A stretch of 63,707 bases of DNA, the filler included, from Nemertoderma westbladi (Eukaryota > Animalia > Xenacoelomorpha), in the NCBI GenBank assembly GCA_032718475.1. It is 4 parts of 4 records of this genome, joined end to end, with 100 filler letters (N's around TTAATTAATTAA, not from the genome) between each part and the next. Parts side by side here need not be neighbours in the genome. Positions count along the whole stretch, not along the records: positions 1 to 28,977 come from JAUCBJ010006238.1; 3 more parts are not named here. The stretch is one strand, 5' to 3'. The translations under genes were made by a program, and so were the position numbers. Shown here piece after piece: positions 1 to 63,707 of the stretch; the first letter of the stretch is position 1, and every line of letters begins with the position of its first letter. Under the pieces are notes generated by a model that saw only the letters and a list, made by a program, of their open reading frames with translations, was not told the origin of the DNA and ran no database searches.

Positions 1-19
1 CTCTGAGTGCGTCGGCACA

Positions 20-112
<93 letters not shown>
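20..112. repeat. (GA)n microsatellite inside the family A internal region
   Basis: Direct GA dinucleotide run; the homologous site at about 18033-18045 has only a short run. Confidence 0.9.
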
Positions 113-115
<3 letters not shown>

Positions 116-595
116 AAGCGTATGTGGGATGACATGCATGCCCTGGCGCAGTTGGGATTATCTGAGAGTGAGGCTGGCTCGGGTAGCATTTACAAGGACC
201 CAGAAGTAGTGGAAACGTTTGTTAATATCCCACTTACAGGCAGACAGAACAGAACCAGAACTGGTGTAACCGTACGGCGGGGGGGGGGGGGGGGGGGGGG
301 GTAATAATAATACGTTAGAAGAAATTAATATTAATAATACCATAGTAGACAACCCTAACCAAACTTTCATTGCAGGAAATAATGTTTTATCCGGTAATTC
401 TAATTTAAATACAAATAATAATATTAATTTAAATATAGAAAATAATAATTCTAATTCAAATATTCAAAATAATTTGAATAATAATTTAAATTTAAATATA
501 CAGAATAATTCAAATAATTTTAATAATGTAGAAAATAATAATATTGATGACGGGGCTATTAATACTAATGTAGGAGATACAGGTGGTCCGGCCAA

Positions 596-1490
596 CGGGA
601 GGCTGCAAGGCCACGTAGTTAGTACGCAGGGAGTAGCGGGGGTGAGAGACCCTGACGGGAGCCTGCAAGGCCACGTAGTTAGTACGCAGGGAGTAGCGGG
701 GGTGAGAGACCCCGAAGGGAGCCTGCAAGGCCACGCAGTTAGTACGCAGGGAGTAGCGGGGGTGAGAGACCCTGACGGGAGCCTGCAAGGCAACGCAGTT
801 AGTACGCAGGGAGTAGCGGGGGTGAGAGACCCTGACGGGAGCCTGCAAGGCCACGTAGTTAGTACGCAGGGAGTAGCGGGGGTGAGAGACCCTGACGGGA
901 GCCTGCAAGGCCACGTAGTTAGTACGCAGGGAGTAGCGGGGGTGAGAGACCCCGAAGGGAGCCTGCAAGGCCACGCAGTTAGTACGCAGGGAGTAGCGGG
1001 GGTGAGAGACCCTGACGGGAGCCTGCAAGGCAACGCAGTTAGTACGCAGGGAGTAGCGGGGGTGAGAGACCCTGACGGGAGCCTGCAAGGCCACGTAGTT
1101 AGTACGCAGGGAGTAGCGGGGGTGAGAGACCCTGACGGGAGCCTGCAAGGCCACGTAGTTAGTACGCAGGGAGTAGCGGGGGTGAGAGACCCTGACGGGA
1201 GCCTGCAAGGCCACGTAGTTAGTACGCAGGGAGTAGCGGGGGTGAGAGACCCTGACGGGAGCCTGCAAGGCCACGTAGTTAGTACGCAGGGAGTAGCGGG
1301 GGTGAGAGACCCTGACGGGAGCCTGCAAGGCCACGTAGTTAGTACGCAGGGAGTAGCGGGGGTGAGAGACCCTGACGGGAGCCTGCAAGGCCACGTAGTT
1401 AGTACGCAGGGAGTAGCGGGGGTGAGAGACCCTGACGGGAGCCTGCAAGGCCACGCAGTTAGTACGCAGGGAGTAGCGGGGGTGAGAGAC
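596..1490 (+). repeat. 60-bp minisatellite (about 15 copies) encoding RDPDGSLQGHVVSTQGVAGV
   Basis: Exact 60-nt periodicity; the array resumes at 2736 after the solo-LTR insertion. Confidence 0.95.
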
Positions 1491-2735
1491 TGTTCGCGCT
1501 TTTGAAGACCTTTAGCAGTTTAACCTGCCAAATTTTATATGTCTTTTAGTTAATTAAAACCACTTTAGCATACGACAATAATTTATGCTAATACGCAAAA
1601 CATTAGCCGAAATCAGCCCATGCGCGATCATTCACCCGATGGATCTACACCCGGGAGACTGAATTCGGATGCTTGAATTGTATTATTACAGTGTAAGGTT
1701 GCAGTGTATACCTAATGTATTATTCGATAGATCGTTAATAATTAATCTCTGACAGATATTATTGGCTTTCGGGAAATATTAACAGTTCCTTTAGGACGTG
1801 GCGCTTTATCTATTTAAACAGAACTAAGACTTATACTAAACGCAACGATACTGCTTATGATTAAAGTATAAAACGTATTCTTTAGGAAATACTTTGTTAC
1901 CAATCACAATCATACACACTATTCTGCCGACAGTCAGTATATTTGATCACACATAAAGAGAGCAGTAATTGACTCACGTAGGGTCTGCTAAATAACATTG
2001 GATTCAATACACACCACATTAATATAAATCGCAATTGTTATATATAGCCGGTCTCTCTAACCTGTAGTGTTATCAAGAAAATTGGGAATTGGGTGATTTA
2101 TCCGTATTATCCAAATAGCAATATTTCCATCAACAAATATTTACAATTAATAACTGACGGTAAAATAACAGTACAAACAATATGATTAATGCAATTAAAA
2201 GTATCAAGGTGAGATGAGTGATTTAAGTCAGTTCGGTAACAGTTTATACTTTCGATAATTCAAGCAGTTTACGGTACAGCAGTATCTATCCAAAAATGCC
2301 GGTGTTTCTGGCTTAGACAGCAATAACAACAAAGTAACAAGAAAAAACAGTAAGACTGGACACTCTCCTTATGATCGGCAGAAAAGCTACACGTCGACAG
2401 GAAAAACCGCCCTGATTGGCCCAAGCCAAACAAAGAACCACGCGGCCAATGGCTGTTTCCATGTCAGCAACCAGCTGCTAGATGTCGTAATATGAATCAT
2501 CACGGCTAAGCTGTGAAAGGTGGTTGGTGCGTTACAAGTTTTTTGTCTTACCATGTCCACTAAAACACGTATATAGCAGAATTACTTTTATGTCCGTTAA
2601 AACCCCTGTAAAGGTACCTTGCGGGCGAGGGGAATATATATACAGTTAGAAAACCCTTTTTAGAGTATTCCAGCGCCTGGGGGGGAACTGGCCAGCAAAG
2701 GCAAACATATCAGTTATCCCACAAAAGCTTTTACA
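1491..2735. mobile_element. Solo LTR (1245 bp) inserted into the 60-bp array
   Basis: Begins TGT, ends ACA, imperfect terminal IR (TGTTCGCGCTTTTG / CAAAAGCTTTTACA), 5-bp TSD GAGAC at 1486-1490 and 2736-2740, no ORFs. Confidence 0.85.
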
Positions 2736-3446
2736 GAGACCCTGACGGGAGCCTGCAAGGCCACGTAGTTAGGCGGGGAGCAGCGGGGGTGAATCAACCC
2801 GACGGGAGCCTGCCAGGCCACGCAGTTGCACAGGGAGAGGCGAGGGTGAACAGACCCAGCCGCAGTAGAGACAGTGCGTCGACTAGAGAGGGGTGTAGAA
2901 ACGAAGTAAGAGGTAGTGAACTAAGAAGTGGCGAGTGGGGGGGGGGGGGGGCTACGGGTGCCCCACCACAGCAGATTAGTGGCGAGAGAGAGAGGGGGGG
3001 GGGGGGGCAGAGAATGCCCCACAAGGGGAGCGTAGAAGCGAAGTAAGTGGTAGTGAAGTAAGAAGTGGCGAGTGGGGGGGGGGGGGGCAGAGAATGCCCC
3101 ACAAGGGGGGCGTAGAAGCGAAGTAAGTGGTAGTGAAGTAAGAAGTGGGGGGGGGGGGGGCTATGGGTGCCCCACCACGAGAGATTAGTGGCGAGAGGGG
3201 GGGGGGGGGGGGGGGGGCAGAGAATGTCCCACAGGCGTCGGCGGATAATGCGCGGGGCGAGTTAGGTGAACCGCGGCACCCGGCGACGGAGAATAGTAGG
3301 GGGATGACGAGTATCCCCAGGAGGGTCCAACCAGATGGAGAGAGAGATGTGAGCGCCGAGAGTGGGCGAACGACGGGAATAGGATAGCGCGAACGACGGG
3401 ATTAGATCCGGAAGTCGCGGCGTATATACCGGTAGGTAGGCAAGAA

Positions 3447-5969
3447 GTGGATAGGCCTATATCGGTACCAGCACAGCAGCATGACTATAATATGCAGGGA
3501 CATAACATATATCCAGGGGAGGGGAGAGTTATTGCAGATAGGTGTATGGGCCCCAATATATTAACATCAACCCCAGTACCAAACATAATACCGGTGGGGG
3601 GGGGGGGGGGGGGACAGGGTGACATTCCCCCATTACAATATCAACAATACACTCAAACAGGAATAAGAACATCGAACCCCCTGGACGAGAACAGGTCGTG
3701 CGACACGGAAATATGGAGGGGGCCGTTACCCCCAATGATATATCCGACGCAAGTAAAGTCAACAGGCCCGACGGGCGGACCGCACCCAACAGGAGAATCT
3801 GTACAGCATCCCTCGAACCCATTGGAAGCACAGGCAATGGGAATGGCGACACTTATCGATGCACTCAAGACCAGAATCGAGTTACCACCAGTAGAGCCAT
3901 TTAAATTCGACGGAAGCAGACCGGAAGAATACCTGCAATTCCGACGCATGTACAGCAACGAGATATTAAGTAAGAACCTGACGCAGGCGGAGTGCCTAAA
4001 ATATTTACAGGTATATACAGGAGGCCCAGCGTACGACATCGTGAGGCAGTATCAGGGCATCGAGGGCGGCTTCACGACTGCATGGCGGGCCCTAGACAGG
4101 GAATACGGACACCCAGCCAAGATCATCCGGCAGACCTTGAGGGGGATAACATCGGGTGGCCTACAGGATAACCCTGTTAGCATAAAGACCTTTGCGAACA
4201 AGGTCGAGAAGGCGTTAATCGTGCTGAAGACGCTAGACGCGCCATACGAACTCAACGCATCTAATAATATCACCACGATAGCGCAGGCACTGCCGATCTG
4301 GCTACGGAGCAAGTGGAGGAAGATCGCCTTCTCCACCCGGGAGAAGAAAGGTGCGGAACCAGGGCTAGAGGAAATGTCGAACTTCCTCAACTACGAAGCA
4401 GAGTTGATTACAGACCCAGTCTATAGTGAGGATAGTTTGGGGAAGGCGCCGAAGACCGAATACAACAGGCCTAAACCCGAACATAATCCTGCAGATCCAT
4501 TCCCGAGAGTAAGACAGTCGCTACCACACGCGGCCACACAGGGGGCTACAAGCCCACAGTTAGCTGGGAGTAGGGCCACACCGTGGCAGGGACAGAAAGA
4601 AAATAACAACACAAACAAACATAATCCCAACATACCCAGTAGGCCGAGTCCAGATAACCAAAACACTAAATCGGTAGATATAAACCTACGCGCGATACGT
4701 GAAGGACTATACAGGGAACGCTACAATCCAGGATTCGAATGTCAATTGCATAGGGACGGAACCCATAAGACCATGAGTTGTAAGCATTGGCAAGCGTTGC
4801 CCAAACAAGATCGTGTAGCCTACACAGACGCAAACGGACTATGTCATCGATGCGTGGTAGAAGGACACAGATCCGGAGAGTGTAGAGAAACAGCGATAGG
4901 AGACGATGAGACTGGAGGCCAAACGATGGCTACGAGCACGACAGGAGCAAGAAGAAAGAGGAAAGTACTACTCGGGGTAGTACCAGTGAAGATAACAGGA
5001 AGGGGCGGCCGATCAGTCACAACATTAATGCTGGTCGACAGCGGAGCAGCCTTCACGCTGGTGGAGAATTGGGTGGCCGAGGAGATAGGGTTACAGACGA
5101 GGCCGAGTAGGTTGGCGGTAACTACTATCTCGAGTAAGGATGAGGTCCTGGAGATGAGGACGGGACGGTGCGAGATATCAGCGATTGCACCGGGATGTGA
5201 CTATGGGGCGACCATAGACCCCATTCAGATCATAGAATCGATCAATATTAATGCCAGGAGACCAACTAACATCGAGGTCGAGCAGTACCGGTTCCTGGAC
5301 GATATCGATTTTTCAATACCGGAGGTGGACGTCTCGAAGGTATCCATCATAGTGGGTATGGACTGCCCGACGGCCCACGAAAGAGTACAGACGATCTTCG
5401 GGGAAGACAGACAGCGGGATCCGACGGCGATTCTCACGCCGTTCGGATGGACGCTTAGCGGCCCAATTAAAACCAAGATTCCACACAGGGTGTCGGAAAC
5501 ATCAGGGTGCATGCTACCAGGCACCGTTAAGGACGTAGAGGAGAAACCAGAGACGGTAGATAAGCTAGAAGGGGAAGTAACAGCAAGAGTGTGGGCGGAG
5601 GAGAATGGATTCGACGCGGAAGACTTAGAGACAATGGGATGGAACAAGGATGTTCCCAGCAAGTATCGGTATGGGGATGGAGAGGAGTGGACGGCGAGAT
5701 GTCTGGAGGACAACAGTCCAGAGGAGTGTCCAGAGGAGTGTCCGGAGGAGTGTCCAGAGGAGTGTCCAGAGGAGTGTCCGGAAGAGACGCCGGTCCGGTT
5801 GAGAGGCATACCGACAAGGGGGAGGTCGAGTAAGAAGACAGGGTGGAGAAGGGATAGGATTACTATTGTCCGTTCTGTTTTGTCTGTTCTTCCGGTTTCT
5901 TTTCATTCTGCCGGCAGGCGAAGACCAGATGAAGGGTGGCATTTTGCTGCCAGGAGACAAGGAAATTAA
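3447..5969 (+). CDS. BEL/Pao Gag (DUF1759-like core, Cys/His knuckles) plus aspartic protease, truncated before RT
   Basis: LPPVEPFKFDG gag start motif, CQLH..HKTMSC and CHRCVVEGHRSGEC knuckles, LVDSGA protease motif, LTPFGWTLSG Pao motif; no YxDD follows; ends in (CPEE)n repeat. True start codon uncertain. Confidence 0.85.
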   Translation: MDRPISVPAQQHDYNMQGHNIYPGEGRVIADRCMGPNILTSTPVPNIIPVGGGGGGQGDIPPLQYQQYTQTGIRTSNPLDENRSCDTEIWRGPLPPMIYPTQVKSTGPTGGPHPTGESVQHPSNPLEAQAMGMATLIDALKTRIELPPVEPFKFDGSRPEEYLQFRRMYSNEILSKNLTQAECLKYLQVYTGGPAYDIVRQYQGIEGGFTTAWRALDREYGHPAKIIRQTLRGITSGGLQDNPVSIKTFANKVEKALIVLKTLDAPYELNASNNITTIAQALPIWLRSKWRKIAFSTREKKGAEPGLEEMSNFLNYEAELITDPVYSEDSLGKAPKTEYNRPKPEHNPADPFPRVRQSLPHAATQGATSPQLAGSRATPWQGQKENNNTNKHNPNIPSRPSPDNQNTKSVDINLRAIREGLYRERYNPGFECQLHRDGTHKTMSCKHWQALPKQDRVAYTDANGLCHRCVVEGHRSGECRETAIGDDETGGQTMATSTTGARRKRKVLLGVVPVKITGRGGRSVTTLMLVDSGAAFTLVENWVAEEIGLQTRPSRLAVTTISSKDEVLEMRTGRCEISAIAPGCDYGATIDPIQIIESININARRPTNIEVEQYRFLDDIDFSIPEVDVSKVSIIVGMDCPTAHERVQTIFGEDRQRDPTAILTPFGWTLSGPIKTKIPHRVSETSGCMLPGTVKDVEEKPETVDKLEGEVTARVWAEENGFDAEDLETMGWNKDVPSKYRYGDGEEWTARCLEDNSPEECPEECPEECPEECPEECPEETPVRLRGIPTRGRSSKKTGWRRDRITIVRSVLSVLPVSFHSAGRRRPDEGWHFAARRQGN

Positions 5970-6189
5970 GAAGGCGGCGGAGACACCCGATTTTAGGGTG
6001 GCAGAAGAGGGAGAATCAATTCCTAGAGGGTTGGAATTGGCGAAGAGAGTGTGGCGAAGGATAAGAGGACATATAGGGGGACAGTGGGAGAGTGCCTACT
6101 GGAAGAAGGGGCACCTCAGAGTTTAGTCGTCCAATATGTTGGACTGAGGGGGGTGGGAATGTGGGCGAGACGCCCTTCCCACACAGAAT

Positions 6190-7070
6190 AAGAAATAAAA
6201 TAATTAAAATAATAAAATAATAAAGTAAGTAGAAAGTTAGAAGTAAGAAAGTTAGTAGAAGATAGTAAGAAATTTAGAAGTTAGTAAGGAGTTAGAAGTA
6301 GGCAGTAAGGGAGTGTGGTATATTGACATGCCACAAGTAGTAGTAGAGAGTTTGTGGGCACCGGAAGCACCACGTAGAGAGTAGTAGTAGAGAGGTTGTG
6401 GGCACCGTAAGTGCCACGTAGAAAGTAGTAGTAGAGGGGTAGTGGGCACCAAAAGCGCCACGTAGTTAAGAGAGTTACGCAGAGAGTTAGTAGGGTCAGA
6501 GTTAGTAAAGTTAGAGAGTAAGAGGGTACGTAGTACCGTTAGTAGAGGTAGAGAGTTAGTAGAGTTAGGAGTTAGTAGAGTTAGAGAGTTAGAGAGTTAG
6601 TAGAGGTAGAGAGTTAGTAGAGGTAGAGAGTTAGGAGTTAGAGTTAGAGAGTTAGTAGAGGTAGAGAGTTAGTAGAGGTAGAGAGTTAGTAGAGTTAGAG
6701 AGTTAGTAGAATTAGAGTTAGTAGGGTTAGAGAGTTAGTAGAATAGAGTCGGTAGTAAGAGAGTTAGTAGAGTAAGCAGTGAGCAAGAAGTAAGATTTAG
6801 ATAAGGTAGATAGGATGATAGCACAGAGTATGATAGCATAAGAAATTTAGCGCCTTTGGGAGTGGTAGAGAGTACAGGAGCACAGGGAGATAGTGAGAGG
6901 AGGTGTTGGCGCGTGAGAGAGTGCAGACGAGTGCGATTCAAGTGTGGGGAGTTAAAGCGAGCAGAGTGAAGTTAGATAGAGTGGATTGAAGTTAGATAGA
7001 GTAAGAAAGAGTAGAGTGGAGTTAGAGTGGAGCTGAAGTAGAGTTAGAGTGAGTTTGAGTGAGAGAGTTT
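6190..7070 (+). repeat. Purine-rich low-complexity tract (AGAGTTAGT-type) in the 3' untranslated part of family A
   Basis: Degenerate AGAGTT/AGTAG repeats with a strong strand bias. Confidence 0.8.
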
Positions 7071-7312
7071 TTAAAATTGTGTGAGGATTCCACAATTGCC
7101 TCAAACAGAGACGCCAGATGTCTTGGTGCAACATAGGTTGCGGTTGCACCAAGAAGGGGTAGTAATATCATACCCAGAGGGAGTGGCCTGGAAAGCCGAC
7201 TCCAAGTAAAAGAACTCCTCCCCAAACCCGATAGTAGATCGGGTTCCAGCGGAATTGAAGCGCACTTTTAGGTGATGCTATCTTCTCACTGGGAAGATAG
7301 CATGGGGGGGAG

Positions 7313-7903
7313 TGTGAGCGGATTCAATTCCGCCGCATTACCCTCATAAAGTTGGGAAGTGGCACCTTTTCAGTAATATGTTGGAGGTACGAGATTGGTT
7401 ATTACCAATCTCGTATCACAACTAATAATCGGGGATAACACAAACCCCAAGGCCACACAAAGGGAGGTTAGAGGTCAAATCACCTCGGGAGAGGAAACAA
7501 CCAGCAGGGGCCAACAGCAGGGGGGGAACACTCCCAGATAGGGGAGAGGCGTGAAGTAGATTATTAGCCAATAGGGGTGAGGGAAGCATCCAGTAAGTAA
7601 GAGGCCACAGCGGCGTAGGAGTAATCACATATATATTATGTTGCATTACCATTACCGGTCCAGTTTACTCAGTGATCAGTTTAGTGCAGGCCGGCAACAT
7701 AGTTCGACCGTCATTGCAGTGCTGCTATACATATATTATTCTACCGGTTAACTCAGTCATCATTTACTCAGTGCTATCATTAGTCTATATTACACTCCAG
7801 TTGAACACCGAACTCAAACCCATTACATTCTATCACACCCACCCATCAGCCTGCTGTGACGCGTGAGAACTAAACCCGGTCGGGATCCCTTGATCCCGTC
7901 ACA
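7313..7903 (+). mobile_element. 3' LTR of family A
   Basis: Starts TGTGAGCGGATTCAATTC directly after the PPT and ends CCCGTCACA; similar termini at 9082/10024, 16757/17399 and 20294/19687. Confidence 0.9.
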
Positions 7904-8089
7904 ACAACCGACCCCCCCCCCCCCCCCCCCCCCCCATCAGAAAACATTTAATAAATAAATTATTGCCTCTAGAACATAATTTAATGGGGATTTCAAATCT
8001 CAAAATGTAAGACAGACAGTCACCAAATATTAAAATTGACATCGGAAATGGAATCAGGGACCCAGAAAACCCTCAAAAATTTTTCAAAA

Positions 8090-8440
8090 CAGTTAATGAC
8101 GATGATGGTCTAAACTGTCTTGCTTCCACAGCTCTACACAAACCAACTGAACTACAAGCAATAAATGCAATGGTTATATTACTAACACATATTGAATATT
8201 GCTACTACTACGTGGACTGGCCAATGAATGCACCCCAATCAGATGGTGTTCTGCCCCATCATTGGCTAAACTATAATCTTTCCTTTGGCACTCCCTGTTC
8301 CCCTTTATACCCACGTGCTAGCCCCTTTGTCCCCCTAAGATGGCTTTCGGCCTCTCATCTCTACTTGTGGCTGGCAATGTGTATTGCCTGCGTTGGTTAT
8401 TATGTGACATTATATTGCTAATATCACCTGGCCAACTACA
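8090..8440 (-). mobile_element. Partial family A LTR
   Basis: Colinear with 19890-20230 (reverse-orientation LTR). Confidence 0.8.
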
Positions 8441-9425
8441 AATAATACGCTGCTGAGCGTAAACTTTTGTGAGATACTGTGTTTAATTAGTAAATTTATA
8501 TTATTAGTATTTGTTAAATTTATTATAGAGCTAAGAGATGTTGTTTTAGTTTTTTTTGTAAATAGACCTTTTGATTTGCATTTTCGAATTTCCAGGGGTA
8601 GTTCATTCCAAACCATATGGATCCGCTCACAGGAAGGTTTGAACTTTGAAGGCAATTATCTCAGAATGACACTATTTACACACGAAAAATACTACTTCTC
8701 CGCCATTTCTTATCAGTTTTTTTGCAATTATTTATTTATATAAAAGATAATTTCATAAACTTCAATAAATTTCGGCCAGTTTTCTTGATTTCATAATATG
8801 GGAAATATTATGAAATCAAGAAAACTGGCATTTTTTAATAAAAAATTTGAAAAACATGGGATTTTTAATTTTTAATTTTTTTTTACAAAATTGCCAATTA
8901 TCATATCAGAAATATAAAATAACATTTGATAACATCTATAACATTTGTGCTAAATTAACTGCGTACTAAATATTATATAACAAAATTAAATTACGGACAA
9001 AATGATAAAAAAAAGAAAAAAATCATGTAGGCATTGCATTGTTGCCAAGCTACTTATGAGGTTGGCCGTTGAATTTTTGATTGTGAGTGGATTCAATTCG
9101 CTGCACTACCTAGCAGAAAACGGGGAAAGTGGCTTTTTACCAATTATAGTTGGCTAAAAAACGCAATATACATTGTGAGCCACAGGGAGAGATGAATGGC
9201 TACAGGCCAGCTCAGTGGGACGAAGGAAGCTAGCACGTGGGCATCAGAGAACAGAACAGGGAGTGCCAAGGGAAGGAAGGATAGGTTAGCCAATGGTGGG
9301 GCAGAACACCATCTAATTGGGATGCATCCATTGGCCAGGCGACGTAGCAAGTAGCAATATTCCATATGTGTTAGTAATATAACCGTTGCATTTATTACCT
9401 GTTGTTCAGCTGGTTTGTGTAGAGC

Positions 9426-9787
9426 CAGCTGTCAAGTGCAATGCACACATCTCCAACCAGACACTATATTACATTGGAGGTCTCTCATTGGTTCCCCCAA
9501 GTTTGACACTAGAACAAAATCGCCTCCGCTTTGCAAGACATTGCTTTCACCGTGAGGACCAGCCAGTGCATAATCTTGTACTTTGGCAGCCTCATGGAGT
9601 GAATAAGCATGGTGGACAGCCCATGACTTTTTGATGAGACGCATCTTAAAGGACACTGGCCTTGAAGATGCGGATGATCTAGCAAATGTCATGGGTGATA
9701 GGGAGTTGTGGCGGTGCAATTTTGTTGATAAGCCGGCACAGCATTCTTAAAAATGCAGCTGCAATGCAGCATGTCGATCCTAGTAGA
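9426..9787 (+). mobile_element. 5'-truncated RTE-like LINE 3' end
   Basis: Near-identical to 55155-55510; short TAG tail; 10-bp TSD TGTGTAGAGC at 9416-9425 and 9788-9797. Confidence 0.9.
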
Positions 9788-10024
9788 TGTGTAGAGCTGT
9801 GGAAGCAAGACGGTTTAAACCGTCACTGTCGTCAGTAACCGTGCTATTATTGTATTCTGACATTACGAACAACGGCCATTAAAACTCAATTATTCTCTCG
9901 GCCTCTGGCCTTTCAGACTCAGATACCACAAGCCTTTCAGCAGCCAGCGGATGCGGCGACGCGTATTATCCAAAAGCAAACACACCGGTCGGGATTCCCT
10001 CGCCAACTCGGGTATCCTGTCACA

Positions 10025-10034
10025 GTTTAAACCG
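10025..10034 (+). promoter_or_regulatory. Non-tRNA primer-binding site GTTTAAACCG, complementary to LTR site 9811-9820
   Basis: Abuts the LTR end; reverse complement of CGGTTTAAAC at 9811-9820. Confidence 0.65.
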
Positions 10035-10169
10035 CGCTTAGGAAGTTTAAACCTCGCAAACCATGAGTGAACAACGAACGCCCAGGGTTCAGTGAGGGGC
10101 GGAAGTCTGCCGCAAACCCCGAGCGAACCCGTTGCCAAGCTTATGAGATTGGCCATTTATTGATTGATC

Positions 10170-12505
10170 GTAGACCGTTGGGTCTATGCATTGGATGTAG
10201 CCCATGGGTTACCCGTTGGGTATACGGGTTGGATGTAGACCACGGGTTACCCGTTTGGTCTACGTATTGGGTGTTGCCCAAGGGGTGACCCGTTGGGTCT
10301 ACGGGTTGGATGTAACCCATGGGTGACCCGTTGGGTCTACGGGTTGGATGTAGCCCATGGGTTACCCGTTGGGTATACGGGTTGGATGTAGACCACGGGT
10401 TACCCGTTGGGTCTACGTATTGGGTGTTGCCCAAGGGGTGACCCGTTGGGTCTACGGGTTGGATGTAACCCATGGGTGACCCGTTGGGTCTACGGGTTGG
10501 ATGTAGCCCATGGGTGACCCGTTGGGTATACGGGTTGGATGAAGACCACGGGTTACCCGTTGGGTCTACGTATTGGGTGTTGCCCAAGGGGTGACCCGTT
10601 GGGTCTACGGGTTGGATGTAACCCATGGGTGACCCGTTAGGTCTACGGGCTGGATGTAGCCCATGGATGACCCGTTGGGTCTACTGGTTGGATGTAGCCC
10701 ACGGGTGACCCGTTGGGTCTACGGGTTGGATGTAGCCCATTGGTGACCCGTTGGGTCTACGGGTTGGAAGTAACCCATGGGTGACCCGTTGGGTCTACGG
10801 GTTGGATGTAGCCCATTGGTGACCCGTTGGGTCTACGGGTTGGAAGTAACCCATGGGTGACCCGTTGGGTCTACGGGTTGGATGTAACCCTTGGGTTACC
10901 CGTTGGGTCTACTGGTTGGATGTAGCCCATGGGTGACCCGTTGGGTCTACGCGTTGGATGTAACCCTTGGGTTACCCGTTGGGTCTACTGGTTGGATGTA
11001 GCCCATGGATGACCCGTTGGGTCTACTGGTTGGATGTAGCCCACGGGTGACCCGTTGGGTCTACGGGTTGGATGTAGCCCATTGGTGACCCGTTGGGTCT
11101 ACGGGTTGGAAGTAACCCATGGGTGACCCGTTGGGTCTACGGGTTGGATGTAGCCCATTGGTGACCCGTTGGGTCTACGGGTTGGAAGTAACCCATGGGT
11201 GACCCGTTGGGTCTACGGGTTGGATGTAGCCCATTGGTGACCCGTTGGGTCTACGGGTTGGAAGTAACCCATGGGTGACCCGTTGGGTCTACGGGTTGGA
11301 TGTAGCCCATTGGTGACCCGTTGGGTCTACGGGTTGGAAGTAACCCATGGGTGACCCGTTGGGTCTACGGGTTGGATGTAACCCTTGGGTTACCCGTTGG
11401 GTCTACTGGTTGGATGTAGCCCATGGGTGACCCGTTGGGTCTACGCGTTGGATGTAGCCCATGGGTGACCCGTTGGGTATACAGGTTGGATGTTGCCCAT
11501 GGGTGACTACTACGAGGATCGGCATGCTGCATTGCAGCTGCATTTTTAAGAATGCTGTGCCGGCTTATCGACAAAATTGCACCGCCACAATTCCTTATCA
11601 CCCATGATATTTGCTAGATCATCCGCATCTTCAAGGCCAGTGTCCTTTAAGATGCGTCTCAAGAAAGTCATGGGCTGTCCACCATGCTTATTCACTCCAT
11701 GAGGCTGCCAAAGTACAAGATTATGCACTGGCTGGTCCTCACGGCGAAAGCAATGTCCTGCAAAGCGGAGGCGATTTTGTTCTAGTGTCAAGCTTGGGGG
11801 AACCAATAAACACCTCCAATGTTATATAGTGTCTGGTTGGAGATGTGTGCATTGTACTTGACACAATTAACCCGGCGTAGCATTCTTGTGAATGTGCCAT
11901 CCAGAGATTTGGTGTCCTCAGCAGTTAGAGCCCAGTATGGACTCCCATGGGTGACCCGTTGGGTCTACGGTTTGGATTTAACCCATGGGTGACCCGTTGG
12001 GTCTACGGGTTGGAAGTAACCCATGGGTTAACCGTTGGGTCTACGGGTTGGATGTTGCCCATGGGTGACCCGTTTGGTCTACGGGTTGTATGTAGCCCAT
12101 GGGTGACCCGTTGGGTCTACGGGTTGGATGTAGCCCATGGGTGACCTGTTGGGTCTACGGGTTGTATGTAGCCCATGGGTGACCCGTTGGGTCTACGGGT
12201 TGGATGTAGCCCATGGGTGACCTGTTGGGTCTACGGGTTGGATGTAGCCCATGGGTGACCCGTTGGGTCTACGGGTTGGATGTAGCCCATGGGTGACCCG
12301 TTAGGTCTACGGGTTGGATGTAGCCCATGGGTGACCCGTTGGGTCTACGGGTTGGATGTAACCCATGGGTTACCCGTTGGGTCTACGGGTTTGATGTAAC
12401 CCATGGGTTACCCGTTGGGTCTACGGGTTGGATGTAACCAATGGGTTACCCGTTGGGTCTACGAGTTGGATGTAACCCATGGGTGACCCGTTGGGTCTAC
12501 GGGTT
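10170..12505. repeat. 38-bp satellite (GGGTGACCCGTTGGGTCTACGGGTTGGATGTAGCCCAT)n
   Basis: Direct periodicity with internal palindromes GGGTGACCC and CCCATGGG. Confidence 0.95.
11508..11943 (-). mobile_element. 5'-truncated RTE-like LINE inserted into the satellite
   Basis: Reverse complement of about 55075-55510; flanked by CCCATGGGTGAC at 11496-11507 and 11944-11955. Confidence 0.9.
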
Positions 12506-12748
12506 CCATCTATCCTTTATGGGATTCCTACCGTGGTTCCTGGAACCGACGTTCCCAACAGAGGCCACACGACCTACGGCAGTGCCGTTCATTTGTTTAT
12601 TGTAACTCAGAGGATATTATTAAAACATGTTGGTAGAACTATTTCTGTTTCTATTATTGTTGCTTACTATTTGTTGAATATTATATTAGTTTGTTACACA
12701 AACACAATAAGTTACCTACTGCTACGGGCTACAGTACAGTTTGTTTCT

Positions 12749-13653
12749 TTAAGTTTGTTTCGACTTGCATTTAAGTTTCATCTCTAATGTTTCCTTCAGC
12801 GGTTCCCATTCATTTGGATGAGTTCCACTACTCCACCATCCAATACTCTTGTTAAACGTCTTGTTATTCAGGACCGTTAGATCGTATGTTCCATTATCCA
12901 ATAAACCGGTAGCAGCGGTTCCAGCAGTACTTGAATGGGTGAAACTAGAAATCTTTAGATTCGCCATCCAGTAAAAGTAAAGTTACTGTAGATCCTCGTC
13001 GAGTTACCCAAGTCGACCTTTACGTAACAATCCCTCCCGGATGTCAGCAGATTGATATTCCACGTTCCTAAGATCGGTTGGGATCTCCGAATCCCCAGCG
13101 GTATTCAGTCTTACCTTCCCAGACGTTAATGTCGTTATCGATGCGTCTATAGAATATAATCCAGCCTCCGTCGCATCTGAATTGATTCTTGGAGGTCAAT
13201 AGAAGAGCTTTACTGACGGTATATTGCGATCCGGATTGTGTAGCGTTACCGCATATATCGGAATGAGCGTAGGGATGACATAGTGACGCATTTCTAGAAC
13301 ATTCAATAAACAATTGATAAAATTCATCCTCCTTGGAATTTTGTTGTTGAAGTGATTGTGGAGATTGTCGTTGAAGTAATTGTAGTCATGGTGATTAATC
13401 CAGCTTCCCCTATTGAGCTGATTGTGGTCGTCATATCTGCTCCCGATGGTAACAGCATCAGTATTATTACTGTTACTAGAGCAACTAGAAGAATTCCTAT
13501 TGCCGCGGCTAAAAGTTTCATTAGATTATCGCAATCATCCAGCAGCATTCGGCACAGCCAGTACGATTGGTTGGCGTTGTTGTTCGGCTGAGGGGCGATC
13601 GGCAGCTGAACTTCGTCCACTTCGATTTCTTCAACAGCTGGTAGACCTGGCAT
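12749..13653 (-). pseudogene. Intronless type-II membrane fibrinogen-related-domain (FReD) gene, frameshifted
   Basis: TM helix LLAAAIGILLVALVTVIILMLL, Thr-rich stalk, then CDGGWIIFYRR..EYRWGFGD and GWW FReD motifs across about three frameshifts. Confidence 0.6.
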
Positions 13654-14725
13654 TGTTCGAATGTGAAGCAAGACTTGTACAAATAATTATTTAATAAATT
13701 GTATTCGTAACGGTAAGAATTCCTGACTTCTGAGATTTTTCGTCTTTTGCAAATTTGCAATCAATATTTTTATCACTATAATATATTTACACCAAAATTT
13801 GAAAATTTCATAAGCCCTTATGTAATGCCAGAGTTTTTTTTAAACAAAAAGTTGTCCTTCTAACAGTTAGATTGTAGTAAGAAGTAGATGGTATTTTAAA
13901 TTTTGAGTCAGCTACTACTTTTTACGAGCTATGAAAAAAATAATAGTTGAAAAAATAAATATTCTAATCCTAATCAAATATAAAATAAATTTTCCAGGAA
14001 AAATTACTGAGTCATGGTAGATAAAATATATGTAATAATTGTTTACTAGCTATAGTTTATTTTATTTATAAAGTAGAAAACTAAACATTCAATAATAAAA
14101 AACATTCCAAAATGTCTTGATTGTATGGAACATGTCAAAATAAATGTACAATAATATAATAAAAGCCAGGAAAAACAATTTAACTTATGAATAATAACTT
14201 ATAAAAAATTAATTTATGCTCCGTAACAAAACACTGGCATTATTTTCCTAAATTTGGTGTAAACATACGATAGTGATACCATAAATATAAAAATAAAAAT
14301 GCAAACCTGTATTATTTTACAACGGAACTGCAACTAATATAAGATTCTAGAACAAGGAATTATTATGGTAACAAATAAATTTATCATGAACTAGAAAGCC
14401 CGTGGCCTTCGGCCACGGCTTTCTAGTTCACAACTTCTATACAGTCAATCAATCAATGGACAATATTAGACATATATAAATAAATTAATTAACTTAACAA
14501 AACTTTACATAAGACTAACAGACTGATCCCGTTTTAGTTGCAGCTACATACAATAATAAACATAAGGCTTTATGTTGTAGTAGATACCTACCAAGTAACA
14601 CCTCCAATGGATTACAAATAATAAAATTGGAAAAGGTTAAACTGTGTGTAATATTTTCCCCTTAGTGGAAAACTGTATGTATAACTGCAGAGTAGTGGTT
14701 AGCGTCCTCGCAAACATAACCTATA

Positions 14726-16285
14726 CACCATGTCCCAGAATATAGTGTCGTAATTCAGTGACACGCCCCCCCCCCCCCCCCCTAATTTTTCTACAAATCC
14801 TAATGAGATTGCATAAAATTTGAAACAGAGATAGTTTCACCTCCCGACCACTGACAGGGTGAGCCAGAATTTTTATTTTTGCTTGCAATCTTTAGCTACA
14901 AGCGCTTAAAAAAGTGTCTCCATCGATATTACACCAGTTACACCGCAGTTACTTCTACAGTAACAGTACCTTATAGCTGTTTCTTGGTACCACTGGAAAG
15001 CTGGTCATGCAAGGATTCCAAATATGTAACACAATTTTAATTTCGTTGAAAAATAGCTGAGATATGAGCGTTCAAATGTTGCATGGTTATGCACCGGCGT
15101 GAGGCTATTTTATTCTATTTAATAAATAAACCATATTCTGGAACATTTTTTAAATGTATGAATAGCTACGTAATAATATGATTAAAGATGTAATGCATTG
15201 TCGCCCAGCTACGTATTTGGATAAACAAAATATTCCAGATTATGATGTATTTATTAAATAGAATCGGGGGGCGTTTAACCCGCAGACCCAGGCGTTGATC
15301 GACATCAGGTTGGTTAACCTTGACGCCGGGTCTTATGCGGGGCGCTCCCCGATGTCAGTCCTCGAGTCAGCCGAAGACGAGAAGAAGCGGCTCTACTCCG
15401 ACGCAGTCTGGGCGCGGCGTGGCGACTTCTCGCCATACGTTGCCTCCTGCGACGGAGTGTTGGCCCCCCAAGCGGACAAGCTCCTCAGGACCATTGCCCA
15501 GAAGCTCCACCGGACTTGGGGGAGACCCTACAGCATGGTGATGGGGTGGGTCCGTACCCGGGTCCAGCTGGCTATCATACGCGGGGCTTCCCATTGCCTT
15601 AGAGGGTCGCGGACGAAATGGCGTAGCGGGCTCGGGCTGGACGACGGCGCAGGGATACCAGGTATATCTCGAATTTGATGAGGCAATGCGGAAGAAACCG
15701 AAGATATTGATTGGCGGTAGATAGAGACTTATTTGTGGAGATGGAGTTTATGCTATTGCAGTTGGTTACATTATGACGTTGTTGGTACGATCTACTTCTT
15801 TTATATTTATGATTAATCGTTTTACATTGATGACAATATTTATTATGTATCATTATGTGCATCATTATGTATTATAAAAAAAAAAAAAAATTATTAAATA
15901 TAATAAAATAGCCTCCCATAGGTGCATAACCATGCAACATTTGAACGCCCATATCTCAGCTATTTTTCAACGAAATTCAAATTGTGTTACATATTTTGAA
16001 TCCTTGTACGGTCAGCTTTCTATCAGTACCAACAAATCACTATAAGGTTGAATAATAACTGCGGTGTAACTGGTGTAATATCGCTGGAGACACTTTTTTT
16101 AAACGCATGTAGCTAAAGATTGAAAGCAAAAATACAAATTCTGGCTCACCCAGTCAGTGATCGGGAGGTGAAACTATGTCTGTTTCAAATTTCATGCAAT
16201 CTCATTACGATTTGTAAAAAAATTAGGGGGGGGGGGGGGGGGGGTGGTGTCACTGAATTAAGACACTATTTTCTGGGACATGGTG
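14726..16285. mobile_element. Non-autonomous Tc1/mariner-type TIR element with long inverted repeats
   Basis: TA|CACCATGTCCCAGAA ... TTCTGGGACATGGTG|TA; about 400 bp of the arms are reverse complementary; related fragment near 41810-41935. Confidence 0.85.
15261..15890 (+). mobile_element. CRE-like non-LTR retrotransposon 3' fragment (restriction-like endonuclease end)
   Basis: DIRLVNLDA..EKKRLY..FSPYV..CLRGSR peptide, poly(A) tail, 10-bp TSD TTATTAAATA at 15251-15260 and 15891-15900. Confidence 0.8.
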
Positions 16286-16299
16286 TAGTGCAGTAGGTC

Positions 16300-16756
16300 A
16301 CTGCAGCAACTCTATCGTATTAAAATAGAAGGTTTTAATTTCAGACATTTCGCCCCCTAATGGCAGACTGCATAATTCTGCACTTGTTAGCGTCCTCCCC
16401 AAACACGAAGACTGTGGTGTAGTAGTCCTCTGCCAAGTGCCAAGTATCAGCAAAAAAGCATTCATAAACAACAAAATTGTAGGTTTCCTCATTCAGACAT
16501 TTCATCCTCTAATAGCGGCAGACTGGGGAACTGTAGATTGGTCATCGTCTCCCCAAATACACACCCTGCTACAGTGTAGTATACTCTGCTTTGTATCAGC
16601 AAAAAAACATTATAAACATATTGTGTAAAGGACCTAAGTATTAGCTAAAAATCATTATTAATAACAAAATAGGATAAGATTTTCACTTTCAGACATTTCG
16701 CCTCCTAGTGGCAGACTGAAGAACCGCAAACTGGTCGGCGTCCTCCCAACACGCAG
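16300..16756. repeat. Degenerate 160-190-bp tandem repeat (TTCAGACATTTCGCC..GGCAGACTG..CGTCCTCCC), target of several insertions
   Basis: Three diverged copies here, related sequence at about 14630-14720. Confidence 0.65.
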
Positions 16757-19100
16757 TGTAAGTGGATTCAATTCCGTGCATTACCCAACGAAAATGGGAA
16801 TAGTGGCATTTTACCAATATAGTTGGCGAGGTGCATTATTAGCAATAATAATGTCACCTCATAACCAACTGGGGCGATACACGCCGTAAGCCACAGAGAG
16901 TTGAGAGGTCAAACCATCTCAGAGGGACAAACAAGCTAGTAAGGCTAGCACGAAGGGATAACGGCAACAGGGAGTGGCGAGGTGACAATTAATCAGGTTA
17001 AGCCAATGGTGGGCGGGAAAGCACATTGGGGGTGATTAGAGCGCATCTATTGGATATTCGGGCCACTCAGTAGCGTAGGGGTAATTTAACATGTGTCAGT
17101 GATATAACCGTTGTGATTATTGATTACCAGTTTAGTTGGTTCCTTACAGTTGTGAGACTGGAACAGTTTTGACCATCGTCGTCGTTGTCACTAACCGTTG
17201 TATTGCATGCTATTATATTCAGACTGTGCTATTATCAATTACTGTGATTATTAATACTGACAACAGAAATCAGTCATTTTCAATGGCCTTCGGCCTAATA
17301 CATCCAGTAGCAGCTCAGCAGCCCACAGACGCGGCGATGCGTACAATTCACACACCGGTCGGGAGCCGATACTGCCAACTCTCGTTGGCTCCCGTCACAG
17401 TCAAAACTGTCCACCTGACACCTGAGACAGCTAGTGACGGCAATGGTGGGGCCGACGGTACAGCGCCGGATGAGGAGGGAAGGCAAAGTCCAGGAGGAAG
17501 ACGTCAGGATGAGTGATCGCCTGCGACGAGGGTACATCGCCACCAAGAGGTTGTTGGAGGACGCTAGAGAGGGGAGAAAGGTAGACCAGCCTGAGTTGTA
17601 CCAAAGGCTAGGTGAGTGCAACAAACATTTTCGCTATCTAGTCCGATTTGGGCAGGGGGAACTGGCAAGCGAGAGGGCGAGGGGGGTCGCCACAGAACTG
17701 TTCGAATTGTGGCGATCCGAGGTGGTGGAGGCCAGTGTAGTGTACGTCGGGCCTTATCTAGTAGATGTGAGGGGGATAAAGTTAGTGGGATGGGCGGACC
17801 CGCACGACAGCGAATCTGAGGTTTCCCCAAAGATTCGGTGTCGTCGGTTAGTAGGAATCCCAGTAAACGCGGGAAAATTAGTAGGACGGGCAGGCGACGG
17901 GAGTCCATCGCAATCGAAATGTCTGCTACATCCTCCGCAAAAGCAAGAAGGGTATTAGAGATAGATCAGGCGTGTAAAGCTGAGAGGATTGTGAGAGAGG
18001 CAGAGTTGGCCAATCAGAGTATTAGAGAGGATAGAGAGAGAGAGAGGGCGGGTAAACGTATGCGGGATGATATGCATACCCGGTTGAGGGGGTTAAGGCA
18101 ATATCAGGCAAAACAGAAACGCCGATTAGAACTGGCAAAAATGGGTTTATCAGAGAGCGAGGCTGGTTCGGGGAATATTTATGAGGAACCAGGGGTGATG
18201 GAAACCTTTGTTAATACCCCACTTACACGTACCGGACGACAGATCCAAGACTGGTGTGACCAGTAATAACAATATGTTTAACGAAAACCTTAATATTAAT
18301 AGTACCGTAATAGATAACCCTAGTACTAATGAAACTTTTCTTGCAGGAGATAATATTTTACTCGGTAATAATTCTAATATTGGTGCACAAAATAATTTAA
18401 GTAATAACATAAATAACAGTGAACAAAATAATCAAAATAATATAAATAATAACGTAACATATCAACAGGGCGAGGCTAATAGTGGTGCAATTAATATAAA
18501 CATAGGGGAAACCGGCAATTTGCCTAGTGAGAGCCTACAAGGCCACGCAGTTGCCCAGGGAGGCGTCGACTAATGCGTCGACTGGAAGGGAACATGGGGG
18601 CGAGGCAAGAGGTGATGGGTGGAGGGGGGGGGGGGGGCTATGGGCACCCCACCACAACCAATTAATGACGAGAGGGGGGTGGGGGGCAGAGAATGCCCCA
18701 CGAGCGTCGGCAGATAATGCGCACGGTGAGTTAAGTGAACCGTGGCACCCGACGACAGAGGATAGTAGGAGGACTGCGAATATCCGCGGGGCCATCCAAC
18801 CGGGCAGAGGGAGGAACGTTGGTGCCGTAAGCGGCCAAATGAGGAAACGTCGAGCCCACTCGGAAGACGGAAGAAGAACAGTGGAGTTCATCCGGGAGGT
18901 TGAAATGAGATCTCGTGAGGGAGGACATTACGCTGAAGTCAAAGGAAGCGAGGAGGGACGAGGAAGTGTTGCTACGGGCAACCAAAGAGGAAGGACGGAC
19001 AGTGAACCGTCGATAGTCAAGGTGGAGAAAGAAAGCCGGTGGGTTCGTACTCCGGGAGATTGCCGTCGCCCCGGAGAAACACAACCTGGTGAAATATACC
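16757..19100 (+). mobile_element. Family A element: 5' LTR (16757-17399) plus gag N-terminal region, 3'-truncated
   Basis: LTR termini; ORFs 17434-17958, 17838-18266 and 18208-18573, the later parts homologous to 110-620; 18560-18830 homologous to 2870-3370; right boundary approximate. Confidence 0.8.
17400..17410 (+). promoter_or_regulatory. Non-tRNA primer-binding site GTCAAAACTGT, complementary to LTR site 17163-17173
   Basis: 11/11 complementary to ACAGTTTTGAC. Confidence 0.7.
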
Positions 19101-20294
19101 ACACACAGGGGGATAGTCTGGGTTTGATGTTATTATATTGGGGCCCATACACCCATCTGCAATACCCCCCCTTCCCCTGGGTATATATTGTATCCCTGCC
19201 TCAACCCTCGCTGCCTCTCTCGCTTCTCGCTCTTTGCGCTTGTTCTCTTCTCTCTCAACCTGTACTCTACGATCATTTATTTCCTTCTCAGCCCACTCCG
19301 CCTCCCTTGCCTCACGCTCTCTATAATCTCTCGCCACCTTCTCGGCCTTCTCTTTGCACTCTCTCGCTAGTTGCCTTTCCCTTTCTAGTAATGCGGTCCC
19401 CTCATCCAGCTGTCTCTCTAGTTCCTTTTAATCCAGCGTGACTATGTCTAGCTGACACGCCAGATCTACCTCTAACACCCTTCTTGCTTTTGCGGAGGAT
19501 GTAGTGGAATCCGGTGTGGCGCGCCGGTACCGTCTCATTGCTGCCGAATTGTCTGGTCTCTGTCGCTCGGGGTTCGCGGCGGGCTCACTTCTCCCTCTGG
19601 ACCTTGGGGCTGTTGTTCACTCATTGTTGGCGCTGGCTGTGGTCACAGTTTATTTAAATGGGTGTTGACTCTCTCCGGTTTTTAACTGTGACGGGATCCG
19701 GGAGTTGGTTTCTAAACCCCAACTGGTGTGTTGTTTGGTACTATACGCGTCGCCGCGTCCGTAGGCTGCTGAAAGGCTGTAGTCTGAATATTGAGGCCGA
19801 AGGCCGTTGGAATAACTGAGTTTTTAGTGTCTGTTGTTATAATGTCAGAACATATAATGGCACAGTCAGAATATAATAGCATGGTAATGACGACGGTTAA
19901 AAACCGTTCCGGTCTCACAACTCTACAGATACCAACTGAATCATAATCAACAAGTACAACGATTATATTGCTAACACATATTAGTTACTCCTACTGTACT
20001 GAGCGGCCTGGCCAATAGATGCGTTCCAATCACCTGTTTTCCCCTCCCATCATTGGCTAACCTAATTAATTTCCATCTCGCCACCCCCTGTTGCCACTGT
20101 CCCCAATTGCTAGCCCCTTTGTCCCCTGAGATGGCTTATAGCCTCTCAACTCTATACGTGGCCGGCAGTGTGTGTTGCCTGAGTTGGTTATTATGTGACA
20201 TTATATTGGTAATGTCACCTTCCAAACTGTAATTGGTAAAAAGTCACTTCGCCCATTTTCCGCTGGGTAGTGCAAGGAATTGAATCCGCTTACA
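19100..20294 (-). mobile_element. Family A element in opposite orientation: 5' LTR (20294-19687) plus internally deleted gag region
   Basis: Reverse complement starts TGTAAGCGGATTCAATTCC; 19450-19505 matches 17926-17981; 19110-19195 matches 3505-3585. Confidence 0.8.
19676..19686 (-). promoter_or_regulatory. Non-tRNA primer-binding site GTTAAAAACCG, complementary to LTR site 19896-19906
   Basis: 11/11 complementary, including a compensated change in homopolymer length. Confidence 0.7.
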
Positions 20295-20317
20295 GCTCTG
20301 TCATATCAAAAAATAAT

Positions 20318-20542
20318 TTATGGGTGACTAAAAATTAATTCCTGGTAGTTTGAATTTCCCGGTAACTTGTAGGTCGAGATTTTGACTGGCCATTCATTGG
20401 TTAGGGTAGTGGGAAACCATCCAATTGCACGTTTTTTTGAATATAATTACTTAAAGTAACCAATGAATGGCCTGTCCAAATCTCGCCTTACAAGGTACCG
20501 GGAAATTCAAACTTCCAAAAATTAATTTATGGTCGACCATAA
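20318..20542. mobile_element. Palindromic MITE-like element
   Basis: About 85-bp imperfect inverted arms (TTTGAATTTCCCGGTA..CCATTCATTGGTTA / TAACCAATGAATGG..TACCGGGAAATTCAAA). Confidence 0.65.
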
Positions 20543-21047
20543 ATTAATTTATGGTTAACCATAAAATATGACGAGATGGTGAACTTCTGAAAAAAAAATT
20601 AATTGGCAAAGATCAGCCACCGTAAATACAATATCATTAAGTTTGGGGGAGGGGCAAGTCACTGAATTACGTCAATCAATACATGGATACGGTGCAGTTG
20701 TGCGTCAAACTTTAATAAATAATAGTTTTGGTAGGAAATTTGAATAATATGAATAAAGTTGCTAAGCTGCATTTCATCATTACACACATTATATCGGTAC
20801 CGGTACCATGACAAGTCCCCAAAAGGTCCCACCCTCATCCATAGTGCGGGAAATTCAAATGATTGAAAGACCTGTAATTTGTACTGGAAAGGTTGGCAGA
20901 TCAGATCTGCCACCTATATTTTGGCGGTAAATTCAAATCTGTTTTAACATTGTATACATGAATAGAGTAAGACTAATAATGTAATTTATTGAATCAGAAT
21001 AAATTATTTCTTATCGGTTTAACTCACTCATCCGTTACTGTTGTTGT

Positions 21048-22132
21048 TTTATCTAGTCTGGGACTTCGAGCAGCACGTGAACAACTAAGCTGGCGGTTAA
21101 TCTAGTCTGGGACTTCGAACAGCACGTGAACAACTAAGCTGACTGGTTATCTAGTCTGGGACTTCGAGCAGCACGTGAACAACTAAGCTGACTGGTTAAT
21201 CTAGTCTGGGACTTCGAGCAGCACGTGAACAACTAAGCTGGCGGTTAATCTAGTCTGGGACTTCGAGCAGCACGTGAACAACTAAGCTGACTGGTTATCT
21301 AGTCTGGGACTTCGAGCAGCACGTGAACAACTAAGCATACTGGTTAACTAGTCTGAGACTTACAGCAAAATTGAAAATTGAGGAAGGGGGGAGGGGGGTC
21401 GGTGGATTTGGCTTAACTTCTATCCCAATAAAATGTAAAGAACATTTATTATTTGCTTGTAATTACTGCTAACTACTAATTAATGCTAATTACATCATAA
21501 CATTATAATTATAACAATTATACATTTAATACCTAGTATATTAATAGTAGATTTCAAGTAGATAGATGATAGAAAGGCGCAGTGAATTGATATATTTTTG
21601 GCGGTTGATTCAAATTACAGAATTATCATATTTCCATTACAAACTGTACACAGTCCCAAACTAGTTAACCAGTCAGCTGAGTTGTTCACGTGCTGCTCGA
21701 AGTCCCAGACTAGGTAACCAGTCAGCTTAGTTGTTCACATGCTACTCGAAGCCCCAGACTAGTTAACCAGTCAGCTTAGTTGTACACGTGCTGCTCGAAG
21801 CCCCATAGTAGTTAACCAGTCTGCCAGTTAGGTTAGTTGTACACGTCCTGCTTGAAGCCCCAGACAGCCAGACTAGTTAACGTGCTGGTTTAGTTGTTCA
21901 CGTGCTGCTCGAAGTCCCAGACTAGGTAACCTGCCAGTTTAGTTGTTCACGTGCTGCTCGAAGTCCCAGGCTAGTGAACCAATCAGCTTAGTTGTTCACG
22001 TGCTGCTCGAAGTCCCAGTCCCAGACTAGTCAACCAGTCAGCTTAGTTGTTCGCGTGCTACTCGAAGTCCCAGACTATTTAACCAGTCAGCTCAGTTGTT
22101 CATGTGCTGCTCGAAGTCCCAGACTAGTTAAC
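21048..22132. repeat. Foldback structure: about 48-bp tandem units in forward (21048-21360) and reverse (21650-22132) orientation
   Basis: Unit CTAGTCTGGGACTTCGAGCAGCACGTGAACAACTAAGCTG and its reverse complement. Confidence 0.85.
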
Positions 22133-22259
22133 CTGATTTTATTTATTTTATTTCATTTCATTTCGTTTTATTTCTATTTTTATTATAAGATTATATATTC
22201 AAATATCCAAATCCATAAAACCAAAATTAAATATAAAACTGCACCAGCATCCCACCACC

Positions 22260-22590
22260 AATCAGAACAAAACAATTAAGACAATAAGATTTAACATACA
22301 ATTAAAAGTGGTGCACCGTGAATTAATAATGGTCTGCGAGGTCATTCCCCCGCAGACCCGCACCATCCCCAAAGCCCAGCGCCCTCCAGGGACGCCGGCC
22401 ACCACGCAAACAGAGGGAGTTGGAGCGGAGGAGCGCGAACTGAAGCCGCCTCCGAACTCCCCCGAGAACGCAGGCTAGGCCACGATCCCGCATCCCCTGC
22501 CGCCGAGCCACAAGGGTCTCAGCGAGGTGGCTGATGAAGGTATCAGTCTCCTTGCACCACACCCCATCGGTGGTTCCGACAAGGGGTTTT
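22260..22590 (-). mobile_element. CRE-like non-LTR retrotransposon 3' fragment
   Basis: DGVWCKETDTFISHLA..LQFALLRSNSLCLRG..GDGAG, similar to the peptide at 15295-15678. Confidence 0.65.
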
Positions 22591-23614
22591 GTATTTTGTA
22601 AATTATTTTGAAAATTAATCTTTAAGAAAAAATTAAAAGTGCCGTTTGAATTGTTTTATTTATGTATCATTATATATATATATAATATTTTTATTTACTT
22701 GATATTGGTATTGTTTTTCTCGTATTATTGATTTTTCACCATGGAATGATTGTTGTTTTATTTATATGTACTGTATTTTATGTTCTCATGTATGTTTTTA
22801 ATACCCATAGGATGGAATATTTTTTTATTACTAAAATCTCAATTTCCTAACGATTTTTATTTTATTATGAACTACATATTTTTACTGCAAATCTAGTGCA
22901 ATCTATTAAATATTTTATATTATAGTCAGTTTTTATGCAATTCATGTTACATTAGTCTGGATGTATGGTGTATTCTACGTATATTGATGTTCATATTTTC
23001 TTTGTACCAAAGCGCCTAGAACATCGCGTATAGGCGCATTATATATATATATTATTCAATGTTAAAACGGATTTGAATTTACCGCCAAAATATCTGATCT
23101 GCCACCCTTTCTAGTACAAATACCTAACATGTCTTTCTATCATTTGAATTTCCCGCGCTGTGGAGCACCTTTTAGGGACTTGTGGTACCGGTACCATGTA
23201 CAGTACAGCAGTACTGCTGTATTGCTGTGCTACAGTAGTTGACAGTTTGATGGTATCTTTTGTAGTTCACAGCTCCACCGTACTGCCGTACCCGTAAGTG
23301 ATAGCAATACAACAATAAGCAATAAGTTTAATAAATTTCAGGACCTGGCAGCCTGGTTCCTGCCTCCTGACCTGATAAGTTGATTCTAGTTCGCTCCAAT
23401 ATCTGAATATTATTGACCTATAGCGCTGTACAATGTAGCGGCTGTAATGTTTTTATACCCGTAGTTGATGCCCTCAGTTGATGCGACGATACTTGTATTT
23501 GCGCGGGCTCAGCCGGTTACCGGTGGCATGGTCAGATGGTAGATTGCTCGACGACGACCTCCCCACCCTCATGTATCACTGTATCCTGTCGTCTCGTGGT
23601 ACACGGATGAGAAA

Positions 23615-23835
23615 ATGACATATTCTTACAAAGATTATTTTGATTCTTCCAAATTTGTCATTTTGGCAACTGGCGCTCTGTTCTTTTACATAATATATGG
23701 ATACGTTCAAGAGTTAATATTCCAACAGGATGAATTCCACTTACATGGATGGTATTTAACACTGGTGCAGTTTTGTTTCTATAGTTGTTTTGCACTTTCG
23801 TTAAAGTTTAGCGGCTTTTCAAAAGGAGAACGCAG
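23615..23835 (+). CDS. SLC35B3: PAPS transporter 2-like, first visible exon
   Basis: FFYIIYGYVQELIF..GWYLTLVQF; donor AG|GTAGGT, phase 2. Confidence 0.85.
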
Positions 23836-24488
23836 GTAGGTAACCCAGTAACTTTAATACCTGAATACCAAATACCGGTACCTATCGGTATGTAGGGCGT
23901 AGGGCCGTAGGGGTAGCGGTGACTACCGGCAACTGGAATAATCTTCATTATTATTATACGTACCCCCGTATCGTTACATATGTGCTTATGTAGAGTTTTA
24001 TGGGAACATGCCATGTGACATTTTGTCCTGCGAATGGTCGTTAGCTACTGCGTCATATTAGGTCCGGTTTAGATATGAACCCAGTTTAAATGATGGATGC
24101 CGTTCGCGTCGAATTAATATTAACACTTTGTCAGGTTTTTAGGGTCTACAGTCAGACAGTAAGCCACGATTCTAAATGTAATAATTTTCTTTATCACATG
24201 GCCATTTCTTGTATGAACATACGTCATCAGTGATATAAATACAAGGGCCTACACGAGTACATATTAACATTTTTTTTTTAGAAAATTAATTTACTATAAT
24301 AGATATTAGAATTACCGGTAGTAGGCCTTCCTAGATACACAGTTATCATAAAGTGGAACTTAATAAATATACTGTAGAAGATACTAATTTGTCTGTTAAT
24401 GTTGAAAAAGAAAAGGAAATAAAAGATAGATATACATCCACGTAAACTATATAGATGCTGAAACCAACATATATTATTATTGTAACAG

Positions 24489-24643
24489 GATTCCTCTATC
24501 CGATTACATAATCCTAGCCGGTTTCACTCTCACAACAATGGGGTGCAGCAACACGTCAGTGGGGTACCTTAATTATCCAACCCAGGTTATATTCAAGTCG
24601 TGTAAACTCATTCCGGTAATGATCGGAGGTGCACTCATTCAAG
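24489..24643 (+). CDS. SLC35B3: PAPS transporter 2-like, exon 2
   Basis: IPLSDY..TMGCSNTSVGYLNYPTQVIFKSCKLIPVMIGG; CAG acceptor and GT donor, phases consistent. Confidence 0.9.
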
Positions 24644-25176
24644 GTTCGTTTTTATTGACTTTGTTATTTAATTATTTTATCATTAAACATTATTTTAATT
24701 TAATTTAATTTAATTTCGTGCATATAGTTATATAACTAAGCGTATAGCACAGTATACATAAAACCGGTAAATGTTAGAGCATTAGCACAAAATATTAAGT
24801 TGTTATAGTCTATAAATATAAATATAAATGAGATAGTAAAAACATAATATCCTAGCTTAGCTTAGCCCTTGAACTCGACGTGGAGGGGGGGGGGGGGGGG
24901 GGGGGGAGGCTCCATTGACGCTAATCACATCACTTTAATCTCATGGCGCATTAACAGTAATAATTATCAAGGTTATTCTATTCTAATGAAAGTCAATAAC
25001 ACGTGATAATATTTCATAATCAGCAATTTTTTATTTATTATTTGGATTGCATCAATAGACACCCCCCCCCCCCCCAAAGTTATCTTTACTTTTTTTAATG
25101 GTTATTAAAATACACTAAAATTCACTTTATGCTAGATTTATTTAAATATACAAATTTATTGCGTGTGTCTTCGTAG

Positions 25177-25284
25177 GGAAGCGTTACACTCCGGTTGATG
25201 TAGCCGCCGTACTCTCGATGACTATAGGAATTATATTTTTCGTTCTCGCTGACAATTCTGTTCAATCGGAATTTAATCCAAAGG
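25177..25284 (+). CDS. SLC35B3: PAPS transporter 2-like, exon 3
   Basis: GKRYTPVDVAAVLSMTIGIIFFVLADNSV; TAG acceptor, GTTAGT donor. Confidence 0.9.
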
Positions 25285-25685
25285 GTTAGTTTGTAACACC
25301 AGTAATGACACCGGTAAAACAATACTTTATAATATTAAGCTACGTACAAAAATATGGGTTAAATATCCATTAGATGCAATCCAGACTATATGAATGCAAT
25401 CGGCTGACATTAGTCAGCTGTTTAATATAGAGATTCCCAAACCACGAGCCTTTCTCAGAAAATTAAGCTAACAAATGATAGTCATAACAATGTATAACAG
25501 AACAGAATTCGTGGTACCGATTTTCTCACTATCAAAATATTTAACGGCGACGTTCATAAATTTGTAAGTGAGCTATTTAATAGGCCTATCTATTTTATTG
25601 AGATTGTAATAACAATTTCGTACCAAAAATCTGCGTTCAGCCTTTTGTGGGTCGCATTTCGTCACATGTGTTTTTGATTATTCAG

Positions 25686-25783
25686 GTGTTATTTTGATAT
25701 CAACGGCCTTAGCAAGTGATGCACTTATCGGAAATTTTCAAGAAAAGTCAATGAAAAGATATGTGGCTCAAAATACTGAAGTT
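25686..25783 (+). CDS. SLC35B3: PAPS transporter 2-like, exon 4
   Basis: GVILISTALASDALIGNFQEKSMKRYVAQNTEV; phase-0 donor GTTAGT. Confidence 0.9.
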
Positions 25784-26158
25784 GTTAGTTTTATAGTTTA
25801 ATATATAATTATAATTTATTATTTTATAATTAAATTATTAAGAATAATGGAAATTTCCCGGTATCACATTTAGGTTAGGCAAGCACCTTTGGTTTGTAAT
25901 ACAAGTGTAATAAGTATAATAATATAAGAAGTTAAAATTGAATGACATCTGAATCTGAAAGCTGGACATTTGTGGTCGTTGCGTCATTACATTGTCAATA
26001 TGACAGAGCAGACAGTTGGCGGTTGTAGCAAATAATTCAATGCGGATTAACTATTTAATGGCTTAATATACATTTGCAAATAACAGCTGTTTACTCGCAA
26101 AAATAAAACTGTAACCTGTTGTATTGACTTTATTTATTGTTTTGGTTCGAATAACCTA

Positions 26159-28977
26159 CCTTATTAACTCTTACCTTTTCTAACGCAGGTACTCTACAGC
26201 CCTTATTAACTCTTACCTTTTCTAACGCAGGTACTCTACAGCCCTTATTAACTCTTACCTTTTCTAACGCAGGTACTCTACAGCCCTTATTAACTCTTAC
26301 CTTTTCTAACGCAGGTACTCACAGCCCTATTAACTCTTACCTTTTCTAACGCAGGTACTCTACAGCCCTTATTAACTCTTACCTTTTCTAACGCAGGTAC
26401 TCTACAGCCCTTATTAACTCTTACCTTTTCTAACGCAGGTACTCTACAGCCCTTATTAACTCTTACCTTTTCTAACGCAGGTACTCTACAGCCCTTATTA
26501 ACTCTTACCTTTTCTAACGCAGGTACTCTACAGCCCTTATTAACTCTTACCTTTTCTAACGCAGGTACTCTACAGCCCTTATTAACTCTTACCTTTTCTA
26601 ACGCAGGTACTCTACAGCCCTTATTAACTCTTACCTTTTCTAACGCAGGTACTCTACAGCCCTTATTAACTCTTACCTTTTCTAACGCAGGTACTCTACA
26701 GCCCTTATTAACTCTTACCTTTTCTAACGCAGGTACTCTACAGCCCTTATTAACTCTTACCTTTTCTAACGCAGGTACTCTACAGCCCTTATTAACTCTT
26801 ACCTTTTCTAACGCAGGTACTCTACAGCCCTTATTAACTCTTACCTTTTCTAACGCAGGTACTCTACAGCCCTTATTAACTCTTACCTTTTCTAACGCAG
26901 GTACTCTACAGCCCTTATTAACTCTTACCTTTTCTAACGCAGGTACTCTACAGCCCTTATTAACTCTTACCTTTTCTAACGCAGGTACTCTACAGCCCTT
27001 ATTAACTCTTACCTTTTCTAACGCAGGTACTCTACAGCCCTTATTAACTCTTACCTTTTCTAACGCAGGTACTCTACAGCCCTTATTAACTCTTACCTTT
27101 TCTAACGCAGGTACTCTACAGCCCTTATTAACTCTTACCTTTTCTAACGCAGGTACTCTACAGCCCTTATTAACTCTTACCTTTTCTAACGCAGGTACTC
27201 TACAGCCCTTATTAACTCTTACCTTTTCTAACGCAGGTACTCTACAGCCCTTATTAACTCTTACCTTTTCTAACGCAGGTACTCTACAGCCCTTATTAAC
27301 TCTTACCTTTTCTAACGCAGGTACTCTACAGCCCTTATTAACTCTTACCTTTTCTAACGCAGGTACTCTACAGCCCTTATTAACTCTTACCTTTTCTAAC
27401 GCAGGTACTCTACAGCCCTTATTAACTCTTACCTTTTCTAACGCAGGTACTCTACAGCCCTTATTAACTCTTACCTTTTCTAACGCAGGTACTCTACAGC
27501 CCTTATTAACTCTTACCTTTTCTAACGCAGGTACTCTACAGCCCTTATTAACTCTTACCTTTTCTAACGCAGGTACTCTACAGCCCTTATTAACTCTTAC
27601 CTTTTCTAACGCAGGTACTCTACAGCCCTTATTAACTCTTACCTTTTCTAACGCAGGTACTCTACAGCCCTTATTAACTCTTACCTTTTCTAACGCAGGT
27701 ACTCTACAGCCCTTATTAACTCTTACCTTTTCTAACGCAGGTACTCTACAGCCCTTATTAACTCTTACCTTTTCTAACGCAGGTACTCTACAGCCCTTAT
27801 TAACTCTTACCTTTTCTAACGCAGGTACTCTACAGCCCTTATTAACTCTTACCTTTTCTAACGCAGGTACTCTACAGCCCTTATTAACTCTTACCTTTTC
27901 TAACGCAGGTACTCTACAGCCCTTATTAACTCTTACCTTTTCTAACGCAGGTACTCTACAGCCCTTATTAACTCTTACCTTTTCTAACGCAGGTACTCTA
28001 CAGCCCTTATTAACTCTTGCCTTTTCTAACGCAGGTACTCTACAGCCCTTATTAACTCTTACCTTTTCTAACGCAGGTACTCTACAGCCCTTATTAACTC
28101 TTACCTTTTCTAACGCAGGTACTCTACAGCCCTTATTAACTCTTACCTTTTCTAACGCAGGTACTCTACAGCCCTTATTAACTCTTACCTTTTCTAACGC
28201 AGGTACTCTACAGCCCTTATTAACTCTTACCTTTTCTAACGCAGGTACTCTACAGCCCTTATTAACTCTTACCTTTTCTAACGCAGGTACTCTACAGCCC
28301 TTATTAACTCTTACCTTTTCTAACGCAGGTACTCTACAGCCCTTATTAACTCTTACCTTTTCTAACGCAGTGTACTCTACAGCCCTTATTAACTCTTACC
28401 TTTTCTAACGCAGGTACTCTACAGCCCTTATTAACTCTTACCTTTTCTAACGCAGGTACTCCACAGCCCTTATTAACTCTTACCTTTTCTAACGCAGGTA
28501 CTCTACAGCCCTTATTAACTCTTACCTTTTCTAACGCAGGTACTCTACAGCCCTTATTAACTCTTACCTTTTCTAACGCAGGTACTCTACAGCCCTTATT
28601 AACTCTTACCTTTTCTAACGCAGGTACTCTACAGCCCTTATTAACTCTTACCTTTTCTAACGCAGGTACTCTACAGCCCTTATTAACTCTTACCTTTTCT
28701 AACGCAGGTACTCCACAGCCCTTATTAACTCTTACCTTTTCTAACGCAGGTACGTACACTACAGCCCTTATTAACTCTTACCTTTTCTAACGCAGGTACT
28801 CCACAGCCCTTATTAACTCTTACCTTTTCTAACGCAGGTACTCTACAGCCCTTATTAACTCTTACCTTTTCTATCGCAGGTACTCTACAGCCCTTATTAA
28901 CTCTTACCTTTTCTAACGCAGGTACTCTACAGCCCTTATTAACTCTTACCTTTTCTAACGCAGGTACTCTACAACCC
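26159..28977 (+). repeat. 42-bp tandem array (about 67 copies to contig end): 30 nt of intron end plus the first 12 nt of SLC35B3 exon 5
   Basis: Unit CCTTATTAACTCTTACCTTTTCTAACGCAG|GTACTCTACAGC; GTA CTC TAC AGC = VLYS, the expected continuation of NTEV. Confidence 0.9.
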
Positions 28978-29077
28978 NNNNNNNNNNNNNNNNNNNNNNN
29001 NNNNNNNNNNNNNNNNNNNNNTTAATTAATTAANNNNNNNNNNNNNNNNNNNNNNNNNNNNNNNNNNNNNNNNNNNN
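28978..29077. other. Artificial contig spacer
   Basis: N44 + TTAATTAATTAA (stops in six frames) + N44. Confidence 0.97.
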
Positions 29078-29078
29078 A

Positions 29079-29322
29079 ATCGTAGTTATTGGAGTTGTCA
29101 GCGTTTTTCTCGGCGTCTTTGAAATATCCGGTAAGACTTTTGACGTCAAGGCCTTGCGCGCCTTCCGCGTGTTACGCCCCTTGCGGTTGGTTTCGGGAGT
29201 GCCCAGTCTACAGATTGTACTCAACTCAATTCTCAAAGCAATGATTCCACTACTCCATATAGCCTTACTTGTTATATTTGTTATAATAATCTACGCAATT
29301 ATTGGACTAGAGATGTTTTCAG
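29079..29322 (+). CDS. L-type voltage-gated calcium channel alpha1 (Cav1), exon covering IS3-IS5 (5' end cut by gap)
   Basis: [31 protein letters not shown]; donor G|GTTCGT phase 1. Confidence 0.92.
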
Positions 29323-30924
29323 GTTCGTATAACTCTATATTATAACTAACCGCCATAGTCGTAGACCTTGGTAACCTAGGTAACCGCCATAGTCGTAGAC
29401 CTTGGCAAAAACATAAGACGAAAAGGGACATAAAATTATAGCTATAAGTATTCATTTTCAGATTTTGTGTTATAACATAATTAGCGTATCAAGCTTTTCC
29501 GAAACTTATAAGTTATCGACAACCTCTTGTGTTTGCGATATGTTGAGGATCTATGTTTGATATTGGACCCAGATCTGGACGGACATAATGTGATGTTTTT
29601 TACTATATTATCCGAAATATTAAGACTATCCCTATATTTATATAAATGACGTATGGTGGAAGCTCCTAACTTTTAATTAAAATACTATAATTAGGAGCCG
29701 CCCAGGCAGGTTGCTGATAAAAGTCCAGATAGGGGGGAAGGGAACTTGTCGCAATAATAATTCATCCCTCTCCAGGGGAAATTGGACGCAAATAACAGTT
29801 GATTACTCTCAAAAATAAAACTGTAACCTGTTCTATTGTGTTTAGTTTATTGTTTTGGTTAAAATAACGTGCCACTGTAGGCCTAACCTGCTCCTTTCCC
29901 TAAATTGCGAATTTAACATTGAAGCGGGATATTAATTCGCTAGCTAAGATGGAATTTGCGTCCAGTTCCCCCCACACCCCCCTGTCTCTAAAAGTCCGGC
30001 CTGAAATTAATTTGAGTTGATTGAATAATCTAGACCTAATTCGAAACGGCTCTAACGATTTTTCCCAATTTTTCATCACTGATAGACTCTATAACTGTAC
30101 TGTAAGGTCAGACACAGAGGGGTCAGGGGGTCTGGCAATGGGATAAATTGATTGGGTAGTTCTGAACCTCGTTAGAACTCGACTAAATTTAATTAAATTT
30201 AGTTATCAACAAGTTAATTAAAATAAAGTACGTTTTTTTATATCCGTCTTTATGTAAGTTTTTTTTACGTCCGTACTTTAAAACCTTTCGCCTTTCGCGT
30301 TCCTGTTTATACAGAAAGACACCGTCTACGCCTACCGAAGTGTTTTTGTCACAAATCGATATTGATTACAGTTCAGGATGTTCAGGTGGATTACCTGATA
30401 AAGATAAATCAAGATAGTATCATATGTTGTTTACCAGCCGTGTATGTTGCAGAATCGCAACCTTGAGTAATTCTGCACAATAGAGAATTTGATATACTAT
30501 AACATATTTGGTATGTTTTTTATTTAATCCAGGATTTAAAAGGATTAAATTTCCACCATCCCATATCCATTTCGTAGGAGACGGGCAGCGCCTATCTAGG
30601 CACAAACAACATCGTACTACAGTACATACACCACTTGAATTAGATTAATGTTCTGCTTCGTTAACAGGCAATAACATTCCAAGGGCGTAACTTCTTCTGA
30701 AAGTAGTCAGTATTATTCCGTACAGTATAGAGGGCAGAAAGCCGAGTAGGCCTATAGTTCGGACAGACATGTGAGTCAGGCGTTAGCCAGTCCGGTAGCA
30801 ACAGACAGCCAGTCAGTTAGAATGTCTGATATAACAAAAAAACTGGGTGTGGGGCGAGCCACAGTGTGAAGTAAACTTTAGGGGACGGTTTAATGGTATG
30901 GTGATTGTATGTAGGTTTGATTGT

Positions 30925-31160
30925 GAAGAAGTCAAGTAAAGCAAAGGTTTTCTTCGGCCGTTACACCAGGGATTACGCACAAAGTCTGTGACTTATTTCC
31001 AGTTCGGTCCCCCCAGAACTTTACCCCCCAGAGGAAACTCCAGTACTCATTTAGCTACCACTTAAGGATGTAAGGCAGAGATGCGCACTGGCTGGTCCCT
31101 TTAAAGCATTCGTGCTGAAACGAAAACGTGTGGGGTTTGAACCCACGACCTCCGGAGAGA
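30925..31160 (-). mobile_element. Probable tRNA-derived SINE remnant in the Cav1 intron
   Basis: B-box-like GGTTCAAACCCC and AAATGAGTAC core-like motif on the minus strand. Confidence 0.4.
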
Positions 31161-32089
31161 TGTGAACTTAATGCAACAAGTTGTTGAGCCCCGAGCTTAC
31201 ACTCTTTTGGGTGTAGGTACAGACCCATCAGGGTCCACTCAGCCTTTTTTCATCCACGGAGGTGCAGTACAAATTATATTCTCATCGAAAATTAAAACAA
31301 GTCTTTAACGAAATAATAAATTATATTACTCTAAATTACTACTGATGTGTCCTTATAAGGAATTAATTTGTATTCTGAGGACAACTAACGCGATAATTAT
31401 TTGAGAGTATGGAATCGCATAGCCAGCGATAGTTTGACAAAATGTGTTCTCTAAGTTAATTTATATCAAATATATCATAGTGGCGTACATTGACCCCAAG
31501 TGAAATAAAGTCTTGTTTATTGTTTTGTTTAGAAAATATCCCGCACCGCCACTGTAACCTGTTCCTTTCCCTTAATGTTTTTAATTAAACTAGACTAATT
31601 TCTCAAACCCTCTAAAATTTATTTTGTGTTTGCTGTAATTTTACACTATTGACTCAAAACGCGAGCGAATCAATCCGAATTTTGAAGCTTTTATTCTTGC
31701 CTACACCACCACACCATATACGACGTCATACATTTCCGCCCGTTTGCAAATCTGTTCCACTCGCTCTAGTGAAATAATTACGGTAATGGTTGTTGCCTGT
31801 TGGTTGGTTGCTGGTTGGTGTGGTATAAAAGAATATGTAGTAAATTGAATTGCTAAGTTTATTTAGGGTAATTCAAAAGGTCCAATGTTGTATTTAGCAG
31901 CGGGTAACAGCTTGCTCTAATAGTTAATATAACACGGAGCGTGTAGGCAGGCATGTCTGTCCTCAGTTCAGTTGGGCTATGTGATGGATGGAGTGATGAA
32001 TAATGCTAAAGTTAACGAACTTGAAATATCTTAATTAAATAATTAATAACACAATAACACAAATAACAAACTATTCAAAAAATCGTCAC

Positions 32090-32375
32090 GGTGAGATAAT
32101 CGCCCGCGCCCAATCTTCGCCCGGAGCAATCTTCGCCCTCAAAATGAAAAACTATCGAGCGGTGGAATCCTTCGCCCACAGGCAATCTTCGCCCGCGAGT
32201 AACCTTCGCCCAATAAACAATTATTGTTTTGGTTAGAAAAACCCGTTTCTGTAACCTGCCTCTGTAACCTGCTCCTTTCCATCAATTGGTAACTAAAATT
32301 AGGTGTACATTGTTTATTGGGCGAAAAGTTGCTGGCTGGCGAAGATTTCCTTCGGGCGAAGGTTGCACCCAACCG
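32090..32375. repeat. Small element with (AATCTTCGCCC)n subrepeats and inverted GGGCGAAG copies
   Basis: About five TCTTCGCCC motifs on the left, three GGCGAA motifs on the right. Confidence 0.5.
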
Positions 32376-33931
32376 AAAATATTTTGAGTAGTGATTTGTG
32401 TTCCTATAGCTACTGTTAGTTACTATAGTTACCTATAGTTACCGTTAAGTAATCAGGCATTGTAAACCAAATTTATTTTAAATAGATAAGTAAAACAATT
32501 GAGAATCATCACCCATTTTTAACACCCTCGCAGATGCTCACAAATTGTATTAGTTTATTCGTAAATTAAAATCTTTAACAATAAGTTGCTCTGACTATTT
32601 CTCCGCTTAACTCCGAAGCTGCTGGTTGAAAAGTTGATAGGAAGTAAAAATAGCTGCACTGAGTGTAGGCCTACCCACACGGAGGGCCTAATTCATATAC
32701 TGGGTCCCTTGAATGTGACTGCGATCTCAACCGCTCACCCATACCCTTTATTACATAATATTGTAATAAAGGGTATTAAGCTAAATTCGAATTAATAATA
32801 ATAATTAAAATACAATATAAAGAAGTTGTCGTCTCTAATCTAGAGCCCTTGCTATGATTACAGAATTAATGTTGATTACAATAAACTCGCTTTTGAAACA
32901 TCATTCTACCACTCTAGTGCGGGGGGGGGGGGGGGGGGGGTGGACTCATAATTAATAATTACATATATTATATCAACTGTTACATAAGAACTAAATTCTC
33001 GAAATAATAACTATTTCTATTCGATTTAAATAAACTAATTTCCATTTTGTCTTTTTCCACTTTCCCCTTGCGAGCTAAATACATATTATTTGCTTGCGAG
33101 ATAAATAAACTAGAATTGTTGTGAAATGTTTGGCACTATGAGCCGCCACCATAGAAAACAACTATATACTGTTATTTATTCGCTTGTTTTGAGTTTGTCA
33201 GATATGTTTGAGAATTAATTTCCCTAATTTAAATATGGTTGTAACTCGACGTTATTTATTTGTTGCGGCTTAGGAGACTCTAATTGTTTGCCTTATGATT
33301 GGCAATTGCAACAATCAAAAAAACAATTTAAATATGTTTGAAACCAAATGCGGTATTGATTTGAAATAAAGCCCGATCAATAGAATCCAAGCATCACTCC
33401 ATCATCAAATCTGTTTCATGAATGATGGGCAACCACGATAAATAAATACGGAATATTAATTATTGAGCAACCATCTCACCTATCCGGTATCTCTGAGTAC
33501 GTGACTTTCATTTCACTTGCTAAATTTTCTTTGTAGAATATAGTGAGTTAGGTATAATGTACTTCCGGCGCGTATTACCCCATTAACGAATGGTTTAAAT
33601 TTAGCTTCATGTTTACGCAGATAAATATATGAATCGTTAAATATACTAATAGCTCTGTTGACTATAAAGATATTGTCGATATACTAAATAACACTATTAT
33701 AGCTTTATCGCTCTTTTAAGTCAAAATATAGCTGCTATTAATAATAACAAAATTATTTCACACATAAAATTAATATATATATATATCAGTAATGATTAAA
33801 GGTAAAATCAAATTACTTTTTAGCCTAATTTTACGAGATTGTCATTTTATTGTCTACTGCAGTATTTACCTGTAATCTATATTTTCTACTTCTCTTACTA
33901 CTTTATAAACTTTAAAACTTTTATATTTTAG

Positions 33932-36900
33932 GTCACATGAACTATACGTGCTACAACTCGGACATGTCGTTAGCGTTGGCGACACCCAGACCGTGTGGCG
34001 GCTCGTTCAAGTGCCCAGAAGGAACTCAATGCTTGAAAAGTGACGCCTGGAAAGGCCCAAATCGCGGAATTACAAACTTTAACAATATCGGACTCGCTAT
34101 GATTACGGTCTTCCAGTGCATAACAATGGAGGGATGGACTCAGGTGTTGTACTGGGTCAACGACTGCATGGGTAACAGCCTCAGTTGGATTTACTTTGTA
34201 AGCCTTATTATCATCGGCAGCTTTTTTGTGCTTAATCTTATCTTAGGTGTGCTGAGTGGCGAGTTCTCTAAGGAGAGAGAGCGGGCGAAAGCGCGCGGAG
34301 AATTTCAAAAACTCCGGGAAAAACAACAAATTGAGGAGGATTTGAAGGGATACCTTGACTGGATTACCCAGGCTGAGGATCTCGACCCCGAGGAGAGCGA
34401 CGAGGTTGATCCAGCGGTACTAGCCCCTGGCAGACACATCGTCCATTTGCACAAAATAACTGCTAGCGAGGCCGACTCGTCTGAGGATATGGGCAGTCAG
34501 TTTGACATGCCTCGTCAAGATACCCGGTGGGAAGAGAAACTCAAGTGGTTGCGGAAATGGAATCGCCGTTGTCGTAGAGGTTGTAGAAAGGTTGTTAAAT
34601 CAAGTCCTTTTTATTGGTTAGTTATAATATTAGTGTTTCTTAATACGGGAATCCTTGCTGTAGAACATTATGGACAGCCAGACTGGCTGGATGATCTCCA
34701 ACAAGCCGCTAATCTTGTGTTTATTACTCTATTCACAATAGAAATGATTATAAAGATGTATAGTTTGGGACTGAGCGCGTATTTGGTGTCGTTGTTTAAT
34801 AGGTTTGATTGTATTGTAGTGTTTAGTTCAATAATGGAAGTTATTTTAATCGAAGCAAATGTGATACCCGCTATAGGTATGTCTGTGCTGCGTTGTGTTC
34901 GTTTACTAAGAGTGTTTCGCGTCACAAAACATTGGAATGCCCTGCGCAATCTCGTGGCCTCATTGCTAAACTCACTCCGTGCTATCGCCTCTTTACTTTT
35001 ACTTATATTTTTGTTTATTCTTATTTTTGCCTTATTGGGGATGCAACTTTTTGGCGGCAAGTTTCTTTTTGATGAAACTTCTGACAAACCGCGGAGCAAT
35101 TATGACACGTTCTTTAACTCACTGCTCACTGTGTTCCAAATCATAACAGGTGAAGATTGGAATGAGATCATGTACAATGGTATCGACGCATACAGCGGGA
35201 TTACAGAACTAAAAGGAGTCCTGATATCTTCATACTTCATAATTCTGTTTATATGCGGCAACTATATATTGCTTAACGTGTTCTTGGCAATTGCTGTGGA
35301 TAATTTGGCTGATGCGGAGAGTCTAACCCAGGCTGATAAAGAGAAAGAAGAAAAGGAGGAGCAGAGAAAGCGAAGTAAAAATAAAGAAAAGTCAGCGGTT
35401 AAAGAGAATAACGATGGTAGCATTGGAATGAACCATGTTGGTTCACCGGACGCAGATGGAGCTGGCCACGCTCAGGATTCACACTACGCAGCGAAGGATG
35501 ACGACGGAGATACTGGCGATCAGTCTGGAGGAGCCCGGCCGCGTAGATCATCCGAGATCAGCATGGTTGACCCGGACGATGATAGTAAGAAACCAATCCC
35601 CGAAGGGACTTCATTGTTCGTCTTCAAGCAAAACAACCCATTACGAGTTTTCTTCTCCAAAATTATTAAAAATAGTTATTTTACAAATTTCATTCTTGTC
35701 TGTATTTTGATATCATCGGCATTATTGGCCTGTGAAAACCCAGTGGATGCAAATTCACAGGCCAATGTAATTCTCGGGTATTTTGACTACTTCTTTACAA
35801 CTATATTTACCGTGGAAATAATACTAAAAATTGTTGTTTTTGGGGTTGTGTTTCATAAAGGTGCTTTTTGCCGAAGTGCTTTTAACTTGTTGGATTTGCT
35901 CGTAGTTAGTGTTTCTTTAATTTCCATATTTGCAAAAGCTGATCAACTGTCTGTGATGAAAATTTTGAGGGTTTTTCGGGTGTTGCGACCTTTACGAGCC
36001 ATAAACCGAGCAAAAGGCCTTAAAACTGTTGTGCAATGCGTAATTGTAGCTATTAAAACTATTGGCAACATTGTACTTGTTATGATGCTACTACAATTTA
36101 TGTTTAGTGTAATGGGCATTCAATTATTCAAAGGTGCGTTCTATAGTTGCACGGATTCCATTATAACAAAAATGGAGGAATGCCACGGACCTTTTGTGCG
36201 TTATGTAGATGCAGACATAAACAATGCCCAAGAAATGGAGCGCGAATGGAAAGTGAACCCCTTTAATTTTGATGATTTGTCTCAAGCTATGTTGGCATGG
36301 TTTACAGTGACCACGTTCGAGGGTTGGCCCTTGTTACTCTACGTCAGTATCGACGCTACAAAGGAAGGTGAAGGTCCTCGATACCAGAACCGACCGCTAG
36401 TTGGTGTACTATTTATTATCTACATCATTGTCATGGCCTTCTTTATGGTTAATGTGTTTGTTGGTTTTGTCATCGTCACGTTCCAAAGTGAAGGGGAACA
36501 GGAATACAAAGACTGCGAATTGGGGCGGAACGAACGTCAATGCATAGAATTCGTTCTCAAATCGAAGCCTCAGAAACGATACATACCTAAAATACATTGG
36601 CAGTACAAGGTTTGGAGTGTGGTGACGTCACGTGGGTTCGAATATGTCGTGTTCATATTTATTATGGTGAACACGGTTCTTTTAGCAATGAAATATGATG
36701 GGCAAGAAGGGGATTATGATAAGGCAATGGGTATAATGAACATGATATTTACAGCTGTGTTCTTAGCTGAATTCGTTCTAAAAGTAGTCGCATTCAATCC
36801 AAAGAATTACTTTAGTGATTGGTGGAATGTATTTGACTTCATCATCGTCCTTGGCAGTATCATTGACATCTCCCTCGAGACTCTCGGTTCCGGGGAAGGC

Positions 36901-39099
36901 GAAAATGCCCAGAAAATACCAAGTATTACATTTTTCCGTCTATTCCGAGTTATGCGTCTTGTAAAATTGCTAAGCCGCGGGGAAAACTTAAAAACTCTTT
37001 TATGGACATTTGTAAAATCATTTCAAGCTCTCCCTTGGGTTGCTATGCTTATTGTGTTGCTATTTTTTATCTACGGTGTCATTGGTATGCAAATATTTGG
37101 CAAACTTCCATTGGATGAAAGCTCACCAATAAATAGCAATAATAATTTTCAGTCATTTCCACAATCATTACTTGTATTGTTTAGGGCAGCCACTGGTGAA
37201 GCTTGGCAAGATGTTATGTTGGCTTGTGCGTCAGTTGAGGATTGTGAAGGAGTTGGTGTTTGCGGGAGTATCTTCGCCTACCCATACTTCATCACTTTCT
37301 ACTGCATATGCGCGTTCCTTATTCTCAACCTGTTTGTTGCCGTTATCATGGACAATTTCGACTATCTTACACGCGATTGGTCAATTCTTGGTCCGCATCA
37401 TCTTGATGAATTCGTACGTGTTTGGTCGGAATACGACCCGGATGCTACAGGTTGCATTAAACACATAGATGTTATCGCTTTACTCAGAGAAATTTCGCCA
37501 CCTCTTGGTTTTGGAAAGTTGTGTCCCCACAGATTCGCTTGCAAGCGATTGGTCAGCATGAACATGCCATTGCTAGGTGATGGCACAGTGCGATTTAACG
37601 CCACTCTTTTCGCCCTCATACGAACATCACTAAAGATAAAAACAGCATCTGAGAATGTCACACTTGATCAAGCAAATGCAGAGCTACGAGTTGTAATCAA
37701 GAAAATTTGGAAAAGGACTCCGATCAAATTACTTGATGAGGTTGTTCCCCCAGCGGGTGGTGACGATGAGGTTACTGTAGGGAAGTTTTACGCTACTATT
37801 CTTATACAGGACTATTTCCGCCGGTTTCGGAAAAGACGCGAAGTGAAAGCGGGCACCCATACGGATAAATTGCAAGCAGGCTTGCGTACCTTCCTCGATC
37901 TGGGCCCAGAGTTAAAGAGAACTGTATCGGGGAATCTCGGTGTTGAAACTGAGGAGGATCCCGCGAAGAGTGAAATTCCAGAACATCGAAGACCCCACGG
38001 GTTATTCGGTGTTGTTTTCGACTCTATCAATGCTCGTCGGGCGTCTATGAGTCCCGTCCGAGCAAACTCTTTCAAGCAGTCGAAACATTCGCCAAGCAGC
38101 TCCCAAAAATTCTCCCCGGTTCGGGAGTACCCGAGTAGTGAGGAGCGTTCGAATCGCGATATGAGCCCGATTAGATCGTCGGTACCGAGACTTGTCGACA
38201 CCAACAAGTCGGGATACCCCGATGATGACGTCGATGGATCAATCGTAAGTAAACCCCCTGTCGTCAAGATGACACGAAGTCCCGCGCAAACCGGCCAATA
38301 TCCTCGACGCAAGAGTTACATCGCGGCGGACTCTAAGGGCAGGCACAAACACGGTAACCACAACGCGAGTATATCTACCGGGGGGAGGGACTACAGAGGC
38401 GTCCACGATTACTACGATCGAGAACGCGAGCAACCCGCCTTCGCATCATCACGCAGTTTCCATGGCGACAGTTCCGACGTTTCAGACAGCGGTGCGTACT
38501 ACTCCCCAGCCAACCCACCGAAAATTCACATATATTCCGAGAACGAGACCCCCTTAACTGATTCCTACTCGGAAACCTACAACTCTTTATCCCCACTGGA
38601 CGAGGACAAAGACAACCGCCATCACTATGGAGACACCAATCACCGTGGTAACCGGAATACCAATCACAATCCTCAAGGTTACGATCAAACTGTATTTGAA
38701 CCGTATTTCAGCGACGACCGAACATCAACATCGCCGGATTTGATGTCTCCCATCGATTACACCCTGAGTATAGCTAGCCCCGACTACTCCCCATCCCAAT
38801 TCTCCCCGCCCTCCCCCGATTACGCATCTTCCTCCCCCGATGAACTCGACTTCCATTCGCAACCCTTCCAGCGCGTGCGTGCCAAGGGACGACCCGGTTA
38901 CCATGGCGGCAAGCAACAGATGCTCGGAGTCCCGCAGGACGGGTTTCCTGCCTCGCCTAGGAACAGACGTTTCGGAAGTGTTTCGAACCCTCGCGATGTA
39001 GCAACAAGTGGTAACGCCATCGAGATGCATAATTACCGAGATTACCCGCATGGGGGCGTTGCCAGCCAAATAGCCCGTAAAGTTCACACGATGAGATGA
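33932..39099 (+). CDS. Cav1 alpha1 subunit (CACNA1C/D-like), single 5.17-kb exon from the domain I pore loop to the C-terminus
   Basis: TTTTAG|GT acceptor phase 1; EEEE filter (TMEGW, TGEDW, TFEGW, TGEAW); [21 protein letters not shown]; EF-hand GPHHLDEF; IQ motif [13 protein letters not shown]. Confidence 0.96.
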
Positions 39100-41982
39100 T
39101 AATTACAGAATATTTTTAACAGTTAATTAATTAATTACACAAACTTGAACCCACCGCATATTTTCCAAGAATTGTCTTATTCCTCAGAATTCATAACAAA
39201 TGCGAATTTTGATTTAAGACAGAAGTAGGTAATGAAATCAATTCGACACAAGAGTGGACGGTTTTTATACGAGCCTTCGATATTTAGTAATACTTAGTAA
39301 TTCTTTGTTGGTTTTACAACTAATTCTTCAAAGCAGAAGATAATCTCTGGTTTCATTTGATTGGAAACCATCACAGATCCACCAGTTACTCAGTTGAAAT
39401 ATCATTTGGAAATTATGATTCGATAAATCCATCGCTAATTGCCTTTAATAATTAATTAATGTGACAATTTAAATGAGATATTTTCTAGCGAAATTCGGAG
39501 CATGTATAAGTAAAGTTCTTCGAAGATCTCCCTCCCCAACTCATTAATACCACCTTGTGGGAGAATTCAACCTCAAATGTAAAAACATAAAATTACATAT
39601 ATGAAATTATTACTCCTATTATTATTAACAATATAATTAATTTTTTACCACTGTTTTGTTACTATTTAATTAATTTTTAATTATTATTCTTATTGTTTTG
39701 TTTTTCCAAAATGAATTATTATATTAAAAATTACCTCTTAATATTATTTATACGATTTGCCATATGTATTATTTTTATTACTAGAGGAAATATAGCCAAT
39801 TAATAATGCAGGCCGCGTGAATCTGGGGGGGGGGGGGGGGGGGGGGGTCCTCATGAAACCTATTGATAAAAGATTTTATCTTCATATATATTTATTAAGT
39901 AATAGTTATCCTGAGTTACGGGTTTGTATATTAAATTATAGTTTTATTATTATAATTTATTGTTTGGCTACAATGTTTTGTGACAATCAGCGATCTAGAA
40001 TAAACTAGCAGTTATGCAGCAACGTTATGCACTTATAGTCATGTAGATCATGACATATTGCACTGGCTCCAAATATGCGCTAATTTAATAAATCACGTGA
40101 TTTTATTTCAAGTACAATATTATGTAGCTACTAATTATAACTTGTAGTGAGTGGGTCGACATTTGATAAGCCTTAGAAAATGATTATAAAAATCAGGATT
40201 TTAATGAGTGATTTATTTTTTACATTCGTAGTTAGTTTATAATAATAATGTGAACAGTAAAATTTCTATTACAAATTTCTACAATTTCTATTGGATAATC
40301 TATATTAATTATAGTTATCTATATTGGGGCTGCTTGAGATTAACAGTTCATTGGAGGGTATTTTTCACTGAGATCACTAAATTACTTATGGTTTGTTTAG
40401 GCCAATGTACGAAATTATCAGATATTATTTATATCATTATAACTAATAATAATTATATATATTTACAGAAATATCCTAGCCAAAAATGATAACATATTTC
40501 ATTTTTTAAGAGTCACTTAACTTTTATTGTAGTTTTATTATTGACAGGTCAGGGGCAATTAATGGGTAATATATAATTAGGATAATTTTTTTTACATAAA
40601 GTAAATTTCTGAATCAATTTCTTAAAACCAATATAATTCTATCACTAATCACTAAAACTTAACTTAATATCGATCACTAAAACTTTATTAATTTTAAAAT
40701 AAAACTTACCAAATGTTGTGAATTTCGCATCGATTTTCCCCCTGTGTTACCCACCAATCACCCTGCAGGTACTACCGCTGCTTGCTCAGTTCAATGTCCC
40801 ACCGAAGTCTAATTAATAGACATTATTATATTTACAAGAGTTTATTGTTGTTAAACATCACGTGTACGTTGTGGGTCGGCCACGAACTCCAAGTCAACCT
40901 TATCATACGGTTTTTAAGAAATTTCTGAATTTATTTTCTACACAAAAATGTATGCTAAAGTTCACTGACTCCGTGGCTCGATCCACTTAACTTTATATTT
41001 TTTGAGGCACAATATAACTTTTCAGACCTTTGGAGTATGACATACGTTTTCTATTTAGGCAACCTCTTTATGATCTCTGCCTAAATGTACTCAACTACGT
41101 GACTCCATTGCTTATCATGTTACAACCAGTTTAAATAAATAAAGTTGCCATATCAGATTTTTTAATTTTCTATGTGGATGGTTTTTTATAATCTTTAGTG
41201 ACTGTTGTTATCCATTAATGAAAGTGTATTATAGGCTTTAAATTTTAAAATATGGAATCTGAAAGTGAATAATTTTTAAAAATTTATGATTCGCATTTAT
41301 TTATTAAAAAATGATAAAATAACGTAGAATTATTCAATATTTAATGCAGTGTATAAGTGTAATATGTGTTTATTTTTTAACAACTGAATATTAGCAATGA
41401 TGATTCATTTTGGTGCTATTTTTTAGTGCTGACCGGTTTGGTGTAATTAATGTTGGGCACTGCAATTATAATGGTTTGCGTGCGAATACTATTGGGTCAA
41501 CACAATACATAGTATAGAATAGGGTCATCGGAACCAATTTTGAATATTAGTAGCTACAGTCTGTTTTGAACTATGTTCACAATTCGTATTACATCGGCCT
41601 ACTAGGCCTGGCCTACTCTTTGTGCTTTTTTACATCGGTTAGAAATACGAGGGTATTTATTTATGGAAAATACAAATTCAATGTCAGTGTTCTGTAGTTT
41701 TTTTTTACGCGCCTCAATTCAGTGCACATTTGTTTAATAATACAAATTCCAATTAAACAATATTTGTTTTTTACACCCTAACTATATGGTCCAGAAGTTT
41801 AATGATTCAATGACACCCCCCCCCCCCCCCCCCCCCAACCCTCTATTTTCGCATTCAATCTTTAGCTACAAGCACTTGAAAGAGGTGTCTCCCTCGATAT
41901 GGCACTAGCAGTCGTACTGCAGTTATTACTCAACCTTAATCAACGCAAGCTAGGGAGGGTAGGGGAGTGTATGGGAAGGGAA

Positions 41983-42013
<31 letters not shown>

Positions 42014-42459
42014 GTAAAAAAAGCAATAAAATCCACCGCTGAAGTCAATACGAAGATGGTGTTTGCATAGCATATTAAACTTCATTGCGGCGTAAATTCC
42101 TAGAATTCGAAGTTTTATAATATCACCATAATAATATATTGGACTTGTGTGTGTAGAATCCATAACTTCTATCTTACAGAGGTTTCTGCCTTCGATGGCC
42201 AGAGAGTGTATTAAATTTATTACAATTATTATTATTTTATACATTTGTGATAAAAAGGGGAGGGGAGGGTATTTTTCGCAGGGCATTAAGCTACAACATA
42301 CTTCCTTGGGGGTATCAGGAGAGGGGTAAAGTGGGCAAGTGCATTACCCCAACATCTTTGTGGAGGGGCATCCCAAGAGCGGCAACCCCACTTGGATTTA
42401 AAATTCATTGTGAAAATGATGAATTCCGAGTTTTGTGAACTACTGTACACATATTGGCG

Positions 42460-42815
42460 GTGGCATTCGATTCAGTCGCTCAATCACGTATGTCCACCAC
42501 ACTTGTATTATATAGGATTCCTTATGAAATTATCGCAGTAATCAGATCAGTATACGATGGTTCGACAACATTTGTGTCTACTGTTGACGGTGACACAGAC
42601 AGAACCATTTGAAGTGTTATGGGGCGTCCTCCAGGGAGACACACTTGCGCCATTCTTGTTCATAATTGTGGTTGACTATGTTCTACGCATGTCGTTAGAT
42701 CATCATAATGATGATGGGGTGATGGTAACTCCACCTACTGGCTCCAGAAGTCGAGGAAATCCTGCCAAGTACCTAACTGATGACTTAGGAGTACTCTCAG
42801 AATCACTAGAGGGAC
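42460..42815 (+). mobile_element. RTE-like LINE RT fragment
   Basis: Near-identical to 54365-54732 (LQGDTLAP) with a deletion at FADD. Confidence 0.85.
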
Positions 42816-44639
42816 CGTTTGTGGCAGAAATAGTTTTGTTAAAGACATCATAGTATCTCAATGTGCAGCTTGAATGCAGAAGGCCGGTTATATTAGTAGA
42901 ATATTCTTAGCGGACTGAGATGCTCCTCTCACTGACCATCTGCAGATCGAACAGCTGCTGGTACAATGTCCCAAGTTGTAACAGGTTGTGCCAAAAAACA
43001 TTAGAAGACTAACTACGTGTTTATTATTTGTTACACGCCAGATGATGGCCCTCTCACACTTACTGAATGGAGTAAAAGCAAATGTCAAAATGGAAAACGA
43101 AAGGAAAAGCATGTTAATGCGAATAGCTGGTCAGCAGAATGATTTTCTAGTTTATATAGAGGAATGTTGAATTATGTTTTGGCAACATTAATACTGTGAC
43201 TGGAGTTGGGATCAGTTCTGATAGTTTTTGCCTTAAATTCCATTTTATAGCCACAGGATATCTGTTGGCCTAATTGCTTAAATAATTTGAAAACAGAAAA
43301 CAATGTTAATTGGAAAATAATATACACTTGATTACTAACTAACTTTTTTCAACAAAGTTAACAGATGCTTAGATTTGTAACTGAGTACTCGAATTCGTAA
43401 CTGGACATACTGATCTGTTCATGTCTGCTAAGATTTGTGACCAGGTGTTTAGATTTGTAACTTGGGACTTTGTAACAGATTCGTAATCAGGAACTGCACT
43501 TCCTAACCTTATGTTCAAATTCGTAACCCAGATCTCAGATTTGTAACCGAGCACTCAATATAAAATGATATTATATATTTACTATATCCTACATTTGAAA
43601 TAAGCAGTCGGTTCCTTATCGGGCCGCTAGGCTCGTCACTAGTTGTTTGTAACTTAACAATAGCCTTGATTGGTTTGTTGTATGAATAATATATATTATC
43701 ACAGGCCTAGGCATCGTTGTGCACCCTGCGCCCAGCATCCTGGTATATTTCTCAGAATAGCACTTCTAATGATTTCCCTGGATCAGGTAGCGCTGGTATG
43801 GCGATAAAATTTCAAGGCGATAATTATTATTCTAAGCCTAAATACTTTTAAAACCTAATATACCTAAATACTTTTAAAACCTAATATACCTAAATACTTT
43901 TATTATGTTTCACTTGGTTTTATGTATATTATGTAACCGAAAAGTGACGCAATGTCATTTGTCAATTGTAATTGTCAAGATATAATTTATGTAGGCCTTT
44001 TCACTAAATCTGTTTAATGGTATTTGATTTGATTTTAGATTGTTCGACCAGTTTTTACCTGCTGTACACGGTGCACATATATATACTATTAATAGCCCTG
44101 CCATTTTAATTTTAGCCGCCGGAGGGGTTAGTACGGTAATGAAATGAAATTGAAAATAATGAAACCACGTGACATTATTTTGTACGAGTCATTCTGAACT
44201 CGACTTTGTGACTAAAGGCTATCTTCGGTTAAGCAATTATTAAGAGTGTTTGGATTTTTTTTACATGTAACGATACTAATTCGTTTATTGTTTTGGTTAG
44301 ATTCAGCAATTCAGTTTTTATTAAAAACTTGTATCTTTCACATGGGGGTAAACTGCAAAGTGAAATATATACTAACAGAAAGTGTGATATACAGTATACA
44401 TCACATGTACTTAACCTTTCCTCTCACCAAACTGCCGGGGATTTCCAATGTAGACAATTCCCTGTCCTTTAGTTAACGGGGAGATATTTTTCTGATCGCG
44501 CGTGGATAGTATAAGTCTACCATCCAAATAATCAACAAGGCATCCAACGCAATTTTCTATGTCCTCCTGCGATAATGCAGATTTACAACCAGATATTTCA
44601 TTCACAAACAAAGTTAGGCCCCTATACCATTGTCTGGTT

Positions 44640-45000
44640 GCATTTCCCTGTGTGGAACATTCAGGTAGGATTCCTTCTGAAACCAATACTTAACGTAGAG
44701 CAGCGATGTGGGGGTATAACTCTCTAGTGACCACCACTGCACTGTTGGATATAATTATTTTGGAGCCGTGTCCTTAGCTCTGTTAACAATAGAGTCTGGT
44801 GTTCTACGTATTGGTAGTCCAAAATTCCCCGGAAGCCTAAAGATCCTAGCAGGTCCAAAATATTGGATGCCAAGTTAACTGAACTGTAAACCAAGCAGTC
44901 ATGAAGTTGAAGATAGGCCTTCTTAACGAGACGGTAGATAGGGAGATTCAAAATACGAATCCAGTACTAAATAATACTTAGTTTTCTGGAAATTGAGAGC
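44640..45000 (-). mobile_element. Degraded LINE ORF2 C-terminal fragment (clade uncertain)
   Basis: YRLVKKAYLQL..ILDLLGSLGF peptide resembling LINE C-termini. Confidence 0.35.
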
Positions 45001-46065
45001 AGAAAAGAACTGGATAAAATGACATATCGTCCAATATGCTAAACCGGGTTGCTTGCAAGTATAATCAACACAATACTCGTCTTGTCTCCTTGATTAGACT
45101 TGTTGCGCTCGTCCCGAAGGCCCCACGCAATTTCTACTTGGAAAATTTATAAACTTTTGCCAAACAACATGTGTACCAAGTTAGATTAGATTTCACCGAG
45201 GATTAGCCGAGTTATTAACGTTTAAAAACACGGATCTGCAGATCAACAGACACACTGAGTTGTGGTACCCGTATGCTAAGCTCACTTACTTTCGAGGCTC
45301 GCCCCACATGGGTTAATTATACGGTACAGAATTACATTAATATCATTCCATCACTGGTTATTTGCAAACACTTGCCCGTGCTGTATGCGTACGGTACCGT
45401 ATGGCACCCACAAACGACTCATCAAACAAGGCACCATATGGTTTCGCATGGCAGGCGTAAGTTCCCGGACCTTCCAACTGACTAAGTGGCAATGTCAATC
45501 AATCCCAAACAAACCCCCGGGGCAGAATAACACGGGGGAACACGGCCATTGTCAAATTAGATGGGGCGAGGGGGGGGGTGGTTACATAATGATGGGATAT
45601 GCAGGCGTTGTGCAGTAGACATAATTTATGCCACTTATTGATCATAAGCAACCATCAGCAGGGATTGTGGACGGGCGGGGGGCTGTTTGATGTGTCTCCC
45701 AAACGATTTACCCATCGGCATTCATGCCAGAATCAGCGTTTAAGCGGAATTTACTCTGGATATTCATTTATTATCTTCAATATATTTATTTTGTTCGCCA
45801 TCATGACAGGTGAATGGTCGGTTGAGACAGGGGTTTGGGGGGGGGGGGGGGGGGGGGGGGTGGCGAGGCAAATCCATTCTCGGCGAATTAATTAATATCT
45901 CGCATCAATGTTAAATTATCAATTAAAAAAAATGAGCAAGTTACAGTGACACGATATTCTAACAAGAAACACAAAAACAATAAAGGAAGGTCAATATCTG
46001 GGTCAGTTAAGAATTGGAATCGAGCCACGGTGGAAAATGTAGGCCACTTTTATACGGGGATGAGA

Positions 46066-46460
46066 CCTGGTCACTGACGAAATCACTTGAACACCGACTA
46101 CACAAGACTACTAATGGTTGTGAATGGCAGCCCTAAACATCAGCTGTAGACAACACATGACAAACTACGAGCTTTATGGTAAAATACCGCCTGTATCAAC
46201 CACCCTCCGTGAACGCAGATTAAGATTCAGTGGGCACTGCTGGCGAAGTAAAGACGAGGTCATACCAGATCTACTATTCTGGCAACCAACTCATGGAAAG
46301 CGTAGTCGTGGACGACCTGCCATAACATATATAGATCAACTTGAAAGGGATACTGAACTTGGGAAAAACGAAATTACGACAACTATTGAGAATCGGGAAG
46401 CTTGGAAGAATCTCATTTCCACTGTCCGAGCTCACTCGACCTAGTAGTAGTAGTAGTAGT
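46066..46460 (+). mobile_element. Second RTE-like LINE family, 3' end with (TAG)n tail
   Basis: RERRLRFSGHCWR..WQPTHGKRSRGRP; TAG tail 46442-46460; degraded relative at 51000-51340. Confidence 0.85.
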
Positions 46461-47283
46461 GGGCATAATAATTTAATTGACTTTGTTAGGGACAGAGAAT
46501 TTGATACCTTTATCACTCAAAATCTCAAAGTTTATTGAACTTTGAGTGAAATGAAATTCCCATATAATTCTGCTTATGCTACAAAAAAATAATTTTGAAA
46601 AAAAAATCCGGGAATATTATATAATTAAATTCAAAGTTCGATCAATTTTTGAATGTTAATGACATAAATTGCGCAAGAATTGTAGCATACTTTCAAAACA
46701 GCCTGCCACACAGAGAATTTACATTCTGTTTCCCACTAATAATTTTGTCTTTTTTCGAAGGTATAGATAGTTATCCAACTAAAATCCTGAATAGCAAAAA
46801 TATGTTAATTTTTCAAAAAAAATGACGAATTTCTGATTATGCCCAGTAGTAAGAGTTGGAAAATTGGCGAAACCAAAATAATAGTCAGGCAGTCAGATGG
46901 TGTACCGGAATCAGGTTAAATAAGAGCACCAATTAGAACAAATATAAAACAATATTTAGGTATACTAATGACCCTTGTTGCAAGAATACCCACGAAAAGA
47001 AAGTTAGGAGTTATTTTTCACAAAAAATAAGTTATTGTGTATCGATGTGAATTATTGTTATTTTTATAATTAAGGAGAAACGGGACTTAGTAAAAATAAT
47101 AAACATATAATTTATTATCAACAAATAATATTAAATCTATAAATAATTAAATCGTTCAAGCGATTTGCTACAAACCAACAAAACTAATTATAAAGGGAAA
47201 CAAATAAACAATAAATTATTTTTAAATTGATAATAGACGTTGTTGCTAATGAGGAGATATTGGAAATTAGCGGCACTGGAAGG

Positions 47284-50019
47284 TGGATCGGCCCGGGGAT
47301 GATCGGAAAAGGGAATGATCGGCCCAGGGAATGATCGTCCCAGGGAATGATCGTCCCAGGGAATGATCGGCCCAAGCAATGGTCGGCCGATCGGCCCAGG
47401 GATTGATCGGCCCAAGCAATGGTCGGCTGATCGGCCCAGGGAACGGTCGGCCCAGGGAATGATCGTACCAGGGATTGATCGGCCCAGGGAATGATCGGCC
47501 CTGGGATTGATCGGCCCAAGCAATGGTCGGCTGATCGGCCCAGGGAATGATCGGCCCAGGGAATGATCGTCCCAGGGAATGGTCGGCCGATCGGCCCAGG
47601 GATTGATCGGCCCAAGCAATGGTCGGCTGATCGGCCCAGGGAACGGTCGGCCCAGGGAATGATCGTACCAGGGATTGATCGGCCCAGGGAATGATCGGCC
47701 CTGGGATTGATCGGCCCAAGCAATGGTCGGCTGATCGGCCCAGGGAATGATCGGCCCAAGCAATGGTCGGCCGCTGGGCCCAGGGATTGATCGGCCCAAG
47801 TAATGGTCGGCTGATCGGCACAGCGAATGATCGGCAAATCGGCCCAGGGATTGATCGGCCCAAGCAATGGTCGGCTGATCAGCCCAGGGAACTGTCGGTC
47901 CATGCAATGGACGGCCGATCGGCCCAGGGATTGATCGGCCCAAGCAAAGGACGGCTGATCGGCCCAGTGAATGATCGGCCCAATCAATTGTCGGCTGATC
48001 GGCCCAGGGAACGGTCGGCCCAGGGAATGATCGTACCAGGGATTGATCGGCCCAGGGAATGATCGGCCCAAGCAATGGTCGGCCGATCAGCCCAGGGATT
48101 GATCGGCCCAAGCAATGGTCGGCTGATCGGCCAAGGGAACGGTCGGCCGGAATGATAGGCCCAGCGAATGATCGGCCCAAGCAATGGTCGGCCGATCGGC
48201 CCAGGGAACGGCCGGCCCAGGGAATGATCGTACCAGGTATTGATCGGCCCAGGGATTGATCGGCCCAAGCAATGGTCGGCCGATCGGCCCAGGGATTGAT
48301 CGGCACAAGCAATGGTCGGCTGATCGGCACAGGGATTGATCGGCCCGAGCAATGGTCGGCTGATCGGCCCAGGGACCGGTCGGCCCAGGGAATGATCGGC
48401 CCAGCGAACGGTCGGCCCATGGAATGATCGGCCCATGGAATGAACGGCCCAAGCAATGGTCGGCCGATCGGCCCAGGGATTGATCGGCACAAGCAATGGT
48501 CGGCTGATCGGCCCAGCGAATGATCGGCCCAAGCAATGGTCGGCCGATCGGCCCAGGGATTGATCGGCCCAAGCAATGGTCGGCTGATCGGCCCAGGGAA
48601 CGGTCGGCCCAGGGAATGATCGGCCCAGGGAATGATCGGCCCAAGCAATGGTCGGCCGATCGGCCCAGAGATTGATCGGCCCAAGCAATTGTCGGCTGAT
48701 CGGCCCAGCGAATGATCGGCCCAAGCAATGGTCGGCTGATCGGCCCAGGGAACGGTCGGCCCAGGGAATTATCGTACCAGGGATTGATCGGCCCAAGCAA
48801 TGTTCGGCTGATCGGCCCAGGGAACGGTCGGCCCAGGGAATGATCGGCCCAGGGAATGATCGGCCCAAGCAATGGTCGGCCGATCGGCCCAGGGATTGAT
48901 CGGCCCAAGCAATGGTCGGCTGATCGGCCCAGCGAATGATCGGCCCAAGCAATGGTCGGCCGATCGGCCCAGGGATTGATCGGCCCAAGCAATGGTAGAC
49001 TGATCGGCCCAGGGAACGGTCGGCCCAGGGAATGATCGTACCAGGGATTGATCGGCCCAGGCAATGCAATGGTCGGCTGATCGGCACAGCGAATGATCGG
49101 TCCAAGCAATGGTCGGCCGATCGGCCTAGGGAATGATCGCCCAGGGAATGATCGTCCCAGGGATTGATCGGCCCAAGCAATGTTCGGCTGATCGGCCCAG
49201 GGAACGGTCGGCCTAGGGAATGATCGGCCCAGGGAATGATCGGCCCAAGCAATGGTCGGCCGATCGGCCCAGGGATTGATCGGCCCAGGGATTGATCGGC
49301 CCAAGCAATGGTCGGCTGATCGGCCCAGCGAATGATCGGCCTAAGCAATGGTCGGCCGATCGGCCCAGGGACTGATCGGCCCTAGCAATGGTCGACTGAT
49401 CGGCCAGGGAACGGTCGGCCCAGGGAATGATCGTACCAGGGATTGATCGGCCCAGGGATTGATCGGCCCAGGCAATGCAATGGTCGGCTGATCGGCACAG
49501 CGAATGATCGGTCCAAGCAATGGTCGGCCGATCGGCCTAGGGAATGATCGGCCCAGGGAATGATCGTCCCAGGGATTGATCGGCCCAAGCAATGGTCGAC
49601 CGATCGGCCCAAGCAATGGTTAGACGAACGGCACAGGGAATGATCGGCCCAAGCAATGGTCGGCCGATCGGCCCAGGGAATGATCGGCCCAAGCAATGGT
49701 CGGCCGATCGGCCCAGGGACTGATCGGCCCTAGCAATGGTCGACTGATCGGCCCAGGGAACGGTCGGCCCAGGGAATGATCGTACCAGGGATTGATCGGC
49801 CCAGGGATTGATCGGCCCAGGCAATGCAATGGTCGGCTGATCGGCACAGCGAATGATCGGTCCAAGCAATGGTCGGCCGATCGGCCTAGGGAATGATCGG
49901 CCCAGGGGAATGATCGTCCCAGGGATTGATCGGCCCAAGCAATGGTCGACCGATCGGCCCAAGCAATGGTTAGACGAACGGCACAGGGAATGATCGGCCC
50001 AAGCAATGGTCGGCCGATC
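47284..50019. repeat. Complex satellite of 8/16/24-bp modules (TGATCGGCCCAGGGAA, TGATCGGCCCAAGCAATGGTCGGC)
   Basis: Direct inspection; explains the many overlapping repetitive ORFs. Confidence 0.95.
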
Positions 50020-50266
50020 ATGGGAACGGGTAAACAAAAAAAGTCTGTATATATGATGGTGACGATTGATAGGCATTACAAATATTGAGAAATAACGAAA
50101 CGACCAAAACTTTAATAACAGAGAACATACCAAGAGCTGAACCCAATGCTACGGTAGGCCGGATATAACCAATCGTGTATTGATTGACACACGACTTTAA
50201 TGATATAAATAAAAACATAAATTTAATGTGTAATATTAATTATTTTAATATATATATTTTTAATTA

Positions 50267-50366
50267 NNNNNNNNNNNNNNNNNNNNNNNNNNNNNNNNNN
50301 NNNNNNNNNNTTAATTAATTAANNNNNNNNNNNNNNNNNNNNNNNNNNNNNNNNNNNNNNNNNNNN
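50267..50366. other. Artificial contig spacer
   Basis: N44 + TTAATTAATTAA + N44. Confidence 0.97.
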
Positions 50367-51687
50367 CGTACTGTGCTTTGCCCGCTAGTTAGACATCTCC
50401 AAATATCTGCCTCTGTACCTAGCTAGCGTCCCTTGCCCAACCATATAAATCACACCGCGGCAAAGTATACGAGCCCCTTAGTCCGTCAGTGAGTCAGCCT
50501 GATTTTAGGATTCGCTGCGCGGGATTTTGTTTTATCGAAGTTTGTCTGCTCGTAGACTGTTTTCTGCCTCACCGGTTATAAGAGATCGATACTGCAATAT
50601 ATTCGCTTACTTAGAGTTTACTGTTTTGGTGAGAAGGTCGGATTTATGATTTGATTTACAAACTTTACAGTAGGATATTGCAGGTATTGTTACCGTCTCT
50701 TCCATTAGTAGGAATAGACGTATCTCTTCCAATAGTACCATTTTCAAACTTTATAATTAAATGTTATATTATCTATTTTTTTATACAATATAATTATTTT
50801 TATTATAAAGCTTGAGAACGGTATCCGTTAGGGTACAGAAATATCTCTAATAAAGATATTTATTTAATCCATCGTCCCGTTTAGTATTACATTTTTATAT
50901 ATTTCTATTGCTACTTACTTATCATGGAAATTCTTTGTTGTAGGATTAAATTACTGTCATACTACTCATATTTGTATTCGATTATGCAACGAGAACTGTT
51001 GAAGAAGATCTCGGGTTCACACAAAAAGAACACAGAAATCACAGATATCCGCTCATATGGTCATGGATACAGACTTTGCAAATAATATACTTCTACTGAA
51101 CAAAGTGGTAATAAAGGCTGCTAATGACATTGGATTGTAAATGCTACCAAGACAGAATACGTGACGTTTAATGTTCGTAGAGGCCTCGCCTCACCACCAT
51201 ACCATCGATAACAGTTCTGACATGCATTGCATAGCCCAACCAACTTGAAAGGGATACTGCTCTACTTGGGAGAAACGTCAGCCATGGAGAATTGAGAAGC
51301 CTGGAAGGACCACATTTCCACTGTCCACCCTAGTAGTAGTATTATGCCATGAATTCAATTTTCTAAAGCACTTTGTAGTTTATTCTTGTGCAGAGGTAAC
51401 TCCTACGTTGTATCCCATTCATTGACTTACCAGGATCTCATGTAATGGGATTCCCTTAAGGGACAGATGGTCTGGTCATGGTAATTGGTTAGTTAATAAC
51501 TTAATTTGTGAATCAGTGGACATGGAACATTAATTTTTCCCTTTCTTGTGGTTACTCTTTTCAGAAATATAAAAGTAATGCACTAATTGAACCTAACCAT
51601 CTTCTACCCCAAACAATGCAACATTGCACACCTTGATGTGAGGCCGATCAATAGCATAATTGATTCAATTAATTCATTACTGAAGAT

Positions 51688-51899
51688 CTACTACTACTAC
51701 TATTACTATCGGCAGCTGCATTATATATATATATTACATATATATTAGAATTAGAAATGCCTGTCTGGGTTGTCAACAAAATTGCGCCGCCTCAACTCGC
51801 TATCACCACTGACATTTGCTAGATCATCCGCATCTTCAAAGCCAGTGTCCTTTAAGATGCGTCTCAAGATAGTCATGGTTGTCCACCATGCTTATTCAC
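51688..51899 (-). mobile_element. RTE-like LINE 3' fragment
   Basis: (CTA)n tail at 51688-51708; reverse complement of about 55325-55500. Confidence 0.8.
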
Positions 51900-51924
51900 C
51901 TACAGATTTCAGCAATCAACTAAC

Positions 51925-52801
51925 CTTACTATGTATATCATGCCATGGTTGCCTGGGGCCACATTCCGCTTTAACCACAGCACATTTCTGATAGAAATCA
52001 TCACAGTGTGTAGTTCGCAATGTTTTAAACAAGGAATGGACAGGAGTATCATAACGTCCATTTGTCAGATCCAAACCACCCACGAAACCAACCAATCGCC
52101 TGCGACCATCTCCAGCCAACCCATCAGCATCGCAAATAATCGTCTTTTGATGGTGCGTGAAGCATGTCGATGCAACATGACTCTCTATCACACTCCGCAA
52201 TTTGCTGATTGGTTTTTCTGGGTCATCCTTAAACCTACCAGACAGTACAACTTCCACATTCGTCCCTTTAAAGAAGTTTAGTGTTTCCACATCATGTGTG
52301 TCCATCATCCCAGCCGTAACTGAAGTGCTGGTCTTCTCACTCCACAACAACATCAAACATTTGACACCTTTCAAAGCTTTCTCCTGGAGTAAATGACCGA
52401 CTGTAGACTGTGGCTGTCCCTCACCTCTTTGCAACCTTACTGGTGTGTGTACTGACCATCCTGTTATGTATATGAAGCGTTGGGCCTCACGTAAGGCTTT
52501 CGCTACATCATCCCAAGCACTAGGCGCGACATAACGACCATTGTGCGTCCGAATTTCTTGAGTATCCGGAAAACCCTCTTCAACACATGCGTCTTGGTAA
52601 AGTGTTACCCGGCAACCACGACGTAATGGGAAGTACATATCAGGTACCTCATGGTCGCGAGGTAACGCCCAGGGTGGGATGAACTGAATACTGAACTCCA
52701 AGGTTGCATCCGGTATGGGATTCCCTTTGTTGTCAACAAGATTAACAACTTCTTTTATCAGTTGCCCACTCTCTACCGTATGCGCAGGGATTTCGTGTTT
52801 C
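51925..52801 (-). CDS. Plant-type (C2) phospholipase D, exon with first HKD motif
   Basis: YFPLRRGCRVTLYQDA, FIYITGWSV, MDTHD, FTHHQKTIICD, FVGGLDLTNGRYDTP, GPRQPWHDIHSK; CTAG acceptor and AAG|GTTAGT donor. Confidence 0.9.
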
Positions 52802-53388
52802 CTAGTATAAATGAACAAAAATTAGAAATAAATTGCATTATAGATGCATAATGTTACATAATGTATAGCTATATATGTTGGGTGATAATTCTTTAAATGG
52901 TGGATAGGAATCCGTATTCGTCTATAAGACACACAGCATACTACTGAAGCCAATTTATAGTACACATGTTATAAAGATCACCAATTACTTTAATATCCCA
53001 GACCATCTACAATAGGTGTACATACGTAGTGCCAGTGTTATATAGTACGATTGATACCGGTATGCGTTAGCACCCCCAATTGTATATAATGTCGATTAGG
53101 TCGTATATACGGTCGCAATTGTATATATTGTTTCAAGCAATAATATCAAATTAAATATTTCCATTTTCAATTTTTACAAATTACATACTCCAAGACATAT
53201 ATTTACTATACTACTATTTACTAAAAATAATACATGGTTAAATTATCAGAATTTAAGTAATGTGATTTCTCTCTTTTCTGTAGAGGATTAACATCCTTTT
53301 TGGGAGCACTTCACTTATCAGATTACATCATGCAAATTATATAGACATACTACTACTAAAAACTACAACTGTTTACAACATAACCTAC

Positions 53389-53574
53389 CCTAATAATTCA
53401 CTGCCGACTGCGTCTTTGTCTTTAATGGCAAATTCTACTGTACTACACTTATTAGCAACGTCGATAGAGTGTTTCTCATCCCATTTTGGATTCAAATCGT
53501 CATCAATCACCATGGTTTTTATGACTCGCGCTTTGCCAAGCAACACCACAACGTAAGGGTCGCTAAAGTCCTCC
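53389..53574 (-). CDS. Plant-type phospholipase D, C2-domain exon
   Basis: SDPYV..KTMVIDDDLNPKWDE..FAIKDKDAVGSELLG; phase-2 donor GG|GTAGGT joins in frame to 52801. Confidence 0.85.
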
Positions 53575-54285
53575 CTAGAGGAAGCAATGAAATAAAATGC
53601 AACACAATAAACCGGAGGAATAAGTATTGTGGGGCGAGTCAATACTGCGAGCCATCTGCGAACTGGTATAATTACACTATGGCCGTTTTATAAAAGTCGG
53701 TGTTGGGGGTGTGTGGGCAGTAAACATCGCAAATTTATGCTCTACCTAAAACAATCATCTATTAAAGTCATTAGAACTGGTTACAGTTTTATTTTTGGGA
53801 GTAATCAGCTGTTATTTGCTTAGAATTTCCCCTGGAGAGGGATGAATTATAATTGCGTCAAAAGTTACCCCCCCCCCCCCCCCCCCCCCCCGCTATCTCT
53901 AATTCTCACATTGTAATTCGGAGACCTTCTCCCCCAGTCAGTCAGTCAGCCAGAGTCACCTATCGCTGTCTAGCTGAAACATTCTTCGAAATACGGCAAT
54001 CTCTGAAACAATTCCCATTGTTGTGAATATGAGGATTGTCATTAATAGCTTTATTACTTGGGAATTTGTAGGTATCAATAGAACCAAAAGTTTAGATTTC
54101 TATCAGAATTTCAGAAACCATCAGGTCAAAGGTCTCCCGCTAGAGGGCTACAATGTCTAAATATTAAATGCCATTCCATTTCTTTCTTTTTAATCTGATT
54201 AATTTATTTTGTTTTTAATCTGATTAATCTGATTTAATCTTAAACTTGGCAGATTATGTACTATAACATTAGCTGTGTCTTTAAA

Positions 54286-55524
54286 GGTTTGGCACTTAGA
54301 AGGATAATTGAAGAATTATCAAAAAAGAAAGACAGGCATCTGGCTGTTATCTTTGTTGACTTCTTCAAGGCCTTTGATTCAGTCTCTCGCTCACGTATGT
54401 TCAGCATACTTTCATTATATGGGATTCCTGATGAAATTATTGCAGCAATCAGATCAGTATACGATGGTTCGACAACATTTGTGTCTAATGTTGACGGTGA
54501 CACAGAACCATTTGAAGTGTTATGGGGCGTCCTCCAAGGAGACACACTTGCACCATTCTTGTTCATTATTGTGGTTGACTATGTTCTACGCATGTCCTTA
54601 GATCATCATAATGATGATGGGGTGATGATAACTCCACCTACTGGCTCCAGAAGTCGAGGAAATCCTGCCAAGTACCTAACTGATCTAGACTTTGCTGATG
54701 ACTTAGGAGTACTCTCAGAATCATTAGAGGGAGCCCAACGGCTCCTCAGCTCATTAGAACATGCTGCTTCTAGTGTTGGTCTTTTTATTAACTCCAGAAA
54801 GACCAAAATTTTGACAGTTAACTTTGAAAGTCCTCAGCAAGTCTCTGATCGGATGAGCATAAGCTCAAAGGATGGTATGCTTGAGCATGTGGACGACTGA
54901 CTTCTGTTACCTGGGATCATGGATCCGAAAGTCAGGTGAGGACCTTCGAATACGTAAGGGAAAGGCATGGGCAGCCTTGAATAGGCTTTCCAGGATTTGG
55001 AAGTCACCAAGAATTAATCGGAAACTTAAGGTCCGATTATTTAGAGCAGCAGTGGTTCCAGTACTCCTCTACGGGAGTCCATGCTGGGCTCTAACTGCTG
55101 AGGACACCAAATCTCTGGATGGCACATTCACAAGAATGCTACGCCGGGTTCATTGTGTCAAGTACAATGCACACATCTCCAACCAGACACTATATAACAT
55201 TGGAGATGTCTCATTGGTTCCCCCAAGCTTGACACTAGAACAAAATCGCCTCCGCTTTGCAGGACATTCATTTCGCCGTGAGGACCAGCCAGTGCATAAT
55301 CTTGTACTTTGGCAGCCTCATGGAGTGAATAAGCATGGTGGACAGCCCATGACATTCTTGAGACGCATTTTAAAGGACACTGGCCTTAAAGATGCGGATG
55401 ATCTAGCAAATGTCTTGGGTGATAGGGAGTTGTGGCGGTGCAATTTTGTTGACAAGCCGGCACAGCATTCTTAAAAATGCAGCTGCAATGCAGCATGCCG
55501 ATCCTAGTAGTAGTAGTAGTAGTA
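54286..55524 (+). mobile_element. 5'-truncated RTE-like LINE (RT domain plus 3' end), one frameshift near 54895
   Basis: FVDFFKAFDS, LQGDTLAP, FADD, YLGS motifs; (TAG)n tail; 11-bp TSD GTGTCTTTAAA at 54275-54285 and 55525-55535. Confidence 0.93.
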
Positions 55525-56408
55525 GTGTCTTTAAATGATTCGAATTTATGTACTACAGTAGACCGTTTGCAGTTCTGCAGTCTGTCGCTATTTCAATATT
55601 AATAATCAGTTAGTACAATAATATTTAGTATTCAAGTTTGCCAGCAAGAGTTGGCAATACTGGAGGGATCCATTGTTGCTATCAATATTGTTGTAATAAA
55701 TTACGCGCCTATGCAGGGCAGCCTAATAACGAAAAACGAAACATTGGGCAAAGTACCGTCTGTACAATACATACAATATATATACAATAGTATATATTAC
55801 TTTAAATTATCTTTTTAAATAAATATATAAACCACTCAGTCACTTAATAATAGCTACTATAGCTGCAAATATTTGGGTATAAAGTAACCCCAATAATGTT
55901 CTAAAAAGTTTTCCTCAATTATAAAATAATTAAGGAAAAATAATATTTTATATTTAGTTATATTTTTGCATATGTGTTCCGCAGGGATTTGGCTCATCAA
56001 CTATACCATGGCATACTATATTTAAAATTTAAATCGATTATCAACGTTATGCTATCAAGTCTAGAGATGGTAATCTTTCCGTTGTTAAGGTAAACTCACT
56101 GTTTAAATAGACAGCTTGGTAAGTAAATGGTACTTGACATTTAAATCTTCCCATATTTTCATATTCACCACGCGTTCGTGGTTCATCATAGCAATTGTCA
56201 TGCTTTTGTAAAATTTTATAAGAACTACATCTTTTATTATTAAAGTACCTTTTTGCAGCGTTGCGGCATATAGGACGGAACGCTACAAAGTAATAATGAC
56301 TAACTTAGCAACAATAAAATTCTAGAATTCTTCTTAATTAATCCCGTTTTCGGCTGGGTATTTATCTGCTATACATCATCTATCTCCCTTATATAATCTC
56401 CCTTATTG

Positions 56409-57203
56409 AGGCCTGTTTACACGTGGCAACTTTTAGAGCAACTTTCTCGGCAACTAGCAACTTTTTTTGGAGCAACTTAATGCAACCAACTTTACACGTG
56501 GCAACTTTACCAGCAACTTTAACAGCAATTTGGCACTTTTTCGGTATTGGGGCCCCATTTTTTGGATATTTTTGCTAGCTAGTATTTTTAGAAATTATAA
56601 AAAATGTGAAAGTCCATGATATTTCAGGTTAAACTGTTGAAGAATATATTAATGACCAAAATAATTTCCAAAAATTACTAGCTAGTAAAAAATACTAGCA
56701 TTATACCATAAAAAATCTTTTTGCTAGCTAGTATTTTTAGAAATTATAAAAAATGTGAAAGTCAATGATATTTCAGGTTAAACTGTTGAAGAATATATTA
56801 AATATTTTTGCTAGCTAGTATTTTTAGAAATATTCATTTCATTGAAGAATATATTAATGACCAAAATAATTTCCAAAAATTACTAGCTAGTAAAAAATAC
56901 TAGCATTATACCATAAAAAATCTACTAAGGTTCTAGAACATTCACTAATAATATAAATATAAAAAAATGGGGCCCCAATACCGAAAACTACTAGCTAGTT
57001 TTTGATAATTTAATTTGATTATCCCGCTTTAATTCGTCAATGCAAATTTGATTCAAGTTGCCGTAAAAGTTGACCCACTTTTACAGCAACTTTTTTTTAG
57101 AAACTTACGTGTTTACACGGAGCAACTTGATCGGCAACCTGGGTTGCTGGTCTACAAGTTGCCGAGAAAGTTGCTCTAAAAGTTGCCACGTGTAAACAGG
57201 CCT
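56409..57203. mobile_element. MITE with 47-bp perfect TIRs (PIF/Harbinger-like)
   Basis: AGGCCTGTTTACACGTGGCAACTTTTAGAGCAACTTTCTCGGCAACT and its reverse complement; internal duplications. Superfamily call tentative, TSD not clean. Confidence 0.8.
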
Positions 57204-57207
57204 TTAA

Positions 57208-57787
57208 CCCTATTAAACCGGGGGGGGGGGGGGTCAATATGACCCTTCCCGTGATTTTTTTGTTATAACTCTGAAACAAAGGCAGTGGGGGATCTGATAT
57301 TTTGTGAATTTTCCTAAAAATCTATTGTCTTCCTAATAGTGAAAACGGTTTTCAAAAATATTGAGAAGTTTTCTAGTTATAGTCTCATCATTTTTTAACC
57401 CTACTTTTGGCACTTTTTTTGAGGCGTTTTTTGAAAATTACATTTCATTAAATATGATTTGTCTCTATTTTGACATCTCTATTTTTGATTCACACCGGTT
57501 TTTTTGGTGATTGCAATTGGATGGAATTCTTCTAAATAAATTTAGAAATTTCAAACTTGTTTTTTTCGGCGGGTGCCAATTTTTGTTCCAGCACCAAATT
57601 TTGAAATATATTTCAATTTCGTAAATTGATTGTTTGAACCTGATTTTTGCGCAATAAGGATTTTTTGGGGCTCTGATTTCGATGGAATATATCCGACTTG
57701 CACCAGGAGTAACAAACTTGTATTTTTGGCGCGGTGTACAAAATTTGGTGGCAGTACGAAATTTTGTGATTCCATTCAATAGTTAAA
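57208..57787. mobile_element. Possible piggyBac-like non-autonomous element, left end
   Basis: TTAA|CCCT start; the other end is lost in the gap. Confidence 0.35.
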
Positions 57788-57887
57788 NNNNNNNNNNNNN
57801 NNNNNNNNNNNNNNNNNNNNNNNNNNNNNNNTTAATTAATTAANNNNNNNNNNNNNNNNNNNNNNNNNNNNNNNNNNNNNNNNNNNN
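57788..57887. other. Artificial contig spacer
   Basis: N44 + TTAATTAATTAA + N44. Confidence 0.97.
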
Positions 57888-60191
57888 TACTCCCTCCATA
57901 ATTCCATTTGTAAAATATGGTCGCGGTATAACGAGTTGTTCTGTTTGTTGTAAACTATCTATCCATTTTACCCATTTGATTTGAATATCTTTTGGTATGG
58001 ATTCATTCCAACCTATTTTCAATAGGTGTACTTCCTTCAGAATTTGTTTGCCGGTTATTAATATTGGCGTTATTAATCCTGGTGGGTCATATATCTTCGC
58101 TAATATTGATACATATGCCCTTTTACTATGTCCCTTCGTCTGGTCAATACTAAACTTATATTCCAAGTTATCAGTTTCCGTATTCCATGCTATCCCTAAC
58201 ACTCTGGTGCCACCTGCTGTCCCATCTGTTGACACTAGAGGTTCCTTTATTGGTATTTCTCCAGTTAACTCGTCTAAATCTTGATTACTATCAGTTTCCG
58301 TAATTGGTTGTAATGTTGAATTTAATGTATTTATTTCCATATTCTCTGACATTGGTGCACTTTCCGTGCGTGACACTATATAGGTCGCTCTATAATCTGG
58401 TACTTTATTGGTCTCCTGAACTTCCGGTTTTATGTAGGTTGACTCAACCTTCGGCACTATAGAGGCCGCCCGTACTTTCGGCACTATAGAGGCCGCCCTT
58501 ACTTTCGGCACTATAGAGGCCGTCTCTACTTTCGGCACTATAAAGGCCGTCTCTACTTCCATGGCTTTAATAAATTCCGGTGAGTTTGATACAAATTTGG
58601 TTAGCGTAAAGCCTCCTTGCGCTAGACATTCCTTGGTTCCCTTGGCCAATTTAATTAGTTGATTTATTGCGTTACGTGTTCCTACGCCGTCATCTACGTA
58701 GAACCGTTCGTTAATCATCTGTTTGACTTCATCGTCCCATTGTTTCCCATCTGGTTTGGTGAGTTTAGTAGATTCCCTCATGCAGTGGGTACAAACACAT
58801 GGCGATGACTTCGCTCCGAATATGTGAACTAACATCTTATATATGTCAATATTATGCTGATTATTCCCGTCTTGATTTCCCTCATACCATAAAAAACGTA
58901 AACTATCTGTGTCCTCTGACGTCACATACACTTGATGGAACATTGCCTGTACATCACATGTAAATGCGTATTTCCCTTCTCGAAAATGCCATAATATGTC
59001 CAGTCCTGTGTTATATAAGTTTGGTCCTTCCAATAAATAGTCGTTGAGACATTTCCCTCCGCTTTTCGCTCTAGCGTCCTGTACAATTCTATATCTGTCT
59101 TTGTGTGGTTCCCATACAGTATGCAATGGTAAATAATTCGTCTTATATGTATCCAATATTCCTGGCGGTAATTTTACTGCCCATCCTTTAGCTACATATT
59201 TGTCGATTGCCGCTTGTACCTCCTTATGTTGCTTATCATTTCGCGCTAATTTCGACTTTAACCTATCTAGTCGTTTTAATGCCATTTGTTTATTGTTTCT
59301 GAGCGTTTGTTCCTTGTCTTTCCACAACATTCCTATCTCGAAATGTCCGTCTCGAAAAACCAATGTTTTGTCCATCTGGTTTCTTGCTCTAATATCCTCT
59401 TGTGATTCTCCTACTGTTGGGTTGAATAATCCCTCACAGTCCTGTCTATAAATCGTCTCTAAGTCAACTTCCTTTGGTGTCATATAGTTTATTCCGTCAT
59501 GTCTACTTTCGTCGTTACTACTTTCGGTCTCCGTATTGTCTGATAATATTAATTCGTCGTCATCTCCCTCCACAGGTCCGTATATCACCCATCCAAAAGG
59601 TGTTAATTTTGCCCATGGTCCGTCGAATGCTCCTCTCCGTTCCTCTATTGTCTCGAAACACGCTGGATTATCCACTCCAATTAATAGACTTACCGTCGGC
59701 ACGTCTACTTCGTAATGACTAAAATCAATGCCTTTTAGATGATCATATTGGTTCGTTTGCCGTTCTGTGGGTTGGGATTTGCTAATTCCTAAGTGGTCCA
59801 TGGTTGAAATTTTCTCTGCTAATATACTGAAATTACCTCTTCCTTCTACTGCAGATATTTTTACATCGACTAATCTAGATGGAACATTTTCCGTCCGATT
59901 TCCCACTGTGGCAAGTTTCATGACGAACTCTTCCCCTTTCTCGCGTAACTTATTAGTTACTCGTTCCGATATTAATGTCGACGAAGCTCCTTCGTCCAAT
60001 AAAGCGTAGGTTGTGACACCTCGTTTATTCCTTTTGGTTGTAACTAATACGGGTACTATTTTTAAATAGACTCGTTTTCTGGTTATCGTCATATATGTAC
60101 CGACCCTTTTTGTGATGGTCTCTTGTTGATTTATTTCCGGTAAATTGTTTGAGGTGGTTGCTCCCCCCGTGGATTCTCGTCCGTTCTCCAC
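57888..60191 (-). CDS. BEL/Pao protease, reverse transcriptase and start of RNase H (cut by gap)
   Basis: ALLDEGAS, LTPFGWVIYG, YLPLH..RIVQDA..CLNDYLLEGP, DVQAMFHQV, FGAKSSP, FYVDD, RVLGIAWN, IYDPPG. Confidence 0.93.
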
Positions 60192-62925
60192 TCTCCTAAT
60201 GATGGATATTTAATACTTCCGGCGCCCGTTATATTTTGGTCTATTTCTGGTTGTTTCGGAATCGGCGTGCTGTTCCTAACTATTGCCGTTGGTCGCGGTT
60301 CCTCTACGTGGCTGTTTTCCGGCCATTGATCTAGCTGTCTATTTATATTATATTCCTCATTATTTCTAAGTATTGGTTGCTCTATCACTGTGTAATTCGG
60401 TTGTTGTTCTGTTCTCATTTCCGGTTCTTTATGATAATATTGGTTCGCATCCTCAGCTACTTTAAGAGCTCCCATTCTCCGTGGTAGATTACTACTACTG
60501 GCCACTGGTAGGGCCCCCCTTTGTCCTGCGTTGTCCTTAGCCACTAAAAGGGCTCCCTGCTGACTGAATGGTTGCGCCGTGTTGCATCTTGCCGTATTGC
60601 TCTGGGGTGCTATACTCCCCCTATGCCCATAAATATGCTCTGGTAGGTCTGCTTTTCCTACAGTTCTGGGATAGTACTCATATACTGTAGCATTTGGATT
60701 TAGTGCTGTGTGCCCAGGTTGTGCCGCTACTGTCGCGTGTACGACCTGATTACACTCTACTGGCGGTTGTTGTTCCCCCATTCCTCCACAGAATGGCAGG
60801 GGATATGTCACACTCACTGGCATACTGTGGGGAATAAAATTTTCGTCAGGGTATAGATTAACATTAACCATCGGTTGTTCACTATTAATTATTTCAACCT
60901 GGTTTGAATGTTGCACTATATTCTGTCGTGCGTACTCTGGACGCATACCCGATTGATTAATACATGTACCAGTTTTCATCGCAGCTGTTACTGTACTAGT
61001 TATAGGAAAATTTACAGTACGTACCGATAAAGGGTTCGCGCTACAGGTGGCGTATGTCCCTTCTACTGTATTAGTAACAGCCGCGCTACTACGTGTATAA
61101 TTATTTATATTATTATTAAACCTACTGTTTATTTGATTAAGGTTATCATAATTATTTTGATGGGATATAATGCGTTCGTTAATATTCGTTGCCTTACCAG
61201 CATCGATCCAACCTCCAAGTGGGTTATTTACATTGAGTGGCTGGTCCAATGTTCCTGTATCTGTTAGGTAATTATTGCTAGGTAATAACTCACCATAATT
61301 GTATAATTTCCTTTGTGGGTCTATTTCTTTCGGTCTTACAATAATTTCACTTACCTTCCCTGTCGTCAGGGTTTCCATGGTAGGCCTAATTACCTCCCTA
61401 TACACTGGTTCTCCTCTCTCCCTATGGCCAGCTTCTGATAACTGGGCTTCTAATAATAATAACTCATCTTGTTCTCGTATAATCGCTATTTCTCTCATGT
61501 ATTTCTCTCTTTCTAATTCACGTTTTTTTATCTTCTATTATTTTTAACTCTCTCTCTTCCTCTCTCTGTAATTCTGCCTCATCTCTCTCTCTAATCTCTC
61601 TCTCCATTTTCTCTATTTCTCTATTTATTCTCTCCTGTTCCTTCTGCTCCTCATACTCAAATTGTTCTCTTTCTCGTTCTCGCTCACGTTGTTCCCGTTG
61701 CTCACATTCCCGCTCTCGCTCACGTTCACGCTCACGTTGCTCACGTTGCTCGCGCTGTTCACGCTCACGTTGCTCTCGTTCTTGCTCGCGCTGCTCACGC
61801 TCACGCTCACGTCGTTCCTCTTGCTCTCGCTCACGTTTTCGGTAACGTTCCTCTCTCTGTTCACGCTGAGCTCTCTCTCTAGCCTCTTTCTCTTCCTTAC
61901 TCCTTATCATTTTCTCTGCTACTAACTCCCTCCGTTTTCTTAGCCTCTCCTGTTTCTCTTTCTCTTCTTGCTCTATTTCTATCCTCTTTCTCTCTACCTC
62001 TACTCTCGCTTCTCTCTCTCTCTGTTCCACCGACCTGTTCTTCCGGTCAACGACCGAAGAGGTCACTGACCTTACTGACTCTACACTCCTCACGGATCCG
62101 GTATTGCTGATGGAATCCTCGGGGTTAATTCCCTCGGATTCCACCTCGTCCGCGCTCTGCCGCAGTAGACCCCCTACTGTAAATTTTAAGGCGAGTCCAC
62201 TCCCCCTAGTCTTCCCAAAAATATTTTCCCTCATGGCCTTGGCCTTTAATACTTTACCGAGTTTTTCTAGTTGGTATAGGTAGTTATTGATCTTTCCTAT
62301 TACAGTACTTATCTGTCCTGTGGTGAATGTTCCTTTCCTCCTGAGAAGCTCGTCAACCTCTTTATCCTGTCCAATCTCGATCTCCCTCTCGTCGTAGTCT
62401 CTCCTCACCCAGTCTGGGGTGGGCACGATCGTGGAGTGAGCTCGTGGTTGACCTATCGATGATCCATTCGTCGTCGATCGTGGATCTGCTCCTCCCAACG
62501 ACGTCGTCGTTCTCCTCTTGCCCACTAAAAGGGGCTCTCTGTTTCCTTCTGGGAATAGGGTTCTCCTTCCCACCGCTGGGTAGGATCTGCCCTCCGTGTC
62601 CCAGATCTCTGCGTCCTCTGCGCCGCTGACCTCTCCCGTCCGTATCACTGGAGTTTCTTTTAGTCCAATCAAGTCCTCTTCAGACACCCCTCCGACCGCT
62701 CCAACAACTAGACCCATGGGTTGCGGAGTCCGGGGTATCTGTCGTCCCGTATCGATTCTCCTGTCGTCCAGAGACATCGTCCTACTTACTTCACTCATCT
62801 CTGAAGTCCTCGCTTCGCTCGTTCTTCGAACGCCGTATCGTATTGTCGACCGTCCACGTCCGTCTTGTCGTCGATTGACGTCCTGAATCCTTCGTTGTTC
62901 TCCTCACTGAGCCCGCTACTCAGCA

Positions 62926-62937
62926 ATTGCCTCTCAC
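62926..62937 (-). promoter_or_regulatory. Non-tRNA primer-binding site GTGAGAGGCAAT, complementary to LTR site 63194-63205
   Basis: 12/12 complementarity; same TCACA|GT junction as family A. Confidence 0.7.
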
Positions 62938-63707
62938 TGTGAGAGTATCGTCTCTCACGGGACCTAGCGTAAGGTACCGGCCGGGACTCTCTCGACTCGT
63001 GGTGTCTGGTCCAGCCCAGGAGAAAAACCAGGGGTCCTGCTGTCGCCCTAACACGGATGCTAGTCAGTCGAGGGTTTGGGTTGTCCCCTGGGTAGGTCAA
63101 AAGATAGATAGTGCGTTGGAGAAGTTTAATGTAATAATAATATTCACTTTTTACTGCTATGATGTAAACTAATGTAAACTGCCTTCACCTACGGTGAGAG
63201 GCAATGTGCGATCTCAACCGGTATCTTACGCTAACACGATGGAATAAATTGCATCCCAAAACCATAGTTTATATAACATAATAAATCCAATATGCACCAA
63301 CCGGTAAGCTGTTTCACCCCCATTCGCACATTGACTCCCACTACACTGGGCCATGAGGGCGTACTCCCTTCCCCCTACATGGTACCAAGAGTTCTCATTA
63401 TCACCTACTCTACAAACTGTTACACCCTTATACAATGGGTCCCTTTACTGCTACAGAGCCATTTGGTTGTACACTGCCAATTTACTACTTGCACTCCACA
63501 CTGGTTCATTGTCCTCCCTCGTGTTATACCATGTCCTTTACACACTCCCATTGTTAGCCAATTATAACCTCACATCACACTGCATTCTTTGCACTCATAT
63601 TATCCCGCGGTCATCACCCTTTTGGTTGGTTCTCTCACTCCTATGATTAATTGCTTCACTCTCGGGATTTCCCGTATGCAATATTGAAACGACGTATTTC
63701 ATATTCC

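Follow-up and report, generated by a model that had tools for sequence, protein, structure and literature searches.

The BEL/Pao retrotransposons found in a 63,707-nt stretch of Nemertoderma westbladi DNA (the whole stretch analysed, hereafter called the window) are likely to start minus-strand DNA synthesis from a fragment of their own 5' RNA, in a manner akin to the self-priming of Tf1. Judging from the sequence, we give this reading a probability of about 0.85. The primer would come from a site of 10-12 nt inside the LTR that is perfectly complementary to the bases immediately following the LTR. An earlier note on this DNA had claimed self-priming for this BEL/Pao lineage from three elements of one family (A1-A3 of family A), and the claim gains support as the best reading from a further, independent case in the window (element B) and from a strong signal in distant relatives.

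All three pairs reported for A1, A2 and A3 are exact reverse complements at their coordinates (Table 1), with 226, 204 and 209 nt, respectively, between the site and the LTR end. The fourth pair, 12 nt long and overlooked in the earlier note, belongs to element B. TGG is absent from the 20 nt that follow each of the four 5' LTRs (A1-A3 and B), in agreement with the reported lack of a TGG-starting PBS, and among offsets -5 to +10 the longest match in A1-A3 peaks at LTR end +1, which bears out the placement of the PBS directly after TCACA. In all four elements, each primer finds its best target in its own PBS. Three paired positions distinguish A1 from A2, each altered on both sides, and A3 carries one extra base that is matched on both sides. 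The compensated substitutions and length change described earlier are thus real; since the PBS would be copied from the primer in each cycle, the paired changes speak for templating and not necessarily for selection on a helix. A variant of the site is present in every family A LTR (A1-A5), and LTR identity among A1, A2 and A3 amounts to 65-73% over aligned columns (73% for A1 versus A3).

Family A elements have TG...CA LTRs and a purine tract before the 3' LTR (A5 shares both ends with A1-A3). Because A5 follows the purine tract, shares the ...TCCCGTCACA end with A1-A3 and then diverges into unrelated flank, the LTR end of the family is independently fixed. A1-A3 are truncated; they lack pol, and the window has no 3' LTR belonging to them. 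For each of their LTRs, the longest match at LTR end +1 was equalled in 1 of 3000 dinucleotide shuffles. In a looser test that accepted offsets 0-5 and contiguous or spliced matches, the match was reached in 3/1000 (A1), 9/1000 (A2) and 2/1000 (A3) shuffles; the LTR/PBS match of B was reached in none of 1000. As a background, 0.85% of 17,325 sampled window positions have a match of at least 10 nt in the preceding 650 nt.

Table 1. Parts of the BEL/Pao elements in the window; functional labels are predictions.
Feature	Position	Strand	Basis or remark
A1 5' LTR, TGT...ACA, 643 nt	16757-17399	+	LTR comparison
A1 predicted promoter, TATA-like and Inr-like	17103-17107; 17131-17137	+	motif pair conserved in A1-A4
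A1 predicted self-primer ACAGTTTTGAC	17163-17173	+	exact pair
A1 predicted U5 terminal hairpin, 10-bp stem	17360-17394	+	
A1 putative PBS GTCAAAACTGT, directly after LTR	17400-17410	+	exact pair
A1 broken 5' gag region, end approximate	17509-18800	+	homology to 153-484 and A3 start
A2 5' LTR, interrupted by nested repeat 9430-9786	9082-10024	+	
A2 predicted promoter, TATA-like and Inr-like	9378; 9405	+	nested repeat between promoter and primer site
A2 predicted self-primer CGGTTTAAAC	9811-9820	+	exact pair
A2 putative PBS GTTTAAACCG	10025-10034	+	exact pair
A2 gag-like ATG	10063	+	tandem array from 10175 cuts gag off
A3 5' LTR, 608 nt	19687-20294	-	TATA-like at 19967, Inr-like at 19940
A3 predicted self-primer CGGTTTTTAAC	19896-19906	-	exact pair
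A3 putative PBS GTTAAAAACCG	19676-19686	-	exact pair; gag-like ATG at 19624
A4 partial LTR	8090-8437	-	site variant ACAGTTTAGAC 8118-8108; no LTR end, no PBS
A5 3' LTR, behind purine tract 7304-7312	7313-7903	+	site variant ATAGTTCGAC 7699-7708
Element D gag-protease ORF	3300-5966	+	DUF1759 (E 1.8e-10), aspartyl protease; anchors family A in BEL/Pao
B 5' LTR region	62938-63707	-	5' end not located; TATA-like at 63275
B U5 terminal hairpin	62958-62939	-	
B predicted self-primer ATTGCCTCTCAC	63194-63205	-	70 nt below TATATAAA
B putative PBS GTGAGAGGCAAT, directly after ...CTCTCACA	62926-62937	-	exact pair
B gag-pol, three frames: protease, RT, Pao peptidase A17 region	57888-62903	-	stops at sequence gap

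By their proteins, the window elements are BEL/Pao, and the priming described for this family by the ICTV does not fit them. The domains of B follow the order protease, RT, A17 region (Peptidase_A17, E 1e-16) and then the gap, with no integrase observed, where the BEL/Pao order is protease-RT-RNase H-integrase; 99 homologous proteins were found for its RT, nearly all with Pao peptidase or DUF1759, and the best matches come from fish, echinoderms, corals, molluscs and a nemertean, insect elements being more distant. A1-A3 are assigned to BEL/Pao by homology, through a chain that links them to the gag-protease ORF of element D, behind which no pol was found. The best matches of the family A gag-protease are four relative loci (L016, L019, L009 and L042) that are of the spliced type described below where they could be scored. 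A DIRS-type or Ty3/gypsy identity, including the Tf1/sushi chromovirus clade, was rejected, as domains and homologues are those of BEL/Pao. The LTR of B shows no nucleotide likeness to family A LTRs. Its end is inferred from TCACA, the terminal hairpin and an ATG 139 nt downstream, there being no second LTR copy in the window.

Some further features of these elements were recorded. A1 (+) and A3 (-), both truncated in gag, meet tail to tail, and the interval between them (17400-19686) contains neither pol nor a 3' LTR. The repeat nested in the A2 LTR is young, with copies ~95% identical that also occur at 11506-11946, 55073-55514 and 51688-51899; it is flanked by duplicated TGTGTAGAGC, and the copy near 55073 adjoins an RT fragment and DUF6451. 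In element D, gag contains a 60-nt tandem array, and arrays rich in purines occupy the expected pol region (595-1490, 5716-5786 and 6194-7063).

For distant relatives, the RT of B was aligned with 18 of the 99 homologues, and the best 80 of 525 confirmed metagenome-contig loci were taken. The LTR end could be fixed in 11 relative families by comparing 5' and 3' parts, and ten of these lack a TGG site directly after the LTR. No contiguous match of at least 10 nt was found in the 11 families. In eight of them, a match of 11-15 nt forms only when the two sides of a GT-AG intron in the LTR (76-366 nt long) are joined, a match reached in 0-7 of 1000 shuffles; the intron donors are GTAAGT, GTGAGT, GTACGT and GTAAGC, and 65-90% of the bases before the AG are pyrimidines. 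The other three families are L040, which lacks a self-match and has a TGG site 5 nt beyond the LTR, L013, whose best match is 9 nt in an LTR cut by the contig start, and L068, with an unclear LTR end and no match of at least 10 nt. Pairs between families reached at least 11 nt in only 5 of 210 cases, four of them among three families with a common PBS core. A spliced primer was rejected for the window's own elements, in all four of which the spliced matches are shorter than the contiguous ones.

A scan without fixed ends covered 77 of the 80 loci (three lack a 5' region), which are redundant, with several copies per family; matches of at least 11 nt were found in 27/77 loci versus 14/231 shuffled ones. 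Of these 27 loci, 22 are spliced and five contiguous, one of the latter (L039) possibly by chance; the other 50 stay below 11 nt, many of them without enough LTR sequence. The PBS starts with GT or AT in 26 of the 27 matching loci, as it does, with GT, in all four window elements, and AA occupies PBS positions 6-7 in 20/27. In the relatives, 4-8 nt separate the splice junction from the primer 3' end, and the LTR is followed by a spacer of 0-5 nt. In viral contigs, the motif at the start of the family A LTR was matched four times, with no match longer than 22 nt, and the RT alignment found no relative there.

These data bear on whether the complementarity has to do with priming at all. The pairing might be a structural element (for packaging, dimerisation or translation control), a product of chance or an inverted duplication, priming being left to something unseen; LTR leaders are structured, the A2 site sits in a 14-nt palindrome (ACGGTTTAAACCGT), and the background given above is not nil. 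We nevertheless consider this highly improbable. In all four window elements the match begins precisely at the primer position, and in the relatives it begins 0-5 nt from an ACA. It has the length of a PBS (10-15 nt) and takes the place of the TGG site. It is also missing in the TGG family L040 and in the A5 3' LTR compared with its own flank, a negative control in which no self-match was found and 584/1000 shuffles reached the best match.

A host tRNA fragment could also act as the primer, for instance a 5' half cut at the anticodon loop, the LTR site then being a decoy or switch that mimics the tRNA and base-pairs with the PBS. In its final seven bases (mostly TT-NNN-AC/T), the site does resemble an anticodon loop: among 28 sites, A occurs at -2 in 28/28 and TT at -7/-6 in 20/28, although these rows are 24 chosen representatives plus the window's four, the 27-locus PBS count above being unselected. 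Half-tRNA priming is known in Ty1/copia lineages, according to the available text of one source (PMC6317226). A tRNA fragment would leave unexplained that each LTR tracks its own PBS letter for letter and that a match can exist only across a splice junction. Moreover, two of the anticodons implied by this register, TTA (A3) and CTA (L078), would read stop codons, and no Rfam match was obtained in 16700-20400. We consider this explanation improbable. ARAGORN detected no tRNA in the window or in the 80 relative loci. As a separate observation, a family with a TGG-type PBS (L040:56-80, L067:18-42) is nested among self-complementary ones and is sister to the spliced L059 (90/95). Its TGG site resembles a tRNA-Tyr PBS, and the family may be a reversion or may have retained the ancestral state.

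Under self-priming from the LTR-derived RNA, transcription would start in the 5' LTR, at the site or up to ~30 nt upstream of it. The site would anneal to the PBS across a 200-260-nt loop ending in the U5 hairpin, and RT/RNase H would cut just 3' of the site's AC, freeing the primer end as in Tf1. Strong-stop DNA would then jump to the 3' R copy, R being presumably long enough for strand transfer because all four elements (A1-A3 and B) have poly(A)-like hexamers at a distance of 38-123 nt downstream of the site. Plus-strand synthesis would recopy the PBS from the primer, and the match would thereby be kept through substitutions, length changes and a shifted splice site. In most scorable relatives, the primer would span the GT-AG LTR intron and exist only after splicing.

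Where the RNA starts matters to this scheme. A1-A4 share a TATA-like ATATAA ~60 nt upstream of the site and an Inr-like motif ~30 nt below that ATATAA; both labels follow consensus motifs. Because this conserved pair lies ~60 and ~30 nt upstream, the primer is probably not the first 11 nt of the RNA in family A, and the motifs suggest a position ~30-43 nt into it, unlike in Tf1. Distances from the TATA-like motif to the primer 3' end were 43-46 nt in two spliced families (L010, L032) and 71-82 nt in five contiguous elements or families (A1, A3, B, L049, L056), these being small numbers, with the motif absent in most families. When RNA starting at the site was folded, the primer/PBS helix was predicted in all four elements (0.73-1.0). 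With a start 24-35 nt upstream, near the Inr-like motif, it was predicted only in A1 (in A2, up to 24 nt), and local hairpins are predicted to win in A2, A3 and B. Either the transcript would start nearer to the site than the motifs suggest, or chaperoning by Gag would be needed.

The predicted hiding of the 5' copy in local hairpins, if the RNA starts at the Inr-like motif, would suit a scheme in which the transcript's own 3' end, with the site copy of the 3' LTR, folds back onto the PBS and primes without 5' cleavage. Both LTRs carry the site, and the sequence fits pairing by either copy. We regard this scheme as very improbable: the hexamers downstream of the site in 4/4 elements predict an RNA that runs past the site and is tailed, and with a spliced 3' copy the intron would be lost from every descendant, yet it persists in the intron-bearing relatives.

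The history of the intron was examined on an RT tree of 25 rows, comprising B, 17 spliced and four contiguous representatives, L040 and two insect proteins. This tree leaves out L039, L080 and the unscored loci, is not reliably rooted and has B as a long branch. The contiguous type requires at least three changes, on the starred branches of the tree. A single clade of all five contiguous rows was rejected (p-AU 2e-62, for a group fixed after the first tree had been viewed and including the long branch of B), and the spliced and contiguous labels clustered no more than shuffled ones (168/500). The nearest rows to B are spliced types where scored. It is likely, as the simpler reading under an unreliable root, that the contiguous forms, including those of the window, arose by repeated intron loss, for which there is an obvious route because a spliced 3' R region can be copied. 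Repeated gain in place of loss would also accord with a tree that lacks a reliable root. On the reading of repeated loss, the window elements are predicted to be forms that lost the LTR intron.

For the family at large, we lean towards a broader proposal. In a large and widespread aquatic branch of BEL/Pao, a primer from the element's own 5' RNA would replace the tRNA, ancestrally across an LTR intron, so that host splicing would license reverse transcription; certain lineages, the two of the window among them, would have lost the intron repeatedly and would carry the primer in pre-spliced form. The internal primer would end in a conserved TT-NNN-AC cleavage signal that may descend from a tRNA anticodon loop.

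Self-priming outside BEL/Pao offers the closest comparisons. In Tf1, nt 1-11 of the transcript anneal to the PBS, and the RNase H cleavage falls between nt 11 and nt 12, as given in the available parts of the sources (PMC7175516, PMC4600332, PMC5341516). The window elements resemble Tf1 and Tf2 of Schizosaccharomyces pombe, Tj1 of S. japonicus, Tf1/sushi and Tcn1 in a PBS that pairs with ~11 nt of their own LTR-derived RNA (PMC7175516, PMC4600332, PMC5341516, PMC6317226, as far as the available text goes), and they share with the Tf1/sushi group the lack of a tRNA site and a U5 terminal hairpin, at least as that group is described there. They differ from Tf1/sushi and Tcn1, which are Ty3/gypsy, in belonging to the BEL/Pao superfamily, from Tf1 in the predicted place of the primer in family A, and, for most scorable relatives, in a primer that spans an intron; the mechanism was shown for Tf1 and is inferred here. 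In the parts of the literature available, self-priming is reported for Tf1/sushi, Tcn1 and the plant TAR copia elements (PMC6317226) and listed for fungal gypsy elements (PMC6934838, PMC5445492). The TAR lineage (Houba, Osr-1) is likewise a case outside Ty3/gypsy predicted from complementarity alone, in plant Ty1/copia, and the available text on it mentions no intron-spanning primer (PMC6317226).

Within BEL/Pao, the ICTV account of Belpaoviridae describes a PBS of 18 nt, complementary to the 3' end of tRNA-Arg or tRNA-Gly, together with priming by host tRNA (PMC8742986). The window elements agree with that account in LTRs of 0.6-0.8 kb, a purine tract, a DUF1759 gag, protease, RT, a Pao peptidase region and an animal host (PMC8742986), and depart from it in having no TGG site directly after the LTR, as do the ten relative families mentioned above. 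The available text of the largest BEL/Pao survey (PMC3118150) contains no occurrence of primer, PBS or tRNA, that of the Sinbad paper (PMC554778) no mention of PBS, tRNA or priming, and those of four other papers (PMC3601003, PMC5443660, PMC3286476, PMC8220671) nothing on BEL/Pao priming. In the literature searched, mostly titles and the beginnings of abstracts, with supplements, subscription papers and Repbase, GyDB and Dfam entries lying outside it, no self-priming or splice-made primer is reported in BEL/Pao. Cer7 of Caenorhabditis elegans, a BEL/Pao element, has reportedly been proposed to provide a primer itself; in that case the primer would be a distinct tRNA-like sequence within the element and not a segment derived from the LTR.

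The rest of the window is repeat-rich animal DNA. It contains an L-type calcium channel (Cav1) gene at 33916-39099 (+), with an upstream exon at 29139-29324, in which the part corresponding to residues 275-1798 of a hemichordate protein is encoded by a single uninterrupted frame of ~4.4 kb; the best matches are 60-69% across hemichordates, arthropods, molluscs and vertebrates. Because L-type calcium channel genes usually have dozens of exons, this single long frame looks like heavy intron loss. At 26159-28977, a 42-nt unit is repeated in 67 nearly identical copies; the array can be read without stops in either direction over ~700 codons and ends at a sequence gap. The gaps at 28978-29077, 50267-50366 and 57788-57887 share one form, 12 called bases with 44 N on either side (filler joins).

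If true, self-priming in these elements would redefine a whole family of LTR retroelements that the ICTV gives as tRNA-primed, make BEL/Pao the third superfamily where self-priming arose, and explain why PBS-based annotation misses such elements. It may also provide an escape from silencing by PBS-directed tRNA 3' fragments. A primer made at a splice junction would couple reverse transcription to host splicing, and the same intron would then have to be handled oppositely at the two ends of one RNA.
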